Source: a virus. Taken from it: 35,829 bases of DNA. The notes below the pieces were generated by a model. That model was not told where the DNA came from. It saw only the letters and a program-made list of their open reading frames with translations, and ran no database searches. The position numbers were made by a program, and so were the translations under genes. The stretch spans positions 1 through 35,829 of IMG/VR virus record IMGVR_UViG_3300020062_000003, one strand, 5' to 3'. Shown piece by piece: positions 1 through 35,829 of the stretch; positions within the stretch are counted from its first letter, which is position 1; every line of letters starts with the position of its first letter.

Positions 1-127
1 GGATATTGCAGTAGTACTAAATTGTTTCGAGGAGTTAGCTAAAACAATTTACTTTTTCTTCTTAGATACTTTTCTAGCTTCACTTAAAGCAATAGCAATA
101 GCTTGTTTAGGATTTTTAACTACCGGA
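1..127. repeat. Terminal overlap identical to 35703-35829 (circular closure or direct terminal repeat)
   Basis: Read directly: ggatattgcagtagtactaaattg...gatttttaactaccgga is present at both window ends, 127/127 identical. Confidence 0.95.
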
Positions 128-300
128 CCTTTCTTAGACCCACTATGTAGTTTATGCTCTTTGAACTCATGCATCACTTTTTCAACTTTATCATGCTTCT
201 TAACTTTAGCTTTAGAAACTTTTTTCATTACTTTGTGAGCTTTTTTAGCAATTTTTTTATCTTTTTTATGATGATCGTCATGATCACATTTGTACTTCAT
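49..300 (-). CDS. Small, highly basic Lys/His-rich protein (83 aa) with a conserved C-terminal motif VMHEFKEHKLHSGSKKGPVVKNPKQAIAIALSEARK
   Basis: ORF track. The C-terminal HEFK..L.SGS..G..V...KQAIAIALSEAR string resembles a widespread small bacterial DUF family; I am not sure of the accession. About one third of residues are K. Its 3' end lies inside the 127-bp terminal overlap. Confidence 0.6.
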   Translation of the reverse strand: MKYKCDHDDHHKKDKKIAKKAHKVMKKVSKAKVKKHDKVEKVMHEFKEHKLHSGSKKGPVVKNPKQAIAIALSEARKVSKKKK

Positions 301-349
301 ACTAGTCCTTTTACACTAAAAGTGCATATTTTTATTTATTATTTTTAAT

Positions 350-390
350 GTAGGAGCAACTATCTACAGTTTATAGATAGTTGCTCCTAC
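350..390 (-). other. Perfect 17-bp stem / 7-nt loop hairpin between two small leftward genes
   Basis: gtaggagcaactatcta (350-366), loop cagttta, tagatagttgctcctac (374-390). No U-tract follows on either strand. Confidence 0.6.
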
Positions 391-394
391 AAAG

Positions 395-544
395 TTACTG
401 AGCAGTAGAACTATCGCGGAACCATTCCCTAATCTTTTCCGGAGACGGTTTTTTTTGATTATCTTGTCGTTTGTCTTTTGGAGTATTAAGAATTTTGTAT
501 GCGATTTTCATACATTGTTCATTAGGTCTTGGAGCTCCTGGCAT
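395..544 (-). CDS. Hypothetical 49-aa protein, below the ORF-track size cutoff
   Basis: ATG at 544-542 lies 5 nt after AAGGAG (complement of 550-555). My own translation: MPGAPRPNEQCMKIAYKILNTPKDKRQDNQKKPSPEKIREWFRDSSTAQ, stop TAA at 397-395. It fills an otherwise non-coding gap. Confidence 0.4.
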   Translation of the reverse strand: MPGAPRPNEQCMKIAYKILNTPKDKRQDNQKKPSPEKIREWFRDSSTAQ

Positions 545-553
545 GAGTTCTCC

Positions 554-970
554 TTAGTATTTCTTAGGTTCCATTTCGCGGCCAAAGTCTGCATAATCTT
601 CATGCATTTGTTTTTGAGCGCCATAAAATAAATCATCTACATAACCCATATGATAATTAGCAGCTCTTGGCCAGTATTCATCAATCACATTACGTGGAAG
701 CAAGCACGGTGCGGACATATCTTCTCTGATCATAGCTCCGTCACGAGCCATCATTCTACGGCTTTCTTTATGACCAGAATATGATTCACGTGCTTCCAAA
801 CCACTTACTGTGTTAGGCACTGGATCGCTATTATCATAACGACGCTTCATACCTTCACTATAAAAGCCTGCTTTTTCACTAGAGCGGCTGCTCGGATGAC
901 CCATTTCATTGAACTCACGACGCGCCATCATCCCACGTCCATCACCATTGTGATATTTTTTCTTTGCCAT
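554..970 (-). CDS. Hypothetical protein (138 aa) downstream of the portal; possible virion or head-associated protein
   Basis: ORF track 554-1009. I prefer the start at MAKKKYHNGD (ATG 970) because GGAG lies 6-9 nt upstream. No family recognised. Confidence 0.55.
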   Translation of the reverse strand: MAKKKYHNGDGRGMMARREFNEMGHPSSRSSEKAGFYSEGMKRRYDNSDPVPNTVSGLEARESYSGHKESRRMMARDGAMIREDMSAPCLLPRNVIDEYWPRAANYHMGYVDDLFYGAQKQMHEDYADFGREMEPKKY

Positions 971-1038
971 AGTCGGCTCCTTCGTTAGAAACTGCGCTAT
1001 TATGCGCAAGGTATCACCTCTATCTAACCATTTCAGAA

Positions 1039-3075
1039 CTACTCTGAAGAGGCTTGAGGAGAATTTATTTCTTCTTCTTTGATAGCTTCTTGTTGTTTAA
1101 TCATCTGCTGTATAGATATTATCTGTTGTAAGTGGCTAATGTCTATATTTTCTATTTCTTTCATCGCTTTCACAAAATTCAATAATGCCATATTATCATC
1201 TGCAACTGCTTTGGCACGACGTTCAACGCCAAGTGCCTTATTCTCATCAATACGACTAAATCTTTCTGCACCAAGACCTTGGTTAGCCATTGCATGAGCT
1301 TGAGCCAACTGAGTGCGGGCTTCTTGTTCTTGCATAGTAGATTGGATTTGCATTTGCTGTATTTGTTGAGCTTCTTTCTGTTGTTGTTCCATCTTTTGAA
1401 TAATCTCGTCTTTATTCTGTATCGTTGCTGCATCAATAAGGCTTGAATCAGGAATAGGAACACCTATCTCTTTGAGTTGCATAAGTTGAGCAAACTGCAT
1501 CTGTTTTTGAGATTCAGTATTGAATCCCATCTCTACCATACAATGATATTTACCAAATGATTTGTTATAAAATAATGGCGCAGGTTCATCACCCTCAAGT
1601 AAATTCTTAATCTTACCAGGCGTATAGTTATGTTGTATAACCTTCATTACTAATTCACCAAGTAAATTTTGTGAGAAATCAAGTCTATCAAATAGAGGCT
1701 GTAAAGTTGTAAGACCTGCCCCTTGGCGGAGTGCAGATAATATCCCTGCTTTATCATCAAGCGCTGAACCCATAAGTTCTTCATTGATACCAGAGACTAA
1801 GTTCATCTCTTTAGAAAATGTATCCTGTAACTGGAAAAAGTATTGTGGAATATCAGGTGGAGATATCTGTTGGATATCAGTCATTTGCGCTTCTTCCTTT
1901 AATGGAATTATGCGTCCCTGACCTGTTTGAAAGAGATGTTTAACGTCAACGACTGCGTTTTCTTTAAATATCCAACCGCTATTTACTACCGATTCAGCGG
2001 CATCTGCTGACAGTATTATACGACGATTAAATAGAATCTGTGGATCCCTGAGCGATCGGCATATACCCTGTATACGGCTATAAAAATAAGGCATCATTGG
2101 ATTATAATAGCCAAGCACTGGTACAAATGGATATACATCTATATTCAAGCTATTAGGACCATCGTAAAATACTTTATCCTGAATCATGATCGCCATACGA
2201 ACAGTTGGAATATCCTGTTCTATTACAGTAACTTGAGGGTAATGCTCAAGGAAAGTCTTCACATCAAGATCAGATTGATTAGTAATCTCAAACGTCTCAC
2301 CGGTCATTTTATCAACGAGTAATTTTTGTTTTCTATAATCACGATAATAGTATTCATCATACGCAAGTCTATTTTGCTGAGTTTGTCCGAAGCTTTCAGG
2401 CATATATTGGAATCTGCCATCTCTACCTGTTCCTGTTGGATTGCCAGGCAAAGACATAATCTCTTCATATCTGTCAGGCATCAATGCTGCTGCTGCACTA
2501 TGAGATAAATAAGATCTCCTCCAAACAAAAGAACAATCGGATAGATCTGGTTTTCTAAAGTAGGGATCAATAAAGAAACTATTGTATGAACAGTTATCTA
2601 CTTTAAGGTCACCTGAAACAGGATCATTACGATAATCCATATATACGTGAAGCAAATTCATACCAGCAATACATCCACCTTGATGGAATGCCTCAGATAT
2701 GGTTTCATAAACGCCTTCACGCTTATATATATTAAGAAGAACTTTAGTTAATTGATCTGAAGTCTGCTGATCTCCATTTTCTAATGGGACAACAATAGTA
2801 GATTTTCTATTACGACGTTGATAACCAGATACCATGTTACATAAAGGCCTAACACGGTTAAAATAGAAAGACCCTCTATTATTATTGGGCATCGTGGTAT
2901 TAAGTTCTGCCATTAGCGAAGTATCACCCGCTTCAAGACGAGTATCTATTGTAGCCTCAGTCCAATATACCTGCCATATTGCCTGATTGGCGGTATAGTC
3001 AGCATCTATTTTCTTTTTGATGGCGCTATAACCACCACTCATAGAATCTAACGAGTCAGTTTGCCTCATCAACAT
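1039..3075 (-). CDS. Portal protein (678 aa) with a long C-terminal Q-rich helical region
   Basis: Size and position next to the large terminase fit a portal. The helical Q/E-rich C-terminus resembles a podovirus portal barrel. Start moved to MLMRQ (ATG 3075), which follows AGGAGGG + 6 nt. The track start at 3102 has no SD. Confidence 0.75.
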   Translation of the reverse strand: MLMRQTDSLDSMSGGYSAIKKKIDADYTANQAIWQVYWTEATIDTRLEAGDTSLMAELNTTMPNNNRGSFYFNRVRPLCNMVSGYQRRNRKSTIVVPLENGDQQTSDQLTKVLLNIYKREGVYETISEAFHQGGCIAGMNLLHVYMDYRNDPVSGDLKVDNCSYNSFFIDPYFRKPDLSDCSFVWRRSYLSHSAAAALMPDRYEEIMSLPGNPTGTGRDGRFQYMPESFGQTQQNRLAYDEYYYRDYRKQKLLVDKMTGETFEITNQSDLDVKTFLEHYPQVTVIEQDIPTVRMAIMIQDKVFYDGPNSLNIDVYPFVPVLGYYNPMMPYFYSRIQGICRSLRDPQILFNRRIILSADAAESVVNSGWIFKENAVVDVKHLFQTGQGRIIPLKEEAQMTDIQQISPPDIPQYFFQLQDTFSKEMNLVSGINEELMGSALDDKAGILSALRQGAGLTTLQPLFDRLDFSQNLLGELVMKVIQHNYTPGKIKNLLEGDEPAPLFYNKSFGKYHCMVEMGFNTESQKQMQFAQLMQLKEIGVPIPDSSLIDAATIQNKDEIIQKMEQQQKEAQQIQQMQIQSTMQEQEARTQLAQAHAMANQGLGAERFSRIDENKALGVERRAKAVADDNMALLNFVKAMKEIENIDISHLQQIISIQQMIKQQEAIKEEEINSPQASSE

Positions 3076-3159
3076 TTTATACCCTCCTAAAACTCCTTCC
3101 ATAAGAGTCTAGAAAGAAGTCTATAACGTTTTAACATCAATAACCAATATTTACGTCTA

Positions 3160-3525
3160 TTATTTATTCAGAAAATAGAAATCCATAATTTCTTTGAAAC
3201 TAGAATAATTAAAACTATCGTCATCAGCATTAAATTCTATTTCACATTCATGATTTCTTCTGTTCATTCGTAAAGAGAACATACAATCACTATTGTATGC
3301 CACAAATTCTGTTTTATCGTCATGATATTTTAACTCCTCAAACGTATAAACCGTATACTTAGCTGCCCATGAAGCGCAAATGAGAGCTATTTGGAGCATA
3401 GTATTATTTTTATGAGGACACATCGGTACATTTTTATATATATGTACCACACGTAAATCAGATGTGTTTGCGCATAATAGGCTACTAGTTGCAAAAAGGA
3501 AGAGAAAAATCAATTTGTTTTTCAC
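3160..3525 (-). CDS. Secreted Cys-containing protein (121 aa) with an N-terminal signal peptide, between terminase and portal
   Basis: N-terminus KNKLIFLFLFATSSLLCANTS has n-, h- and c-regions. The start is GTG (3525-3523), overlapping the TerL TAG stop by 1 nt. No family recognised. Confidence 0.55.
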   Translation of the reverse strand: MKNKLIFLFLFATSSLLCANTSDLRVVHIYKNVPMCPHKNNTMLQIALICASWAAKYTVYTFEELKYHDDKTEFVAYNSDCMFSLRMNRRNHECEIEFNADDDSFNYSSFKEIMDFYFLNK

Positions 3526-4895
3526 TATTTATACCTGTCATAACGGGAGTCATCTCTAAAAAAGCGAGGTAGGTCTCCCTGGTTCCCATACAACGCTTGT
3601 GCTTTCTTCCTATCAAAGTCTTCTGGAGACATGCCTCGCTTGGCTTTATGAATAGCCACACATAAATATCGTAAACAATCAGCAAAATGTGAAGCCCATG
3701 ATTTAACTGGCTTAGGTAGATACATTTGCTTTGCTTCATCCCATTCTTTGCGATAGTTCTCAAGAGCATCAATAAGCGAACGACACTTTTCAGCGTCAAT
3801 CCAAAACTTATTAAAGTGAGTCCATACATTTTCTATACCATCAATAATACCTATCTGATCAACAAGAGAAAAATTAATGCCGAGCTGGCGTGCCTTTTCA
3901 TAGCGAGTTACCGCTCCCCCCCCCCATTCACGTACTTTAATATCATGGGGAGCAAAATGCTTACTATACGCATAAGGCTTTTCCTGTAATATCTTTACAT
4001 AATGATCAAGACCAAGATTATTATTAGAATAACAATCGATAATACGAATAACACTTCCATCTCCTACAACATTGAAAAATATTATAGTAGTAGCATCATT
4101 AACACCAATATCCCAAGCTGTATAAACAAGCAAACCTGGCTCCCATGGAACATGACCTATCTGTCCTCTCAGTTTTAGCGCATCAAGATGCGTACCATAA
4201 AAACTTCCTGATATACCACGATCAAAACTACACTCATATTCCTGAAGGTAAAGCCCTTCATCCATTTGCGATCGTTCTTGAGATAATACTTCAGTTGGAA
4301 TGTGTCCTATTTCAGATGCCTTATGAACAAATATAGTCCATTCAGGTAACTCTTGCGATATCTTGTAGAGAGAAAAGAGATGATTCTTACCACGAGGTGT
4401 CCCGACAATTGCACACCATCCTCCATTTGCTGCAAGAATAGGTCGTATGAACGAGAAAATGTCTGGTGGCATTAAACTATACTCTGAAAGTATTACCGCG
4501 TAAGGATTAGTTCCTACCAACGAGCTATCGTATGTGTCACCACCAATGATCTGCAATATCGATCCGTTTTTAAATCGTATTTTCATCTCGGACTGATTGA
4601 CACTTTCAACAAGCATACTGGGAAGGTAATCAAGGAACTTAGTTCCATCAATGGCAATGGCATCGAATATAGCTTTACGACCTTGTCCATAGGTTGGCAA
4701 TACATAAAACACTAAGCAGACCCTTTTGATACATTGACGAATGGCAAGATTCCAAAAAAGGATATCCTTACCTGCTCGGCGGCTTGCAATATAGAGTATT
4801 CGCTTAGATTTTTGTTGTTCTATAGTGTCCCATATCTCTTCTTGATACCAACGTAAGGAAAATTTATCTAAAGCTACTTGTACTTCAACGCTCAT
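3525..4895 (-). CDS. terL: Terminase large subunit (456 aa)
   Basis: Walker-A-like ASRRAGKD, IVGTPRGKNHLF, and nuclease-half motifs AWDIGVNDATTIIFF and HFAPHD. Start taken at MSVEVQ (ATG 4895), which overlaps the upstream TAA as TAATG. Confidence 0.9.
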   Translation of the reverse strand: MSVEVQVALDKFSLRWYQEEIWDTIEQQKSKRILYIASRRAGKDILFWNLAIRQCIKRVCLVFYVLPTYGQGRKAIFDAIAIDGTKFLDYLPSMLVESVNQSEMKIRFKNGSILQIIGGDTYDSSLVGTNPYAVILSEYSLMPPDIFSFIRPILAANGGWCAIVGTPRGKNHLFSLYKISQELPEWTIFVHKASEIGHIPTEVLSQERSQMDEGLYLQEYECSFDRGISGSFYGTHLDALKLRGQIGHVPWEPGLLVYTAWDIGVNDATTIIFFNVVGDGSVIRIIDCYSNNNLGLDHYVKILQEKPYAYSKHFAPHDIKVREWGGGAVTRYEKARQLGINFSLVDQIGIIDGIENVWTHFNKFWIDAEKCRSLIDALENYRKEWDEAKQMYLPKPVKSWASHFADCLRYLCVAIHKAKRGMSPEDFDRKKAQALYGNQGDLPRFFRDDSRYDRYK

Positions 4896-5137
4896 TAAAG
4901 TTTCCACAATAAATTTTTTCCACAAAACATACAATGAAAAAGCTCTAAACAAACCCCAGGTATAGGATGAACCACATAATAAGTTTTACATTTATCATCG
5001 TAGCTAAATGTATCAGGACGAACTTCCAATGCTTTCTCCATAGTCAAACAGCAATGAGGCCCTTTGTAATCCTGTGTTGTTTGTTCAATTCTTCTATCTA
5101 TCGCTTCATACCATTCTTTATATTCTTCATCATTCAT
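4895..5137 (-). CDS. Small Cys/His-rich protein (80 aa), possibly zinc-binding
   Basis: ORF track. HCC..C..C..HCMFC pattern. ATGA overlap with the upstream gene and TAATG overlap with terL. Confidence 0.5.
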   Translation of the reverse strand: MNDEEYKEWYEAIDRRIEQTTQDYKGPHCCLTMEKALEVRPDTFSYDDKCKTYYVVHPIPGVCLELFHCMFCGKNLLWKL

Positions 5138-5340
5138 TGCTTACTCAATTCCTCAAAACCAATAACACAACGTTTACATTGCTGCCCAAACTCTGAATCT
5201 ATACATTCAGAACATGTCATATCTTTCATATCGCAAAGGGTAATCAATTGGATATGGAAGAAGTCTTTATACTTTTCATTCGTCTGTTGTAACATTGCAC
5301 GTAATTCATTAATAAGTTGTAGCTCTAAATGATCATTCAT
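5134..5340 (-). CDS. Small CxxC...CxxC zinc-ribbon-like protein (68 aa)
   Basis: ORF track. C36, C43-x2-C46 and C55-x2-C58. Overlapping start and stop codons with both neighbours. Confidence 0.5.
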   Translation of the reverse strand: MNDHLELQLINELRAMLQQTNEKYKDFFHIQLITLCDMKDMTCSECIDSEFGQQCKRCVIGFEELSKQ

Positions 5341-5602
5341 GAGATATCACCTTTATCGTACCGCGATCACGTTTAGCTTTTAATTTATCAGAACGCTTCT
5401 TTCTGCGAACCTGTATTTTGTCTTTTAACAAATGATTCTCTTTCTCAAGAGTATCTATCTTCTGCTCAAGTTCAAATGCTTGGTAATCGTTAATTGCTTT
5501 AAGTTCTTGAATTTGGTTGATCAGTTTCAATGTTTCTTGATGAGCTTCATCTTTACATTTCTCATGATTAAAAAACATATAACTACAGAGTGACTTAATC
5601 AT
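5333..5602 (-). CDS. Small coiled-coil protein (89 aa) with a basic C-terminus
   Basis: ORF track. Heptad-like LINQIQELKAINDYQAFELEQKIDTLEKENHLLKDKI followed by RRKKRSDKLKAKRDR. ATGA overlap with the terS stop. Confidence 0.5.
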   Translation of the reverse strand: MIKSLCSYMFFNHEKCKDEAHQETLKLINQIQELKAINDYQAFELEQKIDTLEKENHLLKDKIQVRRKKRSDKLKAKRDRGTIKVISHE

Positions 5603-6126
5603 TCTTTCTCCTCAACTGTCAATAACTTGTCGATAGCTCCTGACATCTCTTCTCTACTTACAATACGAGGTTTAGCATCATTGATAATAAACGTATGGGA
5701 TTGCTTAGCTTCTTCAGTCTTCATATCAGAATGATACTTGTTAATTTCAAGCCATTCAGGATCATATTTATGGAGATCCTTAAACACAACATCCTTATCA
5801 AACTTACGAACAAGCGCTCCCTTTTTTCTACGAGATGCTATCATCAAACGTGCTTGATCGAGAGCTTCTTTGATCTCTGGGTATTTATTAGCCCAATCAT
5901 AAATTGTTGAGCGACGCATTTTCATCTCAATAGCGAAATCCGTAATCTCTAAACTATCTTCTTTAGAAGCCCATTCTAAAATGGTACATATAAATCTTTT
6001 ACGCCAATCTTGTTTCTCTGGAAAGAACATAAATGAGTCGTTATTGATGAAATCACGCCACGTTCGCGTATTTGTCAGGGGTTGAATATCTATGTTATCT
6101 TTAGGCATTTCTTTTTCTTTTGCCAT
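5599..6126 (-). CDS. terS: Terminase small subunit-like protein (175 aa) with HTH
   Basis: ITDFAIEMKMRRSTIYDWANKYPEIKEALDQARLMIASR matches the HTH plus ...W...yPEf.eA...A pattern common in phage small terminases. It lies upstream of terL in the same operon. Confidence 0.6.
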   Translation of the reverse strand: MAKEKEMPKDNIDIQPLTNTRTWRDFINNDSFMFFPEKQDWRKRFICTILEWASKEDSLEITDFAIEMKMRRSTIYDWANKYPEIKEALDQARLMIASRRKKGALVRKFDKDVVFKDLHKYDPEWLEINKYHSDMKTEEAKQSHTFIINDAKPRIVSREEMSGAIDKLLTVEEKE

Positions 6127-6127
6127 A

Positions 6128-6514
6128 TTATTCTACCTCAGTAATTACTAACTCCGTTCTAGGTTCTTTATCATACACTTTTTTCATGGACAGTGAACAG
6201 ATTACGCGAATGTCTGTTATCAATATATCTTTAATAGCATCAAGGAAAAACTTGTAAAGACAGTCGAGGGATGGAGTTATAGTGTGATGAAGTGGAATTG
6301 GTTTATCTTTAACTTGTTTAGGGAAAGGTATATAGAATGTGACGTCAATGTGAATAGGTTTACTGAAAAGAGGTTCTTCATTATGTTGTTGACTGAGATA
6401 TAATCCAAAACAAACTTTATCTCGTGTATGTGCATCATAGGATCGACTTCCATTACGCACTACACGATGCCATGCTATTGGAGCTATTTTGATACGGTAT
6501 GACTTGCTTCTCAC
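6128..6514 (-). CDS. rusA: RusA-like Holliday junction resolvase (128 aa)
   Basis: Size, N-terminal IKIAPIAWHR...IHIDVTFYIPFP and C-terminal acidic motif SLDCLYKFFLDAIKD..ITDIRV resemble RusA (D.DN..K...DA....DD). The first Asp of the motif is not conserved. GTG start follows AGGGAGAG. Confidence 0.55.
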   Translation of the reverse strand: MRSKSYRIKIAPIAWHRVVRNGSRSYDAHTRDKVCFGLYLSQQHNEEPLFSKPIHIDVTFYIPFPKQVKDKPIPLHHTITPSLDCLYKFFLDAIKDILITDIRVICSLSMKKVYDKEPRTELVITEVE

Positions 6515-7544
6515 TACTACTCTCCCTTAGTAAATTAATTTTTTGCTTCAAACTATCAATAGTTCTTTTATCGAAAAGAGATCCACCATACATGGAAAAT
6601 CTTTCTTCTCTTTTAATCAGTTCTTTATTTAATTTAACAAGCTGATCATACGATGATAATTTTCGATTATTGTTTGGCGCATGGCATTGTCCTCGTTGCA
6701 CAGAGGATGACTCCTTGGCAGGCTTGATTGATATACCCAAAATATCACAAATATAATAATACCATTTCCAATCAGGCTTCATGTTGTTGTTAGCGCAATA
6801 TTGAGTAGCAAACAACAATATCCATTCCATTCTGTTAGGTGCATGGGGAACTTTCTTGCTGGCAATAGCATATTCTATCTCCTGCTGCACATGCTCAAGT
6901 GTTTCCTCAGTAAAAGCTACAAGTTTAAACCGTTCTTTTTCATCAAGGGTAAGAGTTTTAGCAATCTTTTCGATAGTGGGAGTGATAATTCGTTCCATTA
7001 TTTTTGGTGAATTTATAATTTCTTTAAGCTTGGGGTTATTACGCTGGTTCAAAATCATTTGTTTTTGAACGGCATTCATTTTTTCTCCTTTTTTTAGGAT
7101 CCTTTTTATTTTTTTTTGTATATTGTCTCGTGTGTGCGTGTAAGAGACATACACTCTTCTAAATAAACTATCTAAGATAAGATTACTCTTATTAGGGGTA
7201 TCATATTCTGACTGAAAGATTCTTTTGTTTTTATGATCAACTATCATTCCAAATGTATAGTTATTAGAAGTATATTGATTCTCTTGATATTTGGTTATAA
7301 AACCATCTTTCTGGAATTTATTAGTAGCACGAATTACGGTGATAACAGAACAGCCAACAGCATTAGCTATCCTCTTATTAGAAAGCTTTATCCATGGATA
7401 TCTTTGATAGTTACGAATGTATTGAGAAATTTTAAGTTGAGTTGCAGTATAATGATCAATCTGTGAATCTTTTTGGGAAAAGCTCTTAGTTAATAAGCTT
7501 TTATTTGTTTTTGATACTTGATTTATTCTATTGTTGTGATACAT
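6453..7544 (-). CDS. HTH/winged-helix protein (363 aa), candidate replication initiator or early regulator
   Basis: LSNKRIANAVGCSVITVIRATNKFQKDGFI looks like an HTH. The position upstream of rusA fits a phage replication module. No helicase or primase motifs seen. Overlaps the rusA start by 62 nt. Confidence 0.45.
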   Translation of the reverse strand: MYHNNRINQVSKTNKSLLTKSFSQKDSQIDHYTATQLKISQYIRNYQRYPWIKLSNKRIANAVGCSVITVIRATNKFQKDGFITKYQENQYTSNNYTFGMIVDHKNKRIFQSEYDTPNKSNLILDSLFRRVYVSYTHTRDNIQKKIKRILKKGEKMNAVQKQMILNQRNNPKLKEIINSPKIMERIITPTIEKIAKTLTLDEKERFKLVAFTEETLEHVQQEIEYAIASKKVPHAPNRMEWILLFATQYCANNNMKPDWKWYYYICDILGISIKPAKESSSVQRGQCHAPNNNRKLSSYDQLVKLNKELIKREERFSMYGGSLFDKRTIDSLKQKINLLRESSSEKQVIPYQNSSNSMASCSA

Positions 7545-7633
7545 TTATAATATGTTTCGGTTATTGGACATAAATTGTCATTGGTTGTGGTAGATTATTG
7601 ATGTTATGTTTCCTTTTATAAAAACTAAATGTA

Positions 7634-7655
7634 AGGACGGGTGTAAACTCGTCCT
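7634..7655 (-). terminator. Weak stem-loop after the 66-aa gene (possible leftward attenuator)
   Basis: aggacg (7634-7639) / cgtcct (7650-7655). On the minus strand it is followed by a moderately U-rich stretch. Confidence 0.3.
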
Positions 7656-7712
7656 ATATATTTAATCGTTAAATACTCGACGACTATATTCTATTAAATC
7701 CTAAATATTTGT

Positions 7713-7913
7713 CTACAGAAAAGTAAGTACCCATTCATTTTCAGCAAGTATTTCAGGAGCATTACTTTCAAAGTAAACTACTTCATTTTTTTCAACTAAT
7801 TTCCACATCGGTGCATCAGTATCGTAAGGTCCATGATCTTCGCAGCGATAAATAGATATACGTAGACCTCTTAGACAAGAATCCGCTAATTTATCACACT
7901 TATCACATTTCAT
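7713..7913 (-). CDS. Small Cys-rich protein (66 aa)
   Basis: ORF track. MKCDKCDKLADSC...CEDH pattern. Tightly abuts the ERF stop. Confidence 0.5.
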   Translation of the reverse strand: MKCDKCDKLADSCLRGLRISIYRCEDHGPYDTDAPMWKLVEKNEVVYFESNAPEILAENEWVLTFL

Positions 7914-7914
7914 A

Positions 7915-8535
7915 CTATTCTCTATTCTTTGCTATATACGATTTAACTGCCGCATAAGACGCAAATGGCAGATCAGCAAAAGACCGTATATTATAATCTT
8001 TAAGTATAGTGGCATAGAGTAATTTCCCATTAGCACATGCTTTTAGTTGTGTATGTAAATACTCAATTTCTTCTTTAACTAGTAAATCTGATTCTGGTTT
8101 ATTCTTTGCAATATACTTCTCTTCACCCTCACCATCATCATCTTCAGTAGCAATGGCACAAAGTGATAAGAGTGCATATTTCTTCATGTATGTATTAGCA
8201 GCACCTTTACCTTGATTACCTGGTTTCTCACTTTCAAGAACACGGCAATCTTCTATAAACTGTCCTGTTGTTGCATGAATCAAACGAGTATGGAGATATT
8301 CTATTCCATCTTCAGGTCGAGCAAAGTGCCATATGATAATATTATTCTTAGACAAAGCACCTTCAACTGCATGATAGATGTCTGCTATCTTTGCGTAGTT
8401 ATACTTCTGATGTGCATTAACTCCACCCAATCCTGTAGCTCTAAACTCATTCTTAGCTAATAAAAATGCTGATGCTAAAGCTCTTATATCTTCCGACATT
8501 GCTGGATTATAATTCTTCGTTGATACGTTTTCCAT
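7915..8535 (-). CDS. erf: ERF-family single-strand annealing protein (206 aa)
   Basis: KYNYAKIADIYHAVEGALSKNNI, H.TTGQ, GAANTYMKKYALLSLCAIATEDDDGEGE match the ERF core (Y.YA..., G.A.TY.rRY.l..l.gI..eDDD). Confidence 0.8.
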   Translation of the reverse strand: MENVSTKNYNPAMSEDIRALASAFLLAKNEFRATGLGGVNAHQKYNYAKIADIYHAVEGALSKNNIIIWHFARPEDGIEYLHTRLIHATTGQFIEDCRVLESEKPGNQGKGAANTYMKKYALLSLCAIATEDDDGEGEEKYIAKNKPESDLLVKEEIEYLHTQLKACANGKLLYATILKDYNIRSFADLPFASYAAVKSYIAKNRE

Positions 8536-8543
8536 AAAATCCT

Positions 8544-8753
8544 TTAGTCTTGTACACTCATATTATTATCTTCCCATTTCAAAACAAATGATCTTAGCTT
8601 TTGCATGGTGATTAACGAACATGTTTCAGGTTTCTTCATAATATTAGTAAATGTAAGCGGATGAATTCTACTCTCATGTGAAAAATCCAACCGGGACATG
8701 ATTCTTTTTATGCGTATTTTTTCAGCTCTTTGTACGTAATCTTTAACATCCAT
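8544..8753 (-). CDS. Cro/CI-type HTH regulator (69 aa), first gene of the leftward operon
   Basis: IRIKRIMSRLDFSHESRIHPLTFTNIMKKPETCSLITMQKL resembles an XRE-type HTH. It lies immediately downstream of the leftward promoter of the divergent switch. AAGGAA RBS. Confidence 0.5.
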   Translation of the reverse strand: MDVKDYVQRAEKIRIKRIMSRLDFSHESRIHPLTFTNIMKKPETCSLITMQKLRSFVLKWEDNNMSVQD

Positions 8754-8788
8754 ATATTTCCTTAATAATTATATCATCTATAGTTTAT

Positions 8789-8816
8789 AGTATATGTTAA
8801 ATATACATAATGTCAA
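8789..8816 (-). promoter_or_regulatory. Leftward sigma70-like promoter: TTGACA (8816-8811), N16, TATACT (8794-8789)
   Basis: Read on the minus strand. Perfect -35, 16-nt spacer, 5/6 -10. About 35 nt upstream of the HTH gene start. Confidence 0.55.
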
Positions 8817-8834
8817 CACACTGCATACTTACAG

Positions 8835-8862
8835 TTGACATAGTTATTAAACAATCTATACT
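8835..8862 (+). promoter_or_regulatory. Rightward sigma70-like promoter: TTGACA (8835-8840), N16, TATACT (8857-8862)
   Basis: Same hexamers and spacing as the leftward promoter. The two -35 boxes are 18 bp apart, back to back. A perfect TATAAT also occurs at 8875-8880. Confidence 0.55.
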
Positions 8863-8888
8863 TATCTTATAACTTATAATTTAAACCT

Positions 8889-8903
8889 GTGACATTTTGT
8901 CAC
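8889..8903. promoter_or_regulatory. 15-bp perfect palindrome GTGACA-ttt-TGTCAC (candidate operator)
   Basis: Read directly. It lies between the rightward promoter and the first rightward ORF. Confidence 0.4.
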
Positions 8904-8917
8904 GACTTGAGACAGGT

Positions 8918-9190
8918 ATGCAAAAAGAAATGACAATAAAAGAAATAGCAGCTCTTCTTCAAAAAAGAATCGATACCCGTATGGAATCTTTTATGGAATT
9001 ACATGATAAATTAAAGGCTATAACTATTGAAATTGAGAAATTAGAAAAGAAGATGGCTACAATAGTTATAGAACTGGAACCAGTTCAATCTTTAATCTAT
9101 AATCAAAACCCACAGTTAGAAAAAATATTTGAATCACTCAAACGTATTTATAAAGGAGAAGAGAATGGTATTGATAGAGAAGTTAACTAA
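8918..9190 (+). CDS. Coiled-coil protein (90 aa)
   Basis: ORF track 8897-9190 (TTG start). I prefer ATG 8918 (MQKEMTIKE). Heptad-rich sequence, no family recognised. Confidence 0.45.
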   Translation: MQKEMTIKEIAALLQKRIDTRMESFMELHDKLKAITIEIEKLEKKMATIVIELEPVQSLIYNQNPQLEKIFESLKRIYKGEENGIDREVN

Positions 9191-9482
9191 CGAATTAGAT
9201 GTTGAAATTACTCGTGTATGGCAAGAATATATAGATCTTCATGCTGAACTTGATAGTCATCGTGGCAAACCAATAGATGATACTAATTTAGATGAAATTA
9301 ATAGAATTCTAAAGGATATTCAGGAGAAGTTTGGTTTGCTATATCCAGCGTATCATTTCATAGCAACACGGCATCAATATGTTTCAAATGCTGTGACTGC
9401 TTATAATGAATTTATTGAAACTATTAAAAAATCTGGCGCTAAGCAAGATGAATCTGGTCCTTCAAAAATAATCACAGGTTAA
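9165..9482 (+). CDS. Hypothetical protein (105 aa)
   Basis: ORF track 9129-9482. Start moved to MVLIEKL (ATG 9165), which follows AAAGGAG. Confidence 0.45.
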   Translation: MVLIEKLTNELDVEITRVWQEYIDLHAELDSHRGKPIDDTNLDEINRILKDIQEKFGLLYPAYHFIATRHQYVSNAVTAYNEFIETIKKSGAKQDESGPSKIITG

Positions 9483-9483
9483 T

Positions 9484-10161
9484 ATGGAACAGAATAATAT
9501 TTACCGTTCAACTGACATTAATGAAATCATGGGTGCTTTGAGTAAAGCTCAGGGAAATTATAAACAACTCAAAGCAAACCAGGATGCCCCAGGAGGAAAG
9601 TTTGCTAACCTTCAAGCAATATTGGATGCCGTGAGAGAATCGTTGGCTAAAAATGGTTTAGGGTTCTTTCAGTTCATTGAATTATTAGATGAAGGTTCGG
9701 GTGCTGCACTCCTAAAAACAACTATAGGTCATGAGTCAGGTCAGTATATATCTTCATGTGCCCGGGTGGTCACTGGTAAAACTGAGCGTCAGACGGGTAA
9801 CATCTATGAGATTCATAAGCGCTTGCATGCTTTGATGTTGTTGGGTATTGCACCATCAGACAACGATCCTATTGCGTTTGATGACAATGGTGAAATAATA
9901 GCAGAACAACATCTCGTGGCTAGCTTAAGAAAGCCAGACTCTCCTAAGAAAGAAGAGATTGATCGCACTGATGTTATTAATAAGCATCAATATGATGAAC
10001 TACTTATTGAGCTTGAGGGGTTTGAGAAAATAGCTAAAGATATTATGGAAGTCTATGACATTCATACATTGGCAGATCTTCCTTCGTCTGAGTATCATAG
10101 AGCACGGGCTAAGATATTGAAAATCAAAAGGACACAAGAAGATTATTTAAGAAAAAAATAA
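9484..10161 (+). CDS. Second, diverged ERF-like protein (225 aa)
   Basis: Aligns by eye with the 206-aa ERF along its full length: GKFANLQAILDAVRESLAKNGL vs KYNYAKIADIYHAVEGALSKNNI; GHESGQYI vs ATTGQFI; ALMLLGIAPSDND vs ALLSLCAIATEDDD; C-terminal YDIHTLADLPSSEY vs YNIRSFADLPFASY. Confidence 0.6.
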   Translation: MEQNNIYRSTDINEIMGALSKAQGNYKQLKANQDAPGGKFANLQAILDAVRESLAKNGLGFFQFIELLDEGSGAALLKTTIGHESGQYISSCARVVTGKTERQTGNIYEIHKRLHALMLLGIAPSDNDPIAFDDNGEIIAEQHLVASLRKPDSPKKEEIDRTDVINKHQYDELLIELEGFEKIAKDIMEVYDIHTLADLPSSEYHRARAKILKIKRTQEDYLRKK

Positions 10162-10397
10162 TGAAACTAGAAAATATGCTTGTTAGATTCAGTAAGCCTT
10201 GCAAATATGATCAATCATCGTATGGAACAGTTTGTAAAACAATAAAAACGATGAGTGATACGTTTGAAATTTACATTCAAATGAGTAAAGATGAATGTTA
10301 TCCTTGCTGGGAAAAAGTGGGAATATTTTCTGAAAAAACAGAACATTTAATATCTGAAGAAGTGAATAGAATATTAAATATAAAACAAGTTTCTTAG
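10161..10397 (+). CDS. Hypothetical protein (78 aa)
   Basis: ORF track. TAATG overlap with the preceding stop. Last gene before the rightward terminator. Confidence 0.45.
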   Translation: MKLENMLVRFSKPCKYDQSSYGTVCKTIKTMSDTFEIYIQMSKDECYPCWEKVGIFSEKTEHLISEEVNRILNIKQVS

Positions 10398-10435
10398 AGC
10401 ACTGTACTTACGAGAAGGAAACTTCTTATAAGTGT

Positions 10436-10474
10436 CTCCCATGGTGAAGGTTAGTCTCCATGGGAGGCTTTTTG
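10436..10474 (+). terminator. Rho-independent terminator of the rightward block
   Basis: ctcccatgg (10436-10444) / ccatgggag (10458-10466), followed by gcttttt. Confidence 0.7.
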
Positions 10475-10505
10475 TGTAAATAGATATATTATACCATCTA
10501 GTCAA

Positions 10506-10548
10506 TTAAAAAACAGATCCCATAGTTAGTTTGGATAACTATAGGATC
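10506..10548 (-). terminator. Rho-independent terminator of the leftward structural block
   Basis: gatcccatagtt (10516-10527) / aactataggatc (10537-10548), 11/12 paired. On the minus strand it is followed by tgttttttaatt (A-run 10508-10513 on plus). Confidence 0.65.
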
Positions 10549-10571
10549 GATGAGCAGGAGGACTGAAAAGT

Positions 10572-10895
10572 TTAAACTTCTAACGTTTCTTCAAAAACTA
10601 ATGGCTCTTGAGGTAAATCTCTTGTAGCTCTATCTTGATAATTAGGTTGAGAGAAAACTAGTTTAGCATATTCATCAGGATCAGTTGGAATCATTTTAAC
10701 ACCATTTATTGCTAACTTTGAATCCCATTCATCTTTTAAACGCTTAAAGCATTGTTCATATTTATGCGTTAATACCCATTCAAGACGACGATTCATATCT
10801 TCATCAAATATATCTGCAGATACATCATTTTTAATAACTTGTTCTTGTGTATCTGAAAGAGTAAATATTTCTTTATCGTTTACTAATATTTTCAT
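10572..10895 (-). CDS. Hypothetical acidic protein (107 aa) downstream of the giant fibre; possible fibre assembly factor
   Basis: ORF track, AAGGA RBS. The functional suggestion rests on position only. Confidence 0.45.
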   Translation of the reverse strand: MKILVNDKEIFTLSDTQEQVIKNDVSADIFDEDMNRRLEWVLTHKYEQCFKRLKDEWDSKLAINGVKMIPTDPDEYAKLVFSQPNYQDRATRDLPQEPLVFEETLEV

Positions 10896-10914
10896 TTTTA
10901 TTCCTTTAAATTTT

Positions 10915-13900
10915 TTAAGATACTAAAGAACCACCAAAAAAGTTAACTATACCGGTAGTAGAAGGGGCAAATGGTCCCGTGGTAGTTCCATCAACCTGAA
11001 CATTTGCGGTCGCTGGCAATGATCCTGATTTTACTGTTACAAAAGCAGTATCACCTGCAGTCATATTAGTATAAATATCACTTCCTGTTTGACTATATTT
11101 TAAAGAAAAACCTGATATACCACTTGTAACTGGCGTATTTACAATTCTTGAAAATATTTTAGTGCTTGTAGTAAGTGTTACATAGGATGGATTTTGACTA
11201 CTACCATTAAAAAAAGTACCTTCACAAAACACGCCAAAAGCGAAATTGTATAATCCTGTAATAGGAGCAGTAAATACTGAAGTTCCAAGATTAAAATCTC
11301 CACCTAAATCAAATGGTTTAGTATCATAAATAATTTGATAAATAGTACCATCGCCCGTCGCACCGAAAACTGTAGTATTTAAATATGCAAAAAATGATGA
11401 TATACTGCCACCGCCACCACCACCACCTGTTCCAACTGTACCAAGCTGACCAACTGAATTCACAAAAACAGGTATACCATCGTTAATAGTTGGTGTTACA
11501 CCACGAATGCCGTGTATGAATGATTTATTAAGCTGACCATTTCCCGTACCCGTCCCAGAACCAATTCTAAGACTATTTGAGTTTCCTGTCGTTCCAGTAA
11601 CAGTGGCGCCAATAATTATATTATCGCTCTCACTTGATGTGAAGTTGTTACCTGAAGTTGTTCCAACAATCACATTGCGTTGACCAGTAGTCAATCCTGT
11701 TCCAGAACCTCTACCAACAATATTATTAGATATACCTGTTGTAAGAGCTGATGCGGATAATGATCCAACTACAACATTAGAAGATCCTGTCGTCATATTT
11801 GGTGCTGCAGATGTTCCATATATAGCATTAGCAGCCCCTGTAGTAATAGAATTAGCTGCAGACACTCCATATATAACATTAGAACCTCCTGTAGTAAACG
11901 CTGTCGCTGCATTTGCTCCATAAACAGAGTTATTGGATCCTGATAATGTTAAATTGCCAGCGTTCAAGCCCATAATAGTATTGTTACTACCGTCAGTTAC
12001 ATTGAATAGCACTATATTAGCAGAACCAGAAAATGATACTGTCGAACCGGCATGCTTTGTTGATTTGCTAGCTAAAATATTAATTATACCAGCAGAAGGT
12101 ATTGCGGTACCAGAATCAGTCGTAAATGATGAAGCAGATGAAAAACCACCAGCTGTTCCAAGTTGTCCACTTGAATCAATGAATACAGGAATAGCATCTG
12201 CAACGCCTGTTGTTATTCCACGTATACCAGCAACAAATGCTTTATTAAGCTGACCATTACCAGTACCTGTTGATAAACCAATTCTAAGAACATTTGATTC
12301 ACCAGTTACGCCGGTAACTGAATTTCCAATAACTATATTACGGCTTTCACTGGATGTGTAATTATTTCCTGTAACAGCTCCAAGAATAGTATTACGTTGA
12401 CCTGTAGTTAATGCAGCTCCTGATCCTCCACCCAAAATAGTATTTAATGTTCCTGTTGAAAGAACTCCTGCAGAAACTGATCCAAATATGGTATTAGATC
12501 CTCCAGTTGTAATAACTGGTGCAGATGTTGCTCCAAATACAGTATTAAATGTTCCTGATGACGCTGTATTACCAGCATTCAAACCCATGATAGTATTATT
12601 ACTAGCATCAGTTACATTGAACAATATTGTATTACCAGAAGTAGAAAATGATACCGTTGAACCGGCATGTTTTGCTGCTGTATTTGCTATTATATTAATT
12701 ATACCATTAGTAGGTGTAGCACCAGATCCTGTATCACCATCAAATGCTTCAGCAAGTTCAACACCTTCTGTAGTAAGTTGTCCATTCGAACTAATGAATA
12801 CAGGAATAGCATCATCAATATCTGGAATTATATTGAGAATTCCATGAATAAATGCTTTATTAAGTTGTCCATCTGCTAAGCCTGTAGATAATCCAATTCT
12901 TAAAGTATTCGAATCTCCTACAACACCTGGAGTTAAATTACCAATAATTATATTACTACTCTCGGTAGTAGTATAAGAATTTCCTGTAGTGGATCCTAAG
13001 AAAATATTATTAGTCCCATCGACTAATAAAGTTGCAGATCCTTGTCCAATAATTGTATTAGCTAATCCAGATGTGAGATTTAATGCTGAAGCAGATCCTA
13101 ATATAGTATTGTCTTCTCCTGTAATAAGATTCGCTGCAACAGATCCTCCAAATATAGAGTTTCCACTTCCAGTAGTAAGATTCAATGCAGATGCTTGTCC
13201 AAATATAGAGTTAATATTTCCCGTTGTAAGAGATATTAAAGAACTTCCTCCCACTACAGTATTATTTGTTCCTGTATATGCTAAATTACCACTATCTTCA
13301 CCAATAATAGTGTTACCATTAGTATCAGTTACATTAAGCAAAACTTCATTACCAGAAGCATCAAATGATACTGTTGCTCCGCAGTGAAGAGCTGCTGTAT
13401 CAGCTATAATTTCAATTACACCACCAGCAGGAGTTGCTGTTCCATCATCACCATCAAATACCGTTGTTCCGCCACCACCGCCTATTACAGATGCAGTGAG
13501 TGTGCTTGTTCCAGGAGATCCTACTATTGTTATAGTAGTGCCATCACCGACAATATTAACATTACCTAATGTTGGCCCAACTGGTCCACCACTATTACCA
13601 GTAACTGTATCAATTGTTGCACCACCAATACCAACTGTTCCAAGTTGACCATTAGAATCTATAAATACAGGAACGCCATTACCAGCTGCTGGAGTTATTC
13701 CACGAATACCTTGAATGAATGTTTTATTAATTTGCCCATTTCCTGCTCCCGTTGATAAACCAATTCTTAATGCATTTGATTCACCCAAAGTTCCAGTGAC
13801 TAAGTTACCAATAATTATATTGTTACTCTCGGTAGATGTGTAAGCATTTCCTGTAACAGATCCAACAATTAAATTACGGTTCCCTGTAGTTATTGAAATT

Positions 13901-15495
13901 CCCGAGCCTTCACCAATGATTGTATTAGCTAGCCCTGTTGTAATAAGTGATGCTGAGAATGATCCAAACACAGAGTTATTAGATCCAGTCGTAAGACCCC
14001 TTAAAGAAGTTGATCCACATACTGTATTAGCTAAAGCTACTCCTGGTGTATATGTTAAATTACCACTATCTGAACCGATAATGGTATTATCATCATCATC
14101 ACTTACGTCCAACGTAATAGTATTACTTGCGCCAGAAAATAAAACTGTTGCTCCTGCATTTAGTGATGCATTGTCAGCAATTATATTAAGAATACCAGCA
14201 GCTTCAGTTGCAGTTCCATCATCAGTAGGAAATGATTGTGCTCCAATTCCACCACCAACCAATGATACTGTCAAAGTACTTGTTCCAGGATTACCAGTTA
14301 CGGTAATAGTAGCTCCATCTCCAATTACATTAATATTACCAGCAGTACCAGAAACAGCACCACCAGTATTACCTGTCAATGTTGTTAGTAAACCACCAGC
14401 TCCAACAGTACCTAATTGACCACTAGAATCAATAAATACTGGAATGCCATCAGCAGCAGCTGGAGTTATTCCACGTATACCATGAATAAATGATGCATTA
14501 AGCTGTCCATTACCAGTACCGGTCGATACACCAATTCTAAGGGTATTTGATTCACCTAAAATGCCCCCTACTTGATTACCAATAACTATATTACTACTCT
14601 CAGCTCCAGTATAATTATTACCAGTAACAGCACCTATGATGACATTGCGTTGTCCGGTAGTTAATGAACTTGCAGAAGTTCCCCCAATAACAACATTAGA
14701 ACTTCCTGTTGTAAGAATTGGCGCAGATGTTGATCCTAATACAGTATTATTTGTTCCAGACAATGTTAGATTGCCACTATTTAGACCAATTATAGTATTA
14801 TCATCAGCATCAGTTACTTCTAATAAAACAGTATTACTAGTGCCAGAAAATAAGACAGATGATCCTGCTTGTAATGCTGCATTATCAGTAATTATATTAA
14901 GTACCCCACCAATGTCATTGGCAGTGCCATCATCGGTAGGAAAAGATGTTGCTCCTCCACCACCACCAATTACTGATGCAGTAAGAGTACTTGTTCCAGG
15001 GTTGCCTGCGATGGTTATTGTGGTCCCATCTCCAACAATATTTATGTTTCCTAGAGTTGGCCCAACTGGTCCACCACTATTACCGGTAACTTCTTGGACG
15101 ACATCACCAGGTCCACCAGTTGAATTGAGTGTTATAGTATTAGTCCCAGGATTGCCATCAAATGAAAACCCTACTATACCTGATACAAGATTTATATTAG
15201 CAAGACCATCAGGAGTAATTGCACCACCGCTATCACCTGTTAATGTGTCTAATGATCCTGAACTACTCTCTAGTTTTTGCCATGTAGCTAATGATCCCTT
15301 TGATACCATATCTCCCGCAAGAGAAACAAGTACCCAAACAGTTTCATTTGCTTCATTAAGCCACATATCTCCTATAGAGACATTTTGAATATCGAAGTCA
15401 TTTGGATCTCTATCGTTAAAGGTCCAGTTTGGTGGTTGATTAGCATTAGTTCCGGTATATGCGGTTCCTTGCTTTCCACCTAATCTATTACTCAT
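10915..15495 (-). CDS. Giant tail fibre (1526 aa): N-terminal anchor, five tandem fibre-shaft modules, C-terminal C1q/TNF-like domain
   Basis: Five copies of a module ending SES.NI.IGN...GESN.LRIG.STG.GNGQLNK.FI.GIRGI...IPVFIDS.GQLGT, with ends near aa 366, 625, 911, 1117 and 1363. AGGAG RBS. See findings. Confidence 0.85.
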   Translation of the reverse strand: MSNRLGGKQGTAYTGTNANQPPNWTFNDRDPNDFDIQNVSIGDMWLNEANETVWVLVSLAGDMVSKGSLATWQKLESSSGSLDTLTGDSGGAITPDGLANINLVSGIVGFSFDGNPGTNTITLNSTGGPGDVVQEVTGNSGGPVGPTLGNINIVGDGTTITIAGNPGTSTLTASVIGGGGGATSFPTDDGTANDIGGVLNIITDNAALQAGSSVLFSGTSNTVLLEVTDADDNTIIGLNSGNLTLSGTNNTVLGSTSAPILTTGSSNVVIGGTSASSLTTGQRNVIIGAVTGNNYTGAESSNIVIGNQVGGILGESNTLRIGVSTGTGNGQLNASFIHGIRGITPAAADGIPVFIDSSGQLGTVGAGGLLTTLTGNTGGAVSGTAGNINVIGDGATITVTGNPGTSTLTVSLVGGGIGAQSFPTDDGTATEAAGILNIIADNASLNAGATVLFSGASNTITLDVSDDDDNTIIGSDSGNLTYTPGVALANTVCGSTSLRGLTTGSNNSVFGSFSASLITTGLANTIIGEGSGISITTGNRNLIVGSVTGNAYTSTESNNIIIGNLVTGTLGESNALRIGLSTGAGNGQINKTFIQGIRGITPAAGNGVPVFIDSNGQLGTVGIGGATIDTVTGNSGGPVGPTLGNVNIVGDGTTITIVGSPGTSTLTASVIGGGGGTTVFDGDDGTATPAGGVIEIIADTAALHCGATVSFDASGNEVLLNVTDTNGNTIIGEDSGNLAYTGTNNTVVGGSSLISLTTGNINSIFGQASALNLTTGSGNSIFGGSVAANLITGEDNTILGSASALNLTSGLANTIIGQGSATLLVDGTNNIFLGSTTGNSYTTTESSNIIIGNLTPGVVGDSNTLRIGLSTGLADGQLNKAFIHGILNIIPDIDDAIPVFISSNGQLTTEGVELAEAFDGDTGSGATPTNGIINIIANTAAKHAGSTVSFSTSGNTILFNVTDASNNTIMGLNAGNTASSGTFNTVFGATSAPVITTGGSNTIFGSVSAGVLSTGTLNTILGGGSGAALTTGQRNTILGAVTGNNYTSSESRNIVIGNSVTGVTGESNVLRIGLSTGTGNGQLNKAFVAGIRGITTGVADAIPVFIDSSGQLGTAGGFSSASSFTTDSGTAIPSAGIINILASKSTKHAGSTVSFSGSANIVLFNVTDGSNNTIMGLNAGNLTLSGSNNSVYGANAATAFTTGGSNVIYGVSAANSITTGAANAIYGTSAAPNMTTGSSNVVVGSLSASALTTGISNNIVGRGSGTGLTTGQRNVIVGTTSGNNFTSSESDNIIIGATVTGTTGNSNSLRIGSGTGTGNGQLNKSFIHGIRGVTPTINDGIPVFVNSVGQLGTVGTGGGGGGGSISSFFAYLNTTVFGATGDGTIYQIIYDTKPFDLGGDFNLGTSVFTAPITGLYNFAFGVFCEGTFFNGSSQNPSYVTLTTSTKIFSRIVNTPVTSGISGFSLKYSQTGSDIYTNMTAGDTAFVTVKSGSLPATANVQVDGTTTGPFAPSTTGIVNFFGGSLVS
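10918..11406 (-). other. C1q/TNF-like globular head domain (aa 1364-1526 of the giant fibre)
   Basis: Y1390-x5-D-x4-F-x6-F-x5-G-x-Y-x-F-x5-C almost reproduces the C1q signature as I recall it: F-x5-[ND]-x4-[FYWL]-x6-F-x5-G-x-Y-x-F-x4-[CV]. Confidence 0.6.
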
Positions 15496-15528
15496 TATTA
15501 CTCTCCTAGTGAGATAAATATAACTATT

Positions 15529-18500
15529 TTATAAACGAGCTTCTAAAGCAGCTATTCGTGAATTAAGTTTTTTAATTTCATTTAATAAAAGTGCAGGCAA
15601 TACATGGTACTGAACTGTTTCTATTTCACCATCTTTATTTCGTGCCACAATATCAGGGAATATTTCATTTACTTCTTCAGCAATGAGTCCATATTGTTTT
15701 TTTTCTGAAATATCACCGTTATATATAAACGTTACGGGACGTAAATTAAGAATTGATGATGACTCATCATTCATATCTTCAATATCATGCTTAAAACGCT
15801 TTGATGAAACAATAGTTCCAAGTAAACCTGCTGCACTAATTACTACAGGAACACCACCTGCCGCTGTTACACCAACAACACCTGTAGCAGTAATACCACC
15901 AGTTCCAGAATTCAGTGTTAGAGCAGATACTCCTGTAGTGCTACCAATAGCAATTGTTTTATCTTGTGCTCCTGTTCCTATAGTAATACCACCAGTACCT
16001 GATCTTATTGTTGTAATAGAAGTAGTATTAGTACTACCTAATGTAACTGTTTTAACGCCAGCACCTGTACCTATATCTACTGTACTTGCTGCAGCATTAG
16101 TTGATATAGCTATAGAACCTGTACCAGAATTTAAAGTAATAGTACCATTGCTAGGAGCAGCAGTAATATTGATACCATTAGAACCACCTTGAATTGTAGT
16201 ACTTGATGTAGTATTACTACTACCAATAGTAAGATTTTTTACACCAGCTCCATCAGCTATATCTATATTATTATTTGTAGCATCAGTTGCTATACTTATA
16301 TTTCCAGTACCAGAGTTTATAGTAATACCGCCAGATCCTGATTGAATAGCTGTTGTAGAAGTAGTATTAGTACTGCCAACTGTAACTGTTTTTAGACCAG
16401 CACCTGTACCTATATTAACCGTATTTGTAGTAGCATCAGTTGAAATACCCATGATACCAGTACCAGAATTTGCAGTAATAGGTCCATTAGTAGCTGTGAT
16501 AGAAATGCTACCACTAGCTCCAGTTTGAATAAGTACCGACGAAGTAGTAGTAGTACTACCAATAGTAACTGTTTTAGCTCCTGAACCCGTACCGATATTT
16601 AATGTAGTTGTTGTATTATCAGCAGATATACCTATAGTACCTATACCTGAGTTTACAGTAATACCACCACTTCCAGATTTAATAGCTGTTATAGAAGTAG
16701 TATTGGTGCTTCCTAATGTAACTGTTTTAACGCCAGCACCTGTACCAATGTTTATTGTATTTGCTGTAGCATCAGTTGATACTGATACAGTTCCAGTACC
16801 AGAATTGGCGGTTATAACACCATTTGTTGCTGTAATAGAAATACCAGAAGTTCCTGATTGAACAGTTGTAACTGATGTAGTTGTTACACTACCAAGAGTG
16901 ACTGTCTTAATTCCAGCCCCTGTACCAATATTTACCGTATTATTTGTAGCATCAGCTGATAATCCAAAAATACCTGTACCAGAATTTGCAGTAATAGGTC
17001 CATTAGTAGCTGTGATAGAAATACCGCCACTTCCCGACTGAAGTGTTGAAATTGAAGTAGTATTTGTACTACCAACAGTAACTGTTTTTACACCACCACC
17101 TGTACCCATATTTACCGTAGTTGCTGTATTATCAGCTGATATGCCTATGGTACCAGTACCTGAGTTTACAGTAATACCACCACTTCCAGATTTAATAGCT
17201 GTTATAGAAGTAGTATTAGTGCTTCCTAATGTAACTGTTTTAACGCCAGCACCTGTACCAATATTGACATTGTTTGCTGTAGCATCACTAGATATATTAA
17301 CATTAGAAGTTCCAGAATTCATGGTAATCACACCATTACCAGCAGTTATCGCAATTCCACCAGTTGCCGATTGAATCGTGGTTGAAGATGTATTACTAGT
17401 GCTACCTACTGTAACTGTTTTAGTACCAGCACCACTACCTACATTTACAGTGGTTGTTGTAGCATCAGCTGATATACCTAAAATACCCGTATTAGAATTG
17501 ATGGTCAGACCACCATCACCTGATCTTATTGTTGTGGTAGAACCAGTGGTAGTAGCTCCAATAGTAATTACTTTCCCACCACTACCAGTACCTATATTTA
17601 ATATAGTTGCTGTTGCATTTGCAGTAGCTATACTTATAGTTCCGGTACCAGATGTAATAGAAATAGGACCATTGTTAACTGAAGAATCAAGCTGTATACC
17701 TACAGATCCTGCTGTAATCGTTGTATTTGATGTAGTGTTATTACTTCCAATATTAACAGTTTTTGCTCCAGCTCCCGTACCTATATTAACAGTACTTGTT
17801 GTAGCATCGGTTGCCAAGGATACAGTTCCACCATTAGCAGTAATCCCCGCAAATGTTGTAGTAATTGTATTTGCTGCACCACCAAATGATAATCCCGTAG
17901 TACCACCAGCAAATGTAATTGCAGGGCCTGTTTGTGCTCCCCCAGTATTGCCAGTTATTGAAGTTATAGCACTAATGCTACCACCAGCGGTTCCAAGTTG
18001 ACCGGTAGAATCAATAAAAACAGGAATAGCATCTGCAACACCTGTTGTTATACCACGTATACCAGAAATAACAGCTTTATTAAGCTGATTAATTCCTGTT
18101 CCTGTACTATTACCAATTCGTAAAGTATTTGATTCGCCTACCGTACCTATAGTTTGAAAACCAATAAGTACATTACTACTTTCACTTGATATATAGCTAG
18201 CTCCTGCAGACTTTCCTATAAATATATTCCGTGAACCCGTAGTTAAACTTTGTCCTACTTGAGTGCCAAAAAAAACATTATCCTCACCTGATGAAAGTAC
18301 TATTGCATTATTTTCTCCTAATGCAGTATTACCTTGGCCTGATATTGTTAAGTTACCACTAGCCACACCAATAATAGTATTTAAGTTACCATCACTCACT
18401 TCAAATTGAATAGTATTACCACTACCAGAAAAAAATACTGATGATCCTGCTCCTAATCCTACTTGATTAGCTTTTATATTAATATTACCCATAGAAGGTG

Positions 18501-18747
18501 ATATTGCCCCACCATTGTCTCCTGTAAGTGTAGTTACAGCACCAATAGAAGCAATATCTTGAAAGCTTGGTAATCCACCAAAAGGGCCATTTGCTGTTAA
18601 TACTAAACCAGCGGTTACTAAAGAATCAACAAATTGAATAGGAGTTGTACTAAATATTCCACCACAAATAACGGCATATGGAGTCATCAATTGTGTCTGT
18701 GTACCACCTTCAACAATTGGTAAGGGAGATCGTTGCTTATATGACAT
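15529..18747 (-). CDS. Tail fibre (1072 aa) with one shaft module, a long beta-solenoid repeat region and a C-terminal S74 intramolecular chaperone domain
   Basis: C-terminus GLLGTIVSSKRFKHDIEDMNDESSSILNLRPVTFIY...YGLIAEEVNEIFPDIV...VQYHVLPALLLNEIKKLNSRIAALEARL is a classic peptidase S74 / endosialidase-type chaperone. Confidence 0.9.
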   Translation of the reverse strand: MSYKQRSPLPIVEGGTQTQLMTPYAVICGGIFSTTPIQFVDSLVTAGLVLTANGPFGGLPSFQDIASIGAVTTLTGDNGGAISPSMGNINIKANQVGLGAGSSVFFSGSGNTIQFEVSDGNLNTIIGVASGNLTISGQGNTALGENNAIVLSSGEDNVFFGTQVGQSLTTGSRNIFIGKSAGASYISSESSNVLIGFQTIGTVGESNTLRIGNSTGTGINQLNKAVISGIRGITTGVADAIPVFIDSTGQLGTAGGSISAITSITGNTGGAQTGPAITFAGGTTGLSFGGAANTITTTFAGITANGGTVSLATDATTSTVNIGTGAGAKTVNIGSNNTTSNTTITAGSVGIQLDSSVNNGPISITSGTGTISIATANATATILNIGTGSGGKVITIGATTTGSTTTIRSGDGGLTINSNTGILGISADATTTTVNVGSGAGTKTVTVGSTSNTSSTTIQSATGGIAITAGNGVITMNSGTSNVNISSDATANNVNIGTGAGVKTVTLGSTNTTSITAIKSGSGGITVNSGTGTIGISADNTATTVNMGTGGGVKTVTVGSTNTTSISTLQSGSGGISITATNGPITANSGTGIFGLSADATNNTVNIGTGAGIKTVTLGSVTTTSVTTVQSGTSGISITATNGVITANSGTGTVSVSTDATANTINIGTGAGVKTVTLGSTNTTSITAIKSGSGGITVNSGIGTIGISADNTTTTLNIGTGSGAKTVTIGSTTTTSSVLIQTGASGSISITATNGPITANSGTGIMGISTDATTNTVNIGTGAGLKTVTVGSTNTTSTTAIQSGSGGITINSGTGNISIATDATNNNIDIADGAGVKNLTIGSSNTTSSTTIQGGSNGINITAAPSNGTITLNSGTGSIAISTNAAASTVDIGTGAGVKTVTLGSTNTTSITTIRSGTGGITIGTGAQDKTIAIGSTTGVSALTLNSGTGGITATGVVGVTAAGGVPVVISAAGLLGTIVSSKRFKHDIEDMNDESSSILNLRPVTFIYNGDISEKKQYGLIAEEVNEIFPDIVARNKDGEIETVQYHVLPALLLNEIKKLNSRIAALEARL
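15532..15807 (-). other. Peptidase S74 intramolecular chaperone auto-processing domain (last 92 aa)
   Basis: SSKRFK..I.DM...L..L.pv.F.Y.......yGliAeEv.e..P..V motif string; the expected self-cleavage point is at the Ser-Ser. Confidence 0.85.
15930..17835 (-). repeat. In-frame coding repeat array (about 14-15 units of about 43-45 aa) with a superimposed 513-516-bp higher-order duplication
   Basis: Unit G(T/S)G.G.KTVT.GST.TTS.T.I.SG.GGI.I....G.I...SGTG...IS.DAT...VNI. Bases 16646-16749 and 17159-17262 are 103/104 identical. Bases 16462-16505 and 16978-17021 are also near-identical. Confidence 0.85.
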
Positions 18748-18758
18748 TTTTTTTCCTA

Positions 18759-19874
18759 TTAATATATTTCATATGATGATCCATTACCAATAATGGCAAC
18801 AGATTGATATTCTGAATCCATTACAAAAGTAGTAGAACCATCTATATTAACAACGCCACCAACTGTCGTGACAGTAATATTATTAGTATCAGCTGTTCCT
18901 GTTCTATCTTTTATTACAAATGTTCTACCAAGTGTTGCTGCATTAGGTAATTGAATTGTTATAGGAATAGCAGTAGAATCAACACTTAAATAGTCATCTG
19001 TAATAAGTACAACATAAGGTGATGTAGTAACATTTGTATATGCTAAGGTTACTGAACCAGAACTAGCTATAGTAATTAGATTTGCACCAGGAGTAATGGT
19101 AATACCAGTTCCTGCTGTAATAACAGCTGTTCCAAGTTGATTACCAACTTCTGTTACAACAGTAGCTGTTGATCCGACATTGATTCCATCAATACCACTA
19201 ATGAAAGCTTTATTAAGTTCTCCATCTGCTGTACCCGTTGCTACACCAATTCTGAGAACATTCGATTCACCTGTAACACCATCAATATCAGCGCCAATAA
19301 TTATATTGCTGCTTTCACTTGAAGTATAAAGTTCTGCCGTTCCACTTCCTATAATAGTATTTAAATTACCTGTTGTAATGTTTGGAGCAGCATCTCCACC
19401 TATGAATGTGTTTGAATTGCCAGTTGAAATGTTTATTGCTGAAGATGCTCCTAATACCGTATTTGATAATCCTGATATCGTAGGGTTTCCACTATCTTGA
19501 CCAATAATAGTGTTAATATTACTATCAGTTAAATTTAGAGTAATTATGTTTCCAATACCAGAAAACGCTACAGATGATCCTGAATTTTGATTTGCTACAT
19601 CAGTTATTATATTAATCACGCCTGCAATAGGAATTGCAACGTCACCATTATCTGTATGAAATTCTTCGACTACTGGTCCACCGCCAACTAATGAGATGGT
19701 AAGTGTATTAGTTACAGAGCTACCAGCTACTGTTATACCAACACCATCTCCAACAACGTTAATATTATTAGTACCATCAGGCCCAACTGGACCTCCGGAA
19801 TTACCTTTTAAGGTCTGAACTACACTTCCAGGTGGGAATGCTCCAGATGTGAAAAAATTTCCTGCTTGACTCAT
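18759..19874 (-). CDS. Tail fibre (371 aa): one shaft module plus a distinct C-terminal receptor-binding-type domain
   Basis: GNSGGPVGPDGTNNINVVGDG...SESSNIIIGADIDGVTGESNVLRIGVATGTADGELNKAFISGIDGI. C-terminus YLSVDSTAIPITIQLPNAATLGRTFVIKDRTGTADTNNITV...SYEIY is typical of phage fibre tips. Confidence 0.8.
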   Translation of the reverse strand: MSQAGNFFTSGAFPPGSVVQTLKGNSGGPVGPDGTNNINVVGDGVGITVAGSSVTNTLTISLVGGGPVVEEFHTDNGDVAIPIAGVINIITDVANQNSGSSVAFSGIGNIITLNLTDSNINTIIGQDSGNPTISGLSNTVLGASSAINISTGNSNTFIGGDAAPNITTGNLNTIIGSGTAELYTSSESSNIIIGADIDGVTGESNVLRIGVATGTADGELNKAFISGIDGINVGSTATVVTEVGNQLGTAVITAGTGITITPGANLITIASSGSVTLAYTNVTTSPYVVLITDDYLSVDSTAIPITIQLPNAATLGRTFVIKDRTGTADTNNITVTTVGGVVNIDGSTTFVMDSEYQSVAIIGNGSSYEIY

Positions 19875-19886
19875 TACTTTCTCCTT

Positions 19887-20240
19887 TTATACCTGAGAAG
19901 CATACACTACAGTTACATAGAGGTTTCCTGATATAGGTAAAGTATTTTCTGCTTTTACATAGATCCTATCCCCTTGAGGTTGCTCAAGAAGACCTGCTGC
20001 GTTTGCTTTATTAGAAGCATAGTCATATAAAAAGAATCCATTTGCAGCTACTATATCATGATCATCAATACCATTAAGAGATACAAGAATATTAGCACTA
20101 GTGAGATTGGTAACTTTTAATATTCTTACGGGATTTTCAAAAGGTAAGCCAACTCCTGCATAGACCGCTGATATTCCTGCAAATCCAACACTACGTAAAG
20201 GTTCATACCTAACTCGAACCGAACTAACTAAATTACTCAT
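19887..20240 (-). CDS. Small beta-rich protein (117 aa), paralog of the next gene
   Basis: Shares S.[ND]GI[DN]DH[DE]IV and a C-terminal ..Y......GN.......Y. with the 109-aa protein. AAGGAG RBS. Confidence 0.55.
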   Translation of the reverse strand: MSNLVSSVRVRYEPLRSVGFAGISAVYAGVGLPFENPVRILKVTNLTSANILVSLNGIDDHDIVAANGFFLYDYASNKANAAGLLEQPQGDRIYVKAENTLPISGNLYVTVVYASQV

Positions 20241-20249
20241 TCTATCTCC

Positions 20250-20579
20250 TTAGACGTAATATCCAGAAAGCGTTATATTACCTGTTCCTGCCGTACCTCT
20301 TGCGTATACTACAGTATGTTTAGGAAATAAAGCTACTTTAGCATTTGGTTGAGCATTAGCTTGTGAAGGAAAATCAAATGCTGAGTTTATTAACACAATT
20401 TCATGATCATTAATGCCATCATAACTAATAACTACTATTTGAGTACTACCATTGGCAATGCGAATAAAAAAAGGTGCTTCCTCAAAACCATTTGGATTAA
20501 TAGCTTGATAAGTATTTAATATCAATGTTGATGATAATATCGTGGTAAGCTGAAATGGTTTTACTGAATTTTGTGCCAT
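20250..20579 (-). CDS. Small beta-rich protein (109 aa), paralog of the 117-aa protein
   Basis: ISYDGINDHEIVLIN vs VSLNGIDDHDIVAAN. Located between fibre genes. Confidence 0.55.
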   Translation of the reverse strand: MAQNSVKPFQLTTILSSTLILNTYQAINPNGFEEAPFFIRIANGSTQIVVISYDGINDHEIVLINSAFDFPSQANAQPNAKVALFPKHTVVYARGTAGTGNITLSGYYV

Positions 20580-20580
20580 T

Positions 20581-20796
20581 TTAGTCCCCTTGTGCTACCA
20601 CCGGTTCTATTATTTCTGGTTCAACTGCTGCTGGCTTTAAAGCTTGAATTGATTGTTGAGATAGTTCATTTAATTTCTGTAAGATATCAAATGATGCATC
20701 AATTGCATTTCCCCAGCTTGCGCCATTTGGCATTTGAAAAGAAAATGTGAAATCACCTTTTGTAACTTCAAGTGTAATGTATTGTTTGGTTTCCAT
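20581..20796 (-). CDS. Hypothetical protein (71 aa)
   Basis: ORF track, AGGAG RBS, tightly coupled to the following gene. Confidence 0.45.
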   Translation of the reverse strand: METKQYITLEVTKGDFTFSFQMPNGASWGNAIDASFDILQKLNELSQQSIQALKPAAVEPEIIEPVVAQGD

Positions 20797-20836
20797 GAAA
20801 TCTCCTAAAAAATTGTATAAAATTATATTATCTAAG

Positions 20837-20873
20837 CATAGCTCTCCAGTCTTTAGAAGACCAGAAAGCTATG
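20837..20873 (-). other. Strand-specific 15-bp stem-loop after the first fibre gene
   Basis: catagctctccagtc (20837-20851) / gaccagaaagctatg (20859-20873). The three non-Watson-Crick positions become G-U pairs only in the minus-strand RNA. An AU-rich tail follows. Confidence 0.45.
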
Positions 20874-20927
20874 TTTTATAGGAATGAAGCTCTGCTAATA
20901 ATATCTTATGATTTAGAAAACACTACT

Positions 20928-22592
20928 TCAGGCTGCACATGTTAAGTTGGTCCATGTAGTTCCTGCATCTGTGTTTATATAGGCACGTGAAGTTGCACCA
21001 GCTGGGTCAGATCTTAAATATAATGATCCTATAGGAGCTGTTATAGCACCACTAGGACTACCAGCACCAGCAAGAACAAGTAAACCACCAGGTAAACTTA
21101 ATCCACGACCAGCAACTGTTACACTCAATCCATTTGCGGCAGCTACATTTGTTCCTGTAGGAGTATTAAGTACTAAAGTAGAACCAGCTGTCGTTGAACC
21201 AACAGTTGTTGCATGGGCAGTTGCGCTTGTTCCCAAGTTCAATGATGAACCTGTACCAACATTTATATTTACTGCAGTTGCGCCAGTAATATTACCTATA
21301 GTAATTGTTCGAGCAGCAGCACCAGTACCAATGTTAATAGCTTGAGCAACCGCATTATTACCTACGTTAATCACACCAGCAGAAGAGTTAATTGATAATG
21401 CACCAGTAGCATTAAGAACTAAAGTTCCTGTAGAAGCTGCAGTAATATTTCCTGTACCTGAAAGAAGGCTTAATGATGCTGCTCCAGTAGCAGAACCAAT
21501 AGTAATCACGTTATCTATTGCACCAGTACCAATATTAACCGTCTTGATACCTGTTCCACCAGTAGCAACTTCAACTGTTTGAGCTCCTGTACCTGGAGCA
21601 ATTGCTACCGTTCCTGTTTGTAAACCAGTACCACCAATACTTACTGTGCCAGTTGTCATACCTGTACCAATTGCAACTGATCCACCCGTTTGGGTATTAC
21701 CGATTGCAATTACATTGGCTCCTGTTCCGCCGATAGAGATTGTATTTGCAACAGCAGCGCCAGTACCAATTAGTATTGTTTTACCAACCGCATCAGCACC
21801 AAGACTAATTGAACCTGTTCCAGTTGTAAGCAAGAAATTACCATTAGTTGCACCAAGAGAAAATCCTGCTGTTCCCGCAAGTAAAGTTACACCACCAGCA
21901 GCATCTCCAGCTATTATATTTACAGCACTAGCGCTAGCTAATCCACCTTGGATAGTTATACCACCAGCATTAGATAAAAGACTAAAAGAATCAATAGCAG
22001 TACCTTGAGAAACTATAAAATCAATAGTCTCTAAAGCGCCACCATTGGTAGTAAAGCTAATAGCAGGATCAGTATTTGAAGTAGTGGTGAAACTTATTGC
22101 AGCGGCAGAAGTTAAATCGAAATCACCATTGGCGATAATGTCTCCATTTACTGTCAAATCAGAAGTCAAAATTACCGCACCTGTAACATCTAATGTACCA
22201 CCAATTGTTGTATCACTAGTAACATCTAACGTACTTGATAAAGTTGTTGCTCCCGCTACTAATACACCTAATGTAGCAATACTACCTGGTGCCATATTAA
22301 GATCGCCAGCTGTTATATTAACATCGCCTGCTGTAACGGTTAAATCGCCAGGATTCACTGTAAACGAGGTAGCTGCTACTGCACCCGCAACCGCCGCTGT
22401 CCATATATTAAGACCACCAATTGCAGAAGTTAGAATAAAAAACGATTGGGAAGTAGTATTTACCCAGGTTGTACCGATTTCTGCTGTGTCAGAATCCAAA
22501 GGATCTCTATCAGAAACGATAGGTTCTTGCTGTAGGCTTGCATTCGTTCCCGGATAACCATACAGCGAAAAGCGCCTATTAACTTTAGTCAT
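20928..22592 (-). CDS. Tail fibre (554 aa) with an N-terminal anchor motif and a Gly/Thr/Ala-rich solenoid
   Basis: N-terminal SDRDPLDSDTAEIGTTWVNTTSQSFFILTS parallels NDRDPNDFDIQNVSIGDMWLNEANETVWVLVS in the giant fibre. C-terminus GSLYLRSDPAGATSRAYINTDAGTTWTNL. Start at the second ATG (22592), 6 nt after AAGGAG. Confidence 0.75.
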   Translation of the reverse strand: MTKVNRRFSLYGYPGTNASLQQEPIVSDRDPLDSDTAEIGTTWVNTTSQSFFILTSAIGGLNIWTAAVAGAVAATSFTVNPGDLTVTAGDVNITAGDLNMAPGSIATLGVLVAGATTLSSTLDVTSDTTIGGTLDVTGAVILTSDLTVNGDIIANGDFDLTSAAAISFTTTSNTDPAISFTTNGGALETIDFIVSQGTAIDSFSLLSNAGGITIQGGLASASAVNIIAGDAAGGVTLLAGTAGFSLGATNGNFLLTTGTGSISLGADAVGKTILIGTGAAVANTISIGGTGANVIAIGNTQTGGSVAIGTGMTTGTVSIGGTGLQTGTVAIAPGTGAQTVEVATGGTGIKTVNIGTGAIDNVITIGSATGAASLSLLSGTGNITAASTGTLVLNATGALSINSSAGVINVGNNAVAQAINIGTGAAARTITIGNITGATAVNINVGTGSSLNLGTSATAHATTVGSTTAGSTLVLNTPTGTNVAAANGLSVTVAGRGLSLPGGLLVLAGAGSPSGAITAPIGSLYLRSDPAGATSRAYINTDAGTTWTNLTCAA

Positions 22593-22634
22593 AATCATCT
22601 CCTTAATAATTTAAAATAATCTTTCTATCATTTA

Positions 22635-22664
22635 ATGACATAAAAAATTAATAATCAATATACT
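22635..22664 (+). promoter_or_regulatory. Candidate promoter for the counter-oriented island: ATGACA, N18, TATACT
   Basis: 5/6 -35 at 22635-22640. The -10 at 22659-22664 is the same TATACT hexamer as in the switch promoters. Confidence 0.4.
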
Positions 22665-22677
22665 AGCTTTTTATTCG

Positions 22678-22689
22678 CTAACATGTTAG
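22678..22689. promoter_or_regulatory. Perfect 12-bp palindrome CTAACATGTTAG between the candidate -10 and the RHH gene (candidate operator)
   Basis: Read directly. Confidence 0.4.
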
Positions 22690-22714
22690 AATTGATAATA
22701 GAAAGGTAAACAAT

Positions 22715-22888
22715 ATGACAGAAATAAAGAAGCGTAAACAAATGGCTTTTGATATAAACCCAGAAGTTCACAAGAAAGTTAAAGTATTAGCTGCTCTTAG
22801 AAATATCTCAATAAATCTATGGATGTCTAGAGCTATAAATGATCGAATAGAAAAAGAAACTAAATATGATGATAAACTTAAGGAATGA
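22715..22888 (+). CDS. Ribbon-helix-helix (CopG/Arc/ParG-like) DNA-binding protein (57 aa), not in the ORF track
   Basis: My translation: MTEIKKRKQMAFDINPEVHKKVKVLAALRNISINLWMSRAINDRIEKETKYDDKLKE. It shows beta-strand (MAFDI), helix (PEVHKKVKVLAA), turn and helix (SINLWMSRAINDRI). GAAAGG RBS. Confidence 0.6.
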   Translation: MTEIKKRKQMAFDINPEVHKKVKVLAALRNISINLWMSRAINDRIEKETKYDDKLKE

Positions 22889-22889
22889 T

Positions 22890-23066
22890 ATGACAACAAT
22901 TGTTAATTTTTGTTATAGAGGAATATTAAAAGGGATAGAAATATTTATAAAAATGCATATTGCTATAGCATTAATAACTATCACTATTCCCTTATTAATA
23001 TGTTTATGTTATCTTGCAATAAACTTTATTGCTACTTTATCAAGTTTACTACCAATCTTATCTTGA
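22890..23066 (+). CDS. Small hydrophobic membrane peptide (58 aa)
   Basis: ORF track 22866-23066. I prefer ATG 22890, 4 nt after AAGGAA and 1 nt after the RHH stop. MTTIVNFCYRGILKGIEIFIKMHIAIALITITIPLLICLCYLAINFIATLSSLLPILS. The last 58 nt overlap the 3' end of the convergent 393-aa gene. Confidence 0.4.
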   Translation: MTTIVNFCYRGILKGIEIFIKMHIAIALITITIPLLICLCYLAINFIATLSSLLPILS

Positions 23067-24190
23067 ACTTGTTGTTCAATATCTATTGGAACTTCTCCAT
23101 GATTTTCTCTAATGATAGATCGTGCAGCCTTAGCTTCAATCTCTGTTAACTCATTAAGTGATCGTATATTTTGTATAATTTTTTTCTTACCTTTGTCTGT
23201 TTGCATTAAATTAGGTACGGTTTGAAGAAAAAGTTCAACCTCTTTCTGAGTGATTCTACTGCCAAAATACTGTTTAGCATTTTTAACAAACTCATTAGAA
23301 AGCTTTTCAAATTCTTCAATATCAGCAGCATTTCCTGAATACCATTTTACGCCGCCTTTCAAGATTTCTGCCAAAGGAGCGGTAAGTCCACTAATAAAAG
23401 GAGCATGCTCAAGTTTTGATAATGCTGACCAAATAGCAGCATTAGGTAGATTACCTTTATCTATCAGGTTTTCCATTTTCTTGAGTCTCAAATCACCTTC
23501 TTTAGAAGCTTTTTCTTTATCTTTTAAAGTCTCGACATACTTCTTAGTTTCTTTAATATTAAATTGCTTCTTTTTCTCAGCAGCAACTTGTTCAGCGCGA
23601 GCTTCTTTTAACGCAAGAGTTTTTTCTGCAAATTCTAACTTTTTTCTTTCTCTTCTCTCTTGCGGAGTTGCAAGCAAATTCTCAATCAATTTAGTTCTTT
23701 CAGGAGTCAATTGATGTTGTGCCTGTCCTTGAGTTTGTTGTTGCATTTGAGGTTGTTGTTGGCCTTGTTGTGGTTGTGATCCTTGCAATCCTGATAAAAG
23801 ACTATCTTGCTGATCAGGTTGACCAAGTGCTTTTCTAATAAAATAATCACGGTCAAATTGTTGAGGTTGTTGCTGCTGACCCTGTAACTGTTGCATACCA
23901 CCATCAAGATTACTAGCTTGTTCTCGTGAGCTAGGCGGTTCATTTAACTGAATTAATGAACCAATGTTCTGCATAGCATTTTTACGTTCTTCAGGATTGA
24001 GACTACTCAAAAAATTAGCTGATTGTTGTCCTAATATGGGTTCCCATGTTTTAGCAAATTGAGAACGTTCAAGTTGTTGATCATATTTCTTTGTTAGATG
24101 TGCTAATTTTAATTCAGCTAACTGATTCAAACCAGAACCTAAAGATGAAGCTAGGCTGCTTGCTCTACTTGGGTCATTTATTATTTGCAT
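23009..24190 (-). CDS. Q-rich coiled-coil virion protein (393 aa), candidate internal or ejection protein
   Basis: Poly-Q/G tract (QGQQQQPQQ...QPQQGQQQPQMQQQTQGQAQHQ) plus K/E-rich helices. Position between tail and fibre genes. AGGAG RBS. No enzymatic motif seen. Confidence 0.45.
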   Translation of the reverse strand: MQIINDPSRASSLASSLGSGLNQLAELKLAHLTKKYDQQLERSQFAKTWEPILGQQSANFLSSLNPEERKNAMQNIGSLIQLNEPPSSREQASNLDGGMQQLQGQQQQPQQFDRDYFIRKALGQPDQQDSLLSGLQGSQPQQGQQQPQMQQQTQGQAQHQLTPERTKLIENLLATPQERRERKKLEFAEKTLALKEARAEQVAAEKKKQFNIKETKKYVETLKDKEKASKEGDLRLKKMENLIDKGNLPNAAIWSALSKLEHAPFISGLTAPLAEILKGGVKWYSGNAADIEEFEKLSNEFVKNAKQYFGSRITQKEVELFLQTVPNLMQTDKGKKKIIQNIRSLNELTEIEAKAARSIIRENHGEVPIDIEQQVQDKIGSKLDKVAIKFIAR

Positions 24191-24205
24191 GATATCTCCT
24201 AATCC

Positions 24206-24904
24206 TTATCCATTAGGTTGTAAACTTTTTAATAATTTAGCTTTCTGGCGAACATCCCAAATATTTCCTATATTTCCCAAAGCAGCGTTGCCTACATTCT
24301 CAAATGCCCCAGATTGACGTGGCTTATAGATGTTTTCTGATCGAGGTTGCAATAATGATAATAATGTTTGAATCATTTGCTGCTTATTCTGTTGACCATA
24401 TTGAGCTCTTTGTGCATTTAGATCAGATTGCAATCCCGCCCCTGCTTGTCCTATTTGAGAAGCAAAAACACCTGAGCTAAGAGCATTATTACCCATTGAT
24501 GTAAAGCGTTCAGCAAGACCAGGCACTGTTTGTTGATTGAATTCAGTTTGAGCTTGTTGTGCAATTTGATCAAATCCTTCATAAGGATTTTCCAAGCCTT
24601 GGTGTGATAATTGCATAAGATATTGAATTATACTTTGTTGATCGGGCGTCATAGTTGAGTATTGTTCAACGCCACCTGGTTGTCCAAATAAGAAATTCTT
24701 TCCTCCCCCAAAAAAATTACCTCCTCCTTCTTTTACACCTTCCCACCAATTACGTGCTCGGGGAAATTTAGGATTAGGATTATTTCCGGTTCGAAGTTGT
24801 TGAGTAGGATTCATGGTAGATAAAGCATTCATTCCGGTAGATCCATTCAATTGAGGTTGACCCTGCAACTGTTGTTGCGTAACATTTTTCCAATCATATG
24901 GCAT
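24206..24904 (-). CDS. Q/N/G-rich low-complexity virion protein (232 aa), candidate internal protein
   Basis: ORF track 24206-24958. Start moved to MPYDWKN (ATG 24904), which follows AAAGGAG. Confidence 0.45.
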   Translation of the reverse strand: MPYDWKNVTQQQLQGQPQLNGSTGMNALSTMNPTQQLRTGNNPNPKFPRARNWWEGVKEGGGNFFGGGKNFLFGQPGGVEQYSTMTPDQQSIIQYLMQLSHQGLENPYEGFDQIAQQAQTEFNQQTVPGLAERFTSMGNNALSSGVFASQIGQAGAGLQSDLNAQRAQYGQQNKQQMIQTLLSLLQPRSENIYKPRQSGAFENVGNAALGNIGNIWDVRQKAKLLKSLQPNG

Positions 24905-24938
24905 ACTATCTCCTTTAATTTTTGTTATTATCCTAATA

Positions 24939-25466
24939 CTAGTATTTGCAGTACTCAAGAGTTACTTGTGAGTCAGTAAAAGTAACACCTGAATTATTAT
25001 TTATAAGTACCTGAGTTGCAGTAACACTCACTTCTATATTATTACCTGCTACACCCGCAAATGGTAATGGATAACCAACTATAGTATTAGTATCAGTTGC
25101 TGCACCTGAAATAAACATCCACTGAAATGTATTAGTTACTACAATATCATGATTAACTGTAGTAACTCCAGCAGCCAGGGGTCCAGTGTTTATTGTTTTA
25201 AGAAATCCAGGACGTAATAAAAGTGGATCATTTGAAGTAGGATTGAAAAACAATTTACCACTTACAAATTCTTCATTAATATAATAGCCGGTAGCTTTTG
25301 TATTCAGTACTAATGCTATATTATTAATATTCTGATAAAGACGTACTAAGAGCTCTTTAAATTCTGGGCTCGTAACTTCTACTTCATATAATTGGGATAC
25401 ATCCCAAACACTAGTAATCGGAACATATGATCCAGTATTTATCTGTTGTTCGGTATTATATGCCAT
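24939..25466 (-). CDS. Virion structural protein (175 aa)
   Basis: ORF track. Beta-rich. TAATG coupling to the upstream gene. No family recognised. Confidence 0.45.
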   Translation of the reverse strand: MAYNTEQQINTGSYVPITSVWDVSQLYEVEVTSPEFKELLVRLYQNINNIALVLNTKATGYYINEEFVSGKLFFNPTSNDPLLLRPGFLKTINTGPLAAGVTTVNHDIVVTNTFQWMFISGAATDTNTIVGYPLPFAGVAGNNIEVSVTATQVLINNNSGVTFTDSQVTLEYCKY

Positions 25467-25648
25467 TACAATCTCTCAATATGAATAATATCTTTTAATG
25501 TTTTTTTGATTTCATAATTAATATATGATTCTAGTAATTGAATATCATCTTCTACTTCAGGAAAATTATCCAATAAACTTGGAATATTATCATAAAATTT
25601 CATCAAAACATTAATTGAATCCATAACTTCTTGTGTCGTTTTATTCAT
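25466..25648 (-). CDS. Hypothetical acidic protein (60 aa)
   Basis: ORF track, AAGGA RBS. Confidence 0.4.
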   Translation of the reverse strand: MNKTTQEVMDSINVLMKFYDNIPSLLDNFPEVEDDIQLLESYINYEIKKTLKDIIHIERL

Positions 25649-25656
25649 CTATGTCC

Positions 25657-27915
25657 TTATTGGAATCGATAGCTTGTCGGTTGAGCGCTGATACACATGG
25701 CATGAAGAACAAAATCACATTTCCTAATAGCTGTATCTTTCATTTGAGCATCATTCATAACTAACTGAATTTGAATAACCTCTCCATCTGCATCAAAGTA
25801 CACAGGATGCCATAAGCGAGTTGCGTTCTGTTCAAAAGTTATAGGAGCTTCTGCAGTTGTATAAGGGAAAGTATCTAGTGTTCCTGTACCCAATAACTCA
25901 CCATCACCAAAGCTATCATCTAATAATGGTACACTATTAGTTGATACAAAAAACTCAGCTTGAATCTCACCTGCAGAAGTTTTATCAACCATAAAGTCTA
26001 TCTTAGATATATATGCGTTTCTGCCTTGTTTCGCATAGAAGTTATATTCTTTAGTCTTGATAGATATATTACTTACACGAGAAATCAAACCACCACCGCT
26101 ATATGTTCCCGTAAATTGATCTTCAGGTTCAACGAGTATCTCAAATGTATTAGCATCTATTATCAAAATTACTTGAAATATCTTATTATTCAAACTATCT
26201 GAGTCATCTGACCACGTAGCGCCTTGTATATAAATATAGGTATCATTATTAGCACCATCCTGTAAGCTAATATTATGTTGAATAACTGTTAAAGTAGTTG
26301 TTACACCAACCAATGTAATATCAGTAATCTGTAAAACAGCTGCATTAGTTTTCTCATCAGCATCACAAATAAATGTATAACCTTGCTGATTTCCTCCAAT
26401 AACTTGGCGAAATTTAGCCTGAATAGCACCACTATCCCATGTTACTGAATCATCCCATCTAATAGTATCAGAATCCCATGTTATTCCACTAACCGGTTGG
26501 AAGTATCCAAAACAAGTAATAGAATCATCATTAAACGCCCAAGTTCCTGTTTTATAATTAAAAATTAATACCCTAGAAGGGTAGGGAAAAGTAGTATTAG
26601 CCTCAATACTAGGAAAAGTCCAATAAACCATTTCAACATAATAATCTCTGATTCCATAAACTCTAAACACTCCTTGGTCGTTGTTATGAATCTCAAAAAC
26701 AGTATCTGGTATCTTTTCATCAATACGCTCTACATTAGCACCATTACATGCATGTATCCCAACATTTCCTACACCAAGACATATCTTATCGAAAGGAACA
26801 ATAGAGAATGTTGATTCTGCACCAAGCTCAGTGTTAATCTTTTGCCAAGTAAATGGATATGCTTGATTGCCTGTATATACCAATTCCCATGTTGATCGTT
26901 CAAAGAATACTATAAGACGATCTTTAACAAACTCTACGGTAATAATTGCCTCAGTTGTTGATGCATCAATAAAATTACCTTTACCAGGAATATCAAAACG
27001 CCATGCATCAGACTGTAATGGAGAACCAATCTGTGAGTATCGACATCTATTACTATAGTTTGTTCCTGGCAACGGCGCAGCAGGGCCTTCCCATGTATTA
27101 AATGCTAGTAATCTATTCTTAAAAGGAACAATAATACGCGCAGAATTAAGATAATTAGGGGTAGCATCTATTTGTGGTCTGAAATTATTCCATTGTATTC
27201 CGTTATAGTAACGCATGAAATTGGGTTCAAGCTCGTTGAAATTTGTTACGAAGAAAATTTTATCGGCAGCATTGGTACCTGTCCATGTAGTTGCCCAAAA
27301 GAACTGTGAATTATCACCGGTCCATACTGCGGCACCTGCGGTAGCTTCTGCTGAAATCCTATCCCATCCCAAGTTGTATTGATAGGCATACCTTGTATCA
27401 AAAGCTATCACAAACTCATCATTGATAGAACTTTGTTCATAGGTCAATAAACCCATAACAGGTAAATCTGGATAAAAAAATACATCCGTTCCATCAGGCA
27501 AAGCAACGCCTGTAATATTAAAATCTGAATTAGTAAGGTTATATGTTGCTGGTGATACTGAATTATCACTACGCAACATTTGCTGATCGCCTGCTGCAGG
27601 ATTATATACCGTGAATATAATAGTACCAACACTGAATGATTGTCCAATTCCTGTTGGCATACCAGTATCAACAAGAATCGTTCTCACATTCCCTGATAAT
27701 GTTCCGGCTGTTATAGTTCCTATATTAATTCTTAATCTGGAAACTAATGAATTATTACCAATCCATCGTGAGCCAAAACGTTTTCTTACACGTCCCCTAA
27801 AGACATAAGCATTATTAAGCTGAGAAAATGCTTGATCGGGAATAAGCCACGGTTTGACGTTATTCTGTTGACCTGAATTCTCATCATAAGGTGCGATAAA
27901 GAATTTGTCTGGCAT
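25657..27915 (-). CDS. Large tail structural protein (752 aa), nozzle / tail-tubular-B-like by size and position
   Basis: Largest non-fibre structural ORF, directly after a 199-aa protein. This matches the roughly 200-aa plus 750-800-aa pairing of podovirus tubular proteins A and B. There is no sequence-level proof. Confidence 0.45.
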   Translation of the reverse strand: MPDKFFIAPYDENSGQQNNVKPWLIPDQAFSQLNNAYVFRGRVRKRFGSRWIGNNSLVSRLRINIGTITAGTLSGNVRTILVDTGMPTGIGQSFSVGTIIFTVYNPAAGDQQMLRSDNSVSPATYNLTNSDFNITGVALPDGTDVFFYPDLPVMGLLTYEQSSINDEFVIAFDTRYAYQYNLGWDRISAEATAGAAVWTGDNSQFFWATTWTGTNAADKIFFVTNFNELEPNFMRYYNGIQWNNFRPQIDATPNYLNSARIIVPFKNRLLAFNTWEGPAAPLPGTNYSNRCRYSQIGSPLQSDAWRFDIPGKGNFIDASTTEAIITVEFVKDRLIVFFERSTWELVYTGNQAYPFTWQKINTELGAESTFSIVPFDKICLGVGNVGIHACNGANVERIDEKIPDTVFEIHNNDQGVFRVYGIRDYYVEMVYWTFPSIEANTTFPYPSRVLIFNYKTGTWAFNDDSITCFGYFQPVSGITWDSDTIRWDDSVTWDSGAIQAKFRQVIGGNQQGYTFICDADEKTNAAVLQITDITLVGVTTTLTVIQHNISLQDGANNDTYIYIQGATWSDDSDSLNNKIFQVILIIDANTFEILVEPEDQFTGTYSGGGLISRVSNISIKTKEYNFYAKQGRNAYISKIDFMVDKTSAGEIQAEFFVSTNSVPLLDDSFGDGELLGTGTLDTFPYTTAEAPITFEQNATRLWHPVYFDADGEVIQIQLVMNDAQMKDTAIRKCDFVLHAMCISAQPTSYRFQ

Positions 27916-27916
27916 G

Positions 27917-28516
27917 TTAAATCCCTATCGCTAAATAAGCAATTGTATATCCTGCCGGAGCATCAACTAAACCATTATGCTGAAAAGTTACTGTAGTACC
28001 TACGATACTCTTTATACTAACAACCGTGTTATATTTGGTATTACTTGTAGATGAATTAAATACTGAAAATAACGTAGTAAAGTTAGGTGAACCAGGAACA
28101 TCAGTATTAAGATTGATAGCGACCGTATTCATACTTGCGAAATTAATACCAGCATGCCATTTCAATAATATACCAGAAGGTAATCGCGTCCAACCTGGAT
28201 TAGCCCATCCTGCTGAAGTAAACTCTACTATTCGTGCAGCTACGGGAGCTGTTGATCCTAGTTGGTGAGTGAATACCAATTCTGGTTGCCCAGTTATAGC
28301 AGATGTTTGAGAATAAAGTTGAACAATACCTGCTTGTGGAGCCGGTACAGGATTTTGTATTGGGAAAGATATTTTATTATGTTGACCTTGTCCAGGTAAG
28401 TTATAGTCAATATGATCAATTGCAAAAGCCGTATCAATGGTAGAAAAATTACCATTAATATCAGGTCTACTAGCAGCTAATGTCTGACCAGCGAGTGGAA
28501 CAGGAATCAAAGCCAT
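27917..28516 (-). CDS. Tail structural protein (199 aa)
   Basis: N-terminal LAASRPDINGNFSTIDTAFAIDHID...GQGQHNKISF resembles N-termini of small phage tail or fibre-adaptor proteins. AAGGAG RBS. Confidence 0.4.
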   Translation of the reverse strand: MALIPVPLAGQTLAASRPDINGNFSTIDTAFAIDHIDYNLPGQGQHNKISFPIQNPVPAPQAGIVQLYSQTSAITGQPELVFTHQLGSTAPVAARIVEFTSAGWANPGWTRLPSGILLKWHAGINFASMNTVAINLNTDVPGSPNFTTLFSVFNSSTSNTKYNTVVSIKSIVGTTVTFQHNGLVDAPAGYTIAYLAIGI

Positions 28517-28525
28517 GATATCTCC

Positions 28526-29566
28526 TTAATAAGGCCAACCGCCGCCAAACCAGCCGCCTATATTGTAATTTTTACCTTGTGTATAGATAGTTACTGTACG
28601 TTCATTTGCCTGTTGTGTTAATGTCGTCCTAAGAACTAATCGTTCTTGCTGTTTAAACTCAGGCATAATAAGATCTACAGAATCATTATCCATACGATCT
28701 TCAAATATTTTCTTTGCAGCGCCATATGCTATATACTGCCACCATTGTTCTAAAAAAGGCACATCTGTTGAGCTTATTAATTCAGTAGGTCTCACATCAA
28801 CTTCTAATTGAATTCCATATGTCTTATCAGGAACCGGTCTGATGGTAAATTTACTATCATAATATAGCATTCCAAGCGGCTTACCTGGTTGATAAAGAAT
28901 TCCTTCAAACCAAATAGTAGCCAGCGTTTGGGTAATAGCTGGGAAAGTTATTACGAACTCACCAGTTATATAATTTATATAGTTATTAGGATCTTGTGTT
29001 GTATCAAATGGTACTACTAATGGAACATCTGCCTGAGTAAGATTTCCTATCGTGTTACTAATGGGAACATCTACCATTATCATTGATTTACCATTAGTGT
29101 CTAAGCAATTAAAATTGACACTTTTTTGCAAAATAAAAGGTAAGTTTGTTGAAGGAGCAGTTATACGTCCTGTAAATGGTCCTGATGAATTATCACCTCG
29201 TAAAAGTGTATCCATTATGGTATTAGTTTGTGGCCACATACCATAGAACACATCACGCCATTGCGTATAAAAACTTTGAATTCCTGCCATAAATACCGGT
29301 GGATGTATTGCCACATATCTATTTTTAAAGTTAAACAAAGGATCTGTTGTAACAGTTGTATTAGTATCGTAAACATCTACACCTGGCTGCGTATAAAAAG
29401 TAAGCAAAGTTCTCAAAGAAAACAATCGTAAATGCTCAGGAAAATCATACAAAATAAACGTATTGATATACTCATCTAATTGTGCATTAGTTAGCTGAGA
29501 TGTGGATGGACTTCGCGTTAATCGACGTGCTTTTGTACGAATAGCTTGCAAGGTAGAATTTGCCAT
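28526..29566 (-). CDS. Virion structural protein (346 aa), candidate head-to-tail adaptor
   Basis: Position between the head and tail modules. GAGGAG RBS. No confident family. Confidence 0.35.
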   Translation of the reverse strand: MANSTLQAIRTKARRLTRSPSTSQLTNAQLDEYINTFILYDFPEHLRLFSLRTLLTFYTQPGVDVYDTNTTVTTDPLFNFKNRYVAIHPPVFMAGIQSFYTQWRDVFYGMWPQTNTIMDTLLRGDNSSGPFTGRITAPSTNLPFILQKSVNFNCLDTNGKSMIMVDVPISNTIGNLTQADVPLVVPFDTTQDPNNYINYITGEFVITFPAITQTLATIWFEGILYQPGKPLGMLYYDSKFTIRPVPDKTYGIQLEVDVRPTELISSTDVPFLEQWWQYIAYGAAKKIFEDRMDNDSVDLIMPEFKQQERLVLRTTLTQQANERTVTIYTQGKNYNIGGWFGGGWPY

Positions 29567-29577
29567 TACTCAACTCC

Positions 29578-29976
29578 TCAGGGATAAGGTAAAATATTTT
29601 GCGTAGCCTCTATTAACATACTATTCAATTCCCCAATAGGTACAACTTGAGCTGGCGTTCCAAATGCACCTGGTTGGAATGCAGGAACAACAAAAGCATC
29701 AAAATTAGTAGTGTCAATTGGCACAGTAAACTGTGTGTCGTTAATTACTGTTATAGGACCTTCCAACTGATTTGCTCGTACCATTCCAAATCCATAAGGC
29801 ACATAAAGACGAACAATTAATCCTGTAGAATATTGATGAACACCAGGATTAACGCCATCAAATGTAGTCGTTACCAGAGCATTTTCATCTTGTGTAATGG
29901 AAAGAATATTTCGCATTGCACGTTGAAATGTTGGAAACTGCACCGCATAGTAATTAGGTGTATTTGGTATAGGCAT
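29578..29976 (-). CDS. Small beta-barrel protein (132 aa) with one E1-FCCH-like domain
   Basis: ILSITQDENALVTTT...GLIVRLYVPYGFGMVRANQLEGPITVINDTQFTVPIDTTNFDAFV, plus the tail GTPAQVVPIGE shared with the 337-aa protein. Confidence 0.5.
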   Translation of the reverse strand: MPIPNTPNYYAVQFPTFQRAMRNILSITQDENALVTTTFDGVNPGVHQYSTGLIVRLYVPYGFGMVRANQLEGPITVINDTQFTVPIDTTNFDAFVVPAFQPGAFGTPAQVVPIGELNSMLIEATQNILPYP

Positions 29977-29984
29977 TTATTACC

Positions 29985-30473
29985 CTAAGGAGAAACTGTT
30001 ACTTCTACTAAGTTACTTGGATACATATCGGAGTCATCATCCATATATTCTAATGAATGGAATGCATAACGATGTACCTTTTTAGCCATCTGAAGAGAAT
30101 TTGTTTGAAGTCTCCCATCTGCACTATGTCCACCACGAATACCTTGTTGTCCAAACTCACCTTGAAGATGTTGGTATTCTTTATAAAAACAATTATTATT
30201 TAAATGTCGAGCAACGCCTCTTGGCAATGTATAGCGCTCACCATCCCATAATTCATAAACTGTATTATCTTCACCAGGATAATATTTATAACTAAAAACT
30301 AAAGACCCTCTACCACCATTGGTTGCTGGATTCTCTAAATTCTTAAATATACCTGTTACCATTTCAGCATCACGATCACGCATCTTTTTAATTTGTTTTG
30401 CAAAATCCTCTCGAGTGATCTTCTTAGGATGATTTTGTATAGCAGTAGCTGATTTAATTTCTGGTTTGTTCAT
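29985..30473 (-). CDS. Hypothetical head-module protein (162 aa)
   Basis: ORF track 29985-30494. The start at MNKPEIK (ATG 30473) follows AAGGAA; the upstream ATG has no SD. Confidence 0.45.
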   Translation of the reverse strand: MNKPEIKSATAIQNHPKKITREDFAKQIKKMRDRDAEMVTGIFKNLENPATNGGRGSLVFSYKYYPGEDNTVYELWDGERYTLPRGVARHLNNNCFYKEYQHLQGEFGQQGIRGGHSADGRLQTNSLQMAKKVHRYAFHSLEYMDDDSDMYPSNLVEVTVSP

Positions 30474-30502
30474 GATTTTCCTTTTATTGCTCATTATTAT
30501 AG

Positions 30503-30530
30503 AGAAAGAGTACCCAAAGATACTCTTTCT
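30503..30530 (-). other. Perfect 10-bp stem-loop just after the capsid and decoration genes
   Basis: agaaagagta (30503-30512), loop cccaaaga, tactctttct (30521-30530). Confidence 0.5.
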
Positions 30531-30540
30531 AATAGATTAT

Positions 30541-31554
30541 CTATTGATTGTCTACCATAAATGACTTACCAGCAACCCAGTAAACTACGTCATTCAAAAC
30601 TCCAGCAGGAGAACTTGCTCCAGCAGTGAGAAGAATACCTATTTTTCCTGTATTATTAGTAGAGTCACCTAATATGTTAGCACCTGCTAGAAGTGCTTCT
30701 GCAGTATTCTCACCCATAGGAACAACTTGAGCTGGCGTAAATCCAGGTGCAGTTGTGAGAGGGAATGCAAATGCAGTAAACCCAGTAGTATCAATATCAA
30801 TGGTGATGGTATTAGTTACACCATCAACATCAGCTTCATCAATAGCAATGATTGTAGCTTGCATACCATCTAATTCAGTCATACCGAATGCTAAAGCAGT
30901 AACGGTAGGAACAATCAACCTTACAACTTGTCCGATAGTAAAGTCATGATCCACAGACAAGGTAACAATAGCTTCGGTAGCTTGTGAAATCTTGGTTATG
31001 AAACGAGTACTCGGATAGTATAAAGGGCTAAAAGGAATTCTACGGAATGTACCAGCGCCTGGATTAGCACTCGCTATTGCAGCCATATAAGCAAGTTCAA
31101 AACTTACTCCTGGGGTAAGATTTGCAATAGTAAAGTCTAAACCACGAAGCTGTAAAGCTCCAACAGTAGAGAAAATACGAACAACATCACCATCACTTAA
31201 TGATGAAGTATTTGCAGTATTAACTACTGGAGGATTTGCGCTAGTAATACCAGTTAATGCTAATGAAGGGCCTGGTAAATTAACAGAAGTGTCTATTAAA
31301 TAGAAGCCTGCATTAGCAGCAATTTGAGCTACAGCTAAAGCGCCTGTAACTGCCGTCTTAGTATAAATAGTACCACGACCCTGCGTCATTCCCCGTTGCC
31401 AGTAGAATTCAGCACCGGTACCAGCACCAGCAGCATATGACACTGTCTGATTTTTAACCCACATCCAATCTAAATCAGAACGTAGGAAAACTATGAGAGA
31501 TTCACCATCAGAGGTGAAACGACCTTGATTAGTTCCTGAAAAAACAACTGACAT
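30541..31554 (-). CDS. Capsid-associated protein (337 aa) with two E1-FCCH-like beta-barrel domains (candidate decoration or head-fibre protein)
   Basis: LTGITSANPPVVNTANTSSLSDGDVVRIFSTVGALQLRGLDFTIANLTPGVSFEL and ITKISQATEAIVTLSVDHDFTIGQVVRLIVP...GMTELDGMQATIIAIDE...IDIDTTGFTAFAF. Immediately downstream of the capsid gene. AAGGAG RBS. Confidence 0.55.
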   Translation of the reverse strand: MSVVFSGTNQGRFTSDGESLIVFLRSDLDWMWVKNQTVSYAAGAGTGAEFYWQRGMTQGRGTIYTKTAVTGALAVAQIAANAGFYLIDTSVNLPGPSLALTGITSANPPVVNTANTSSLSDGDVVRIFSTVGALQLRGLDFTIANLTPGVSFELAYMAAIASANPGAGTFRRIPFSPLYYPSTRFITKISQATEAIVTLSVDHDFTIGQVVRLIVPTVTALAFGMTELDGMQATIIAIDEADVDGVTNTITIDIDTTGFTAFAFPLTTAPGFTPAQVVPMGENTAEALLAGANILGDSTNNTGKIGILLTAGASSPAGVLNDVVYWVAGKSFMVDNQ

Positions 31555-31564
31555 AGCGTTCTCC

Positions 31565-32509
31565 TTATCTTAGCGTACAACGCATGTTGGTTATCCAGAG
31601 ATCATTCAGAATACGCGGAACTTCAGCAAATACATAACCAATGGTTACGTTCTGAAATAACGGATCTGAGAAAACTGGTGGTCTATACAAGAAACGAGCA
31701 GAATAATTATCTTGCTCTACGCAAGCTAATGCTTCCATACCTTGTACAAACACATTATAAACATCGTTACCTAATCCTGAAGCGTTTGGTGAGACAGACG
31801 CTACTGAAGAAAGCATGAAGCGGACGTTATTTACACTTCCCCACTCACTTCTTAATACACGATTGTCATTTGGATAGTTGCATTTAGAAATGAACCCGTT
31901 AATATTGTTCAAATCTTTTGATAATTTAGTGTGACCTAAAGCCAAATACGCATCACGTACTGGGCCTGTACCAAATTTATCTTCACCACCAATGGTATCT
32001 AAAATCATCCATGCATCATTTGTTAACAATGCAGAAGTGACTTCATCAATATCAGAAAGAGATAAATCAGTTGGAAGATCACCATTGTTACCACCAGTAC
32101 AGTTATACATTGAAGCAGTAGATGCTAACATATCACGTGTTAATTGGTCTTCAGTCATACGAAGAGACAAACCAAGTAGTTCTGCTGTTTCATTAAGAAC
32201 AGGATCTTGGTTTTGTAAGGTAACTTGTTGGTTAATAGCTACATATAATCCATAAAATGACATAGTAGCATCAATATCAACACGATTTAATGGAGTCGCT
32301 GGAGGAGTTGCGCCGCTCGGTCCCAATGGAACTGGAGCAGTTGGCAATCTATCATAGCGAGCCATACGTAACGTTCTTCCACCTTTAGCTGGCAAACGTT
32401 TGGATAATGCACCTAATTTCATAATCAGATTCGGTGTTCTAACCGATAAAAGCACATCATCAAACGTTTGTTGAACTGGAGCAGGAAGCGTTGTAGGTGT
32501 AGTTATCAT
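31565..32509 (-). CDS. Major capsid protein (314 aa), HK97 fold, N4-gp56-like family
   Basis: VQQTFDDVLL....LGALSKRLPAKGGRTLRMARYDRL...PLGPSGATPP...IDATMSFYGLYV...DPVLNETAELLG...EDQLTRDML follows the N-terminal pattern of that family. Start at MITTPTT (ATG 32509), which follows GGAG. Confidence 0.8.
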   Translation of the reverse strand: MITTPTTLPAPVQQTFDDVLLSVRTPNLIMKLGALSKRLPAKGGRTLRMARYDRLPTAPVPLGPSGATPPATPLNRVDIDATMSFYGLYVAINQQVTLQNQDPVLNETAELLGLSLRMTEDQLTRDMLASTASMYNCTGGNNGDLPTDLSLSDIDEVTSALLTNDAWMILDTIGGEDKFGTGPVRDAYLALGHTKLSKDLNNINGFISKCNYPNDNRVLRSEWGSVNNVRFMLSSVASVSPNASGLGNDVYNVFVQGMEALACVEQDNYSARFLYRPPVFSDPLFQNVTIGYVFAEVPRILNDLWITNMRCTLR

Positions 32510-32530
32510 ACACACACTCCTAAAATACAA

Positions 32531-32878
32531 ACGTATAAACTTATTTTTTACCGCGAGGTGGATGACTACTCATTACATCCATGAAGTGGCGAACTTCATT
32601 ACGCCGGTAGAGATTGGTTGACGAAACCTTTTTAGCTAGAATTAGCTAATACGTCTGTAATTAGCGAGATTACGTTACGCTAATTGATAGTATAATAATA
32701 GTTGTCGTAAAAACACAATAATTGTAAGAAGATGTTTTTGTTAAGGTGTCCTTGTAAATTAAGAATATAGTTAATGATTTACAAGGACACCTGAAAAGTG
32801 AGTTCCGGCAAAAAAGGAGTAAATCGGAACTATAAGTAACATACGTAATTATTAAACGTAAAACAATAGTCTATTAAA
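32531..32878 (-). promoter_or_regulatory. 348-bp structured non-coding region between the scaffold and capsid genes
   Basis: 16-bp perfect hairpin 32744-32792. Hairpin 32802-32830. 8-bp inverted repeat aattagcg/cgctaatt (32659-32666 / 32678-32685). 10-bp palindrome attagctaat (32641-32650). Nested stems in 32550-32608. Confidence 0.5.
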
Positions 32879-33622
32879 TTATTGCTTATAACGTTTAGCT
32901 TCATCAACTTGGCGACGCAATTGATCTTTACGTTCTTCACTAAGAACACGTCTATCATAATCACCGACACGCGCTAAAGGCGTATCACCAGATTGTGGAG
33001 CGGCATTAGCAGCTGAACGAGGTTTAATTCTATTCTCTTCTACTCTTTTATCAAGTTCTTGATATTGATTTTCAAGAATGCCGCTATGCTTAATCAACTC
33101 ATATGCGGTGTATCCCTTATCATATACATCAGGATTTGATAAAATAGTTCTATATAATGAAGGTTTTTGAGCTTCTAGTTTTCTTAAATTTTCTTGGGTT
33201 ACTATCGTATCAAAGTCATTAAATTGATTCTTTAGCTTCATCTCAGCTTGAGTCAAAGCATTTTGTTGATTATATTCTTCAAATTGTTTTTTGGTGTTTC
33301 TTAGTTCTTGTTTTAGACTTTTTACATACTTTTTGAGATGTTTACCTTCAACATACGTATCATCACTGACATCAAAGTCATCGTCTTCATCTACCATCTG
33401 TATCTTGTTTGTCTGTTGTTGCGACATATTCATCTGAACCATACGTTCTAGTTCAAGTGATCTTCGCTCAGCCGTCTCAGCTCTTTCCCTCAAAATACGC
33501 ATATTAGCTTCTTTTTGAGAATCTTGCGCAGTATTTTGTTGAACTGGTTGCGTATTATTAGTCGTTGGTTCTTGTTCAGCTGGGTATAAATGTTCAGCTG
33601 CTGGATTTAACTCATCAAACAT
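32879..33622 (-). CDS. Scaffolding protein (247 aa)
   Basis: Acidic, Q/E/K-rich, predicted helical and coiled-coil. Directly upstream of the capsid gene. GAGGAG RBS. Confidence 0.65.
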   Translation of the reverse strand: MFDELNPAAEHLYPAEQEPTTNNTQPVQQNTAQDSQKEANMRILRERAETAERRSLELERMVQMNMSQQQTNKIQMVDEDDDFDVSDDTYVEGKHLKKYVKSLKQELRNTKKQFEEYNQQNALTQAEMKLKNQFNDFDTIVTQENLRKLEAQKPSLYRTILSNPDVYDKGYTAYELIKHSGILENQYQELDKRVEENRIKPRSAANAAPQSGDTPLARVGDYDRRVLSEERKDQLRRQVDEAKRYKQ

Positions 33623-34128
33623 GCCTTCTCCTCATTATTGATCTTAATAACTGCGTCTATCTTTTCACCATTATCTTTTTTAACCCATTCAAGCAATTCA
33701 CCGCTTTCCATCAAAACAACAAATTTAGCTAAGTCAGCCGTTTCTTTATCATTTAGATATTGGGTTCTGTTATTAAGTATATGATAATACAAAATCATGT
33801 CTGGAATAGACCATAAAAACTCAAGTTCATCCATAACGGTTTTATATTTCCATACAGATTGTTTATAAACTGGCGTTGGACATGACTTTCTTGCTAAGGG
33901 AATAATCTTAGGTTGCCTCAGAACACGATCAATAGTTGTAATAAGTACTATATAAAAATCTTTACCAATATAGCCATCTTTATTTTTTGCTTCATTAACT
34001 GTATCACGAATGCGAACCATAATATCAGGCTCCATTTGACGTCGATATTCAATAACATCGTCTTCAAAATCTAACCGTAAACTATCATGCTCAAGTATTT
34101 TCTGACCAGCTAATTTGTTTTGATCCAT
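33607..34128 (-). CDS. Hypothetical protein (173 aa), first gene of the structural operon
   Basis: ORF track 33607-34182 (GTG). I prefer MDQNKLAGQK (ATG 34128), which follows GAGGAG. Confidence 0.5.
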   Translation of the reverse strand: MDQNKLAGQKILEHDSLRLDFEDDVIEYRRQMEPDIMVRIRDTVNEAKNKDGYIGKDFYIVLITTIDRVLRQPKIIPLARKSCPTPVYKQSVWKYKTVMDELEFLWSIPDMILYYHILNNRTQYLNDKETADLAKFVVLMESGELLEWVKKDNGEKIDAVIKINNEEKACLMS

Positions 34129-34149
34129 ACTACTCCTCAGAATGTATCT

Positions 34150-34229
34150 GTTGCGCTCTATACAAACGCAACAAAAATACACAAATGCTTCTACTTTTCA
34201 TTAAAATTAATTGTTGCGTTATAGCGCAA
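34150..34229. promoter_or_regulatory. Two GC-rich palindromic motifs (TTGCG...CGCAA) in the AT-rich region upstream of the structural operon
   Basis: gttgcg (34150-34155) N11 cgcaac (34167-34172). TTGCGTTATAGCGCAA at 34214-34229, a 16-mer that is a 7/8 palindrome. Confidence 0.3.
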
Positions 34230-34429
34230 TAATAGTAAATAAAGCCGATAATATCAAAATAAGTATTTTAAAGTGCTTTTTATTCTTTATTATTTGGATA
34301 ATATATGTTATTATTTTAGCAACTAAATACACAGTGTGAATTTTAAACAGGAGATTTCAATGTTCTAATAACCACGGTTCTCTTATCATGTTTTCATTAA
34401 ATAAAAATATTCATAAAAGCAGGATTCTC

Positions 34430-35083
34430 ATGAAAAAACTTTTACTCTTATCATTATTAAGTTCATCTCTATTCTCAATGCAACTTAGTACCGTTGAAAA
34501 CAACCAAAAAATAGCTAAAATATACGTCAAGAATAACCAAATCATAGATAAGATAGATATTGGTTCATCAATTGAACTTGATAAAGTTAGTTATGCTGAT
34601 AATAAAAACAAAATGTACATTGAACCATTATCAGTTCGTGTGCCTAAGCGATTAGGGAATCTAGACCTTTATCATAGCAAGAAAGGCTTCTATGTTCGCG
34701 AAGATGATAAAAAACATACTATAAAAAAGTATTATACCGATCCAGTAGTTCGCAACATGACAAAAACTGAACTCAAGTCTTTTCTTACTGCAGGATATCT
34801 TTCCATTAACCAGATGAATGATGGTGAATATTCACTTAAAGCTAATGGACGCTTAGTTGGTGGTGGAGCCCTTGGAGCAAGCATTGGAGCTTTTCTTGGC
34901 AAAGCCGCTGTTTACGTAGTAGGTCATGGAGCTATTCAGATAGTTGCGATATTAACTGGACCAGCTTATCCAGTCACGGTTCTTGCTTTGGAAGGATGTT
35001 TTGCTGTACCTATTGAAGCTGCGAGCATGGCCGGAGCAATCGCAGGAGGAATAGCGCTTGGTGTAGCAACAGGGCCTGTATGA
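34430..35083 (+). CDS. Exported protein (217 aa): signal peptide, soluble middle domain, C-terminal glycine-zipper membrane region
   Basis: MKKLLLLSLLSSSLFSMQ signal peptide. C-terminus GGGALGASIGAFLGKAAVYVVGHGAIQIVAILTG...AASMAGAIAGGIALGVATGPV. Start moved from 34388 to ATG 34430, which follows AGGA. Confidence 0.6.
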   Translation: MKKLLLLSLLSSSLFSMQLSTVENNQKIAKIYVKNNQIIDKIDIGSSIELDKVSYADNKNKMYIEPLSVRVPKRLGNLDLYHSKKGFYVREDDKKHTIKKYYTDPVVRNMTKTELKSFLTAGYLSINQMNDGEYSLKANGRLVGGGALGASIGAFLGKAAVYVVGHGAIQIVAILTGPAYPVTVLALEGCFAVPIEAASMAGAIAGGIALGVATGPV

Positions 35084-35206
35084 TCCCTTGGTATACACAA
35101 GTATTCTATGCAATTATAGTCTTTTTATTGATTCATATTTTCAAGTTTTATTTTTTGGGAAATGAAGATATTTTTCTCACACTCATCAAATACTTCAGGA
35201 AAAAAG

Positions 35207-35350
35207 ATGACTCAAAATGAACACACTATCACAGCAGGGATAATCATATTTATTGGGTGGCAATTAGTTTGGCATCTAGCTTTAAAACATCATCCTGTTA
35301 CTAAAAAAAACATAACAGAATGGTTAGAGATTTTTAACGAATATTTTTAA
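35207..35350 (+). CDS. Small single-TM protein (47 aa)
   Basis: ORF track 35162-35350. The internal start MTQNEH follows AGGAAAAAAG. TM segment ITAGIIIFIGWQLVWHLAL. Confidence 0.4.
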   Translation: MTQNEHTITAGIIIFIGWQLVWHLALKHHPVTKKNITEWLEIFNEYF

Positions 35351-35369
35351 AAACAAATGAGGAATTTCC

Positions 35370-35666
35370 ATGAAAAAACTCTTATATCTATTATTAATAT
35401 CAGCACCTATTTTTTCAATGCAACAACCAATAAATAAAAATCAAACACTAATGAATGATAAGAAATTACCACTCGATACTAAAAAGGTTGTTACTACAAC
35501 ACTCACTACAGGTAAACCTCTGAGTGCTTTAGATTTTGGTATAGTAGCAGTAGGATCTATTTTATGTCCTTTTCCAACGGCAGCATTCTACATAGGGACA
35601 GCTACAGTTATAGCAACTAAAGTAATTATTAATAATACTTTAGATAACAATAACAATAAGAAATAA
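35370..35666 (+). CDS. Exported or membrane protein (98 aa) with a signal peptide paralogous to that of the 217-aa protein
   Basis: MKKLLYLLLISAPIFSMQ matches MKKLLLLSLLSSSLFSMQ at 12/18 positions. C-terminal hydrophobic segment FGIVAVGSILCPFPTAAFYIGTATVIATKVII. GAGGAA RBS. Confidence 0.55.
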   Translation: MKKLLYLLLISAPIFSMQQPINKNQTLMNDKKLPLDTKKVVTTTLTTGKPLSALDFGIVAVGSILCPFPTAAFYIGTATVIATKVIINNTLDNNNNKK

Positions 35667-35680
35667 ACTATATATAAAAC

Positions 35681-35709
35681 AATATCCCCCTGGATCGAAG
35701 GGGGATATT
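35681..35709 (-). terminator. 10-bp GC-cored hairpin at the convergence point, spanning the circular junction
   Basis: aatatccccc (35681-35690), loop tggatcgaa, gggggatatt (35700-35709). On the minus strand it is followed by gttttatatat, so it probably terminates the leftward block that ends with the 83-aa gene, and possibly the rightward island too. Confidence 0.55.
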
Positions 35710-35829
35710 GCAGTAGTACTAAATTGTTTCGAGGAGTTAGCTAAAACAATTTACTTTTTCTTCTTAGATACTTTTCTAGCTTCACTTAAAGCAATAGCAA
35801 TAGCTTGTTTAGGATTTTTAACTACCGGA
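35703..35829. repeat. Terminal overlap identical to 1-127
   Basis: See the first feature. Confidence 0.95.

Follow-up and report, generated by a model that had tools for sequence, protein, structure and literature searches.

The adenovirus fibre shaft and T4 gp34/gp37 have lengths that follow the number of their repeats, and in these fibres an N-terminal anchor and shaft repeats are combined with a trimeric knob at the C-terminus, where folding is nucleated and the receptor is bound. Bacillus BclA consists of a collagen-like stalk and a C1q-like C-terminal domain, while in fibres bearing endosialidase-type (S74) chaperones the cleavage is intramolecular and needs the chaperone fold directly downstream. 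Endosialidase-type auto-chaperones are discussed in PMC3357383. C1q-like domains, reported as putative receptor-binding domains in phages and eCIS, have been described from environmental phages, in genes for host recognition that are variable (PMC7468147), and from the fibres of eCIS (PMC12923769). Alternating repetitive head and neck building blocks are textbook features of trimeric autotransporter adhesins, TAAs (PMC2373917).

The window analysed here (the whole stretch of viral DNA, 35,829 nt) encodes a 1526-aa fibre protein, P0001, in a phage context that includes TerL, a P22-like portal, a major head protein, Erf, and RusA. In an uncultured tailed phage of about 36 kb, the protein quite probably forms a single segmented, homotrimeric tail fibre, rather than five fused fibres, and its stacked cassettes would set its reach. 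The ORF is one intact frame with an ATG start, 4.6 kb of open frame and uniform composition, and the range that the earlier note gave for the modules, nt 15246-11407, corresponds to aa 84-1363. Assemblies from JGI, Logan, and ENA contain an identical protein, and a 66% identical ortholog of 1496 aa (P0002) is encoded on an independent, syntenic contig of 36,035 bp. The fibre and its two neighbours comprise the following features:

10915..15495, minus strand: complete fibre gene, 1526 aa, 149.3 kDa, pI 4.06
15247..15495, minus strand: N-terminal region, aa 1-83, unique and not repeated; 81% identity to P0002
14407..15246, minus strand: module 1, aa 84-363; two 'A' elements, B, 17-aa repeats, neck; 79% to its positional ortholog in P0002
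13636..14406, minus strand: module 2, aa 364-620; one 'A', B, repeats, neck; 73% to its positional ortholog
12769..13635, minus strand: module 3, aa 621-909; one 'A', longest repeat run; 63% to its positional ortholog
12154..12768, minus strand: module 4, aa 910-1114; no 'A', the minimal module; 68% to its positional ortholog
11437..12153, minus strand: module 5, aa 1115-1353; no 'A'; 59% to its positional ortholog
11407..11436, minus strand: Gly-rich linker VGTGGGGGGG, aa 1354-1363, standing where most relatives have an 'A' element ahead of the tip
10918..11406, minus strand: gC1q (C1q/TNF-like jelly-roll) domain, aa 1364-1526, from profile, AF2 and Foldseek
15529..18747, minus strand: 1072-aa fibre with one module (nt 17989-18540) and its own tandem-repeat shaft, from module comparison and Pfam
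18759..19874, minus strand: 371-aa fibre; single module (nt 19128-19826), C-terminal domain of another kind; from module comparison

The claim that the protein consists largely of five consecutive copies of one module holds. When the five segments proposed by the earlier note were compared by BLASTP with composition-based statistics on, all ten pairs aligned over 200-290 aa with 48-61% identity (E 1e-61 to 1e-97), a similarity that even a G/T/S-rich composition comes nowhere near producing by chance. With an HMM built on the conserved 80-aa module end, the ends fall at aa 363, 620, 909, 1114, and 1353, yielding tandem modules of 280, 257, 289, 205, and 239 aa; these ends lie 2-10 aa ahead of the approximate boundaries drawn before, and the start and end motifs quoted at that time are seen in the module alignment. 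The copies are 60-75% identical in DNA, in agreement with the view that they are clearly diverged and do not represent an assembly stutter. The module DNA also has a sub-period of 51 nt (17 aa).

Each module is built from an optional 'A' element of about 50 aa, a 'B' element, a run of 17-residue N-x-x-x-G repeats, and a neck. The repeat period is strict, with an invariant Asn and Gly at 17-aa spacing in the alignment. The neck is a highly conserved segment of about 60 aa terminating in GQLGT (IPVFIDSxGQLGT), or in GQLTT in module 3. Neither the strict 17-residue period of the repeat core nor the lack of the first sub-element ('A') in modules 4 and 5 had been remarked on before. The tail-spike and virion-structural matches in PHROG map to the repeat region. 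All four Trp residues of the protein are located within aa 1-83, a putative virion-attachment anchor that is the best-conserved region with respect to P0002; this N-terminus and module 1 form the segment kept at 58-63% in three-module relatives.

The fold of the module was approached with module 4, the minimal module, as the query for structure prediction. In the AF2 model, the 17-aa-repeat region reaches pLDDT 80-93, while confidence is low for the neck and for the A/B elements (pLDDT 44-65). The single-module structure search proposed earlier returned YadA-like heads (BoaA, CbpF, UspA1, YadA) as the nearest PDB folds, but these matches are below significance (best E 0.17, TM 0.34), and none of 34 modules matched Pfam Hep_Hag/YadA_head. 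Significant BFVD matches include uncultured-phage proteins annotated as 'intramolecular chaperone auto-processing domain' (E 8.5e-8) and 'YadA-like head domain-containing' (E 2.4e-7); the top structural match there is an S74-bearing uncultured-phage protein with 38% identity. The repeat run is a predicted beta-solenoid with YadA-like heads as the nearest folds. The solenoid-plus-neck picture is supported in part, because the neck and A/B elements were modelled at low confidence, the PDB matches are non-significant, and no Hep_Hag/YadA_head match was obtained. The model is that of a monomer and fits three separate solenoids or an intertwined triple beta-helix alike.

The C-terminal tip is a genuine gC1q domain. 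As a single sequence, it scores 13.3 bits against Pfam C1q, below the cut-off of 23.7; its family profile matches cerebellin-1 (E 6.5e-13), C1q, adiponectin, and EMILIN-1. The AF2 model of the tip (pLDDT 86.6, pTM 0.85) is matched by Foldseek to the Caprin-2 C1q domain (E 2.8e-10, TM 0.82). It presumably serves as the trimerisation nucleus and the receptor-binding tip. The assignment of these 163 C-terminal residues to C1q is new with respect to the earlier note.

The fibre resembles TAAs (YadA, BoaA, UspA1, BpaC, and BadA/SadA type) as a long fibre of short repeats whose inner strand is hydrophobic and closes with an invariant Gly (compare N-x-h-h-G-x-x-S/A here with NSVAIG-S in TAAs), in the repeat runs leading into a conserved neck-like connector, and in the modular, highly repetitive, mosaic use of head and neck blocks (PMC2373917). 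Unlike TAAs, it has a repeat period of 17 rather than 14 residues, lacks a coiled-coil stalk after the neck and a C-terminal membrane anchor, ends in a C1q knob, and is encoded within a phage structural operon; no signal peptide is evident, and Pfam yielded no Hep_Hag, HIM or YadA_anchor match in the protein. With the S74-chaperone fibres and spikes of phages and giant viruses (endosialidase K1F type) it has the module neck PV.IDS.GQLGT in common, which immediately precedes the S74 junction in 93 relatives and, in a related form, in the 1072-aa fibre; the 1526-aa fibre itself has no S74, and its trimerising C-terminal element would be a retained C1q knob instead of a released chaperone. With C1q-tipped fibres (phage receptor-binding proteins, eCIS eBAP2, Bacillus BclA) it probably shares an elongated, repetitive trimer whose distal end bears a trimeric jelly-roll of the gC1q/TNF-like type, although cassettes of 17-residue repeats with necks are stacked to build the shaft here, as opposed to an intertwined beta-sheet shaft or collagen triplets in those systems. 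By analogy, the order of N-terminal anchor, variable number of shaft repeats, and C-terminal trimeric knob may correspond to that of adenovirus and T4 gp34/gp37 fibres, whose repeat is a beta-spiral unit of about 15 aa and not a composite 205-289-aa cassette with internal repeats; no sequence or Pfam relationship to these repeat fibres was found.

The protein could accordingly be read from one end to the other as follows. The unique 83-aa N-terminus would attach the fibre to the virion and be followed by five stackable shaft cassettes, while the Gly-rich linker would connect the last of them to a gC1q knob that registers the three chains and binds a host receptor. Within a cassette, the head might be a beta-solenoid of 17-residue N-x-h-h-G turns working like a YadA-type head, and the neck could act as a universal joint, followed in relatives by a further cassette, the S74 intramolecular chaperone, or a C1q or other tip; the Gly-rich junctions may behave as hinges. 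Recombination would add, remove, and amplify cassettes, whose number would determine how long the fibre is and, possibly, how many weak binding surfaces it offers. If the rise per turn were YadA-like, five cassettes would measure very roughly 35-50 nm. Copy-number variation among relatives suggests that length tuning might be the selected function.

Among 233 retrieved relatives, which were top scorers and thus bias the distribution upwards in favour of multi-copy proteins, 19, 53, 65, 71, 18, and 7 carry zero, one, two, three, four, and five modules, respectively. Five modules are therefore the upper end of the observed range, the long end of a common two-to-five-module design. The earlier suggestion that no fibre of this kind had been described stands insofar as no paper on a five-module architecture was found and the module is absent from Pfam, NCBIfam, and PDB, but metagenomic relatives with two to five modules are common and head/neck repetition is well known in TAAs. 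The view that the module end marks the end of a shaft fits the 93 of 503 module ends surveyed in relatives that are followed directly by an S74 junction, but 289 lead into another module; a tip of 130-260 aa, mostly C1q, follows in 74. Since module ends mostly precede another module, and the protein has one N-terminal anchor and one C-terminal tip, the module is a stackable shaft segment and no complete fibre. The notion of five complete shafts fused into one polypeptide finds no support, while that of an unusually long segmented fibre of five diverged copies is borne out by the repeats and by P0002.

The ortholog contains five modules of matching lengths in the same order, with 1:1 best-hit positional orthology. 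From the N- to the C-terminus, identity between the two proteins is 81, 79, 73, 63, 68, 59, and 43%, a gradient of the kind typically seen when the anchor is conserved and the receptor-binding tip varies. Identity is 80-92% in the necks, compared with 28-45% for some head stretches (aa ~461-480, 741-780, and 1181-1240), which could point to ligand binding by the heads. Such a pattern is expected of diversifying binding surfaces, and it is one ground for regarding the protein as a multivalent adhesin in which each of the five heads binds a ligand, so that five (x3) sites and the C1q tip would be selected for avidity or several receptors and not for length. The position-specific identity of each module is kept across both phages, and YadA-like heads, the nearest fold class, are adhesion domains (PMC2373917). 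This explanation, which overlaps the preferred one except in the target of selection, nevertheless appears unlikely: none of the modules yielded a ligand-binding motif or a lectin-like family, the low-identity stretches coincide with the indel-prone 17-aa repeat runs, where relaxed constraint would account for the pattern just as well, and divergence is steepest at the C1q tip (43%), the classical specificity site.

A polyprotein cut after each GQLGT to release five individual short fibres, or segments of a fibre, was also considered before and is very improbable. GQLGT/LLGT does immediately precede the autoproteolytic S74 chaperone in relatives and in the 1072-aa fibre, and the mature fibre ends there; in the 1526-aa protein, however, neither S74 nor any other peptidase domain is present, and its module borders show no cleavage motif. 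The residues after its five sites (VGAGG, VGIGG, EGVEL, AGGFS, and VGTGG) are Gly-rich and unconserved, without the SS[RK]x.K..IEDM junction found where S74 follows. S74 cleavage, being intramolecular, requires the chaperone fold directly downstream, internal segments released in this way would have neither anchor nor trimerisation tip, and most module ends in relatives are internal. A chimera or a repeat-collapse/expansion product of separate fibre genes is scarcely credible. The gene does contain repeats and comes from short-read metagenome assemblies, and the three records with the identical protein may share one sample, but the modules are too diverged in DNA for mis-joining, the 4.6-kb frame is open and uniform in composition, an independent sample contains the ortholog with the same five modules, order, and gene neighbourhood, and four or five modules are also present in several other lineages.

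BLASTP and alignment agree with the earlier observation that the module occurs once each in the 371-aa and 1072-aa fibres; their L002 orthologs have two and zero modules, respectively. In the 1072-aa fibre, a related string had been noticed ahead of the S74 cleavage region, and PVVISAAGLLGT does immediately precede SSKRFKHDIEDM and the match to Pfam Peptidase_S74, which is C-terminal (aa 981-1034, nt 15646-15807). Recent amplification is seen elsewhere, as adjacent modules of P0036 are 79-88% identical. Some relatives are labelled 'trimeric autotransporter adhesin' or 'YadA-like head' in JGI or UniProt, and PF18573 (BclA_C) is precomputed for one of the relatives.

The giant fibre gene (10915..15495, minus strand) forms one unbroken frame with an ATG start, and its 1526-aa product (149.3 kDa, pI 4.06) is high in Gly, Thr, and Ser. 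When the protein was cut at the boundaries proposed in an earlier note and the five segments (M1-M5) were compared pairwise using BLAST with composition-based statistics, 10/10 pairs aligned with 48-61% identity across 200-290 residues (E 1e-61 to 1e-97); BLAST of the whole 1526-aa protein against itself returned the identity HSP only. A search with an HMM built on the conserved 80-residue stretch that closes each module finds five copies and no more, with ends at aa 363, 620, 909, 1114, and 1353. Both approaches thus bear out the claim of five tandem modules, while the proposed borders require a slight shift, as the HMM-defined ends fall 2-10 residues upstream. The modules M1-M5 measure 280, 257, 289, 205, and 239 aa, respectively. 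DNA identity among the copies is only 60-75%, and a 51-nt sub-period is also visible; this divergence excludes a simple assembly stutter, as had been argued earlier, and stutter or chimeric assembly was considered and rejected as the source of the ORF. The non-repeated parts consist of one N-terminus (aa 1-83) and one C-terminus (aa 1364-1526). The suggestion of an unusually long segmented fibre stands, whereas that of five complete fibres fused into one polypeptide is rejected, as the protein has a single anchor and a single tip.

The anatomy of the module was read from an alignment (A1) of the seven copies in the window, which include the single copies that, as claimed before, occur in the neighbouring 371-aa and 1072-aa fibres. 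An optional 'A' element of ~50 aa (TLTGNSGGPVGP..GNINIVGDG..ITI.GNPGT.TLT.S..GGG) is present twice in M1 and once in each of M2 and M3, and is absent from M4 and M5. The 'B' element (F.TD.GTA.P..G.INII....AGS.V.FSGSGN....V.D..NTIIG..SGN) is accompanied in each module by roughly 6 to 9 turns, in register, of a 17-residue unit, N-x-h-h-G-x-x-S/A-x-x-x-L-T-T-G-x-x, in which N and G are invariant at strict 17-aa spacing; differences in module length correspond to indels of whole repeats. Each module closes with a highly conserved neck of ~60 aa (ESSNIIIGN..G..GESN.LRIG.STG.GNGQLNK.FI.GIRGI....IPVFIDS.GQLGT), after which come Gly-rich, poorly conserved junctions (VGAGG, VGIGG, EGVEL, AGGFS, and VGTGGGGGGG). 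The signature of the cassette family, namely the B element, the 17-aa N-x-x-x-G repeats, and the neck (...ESxNIxIG...SNxLRIG...QLNKxFIxGIxG...PVxIDSxGQLGT), is matched by M1-M5 (5/5). A seven-glycine run (window 11407-11436, minus strand; aa 1354-1363) joins the last neck to the C-terminal domain; at this site before the tip, most relatives carry a full 'A' element (TLTGNSGG…GNPGTSTLTIS) instead.

The whole-protein Pfam scan (E<=0.1) gave a single weak match, to C1q at the C-terminus: the single-sequence score for PF00386 is sub-threshold (13.3 bits vs a cut-off of 23.7), and matches to PDB sequences are weak. A profile built from the C-termini of 34 family members (A3) matches cerebellin-1 (E 6.5e-13) and a single-chain C1q A-C-B construct (1.5e-19), as well as adiponectin, EMILIN-1, C1QL proteins, and the NC1 domains of collagens VIII and X; PF00386 is also precomputed for many relatives of the protein. 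The AlphaFold2 model of the C-terminus (pLDDT 86.6, pTM 0.85) contains 10 strands, and Foldseek aligns it to the Caprin-2 C1q domain (E 2.8e-10, target TM 0.82), with 346 PDB matches at E<=1e-3, mostly C1q/TNF proteins. On the combined grounds of sequence homology and a predicted ten-stranded jelly-roll, the C-terminus is assigned to the gC1q domains of the C1q/TNF superfamily. As gC1q domains are obligate trimers, the tip probably trimerises like the rest of its family, which would fit a homotrimeric fibre whose knob both nucleates chain registration and binds the receptor. Putative receptor-binding domains of C1q-like type have been reported from the variable genome regions of environmental phages (PMC7468147) and from eCIS fibres (PMC12923769). 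The earlier note had overlooked this domain.

The window is essentially the whole ~36-kb genome of a tailed phage. It encodes TerL, a P22-like portal, the major head protein, weak tail-protein matches, Erf-like annealing proteins, and RusA, and the giant fibre gene shares its strand with TerL, the portal, the major head protein, and the tail-protein matches. Two adjacent fibre genes share the module with it, and the gene order is kept in L002, a syntenic 36,035-bp relative locus. This position, in the structural module beside fibre genes, marks the 1526-aa product as a putative tail fibre and receptor-binding protein.

JGI, Logan, and ENA assemblies contain a protein identical to the giant fibre, on a ~35.8-kb contig; these records may share one sample and so are not strong independent evidence. 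More informative is the ortholog P0002 (1496 aa, 66% identical), encoded on a 36,035-bp contig of a different run in the same gene neighbourhood. It also has five modules (282, 254, 289, 204, and 222 aa), each with its positional counterpart in the giant fibre as its best match; the layout therefore predates the split of the two phages and has since been maintained.

Identity between the giant fibre and its ortholog P0002, by region
N-terminus (aa 1-83): 81%
M1: 79%
M2: 73%
M3: 63%
M4: 68%
M5: 59%
Linker and C1q domain: 43%

The fall in identity from the N- to the C-terminus is the usual pattern of fibres, with a conserved putative anchor and a variable tip. Within the modules, necks are 80-92% identical between the two proteins, and some head stretches only 28-45%. 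The modules without an A element, M4 and M5, have no clear counterpart in three-module relatives, so the expansion to five is specific to the lineage of these two proteins.

The role of the module end was surveyed over 503 necks in 233 relatives. Another module follows in 289/503 cases, an S74 junction (GQLGT-xx-SS[RK]x.K..IEDM...) directly in 93/503, a tip of 130-260 aa, mostly a C1q domain with or without a preceding A element, in 74/503, and other C-terminal domains in 47/503. Such varied followers make the neck a general joint. The proposal that the module end normally marks the end of a shaft is hence correct in part: the neck does precede the S74 cleavage site, as in the 1072-aa fibre, where the related string PVVISAAGLLGT lies immediately before SSKRFKHDIEDM and a Pfam Peptidase_S74 match (E 2e-11), but it is not primarily a terminus. 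The giant fibre differs from fibres with an S74 chaperone in lacking the C-terminal S74 domain (Pfam) and the Ser/Lys cleavage junction. These features bear on the other possibility raised earlier, a polyprotein processed into five pieces at the module borders, which is very unlikely: the SS[RK]..K..I junction occurs at 0/5 borders of the 1526-aa protein, no peptidase domain was found in it, and the internal pieces would have neither an anchor nor a trimerising end. Cleavage at module borders was considered and rejected.

The module lies outside the sequence models of Pfam, NCBIfam, and PDB, whether searched with the whole protein, 34 single modules, or profiles of 7 and 34 sequences; Pfam gave no match to the 34 individual modules at E<=1, nor did the module profiles match PDB sequences at E<=10. 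PHROGs matches to the repeat region are annotated 'tail spike' and 'virion structural protein'. The minimal module, M4, was modelled as an AF2 monomer with the 34-sequence module alignment as input (overall pLDDT 71.8, pTM 0.67); pLDDT reaches 80-93 over the 17-aa repeats only, and the B element and neck are weak. Such weakness at the neck is what an inter-chain structure might produce when a monomer is modelled. Foldseek of this model against PDB gave no significant match (best E 0.17, TM 0.34), the top entries being YadA-like heads, the left-handed parallel beta-rolls of trimeric autotransporter adhesins, or TAAs (BoaA 3s6l, CbpF, UspA1, and YadA 1p9h), followed by left-handed beta-helix enzymes. 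Among the predicted viral structures of BFVD, significant matches were an 'intramolecular chaperone auto-processing domain' protein of an uncultured phage (E 8.5e-8, 38% identity), a protein named 'trimeric autotransporter adhesin YadA-like head domain-containing' (E 2.4e-7), giant-virus S74 proteins, and one 'Chlorovirus glycoprotein repeat' protein.

TAAs are modular and highly repetitive, sometimes with alternating head and connector blocks, and the YadA-type C-terminal beta-barrel membrane anchor is the only domain homologous in all of them (PMC2373917). The NSVAIG-S repeat of YadA heads resembles the module repeat in having a hydrophobic inner strand closed by an invariant Gly, and in both systems the runs of repeats lead into a neck or neck-like connector. 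Unlike TAAs, the 1526-aa protein has no YadA-type membrane anchor (Pfam, E<=0.1), its C-terminus being gC1q instead, and the Hep_Hag (PF05658) head and HIM neck signatures are absent from the full protein and the 34 modules (Pfam). As the defining anchor and these signatures were tested and are absent, membership among TAAs is rejected; the module can be described as head-plus-neck-like in the way it works, a likeness that may reflect either homology or analogy.

A search with the whole protein retrieved 98 relatives, mainly on 30-38-kb contigs and many of them C1q-tipped. The profile of the window's seven modules, searched against 1.84 billion representative proteins (50%-identity clusters), matches 28,722 of them with E<=1e-3 and 1,277 with E<=1e-30; the top score belongs to the window's protein (1,724 bits, against 1,091 for the next), a rank biased by its contribution to the profile. 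At least 252 stretches of IMG/VR viral contigs, mostly of 30-42 kb, encode relatives of the module. Going by tblastn against 50,697 GenBank phage records, there is no cultured relative: the whole protein has two weak matches only (26-33% identity), and module 4 has none. Copy number was counted as near-complete necks per protein in the 233 relatives retrieved.

Near-complete necks per protein among 233 relatives (top scorers, so that multi-copy proteins are over-represented)
0 copies: 19/233 proteins
1 copy: 53/233
2 copies: 65/233
3 copies: 71/233
4 copies: 18/233
5 copies: 7/233 (maximum seen)

Five-module fibres arose in several lineages with differing tips, including S74 tips (P0101, P0133, and P0144). 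In the relative P0036 modules recur at intervals of exactly 209-211 aa, with 79-88% identity between neighbours, and in P0007 neighbours are 69-76% identical; cassette amplification is thus very recent in some lineages and appears to be ongoing in the family. In the giant proteins P0109 (7103 aa), P0192 (3927 aa), P0132 (3047 aa), and P0171 (2409 aa), the 17-aa-repeat part of the profile is matched in 7-22 stretches. The papers found on C1q or YadA-type tail fibres and on TAAs with intramolecular chaperones report C1q tips and general fibre modularity; neither the cassette nor its concatenation is described in them. The earlier note knew of no described fibre with this concatenated architecture, a view that is borne out in part only, as multi-module fibres are common among relatives. 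The 1526-aa protein stands at the upper extreme of a widespread cassette architecture that is undescribed and outside the databases.

The protein is one chain, in which five stackable and mutually diverged cassettes stand between an anchor-like N-terminus and a single C1q knob. This layout is conserved in the ortholog, cassettes are often gained, lost, or amplified in relatives, and the neck is an interchangeable joint. It can be classed as a modular, putatively trimeric phage fibre that follows a TAA-like head/neck logic and ends in a C1q tip. In such a fibre, the C-terminal C1q trimer would register the three chains, each cassette would form a rigid solenoid-plus-neck segment, the Gly-rich junctions might act as hinges, and the N-terminus would dock on the virion. 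Reach would then be set by the number of cassettes; five would span ~35-50 nm, a rough estimate, if a 17-aa turn rises as in the YadA head. The main alternative emphasis is a multivalent adhesin, in which the heads are themselves putative binding sites; it is compatible with the modular trimeric fibre, and the combination of variable heads and conserved necks agrees with it without proving it.

A broader joint reading is tentative and, taken as a whole, rather unlikely. It holds that the module is an uncatalogued, very widespread trimeric virus fibre block (a 17-residue-repeat beta-solenoid head with a GQLGT neck), that the neck is a universal plug-in joint for a cassette, an S74 chaperone, or a C1q knob, that the number of concatenated copies is an evolvable 'ruler' of reach, and that the cassette is possibly a true evolutionary relative of TAA head/neck units. 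Its widespread-block component is based on matches in ~29,000 50%-identity clusters, with no Pfam or NCBIfam model or PDB structure. A true relationship would link phage fibres and TAAs by a shared modular toolkit.

The window's protein illustrates clearly how phage fibres are lengthened by stacking a self-contained shaft cassette, whose conserved joint can take differing tips as well; if really interchangeable, this joint would be a natural place to splice engineered receptor-binding proteins of chosen length and tip. Because the family is large and absent from domain and structure databases, a solved trimer would annotate many thousand metagenomic virion proteins; it would also test the possible kinship with bacterial TAA heads and necks. 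Speculatively, a five-segment fibre of roughly 150 kDa would point to a host whose surface layer is thick.

The closest genome-binned contigs bearing the module belong to MAGs of Bacteroidota (Cyclobacteriaceae, 49% identity; Saprospiraceae; Spirosoma) and Dependentiae/Babeliaceae. The Candidatus Babeliaceae MAG chromosome OY969927.1 (Dependentiae) carries three separate loci (L005, L011, and L014) with module relatives at 38-41% identity.

The fibre genes beside the giant fibre gene correspond between the two genomes as follows:
L002 6572-8245 and 8255-9967: fibre pair, vs window 18759-19874 and 15529-18747
Within this pair, the ortholog of the 371-aa fibre has 557 aa and two modules, and that of the 1072-aa fibre has 570 aa, zero modules, and a much shorter repeat shaft; with 2 + 0 modules vs 1 + 1, copy number changes between orthologs. 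Both genomes hold seven modules (window 1+1+5; L002 2+0+5). The S74-tipped 1072-aa fibre contains its own unrelated tandem array (window 15980-17830, minus strand) in which a 51-62-aa unit occurs about ten times (…SGTG.I.IS.DAT...VNIGTGAG.KTVT.GS.NTTS.T.I.SG..GI.I…), with copies spaced by 153 alternating with 180-186 nt (a 336-nt double unit) and 65-87% identical at the DNA level.

Several smaller genes surround the three fibre genes:
19887-20240 and 20250-20579, minus strand: a pair of small ORFs (117 and 109 aa) side by side, immediately upstream of the fibre genes
10572-10895, minus strand: 107-aa acidic ORF, directly downstream of the giant fibre
7915-8535, minus strand, and 9484-10161, plus strand: two Erf-like single-strand annealing protein genes, on opposite strands
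6128-6514, minus strand: RusA resolvase ORF

The 107-aa ORF, for which no PHROG or NCBIfam match was found, is conserved in L002 (105 aa as called there), and its position would suggest a candidate fibre assembly factor. The 117-aa and 109-aa ORFs have no PHROG match and are candidates for fibre adaptors or baseplate components; in L002 their counterparts (108 and 117 aa) have a motif in common, …(F/L).G I.DH(E/D).V..NG.F…, and are paralog-like. Both Erf-like genes and RusA are located between the packaging genes and the fibre genes.

Follow-up and report, generated by a model that had tools for sequence, protein, structure and literature searches.

A putatively self-repressed ribbon-helix-helix operon with exchangeable membrane-peptide cargo in the virion gene block of an uncultured podophage lineage

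The DNA analysed here (a stretch of 35,829 nt, hereafter the window) comes from an uncultured podophage lineage of soil and peat with a P22-type portal. A 410-bp gap that extends from the stop of a 393-aa ORF (23009) to the start of a 556-aa fibre-like ORF (22598), both on the minus strand, holds a small island of two genes in the opposite orientation. The features of the island and its borders are as follows.

20928-22598, minus strand: 556-aa ORF, the first fibre-like gene, divergent from the ribbon-helix-helix (RHH) gene
22635-22640, minus strand: conserved -10-like hexamer TGTCAT, a candidate leftward promoter element
22635-22664, plus strand: ATGACA-N18-TATACT, a previously proposed candidate promoter, matching at 10 of 12 positions
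22664-22692, plus strand: conserved RHH promoter, with -35 TAGCTT, a 17-nt spacer and -10 TAGAAT (22687-22692)
22678-22689, no strand: perfect 12-bp palindrome CTAACATGTTAG, operator-like, within the promoter spacer except for its last 3 nt, which begin the -10
22715-22888, plus strand: 57-aa RHH ORF, identified by its open frame and a match to Pfam HicB PF05534
22880-22885, plus strand: Shine-Dalgarno sequence AAGGAA of the peptide ORF, lying within the last codons of the RHH gene
22890-23066, plus strand: 58-aa hydrophobic peptide ORF (family A), identified by its open frame and homologues
23009-23066, no strand: 58-nt 3'-3' overlap of the peptide ORF with the 393-aa ORF
23009-24190, minus strand: 393-aa Gln-rich virion-module ORF, the last gene before the island

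All sequence features listed in a preliminary description of this DNA were found where it had placed them, and its central observation, a counter-oriented RHH gene with a tiny hydrophobic peptide between virion genes, is borne out by the letters themselves. The RHH stop TGA (22886-22888) is followed by a single base and then by the ATG of the peptide (22890), which has its own AAGGAA, as had been described; both the Shine-Dalgarno sequence and the ATG are conserved. The RHH ORF had been considered missing from the ORF track, but public gene calls include both it and the peptide ORF. The island is strongly AT-rich, with a GC content of 0.241 compared with 0.359 for the window. The fibre-like gene probably starts at an ATG at 22592, downstream of AAGGAG (the public gene call is 554 aa); it has no direct HMM match of its own (Pfam, PHROG, NCBIfam) and shows 30-33% similarity to a 1072-aa ORF that matches the PHROG tail fibre family phrog_1980. 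The 393-aa protein has 98 homologue clusters, none of them named, no HMM match, and no tblastn match among 50,697 isolated-phage records; its position suggests an internal or ejection protein. Elsewhere in the window, a plus-strand cluster of signal-peptide and transmembrane (TM) proteins occupies 34388-35666.

The 57-aa ORF encodes a true ribbon-helix-helix protein of the Arc/MetJ/CopG superfamily. The assignment was first proposed from the sequence, and HMM searches support it, with a match to Pfam HicB PF05534 above the cutoff (27.1 bits against 21, E 3.9e-6), PHROG matches to HicB-like and Arc-like families, PDB profile matches to CopG-family chains only, and weak Pfam matches to antitoxin RHH families (Antitox_RHH, ParD, PSK_trans_fac). 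The AF2 model (pLDDT 80.5) consists of an extended N-terminus and helices at residues 16-28 and 33-56, and its top Foldseek match is the P22 Arc-operator complex 1par (1par_A, prob 0.97); nearly all of the better-scoring matches are RHH proteins. The RHH core, with the beta-strand KRKQMAFD, spans residues 7 to about 50, and the remainder is a short charged tail, KETKYDDKLKE. In size (45-57 aa) and beta-alpha-alpha fold, the protein resembles the minimal autorepressors Arc and CopG, from which it differs in belonging to a distinct, narrow family with the loop R-N-I-S between helix 1 and helix 2. This family forms 18 clusters among 5.8 billion proteins, all within this phage group, and tblastn against the 50,697 phage records gave no match.

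The palindrome upstream of the RHH gene had been proposed as an operator. The site is present, and both its position and its dyad symmetry are conserved among relatives, but it is not evidence on its own: the window contains 13 perfect 12-bp palindromes, compared with 13.3±3.4 in shuffled sequences. The operator alignment comprises 26 distinct close-clade promoters, drawn from about 33 related metagenomic loci. In 24 of these 26, the -35 hexamer is followed by 8 nt and then by CTAnnnTGnTAg running into the -10, such that the last 3 nt of the operator 12-mer are the start of the -10. Dyad-symmetric variants at the same position in relatives are CTAACATGTTAG, CTATCATGATAG and CTAGCATGCTAG, and A:T, T:A and G:C versions all occur at operator positions 4 and 9. 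The beta-strand Q-x-T-F-D, in place of Q-M-A-F-D, is found in exactly the three lineages that have the CTAT...ATAG operator, so that the change of RHH residue 11 from A to T co-varies with the change of operator positions 4/9 from A:T to T:A in 3/3 lineages compared with 0/23 others, a count uncorrected for phylogeny. Distant relatives with other RHH beta-strands have other palindromes (ATGTGTACACAT, CAATGTACATTG) in the same promoter spacer. The genome has only one good operator copy, as would suit a dedicated autoregulator; another near-copy, at 30669, does not exceed chance. The placement of a dyad operator inside the spacer and the -10 is shared with Arc, whose operator lies within Pant (P22 record). 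Taken together, these patterns suggest that the RHH protein binds DNA and represses its own gene.

That the island has a candidate promoter of its own stands, although at a different place than originally proposed. Alignment of relatives points to a conserved sigma-70-type RHH promoter at 22664-22692, the -35 of which is degenerate in the window (TAGCTT) and TTGACw in most relatives. ATGACA-N18-TATACT is poorly conserved among relatives and occurs at chance density (7 promoter-like sites in the window, against 5.2±2.6 expected from shuffles). Its proposed -35, ATGACA, is the reverse complement of the conserved minus-strand -10-like element, which lies about 43 nt upstream of the fibre gene start, reads TATAAT, TGTAAT or TATCAT in relatives, and has the invariant columns A56 and A59 in the relatives' alignment A2. 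A conserved TTG motif (22653-22658) is located on the fibre-gene strand, 12 nt from this hexamer, and the pattern TTGWTT-N12-TRTMAT occurs once in the window. Because the spacing is only 12 nt, the leftward element is not a canonical sigma-70 promoter, and we do not call it one.

The 58-aa peptide has NFCYRGILKGIEIFIK as its conserved amphipathic N-terminus, then a hydrophobic helix (KD19 maximum 2.65) and the uncharged C-terminus ATLSSLLPILS. The AF2 model is one continuous helix (residues 2-57, pLDDT 90.6), on which basis the peptide would be expected to insert into the membrane. It has no Pfam, PHROG, NCBIfam or PADLOC match. PADLOC and NCBIfam models, applied also to the RHH protein, the other peptides and the neighbouring proteins, yielded nothing informative, and no model of a toxin or of a defence system matched. 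Family-A homologues are 38-74% identical and keep the frame open, with in-frame indels and with differences concentrated at third codon positions. A Shine-Dalgarno sequence precedes the ATG by a few nt in 17/17 members of four peptide families, being mostly (A/G)AGGAA and otherwise a related purine-rich variant. Values of pN/pS are 0.37-0.7 for family A, 0.25-0.34 for family C and 0.37 for family B. Judging from these patterns of conservation, the 58-aa ORF is a real, translated-looking gene for a predicted membrane helix. The opposite reading, that the 120 nt after the RHH gene are a 3' UTR or a buffer for convergent transcription and that the frame is open only because the sequence is T-rich and lies partly antisense to the end of the 393-aa gene, appears hardly credible. 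It draws on the many spurious hydrophobic ORFs that T-rich DNA produces in these loci, on the constraint that the overlapping gene imposes on the last 19 codons, and on the pN/pS of distant family-A pairs, which approaches 0.8-1.0. Against this, no other 40-100-aa ORF on the two strands of the window (71.6 kb scanned) combines an ATG start with a Shine-Dalgarno sequence and KD17>=2.0, the most conserved part of the peptide is the N-terminal 25 residues, outside the overlap, and independent families in the same slot, clearly so family C, are under purifying selection.

The preliminary description suggested looking for the same island in related phages. A counter-oriented RHH gene (RHH-like in the distant clade), divergent from the first fibre gene, is present in every locus that spans the junction, and this synteny is preserved even where the neighbouring 175-aa protein is only 44% identical. 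The distant-clade ORFs, kept here as "RHH-like", have sub-threshold Pfam scores, every match being to an RHH family. The region had been described as an insert, taken as a recent arrival; because the RHH gene is in every junction-spanning relative, it is a feature of the lineage instead. The cargo downstream is another matter. Close RHH proteins are 60-81% identical and yet precede at least 5 unrelated families of 26-96-aa membrane peptides, and the slot also accommodates HNH, zinc-ribbon and MerR genes. In about 28 of 29 informative loci, the RHH gene is followed by one or more small hydrophobic ORFs, the L011 lineage being without a clear membrane ORF. Retention of the RHH gene alone, which had been named as an observation that would speak against the pair, was encountered in part: the family-A peptide is kept in about ten sampled loci (the window, L001, L002/3, L007, L016, L030, L039/L055, L045/46 and L077), and other membrane peptides are found elsewhere. 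Genes for a 138-aa (L001), a 117-aa (L016) and a 239-aa HNH (L007) protein lie between the RHH gene and the family-A peptide, and two different peptides occur in tandem in L038 and L039. Family-D peptides have an N-terminal TM segment and a charged tail. Peptide family shows no clean association with the type of 393-aa protein: L005/L008 have the closest 393-aa C-terminal region (73% identity) and yet a different peptide family.

At the convergent end, the peptide ORF runs 58 nt into the 3' end of the 393-aa gene (23009-23066), in agreement with what had been reported. The same 58-nt overlap recurs exactly in L003, L007 and L016, and the last island ORF overlaps the convergent gene by 4-111 nt in 22 of 27 informative loci. 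The convergent junction contains no convincing hairpin, no intrinsic terminators (0) were found on either strand of 22300-23400, and an Rfam search of 22000-23600 gave no match.

The phage portal is 21-23.5% identical to those of Paracoccus, Pseudomonas and Ralstonia podophages, and no more than 23.5% to that of any isolate. Megablast of 20900-24200 against the 50,697 phage records gave no match, and the region thus has no annotated relative among isolated phages. No integrase, repressor, lysin or holin is recognisable in the window with Pfam and PHROGs, and no tRNA genes and no prophage copy were found. With neither lysogeny genes nor a prophage copy in evidence, a role exerted from a prophage, of the kind that SieA and Mnt play, lacks support. 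A scan of genome contigs with the 175-aa neighbour yielded only a 3.5-kb MAG contig (from a Methylococcaceae bin, and unreliable). A 165-kb ENA contig with a homologue of the 393-aa protein was considered as a prophage and rejected as a chimeric assembly, because the phage homology ends in the middle of a fibre gene, where GC jumps from 0.37 to 0.55-0.62.

The preliminary description could not match the pair to a named system, but an analogue exists in phage P22. The P22 "ant moron" consists of the immI region plus sieA, that is, mnt, arc, ant, sar, orf59a and sieA (NC_002371; PMC2629481; PMC10883804). It occupies the same slot, between the last internal or ejection-type gene and the first receptor-binding gene (gene 16 and the gene 9 tailspike in P22), and mnt (an RHH gene), orf59a (59 aa) and sieA run counter to the late operon and converge on gene 16, an orientation like that of the island. 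Both the slot and an RHH gene directed against the late operon are thus found here, the ejection-protein identity of the 393-aa product being positional only. In each case, an RHH repressor has an operator (here, a candidate one) at its own divergent promoter, and the gene content of the slot is in rapid flux: the ant moron is a variable region, of which ST64T and ST104 hold only mnt and one unknown gene (PMC2629481).

There are also differences. Aligned with hhalign, the RHH A3 profile gives no significant match to Mnt (prob 0.72%, E 0.078) or Arc (prob 0.25%, E 0.24). Neither the 410-bp island nor the slot of any relative contains an ant-like ORF, and there is no arc and no sar. The peptide, with 58 aa and a single helix, is much smaller than SieA, with about 160 aa and 3 TM segments (PMC10883804), and does not belong to the SieA types by sequence (no PHROG or Pfam match); hydropathy and genomic position are the only support for the SieA analogy. 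The membrane peptide is predicted to be co-transcribed with and coupled to the RHH gene, whereas sieA has its own promoter, and P22 orf59a is hydrophilic, unlike the 58-aa peptide. The phage itself is only distantly P22-like (at the level of the portal Pfam family) and shows no lysogeny genes, and the RHH gene occurs throughout its lineage, whereas some P22-like phages lack an ant moron. The label of moron, suggested at the outset, applies in part. A moron is defined as having its own promoter and terminator (PMC2629481); here, the conserved sigma-70-type promoter is accompanied by none of the intrinsic terminators sought in 22300-23400. Atypical composition and cargo turnover are moron-like, but the RHH gene itself, being invariant in presence and well conserved, is unlike a dispensable moron.

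Two further groups of systems offer partial parallels. T4 Imm and Sp are small phage-encoded membrane exclusion proteins. The HK97 gp15 moron is another (PMC10883804). Like these, the slot peptides are short, fast-evolving accessory products in or near structural modules that are predicted to enter the membrane, but they show no homology, and 26-96 aa is the small end of the range. Type II toxin-antitoxin (TA) operons (ParD, HicB C-terminal domain, CopG-antitoxin, FitA) share the upstream RHH gene, the tight coupling and the promoter-embedded operator, and the best Pfam matches of the RHH protein fall in these RHH families. They differ in that the RHH protein described here has no partner-binding extension and no conserved cognate partner, that intervening genes are tolerated, and that the peptide has no recognisable toxin fold.

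We consider it probable that the island works as an accessory operon, expressed on its own and repressed by its own product, at a constant site within the block of virion genes, and the cassette is best read, by analogy, as a counterpart of the P22 ant moron (mnt-orf59a-sieA). A dimeric RHH repressor would bind the dyad-symmetric CTAACATGTTAG and, by occupying the spacer and the -10 of its own sigma-70-type promoter, throttle its own transcript. The same transcript would carry the 58-aa peptide, translationally coupled through the 1-nt gap and its own AAGGAA, and the peptide would form one long helix in the cytoplasmic membrane. The lineage as a whole retains the putative repressor with its promoter and operator but freely exchanges the downstream cargo; the last cargo gene nearly always encodes a very small predicted membrane protein and reaches or overlaps the 3' terminus of the final internal-protein-like gene. 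By analogy with P22, the job of the peptide is most likely membrane-level interference with incoming phage DNA, that is, superinfection exclusion. The RHH protein and the divergent promoter region may also tune the transcription that reaches the fibre genes.

This last function could be the primary one. It is possible, if rather doubtful, that the RHH protein is a core regulator of virion (fibre) gene expression which, sitting between back-to-back promoter elements, sets the level or timing of leftward transcription or late read-through, with the membrane peptides as passengers at a tolerated insertion point. In favour of this, all relatives have the RHH gene, in each case divergent from the first fibre gene; it remains 60-81% identical despite the cargo turnover, and the -10-like element and TTG motif on the fibre-gene strand lie in the same 116-nt intergenic region, with the operator centre about 45-50 nt upstream of the leftward -10-like element. 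There may also be a precedent: for P22, the ant moron has been proposed to adjust PLate read-through into the tailspike gene, perhaps with Mnt and Arc taking part (PMC2629481). However, the operator overlaps the RHH promoter, not the leftward element, which lacks canonical -35 spacing (12 nt), and almost every lineage retains a small membrane ORF even though its sequence is replaced, which suggests that it is selected rather than incidental. Such a regulatory role is, moreover, compatible with an accessory operon.

Small hydrophobic peptides are typical type I toxins, and some type I systems have 3'-overlapping antisense RNAs. The preliminary description viewed the pair as a TA-like or exclusion moron; autoregulation is probable and the coupling stands, but the TA part fares poorly, and it seems unlikely that the RHH protein is an antitoxin or repressor whose fall frees a membrane-depolarising toxin in abortive infection. 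Gene order, 1-nt coupling and an operator in the promoter are as in type II TA operons, the weak antitoxin-family matches point the same way, and both the small hydrophobic peptide and the conserved 3'-3' overlap with a convergent transcript recall type I systems. Nevertheless, the RHH protein is a bare DNA-binding core of 57 aa with no C-terminal toxin-binding domain, its close relatives pair with unrelated peptides, sometimes with two in tandem or with other genes in between, no peptide of the slot has a PADLOC, Pfam or NCBIfam toxin match, and the Rfam search gave no RNA. A role of the peptide as holin, antiholin or lysis-timing factor, with timing set by the RHH protein, is a still poorer fit and very unlikely: the window has no recognisable endolysin or holin, and some slot occupants (family D) are holin-like in shape, but the C-terminus of the family-A peptide is hydrophobic and uncharged, no lysin is adjacent, several unrelated peptides, sometimes two together, fill the slot, and the plus-strand cluster at 34388-35666 is a better candidate for the lysis cassette.

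Returning to the self-repressed accessory operon, a wider reading can be outlined, to which, as one joint claim, we assign a small chance. It would make the region a lineage-wide "micro-protein exclusion locus", in which one conserved RHH-operated promoter drives interchangeable, unrelated 26-96-aa membrane peptides, each of which would jam the trans-envelope DNA-delivery conduit made by the ejection proteins of competing phages. The 3'-3' overlap, found almost throughout, would then be a built-in switch rather than mere compaction: when the phage starts to express its own virion genes, convergent late transcription would silence the mRNA of the peptide, or be silenced by it. If true, this would amount to a protein-coding counterpart of the antisense control in type I systems with 3' overlaps, in phages without a sign of lysogeny.

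If the analogy holds, the principle of the P22 ant moron, a repressor-guarded accessory cassette between ejection-protein and receptor-binding genes, extends to a deep-branching uncultured lineage without detectable sequence homology, suggesting that the ejection/receptor-binding junction has long and generally been a hot spot for genes of phage-phage competition. The lineage also provides a compact natural series of RHH/operator specificity variants, in which a single residue of the beta-strand seems to follow a single symmetric base pair, and at least 5 new, unannotated families of phage micro-membrane proteins that are candidate minimal superinfection-exclusion or membrane-active effectors. 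The cassette is a variation on a known theme that does not overturn current understanding; its value is that of a well-defined, tractable module.

The 410-bp island between the 393-aa and 556-aa ORFs contains two plus-strand ORFs and lies in a phage genome of 35.8 kb and ~36% GC in which nearly all virion genes occupy the minus strand. The key features are as follows.

1039-3102, minus strand: P22-type portal (Pfam PF16510, E 1.9e-69)
3525-4952, minus strand: candidate large terminase, 475-aa ORF (by position only, without HMM hit)
5599-6126, minus strand: gp3-like small-terminase match (weak, sub-threshold)
10915-18747, minus strand: long fibre genes
20928-22598, minus strand: 556-aa fibre-like ORF, one flank of the island
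22635-22664, plus strand: ATGACA-N18-TATACT, promoter proposed in the preliminary description
22678-22689: palindrome CTAACATGTTAG
22715-22888, plus strand: 57-aa ORF, ribbon-helix-helix (RHH) protein
22880-22885, plus strand: AAGGAA, Shine-Dalgarno sequence of the 58-aa ORF
22890-23066, plus strand: 58-aa ORF, predicted membrane peptide, one base after the 57-aa ORF
23009-24190, minus strand: 393-aa Gln-rich ORF, the other flank
31565-32530, minus strand: major capsid protein

The preliminary description accurately located the ORFs, their one-base spacing, the AAGGAA motif, the 58-nt extension of the peptide ORF into the 393-aa gene, the palindrome and the promoter hexamers; it gives the RHH gene as missing from the ORF track, but public gene callers predict both island ORFs. 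With a GC of 0.241 vs 0.359 for the genome, the island is markedly AT-rich, and no intrinsic terminator is predicted on either strand. The label "internal protein" for the 393-aa neighbour comes from genome position alone; this ORF has no HMM match and no match in isolated phages, and its homologue clusters are unnamed.

Elsewhere in the window, two ERF-family recombinase-like ORFs on opposite strands (7915-8535, minus; 9484-10161, plus) enclose a divergent, early-looking control region (8544-8753, minus; 8897-9190, plus), and a RusA resolvase is encoded at 6128-6514. The fibre genes (1526, 1072, 371 and 556 aa; 10915-18747, 18759-19874) have repeated Gly/Thr/Asn-rich segments in common and are strongly mosaic among relatives, one of which carries a Peptidase_S74 chaperone domain in a fibre. 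A second counter-oriented cluster in the virion block (34388-35666, plus) includes ORFs of 231 aa (signal-like N-terminus, Gly-rich TM region), 46 aa (TM segment and charged tail, holin-like in shape), 62 aa and 98 aa (signal and TM), with no match in Pfam, PHROG or PADLOC; it may be a lysis cassette or a further accessory island.

That the 57-aa product is an RHH protein is borne out by its match to the Pfam HicB RHH family above the gathering score (27.1 vs 21 bits) and by an AlphaFold model (18 homologues; pLDDT 80.5) comprising an extended N-terminus and two helices, which in the PDB is matched best by the Arc-operator complex of P22. The better-scoring structural matches are nearly all RHH proteins, among them CopG, MatP and toxin-antitoxin (TA) antitoxins, and the protein also matches Arc-like PHROGs. 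The family is narrow: a set of 5.8 billion proteins contains 18 clusters of it, every one in this phage group.

No isolated phage is related by DNA or via these proteins, and portal identity to any isolate does not exceed 23.5%. Scans of IMG/VR and metagenomes with the 393-aa protein, the RHH protein and the neighbouring 175-aa protein as queries gave ~70 loci, mostly on contigs of 30-38 kb, with a kept order: 752-aa, 175-aa, 250-aa, 393-aa, counter-oriented island, 556-aa, 109-aa, 117-aa, fibres. When related phages were checked for the same island, every junction-spanning locus proved to carry an RHH gene in counter-orientation, diverging from the homologue of the 556-aa ORF, from which we infer that the island was fixed in the lineage long ago and is no recent insertion. 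Within the close clade, these genes were found with a narrow RHH HMM; in the distant clade (175-aa protein 44-52% identical), the position is held by ORFs of 50-93 aa whose sole Pfam matches are to RHH families, all sub-threshold. In some relatives (L015, 5668-6954; L033, 3521-4834; L035, 3235-4560; L011, 6388-7701), an additional ORF of ~430-440 aa on the virion strand separates the island from the 393-aa homologue; in these, the gene convergent with the island is a different one.

The palindrome, previously taken for an operator, is unremarkable when taken alone, 13 perfect 12-bp palindromes being present in the window vs 13.3+-3.4 in shuffles; what stands is its conserved position in relatives. 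Among 26 distinct aligned upstream regions, 24 show a -35 hexamer (TTGACw in most relatives), exactly 8 nt, and then the 12-mer CTAnnnTGnTAg, whose final three bases begin the -10 hexamer (TAGAAT, TAGTAT or TAACAT; spacer 17 nt). Complementarity within the 12-mer is found at positions 2/11 in all 26 loci and at 3/10 in 23, A:T, T:A and G:C are all seen at positions 4/9, and the perfect palindromes vary by lineage (CTAACATGTTAG, CTATCATGATAG, CTAGCATGCTAG and the shifted CTATAATTATAG). Residue 11 is T in the beta-strand (Q-x-T-F-D) of three lineages, and exactly these have CTAT...ATAG (0 of 23 others), a count that takes no account of shared ancestry but suggests that this residue could read the operator directly. 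Distant relatives with other beta-strands have other palindromes, likewise placed in the promoter spacer (for example, TTGACA-ATGTGTACACAT-...TACAAT in L072; CAATGTACATTG ahead of TATAAT in L074). This operator-in-promoter arrangement is that expected for an Arc/CopG-type autorepressor, the binding being predicted from sequence.

Where the relatives have the conserved -35, the window has a degenerate hexamer, TAGCTT. The hexamers of the previously proposed promoter are present, but promoter-like sites in the window occur only at background density and the conserved promoter of the relatives lies elsewhere; read on the minus strand, ATGACA is TGTCAT, the window's version of a conserved -10-like hexamer (TATAAT in L001 and L015) that lies ~43 nt ahead of the fibre gene. 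A conserved TTG is only 12 nt from this hexamer and, therefore, no canonical leftward promoter toward the fibre gene was called. A protein bound at 22678-22689 would block RNA polymerase from either rightward promoter. Just one good copy of the operator is present in the genome, as would suit a dedicated autoregulator; a copy with one mismatch (CTAATATGTTAG, 30669-30680, inside a 337-aa ORF adjoining the capsid gene) is within chance, 2.8 being expected at up to 2 mismatches.

The 58-aa ORF is unique among the window's ORFs of 40-100 aa on both strands in combining an ATG, a Shine-Dalgarno sequence and a strongly hydrophobic 17-residue window, and AlphaFold predicts one helix for it (residues 2-57, pLDDT 90.6). 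Its homologues, family A, are 38-74% identical and occur in roughly ten sampled loci (the window, L001, L002/3, L007, L016, L030, L039/L055, L045/46 and L077) and four further protein clusters. Conservation is strongest at the amphipathic N-terminus NFCYRGILKGIEIFIK, a part that does not overlap the 393-aa gene. Insertions and deletions keep the reading frame, differences are concentrated at third codon positions, and pN/pS is 0.37-0.7 in the closer pairs. Elsewhere, the peptide is replaced by small membrane ORFs of unrelated sequence. These comprise family B, of 47-48 aa; family C, with 51 aa, a TM segment at the C-terminus and a pN/pS of 0.25-0.34; family D, with 44 aa and a TM segment at the N-terminus; and several singletons (26-96 aa). 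Thus, the RHH gene is not all that is kept, although the peptide itself is retained in only part of the loci. At least one small membrane ORF is present in ~28 of 29 informative loci (the exception is L011), some with two peptide families in tandem or with zinc-ribbon or MerR-type genes alongside. A Shine-Dalgarno sequence, mostly (A/G)AGGAA, otherwise a related purine-rich motif, precedes the ATG by a few nt in each of the 17 members of families A-D. Of 27 loci, 22 have a final ORF that extends 4-111 nt into the convergent virion gene, and four family-A loci share an overlap of exactly 58 nt; antisense interplay at this conserved 3'-3' overlap is possible. None of the slot peptides matches Pfam, PHROGs, NCBIfam or PADLOC.

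The best-supported reading is an RHH-autorepressed accessory operon with a small cytoplasmic-membrane peptide as its putative payload; the initial observation is thus confirmed and its interpretation supported in part. The toxin-antitoxin-like component of that interpretation, as a classical type II pair, is disfavoured: the RHH protein lacks a neutralisation domain, its partners are swapped among loci, no toxin model matches, and other genes intervene between RHH and family-A peptide in L001 (138 aa), L016 (117 aa) and L007 (a 239-aa HNH endonuclease). A holin role for family A is likewise disfavoured by its uncharged C-terminus and the absence of an adjacent lysin, and a spurious peptide ORF by the Shine-Dalgarno sequence and the evidence of conservation and selection. 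It is plausible, and compatible with the accessory operon, that the RHH protein and the divergent region contribute to fibre-gene transcription.

Three features point to a membrane-level competitive function of the slot peptides: a membrane micro-protein of one kind or another persists even though non-homologous replacement recurs, the composition is AT-rich, and the DNA-delivery genes are adjacent. Superinfection exclusion would be the most economical guess for this function. No integrase, CI-type repressor, endolysin, holin or tRNA gene was recognisable in the 35.8-kb window and no prophage copy was found; given the lack of integrase, repressor and prophage copy, a lysogen-expressed role is not to be assumed. 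One 165-kb contig (L077; ENA ERZ25039552 contig_23150) joins a frameshift-ridden phage copy of ~37% GC to bacterial DNA of 55-62% GC with broken DnaK fragments; the mid-gene join (~16750, within a fibre gene), GC step and frameshifts look like a chimeric long-read assembly, and it was rejected as a prophage junction.

The annotated P22 genome has sieA, orf59a and mnt, all running against the late operon, between gene 16 (ejection protein) and gene 9 (tailspike); Mnt is an RHH repressor with its operator at the divergent Pant/Pmnt promoters. Villafane et al., who coined the name "ant moron" for this interval, described it as the sole moron site of the morphogenetic cluster and as changing rapidly, with ten types across sixteen genomes; it is reduced to mnt and one unknown gene in ST64T and ST104, and may affect PLate read-through to the tailspike gene (PMC2629481). 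Mutations conferring escape fall in gp16 and gp20, in the C-terminal region of each (PMC10883804). The island is like the ant moron in architecture and position and unlike it in sequence: hhalign of its RHH protein with Arc and Mnt is not significant, orf59a is hydrophilic whereas the island peptide is hydrophobic, SieA has ~160 aa and three TM segments vs a single predicted helix in 58 aa, and ant, arc and sar are absent. By this analogy, the island is a P22 ant-moron-like, RHH-guarded accessory cassette. Cassettes of the ant-moron type are known; new here are the uncultured lineage, the novel peptide families and the tidy set of operator and beta-strand variants.

Follow-up and report, generated by a model that had tools for sequence, protein, structure and literature searches.

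A candidate polymorphic membrane toxin with putative cognate immunity peptides in an optional cargo island of a Babeliales podophage

The plus-strand island at positions 34430 to 35666 of the window, by which we mean the whole stretch of 35,829 nucleotides analysed here, is on balance probably an optional cargo moron encoding a polymorphic membrane toxin together with its cognate immunity, as judged from gene-neighbourhood logic. Modular polymorphism, shuffling of modules, covariation of partner genes, a connection to pretoxin-HINT domains and orphaned modules and partners together make up the genetic hallmark of a polymorphic membrane toxin accompanied by its immunity. Asymmetric decay, an optional and mobile slot, a helical hairpin model and experimental precedents argue for the same reading. 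The initial annotation had proposed a non-canonical lysis cassette or, as a fallback, morons acting on the envelope or on competing phages, and had pointed to glycine-zipper proteins as membrane perturbers. Both of the latter suggestions went in the right direction, although neither envisaged a toxin/immunity organisation.

The window represents a closed genome, its first 127 nt being identical to its last 127 nt, with a unit length of 35,702 bp. The phage is a member of a P22-portal-type podophage family of Babeliales (Dependentiae), in which the island occupies a fixed slot. Island carriers are Babeliales, and shared DNA at the island locus ties this podophage family of about 35 kb to these hosts. 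Dependentiae (TM6) are common obligate intracellular bacteria living in protists; our literature search found no account of Dependentiae phages or of inter-bacterial conflict systems in Dependentiae. Known phages shared no DNA similarity with the window, and the best link at the protein level was one virion protein with 23-26% identity to Pseudomonas podophages. Scanning of the window with Rfam and for tRNAs gave no matches, the phage has no recognisable integrase or repressor, and its comparison with the tmRNA gene beside a chromosomal remnant revealed no attP-like match. Outside the island the plus strand also carries the region 8897-10397 and a HicB-like ORF (22715-22888), which corrects the earlier count of a single other plus-strand island.

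Coordinates and lengths of the three ORFs originally assigned to the island were confirmed, but a fourth gene, ORF2a, had been overlooked and is also absent from public gene calls. ORF1 (34430-35083, plus strand, 217 aa), the candidate toxin, starts with a Sec signal peptide (residues 1-16; N-terminal sequence MKKLLLLSLLSSSLFSMQ), followed by a variable linker, a conserved soluble N-domain (residues ~60-143), a G-G-G junction (144-146) and module A, a glycine-zipper helical hairpin (147-217). Residues 135-146 read SLKANGRLVGGG, and the protein ends in a Gly/Ala-rich hydrophobic tail with GxxxG-type registers at residues 145-157 and 197-215, i.e. at both ends of the hairpin. An AF2 model placed helices at residues 145-174 and 177-214, forming a hairpin over residues 145-214 with pLDDT values of 74-80, which is only marginally hydrophobic (Kyte-Doolittle 1.65-1.74). 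Foldseek searches with this model against PDB and BFVD returned no match at E<=0.001 (best E 0.3). At TM 0.46 and E 2.4, the similarity between the hairpin and ATP-synthase c-subunits is a hint only.

ORF2a (35080-35220, plus strand) encodes a 46-aa single-pass TM peptide with a strong TM segment; its ATG overlaps the ORF1 stop codon (ATGA), by which the gene is translationally coupled to ORF1. It is kept in at least 9 distinct loci, and a pN/pS of 0.24 in frame compared to ~1.1 in the other frames indicates that ORF2a is under purifying selection. ORF2b (35207-35350, plus strand), encoding a 47-aa single-pass TM peptide (MTQNEH...), has an AGGA 6 nt upstream; its overlap with ORF2a amounts to 14 nt in this phage and takes the form of ATGA in relatives. 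Both peptides are candidate immunity subunits. ORF3 (35370-35666, plus strand, 98 aa) combines an ORF1-type leader with a short polar linker, a hydrophobic hairpin with a Pro turn (SILCPFPT) and an Asn/Lys-rich tail, and occurs as optional final gene of A as well as B cassettes. A position-by-position count reproduced the previously reported match of the ORF1 and ORF3 leaders at 12 of 18 positions. This match is not due to chance, since the family alignments show the leader consensus MKKxLxLL..SxFSM[QE] to be common to the whole family. At the end of the leader stands a canonical site for signal peptidase, [LMIV]-x-[SGA] before M.

A putative sigma-70-like promoter at 34286-34314 on the plus strand (-35 TTTATT, 17-nt spacer ending in TGT, -10 TATTAT) may serve as promoter of the island. 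An alignment of 10 loci with A- or B-type cassettes gave TTTACC as the -35 consensus in relatives, and the bacterial remnants L001 and L011 retain the promoter region as well; a generic promoter scan did not list this element. It is followed by a leader element (34349-34368, plus strand) composed of the SD sequence AGGAG (34349-34353) and the mini-ORF ATG-TTC-TAA (34360-34368), then TAACCAC. The arrangement of SD, mini-ORF of 1-3 sense codons and TAACCAC is kept upstream of ORF1 in phage and bacterial loci, with a variant in L007 consisting of the SD plus ATG-TAA. Downstream, a strong hairpin terminator with a 13-bp stem (35679-35711) separates the island from the convergent DUF6496/portal operon, and relatives as well as bacterial remnants have kept it. 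Putative operator-like TGTTGCG / CGCAACA repeats (34149-34229), whose motifs are conserved in relatives, lie within the divergent control region that separates the structural operon from the island. A 42-aa hydrophobic ORF at 34211-34339 upstream of ORF1 was rejected as a gene, as the ORF is not conserved in relatives; the DNA at this position is conserved as candidate promoter and operator.

ORF1 defines a large family of ~1080 clusters at 50% identity that carry no annotation. Its members, about 170-290 aa in size, consist of a signal peptide, a conserved soluble domain, the G-G-G junction and a hydrophobic module, either A or B. These modules are unrelated to each other and are both placed after a conserved ...R-x-x-G-G-G junction. 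The N-domain of the window protein is 74-78% identical to that of the B-type proteins L006 and L018 and just 47-58% identical to that of the A-type proteins L004 and L040, despite 86% identity in module A. The incongruent identities (78% in the N-domain and 43% in the module for L006, 47% and 86% for L040) imply that N-domains and modules have been shuffled between loci. A conserved N-terminal part joined to exchangeable C-terminal modules at a conserved junction is the arrangement looked for in polymorphic toxin/immunity systems.

The downstream genes follow the module. Module A precedes ORF2a-like and ORF2b-like peptides at 9 distinct loci (the window, L004, L013, L023, L025, L040, L001, L007 and the PT-HINT fusion in L008/L009), and in L022 a diverged module A comes with a 53-aa TM ORF of its own. 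At 7 loci a two-TM protein of 65-70 aa comes after module B. Cross pairings of modules and partners were not seen among the module-A and module-B loci examined, i.e. the small adjacent 3' gene covaries with the C-terminal module as in polymorphic toxin/immunity loci. Such covariation is also compatible with a non-toxic obligate hetero-oligomeric membrane complex, which counts against the toxin/immunity reading.

Moreover, module A was found in toxin position behind pretoxin-HINT domains, at the end of both P0069 and P0070, and is thus tied to a pretoxin processing domain. The PT-HINT domain scored 31.4 bits in P0070 (cut-off 27.7, E 2.5e-7) and 27.7 bits in P0069, while the module A match was stronger in P0069 (E 3.5e-9) than in P0070 (E 1.2e-3); that the link comprises two proteins near the Pfam threshold counts against the toxin/immunity reading. 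At the PT-HINT locus with module A and partners, no phage homologues were detected. Separately, the idea that the ORF1 N-domain is itself a degenerate Hint domain was rejected (hhalign probability 0.2%).

Orphan modules and partner arrays were found at several loci. L048/L051 carry ORF2a/2b in the absence of a module-A gene, flanked by two copies of the terminator (both copies seen around the pair in L048). In L050 a 310-aa long-B gene precedes a module-A 3' stub of 16 codons, to which ORF2a/2b are fused, and four partner-B paralogues and a module-B stub are also present; L001 carries broken B copies. Comparison of two strains at one chromosomal locus revealed a decay asymmetry: where partner B was missing, both B genes were broken, and where the A gene was broken, ORF2a/2b were still intact; errors in long-read assembly may, however, underlie the frameshifts of L001 and L011. 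In Babeliales chromosomes decayed phage fragments retain only the island and a stub of the neighbouring phage gene, and island units are expanded into arrays. Conversely, three syntenic relatives (L021, L029 and L030) are devoid of the island. The slot of L021, whose portal is 92% identical, has only a 77-aa secreted protein lacking a TM segment, and in L029 and L030 a 173-aa gene directly adjoins the terminator and the DUF6496 gene. The island is therefore optional and mobile, its slot being empty or differently filled in these phages.

In the mechanism that we favor, the putative promoter and the mini-ORF leader would drive expression of four closely spaced ORFs, the first three of which overlap, up to the strong terminator. 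ORF1 would be exported by Sec, with its leader probably cut after Ser16 as read from the sequence. The soluble N-domain would carry the ~70-aa two-helix glycine-zipper hairpin of module A behind the conserved G-G-G junction, and, by analogy, this hairpin may oligomerise in a cytoplasmic membrane and dissipate the membrane potential. The single-pass peptides ORF2a and ORF2b would bind the hairpin in the membrane of the producer and render it harmless, a role that in related elements with the unrelated module B would fall to its own two-TM partner. ORF3 would be an accessory exported hairpin protein. The carrier, be it a phage-infected cell, a lysogen or a remnant-bearing bacterium, may gain the ability to kill kin of a different type or protection from them; it may also become addicted to the element. 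In miniature, and on a phage that mobilises it, the locus has every element of the genetic grammar by which polymorphic toxin/immunity systems are recognised. If toxicity is confirmed, the island would provide a minimal ~70-aa two-helix glycine-zipper toxin with two-peptide membrane immunity and a tractable model of in-membrane neutralisation, and would imply that even reduced intracellular bacteria fight their kin through phage cargo.

Polymorphic toxins with pretoxin-HINT processing and downstream immunity genes have reportedly been described in the framework of Zhang, Aravind et al. 2012. With PT-HINT (PF07591) toxins the island shares a conserved N-part with variable C-modules at a conserved junction, an immunity-like gene immediately 3' that covaries with the module, orphan module stubs and immunity arrays, and the occurrence of module A behind PT-HINT itself. 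It differs from them in the very small size of its proteins (~170-290 aa), in an N-domain and two modules that belong to no described family, and in residing at a fixed place within a phage genome, with a toxicity that is putative. Furthermore, only a Sec-type leader was found, whereas searches of Pfam and NCBIfam for trafficking or secretion domains (T5/T6/T7SS, Rhs, LXG etc.) were empty. Sec-only polymorphic toxins exist, so the missing trafficking domain weakens the toxin claim but does not exclude it. The same lack of a dedicated delivery domain, which leaves a toxin no evident route into another cell, counts against the toxin/immunity reading, and so does the lack of a recognisable integrase or repressor, since a toxin/immunity pair would have no obvious benefit in a purely lytic cycle.

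Experimental precedents exist for the proposed type of toxin. EsxX of S. aureus (PMC12744356), TelE of S. gallolyticus (PMC10434224) and the CdzC/CdzD-CdzI system of Caulobacter (PMC5380434) are glycine-zipper antibacterial toxins that depolarise membranes, and EsxX is matched by the membrane immunity pair ExiC/ExiD (ExiCD), which is also found orphaned in non-producers. Like these systems, the island has a C-terminal glycine-zipper helical segment as presumed active part and small membrane proteins as presumed protectors, with the candidate pair ORF2a/2b paralleling ExiC and ExiD. Unlike them, it is phage-borne, belongs to an intracellular host phylum of Gram-negative type and relies on Sec instead of T7SS or T1SS for export; ORF1 has the GxxxG/A motif and the predicted helical hairpin but no sequence similarity to these or other described families in Pfam and NCBIfam. 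CDI ionophore toxins have polymorphic cognate CdiI immunity proteins, predicted five-helix bundles, CdiA/CdiB delivery and receptor-specific entry domains (PMC11630599). The island resembles them in its predicted membrane-inserting helical domain, polymorphic and putatively cognate pairs and modular exchange, and differs in having a two-helix hairpin and no delivery machinery. Neither sequence nor fold similarity to known toxin or immunity families was detected in Pfam, NCBIfam, PADLOC, PDB or BFVD, a result that counts against the toxin/immunity reading. Pfam, PHROGs, NCBIfam and PADLOC gave nothing above noise for the island proteins and their B-type counterparts, and profile searches of PDB sequences with whole-family and N-domain queries found no match.

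It is rather unlikely that the island encodes a non-toxic complex of the envelope that excludes superinfecting phages or remodels the envelope. In such a complex, the hairpin would anchor ORF1 in the inner membrane together with ORF2a/2b, the periplasmic domain would block DNA entry or receptor access, and the two types, A and B, would have arisen from an arms race between competing phages. Every product is predicted to be an exported or membrane protein, the covarying partners could be subunits of an obligate complex, and retention in prophage remnants is expected of a defence gene. Superinfection-exclusion morons such as P22 SieA, T4 Imm and HK97 gp15 are single proteins. The island shares with them the autonomous unit with its own putative promoter and terminator, the opposite orientation, a slot of variable occupancy, membrane proteins and likely expression by host RNA polymerase; SieA, Imm and gp15, however, have no modular C-terminal polymorphism, cognate partner genes or orphan arrays. 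An exclusion complex has no place for module A behind pretoxin-HINT, for 3' module stubs orphaned beside partner genes, for partner paralogues in arrays, or for partner pairs retained without the large protein, and PADLOC gave no match.

Quite improbable, in our view, is a cassette aimed at the protist host of the bacterium, in which the hairpin, much like chlamydial Inc proteins with a bilobed hydrophobic domain, inserts into a membrane of the protist, the small TM proteins shield or chaperone the hairpin inside the producing cell, and the phage spreads a host-manipulation factor. The carriers, Babeliales, do live inside protists and have a very large secretome: in the Dependentiae isolate C. 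destructans 44% of the CDS have signal peptides, with many presumed effectors (PMC6561590). The marginal hydrophobicity of the hairpin would also suit a segment that passes Sec and inserts elsewhere. Against this stand the lack of any eukaryote-like domain and of signs of export past the periplasm, and type-specific partners, orphan partner arrays and A/B polymorphism, which are expected of bacterial conflict and not of effector delivery. Similarly improbable is the proposal that the hairpin is a phage-spread effector in the phage/Babeliales/protist interaction, or that in some of these phages the hairpin and its partners time an endolysin-independent lysis pathway. As an effector it would leave the bacterium, e.g. 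in vesicles or upon lysis, and enter a host-cell, vacuole or mitochondrion membrane, and the role of the small TM proteins would be limited to protection of the producer.

A lysis function, with the ORF1 hairpin and/or ORF2a/2b acting as holin and antiholin or breaching the envelope otherwise at the end of infection, is highly improbable. At the Pfam and PHROG level it is correct that neither a holin nor an endolysin can be recognised elsewhere: in the closed 35.7-kb genome PHROGs searches on 33 ORFs, Pfam searches on 35 ORFs (E<=0.01) and, at the looser E<=1, on 10 large or unknown ORFs, as well as PDB sequence searches with three virion proteins, found neither, and no spanin was recognisable. 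The island has the only clear membrane-protein genes, exceptions being a marginal hydrophobic stretch in a 556-aa ORF (20928-22598) and the uncalled short ORFs 22866-23066 and 34211-34339. Phage holin/antiholin and pinholin systems consist of small membrane proteins with charged C-termini and overlapping frames, features that recur in the phage-encoded, single-pass ORF2a and ORF2b, and holins are likewise mosaic between related phages. The absence of canonical lysis genes elsewhere, though correct, does not carry the lysis inference. Unlike holins, the island is not conserved across the phage group, being absent even from the closely related L021, and has no neighbouring endolysin; a muralytic domain was found neither in the island, as first stated and borne out by Pfam, PHROGs, NCBIfam and PADLOC, nor beside it or elsewhere in the genome. 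Neither a Cys nor a lipobox occurs in the leaders of ORF1 and ORF3 (cut site L-F-S|M or I-F-S|M), and no coiled-coil domain was predicted, in disagreement with spanins. Moreover, the island is not part of the late operons but follows a putative host-type promoter, varies between loci in its module (A or B) and its partner genes, and recurs in non-phage chromosomal loci; the same module and partners also stand behind PT-HINT at a locus where no phage homologues were detected. As the sole phage part kept in decayed chromosomal fragments of Babeliales, and one expanded into arrays there, the unit behaves opposite to what is expected of lysis genes.

The island lies on the plus strand (34430-35666) of a genome in which nearly all genes are encoded on the minus strand. 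The three ORFs of the initial annotation, ORF1 (34430-35083, +; 217 aa), ORF2b (35207-35350, +; 47 aa) and ORF3 (35370-35666, +; 98 aa), were recovered, and the leaders of ORF1 and ORF3 match at 12/18 positions, as it had counted. However, the three-gene view overlooked a fourth gene, ORF2a (35080-35220, +), which encodes 46 aa with a strongly hydrophobic TM segment and whose ATG overlaps the ORF1 stop codon (ATGA). Since the ORF2a protein is conserved in at least 9 distinct loci and its pN/pS is 0.24 in frame versus about 1.1 in both alternative frames, it represents a real gene under purifying selection; public gene calling missed it on all contigs examined. In relatives, ORF2b likewise starts within the stop of ORF2a (ATGA); in the window an A-run is one A shorter, which lengthens ORF2a by 14 nt. 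A terminator with a 13-bp stem (35679-35711) closes the island and is common to it and the convergent terminase-portal-DUF6496 operon.

The anatomy of the ORF1 family was read from its alignment. The leader MKKxLxLL..SxFSM[QE], with a predicted signal-peptidase site preceding the Met, is followed by a variable linker and a conserved soluble domain of ~85 aa (LYHSKKGFYV...GYLSxNQMxDGEYSLKAxGR). An invariant G-G-G junction then leads into either of two hydrophobic modules that are unrelated to each other: module A, the window's type, comprises ~70 aa (GALGASIGAFLGK..GHGAIQ..TGPAYP..ALE..IEAAS..GGIALGVATGPV), while the Gly/Ala/Thr-rich module B, ending in IAGVEALSVAVGTFFGMLPTP, spans 120-150 aa in the loci surveyed and can reach about 270 aa where a long-B variant is present, as in P0231. 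An AlphaFold2 model of ORF1 built from a 13-sequence alignment (mean pLDDT 64.6) predicts a small, beta-rich N-domain with one helix (pLDDT 76-81) and a helical hairpin in module A (residues 145-174 and 177-214; pLDDT 74-80). GxxxG registers run along residues 145-157 and 197-215, and the only charged or ionisable residues of the hairpin, K158, H166, E188 and E196, are all conserved. Foldseek against PDB and BFVD and profile searches of PDB sequences found no relatives. The fast-evolving ORF3 consists of a leader, a short linker and a hydrophobic hairpin that turns at a Pro; it accompanies A and B cassettes alike and is therefore not a type-specific partner.

A word-indexed search detected 70 ORF1 homologues, and a profile search of 1.84 billion representatives returned 1080 clusters at E<=1e-3, a number that fell to 656 at E<=1e-10. 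No ORF1-specific Pfam domain was found among the homologues, the sole Pfam matches being the Hint domains of P0069 and P0070. Numerous homologues reside on 32-38 kb contigs syntenic with the window, others on bacterial chromosomes, including a 1.2-Mb chromosome with a Rho protein that falls into one cluster (>=90% identity) with Rho of 'Candidatus Babeliales bacterium' MAGs, and a 395-kb contig carrying the homologue amid ftsZ, ftsA, alanine racemase and truB. The phage host is thus almost certainly a member of the Babeliales (Dependentiae). A cultured representative of this phylum has a complete mur pathway, Sec export and a signal peptide on 44% of its CDS (PMC6561590). In a distant relative with a 43% identical portal (L017), a 154-aa shorter family member and a 109-aa multi-TM ORF (9929-10731) occupy a different genome position, after a 741-aa tail protein and beside a 450-aa uncharacterised minus-strand ORF.

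Using the flanking 173-aa gene as anchor, we surveyed the slot between this gene and the DUF6496 gene in related contigs. It holds module A with ORF2a, ORF2b and ORF3 in the window, L023 and L040, the same set without ORF3 in L004, L025 and L013, and a diverged A with a different 53-aa TM ORF in L022. Module B is followed by a two-TM partner of 65-70 aa in L006 and L018, by this partner and an ORF3-type gene in L010/L024, and in L027 and L041 B and partner are preceded by an N-domain fragment. The slot is empty in L029 and L030, and in L021, whose portal is 92% identical to that of the window, it encodes only a secreted protein of 77 aa that lacks a TM segment. Irrespective of cargo type, the upstream control region is conserved. 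The alignment of relatives revealed a putative sigma-70-like promoter (+; -35 at 34286-34291, TGT, -10 at 34309-34314), and the 5' leader (+) carries an element (34349-34375) of a Shine-Dalgarno sequence, the mini-ORF ATG-TTC-TAA (34360-34368) and TAACCAC, which may act in translational control. In relatives the mini-ORF has 1-3 sense codons, as ATG-TTT-TAA or 3-codon variants, or is a bare ATG-TAA; TAACCAC occurs more than once in L001, L025 and L022, and in L001 alone the mini-ORF is repeated too. The divergent region between structural operon and island (34149-34229) contains direct and inverted TGTTGCG / CGCAACA repeats, kept in relatives and chromosomal remnants, that look like operators. 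A separate promoter and terminator, reversed orientation and variable occupancy are classic moron features, and the island, displaying all of these, is variable cargo rather than a core function.

Gene organisation within this cargo resembles that of toxin/immunity systems. The N-domain of the window is 78% (L006) and 74% (L018) identical to those of B-type proteins but only 58% (L004) and 47% (L040) identical to A-type ones, although module A there is 86% identical; N-domains and modules are thus shuffled between loci. Which genes lie downstream covaries strictly with the module type and not with the N-domain. Two proteins with a pretoxin-HINT N-terminal part likewise end in module A (PT-HINT score of P0070 31.4 bits, cut-off 27.7), and ATGA-coupled ORF2a-like and ORF2b-like peptides follow at the fusion locus. 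The Hint domain of these fusions starts with Gly in place of Cys and ends ...VHN|G, which, given the chemistry of Hint domains, suggests C-terminal cleavage only.

The cassette is mobile and persists on chromosomes. In L048/L051, where thioredoxin and ribonucleotide-reductase genes flank the site and part of the phage 173-aa gene survives, ORF2a/2b are orphans enclosed by two terminator copies. Adjoining Ku and LigD, L050 carries a 310-aa long-B gene, a 53-aa TM ORF and a partner-B gene, then ORF2a/2b with a 16-codon module-A 3' stub fused to them, and after these a further three partner-B paralogues and the stub of a module B. At one Babeliales locus shared by two strains, a cassette array (L001 9554-12840; L011 7662-11450) has a lactonase-like gene on one side and ssrA/smpB on the other, Rfam confirming the tmRNA; ahead of the array stand the phage control region and a stub of the 173-aa gene, cut down to 34-50 aa. 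A C-terminal lactonase-like fragment lies past the array, and no attP-like match to the tmRNA was found in the phage. L001 has an intact module A and ORF2a/2b, two broken B copies and no partner B; in L011 the A gene is the broken one, and ORF2a/2b, partner B and both B copies are intact. These frameshifts are provisional, as both are long-read assemblies. Among the loci examined, no intact module gene lacked a small TM gene behind it, either directly or past a tandem paralogue (the first B copy in L011; the 167-aa gene in L041); partner genes lacking an intact module gene, by contrast, occurred repeatedly. This is the asymmetry predicted for a toxin/immunity pair.

On balance, the best explanation in our view is a polymorphic membrane toxin carried by the phage together with its cognate immunity. 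ORF1 would be exported by Sec, its hairpin would oligomerise via the glycine zippers and perturb a cytoplasmic membrane, and ORF2a and ORF2b, predicted N-out/C-in by the positive-inside rule, would neutralise the hairpin inside the producer's membrane. Among the nearest experimentally studied analogues, with no homology claimed, are TelE, CdzC/D and EsxX/ExiCD, where a membrane pair protects against an extracellular toxin and is also found as orphan genes (PMC12744356), as well as CDI ionophores with their polymorphic cognate immunity proteins (PMC11630599). That the same proteins form a non-toxic exclusion complex seems unlikely, and an effector aimed at the protist host is quite improbable. 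The initial annotation was on the right track in offering morons as fallback; the non-canonical lysis cassette that it preferred is very improbable. Its premise held, as PHROGs and Pfam (also at permissive thresholds for the large virion proteins) found no endolysin, holin or spanin genome-wide, and clear membrane proteins are confined to the island, bar a marginal hydrophobic stretch in a 556-aa ORF (20928-22598) and two uncalled short ORFs. However, the island is missing from otherwise syntenic relatives, two unrelated types exchange in it, bacteria keep and amplify it once the rest of the phage is lost, and its module and partner set also occurs at a locus without detected phage homologues, so the missing lysis genes do not make it a lysis cassette. 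The lysis functions must therefore lie in conserved backbone genes not yet recognised as such. The literature searched contained no description of phages or conflict systems of the Dependentiae phylum, to which the island adds a moron system of previously undescribed domains.

Positions 1-127 of the window are identical to 35703-35829; this complete podophage genome is therefore either closed into a circle by assembly or terminally redundant, and its unit length is 35,702 bp. It had no DNA match among deposited phages, no integrase recognised by Pfam or PHROGs, and no element in tRNA and Rfam scans. Besides the P22-type portal (1039-3102, -) and large terminase (3525-4952, -), it encodes a small-terminase-like protein, RusA, a replication/HTH protein, a Phage_capsid_4-type capsid protein, and tail fibre and spike proteins, one with a Peptidase_S74 chaperone. 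Its two Erf-family single-strand annealing protein paralogues are divergent (7915-8535, -; 9484-10161, +). Large terminase and portal are separated by the gene for a Cys-rich protein of 121 aa (3160-3525, -), which has a signal-like segment at its N-terminus and is kept in relatives (44% identity in L021). The structural operon of L006 contains an HNH_3 homing-endonuclease-like gene (3418-4131) that the window lacks. In a gap of the window's minus-strand structural operon, a 57-aa ribbon-helix-helix ORF (22715-22888, +) matching HicB (27.1 bits, cut-off 21) overlaps a very hydrophobic 66-aa ORF (22866-23066, +), and together they might constitute a second small moron or else a regulator resembling an antitoxin.
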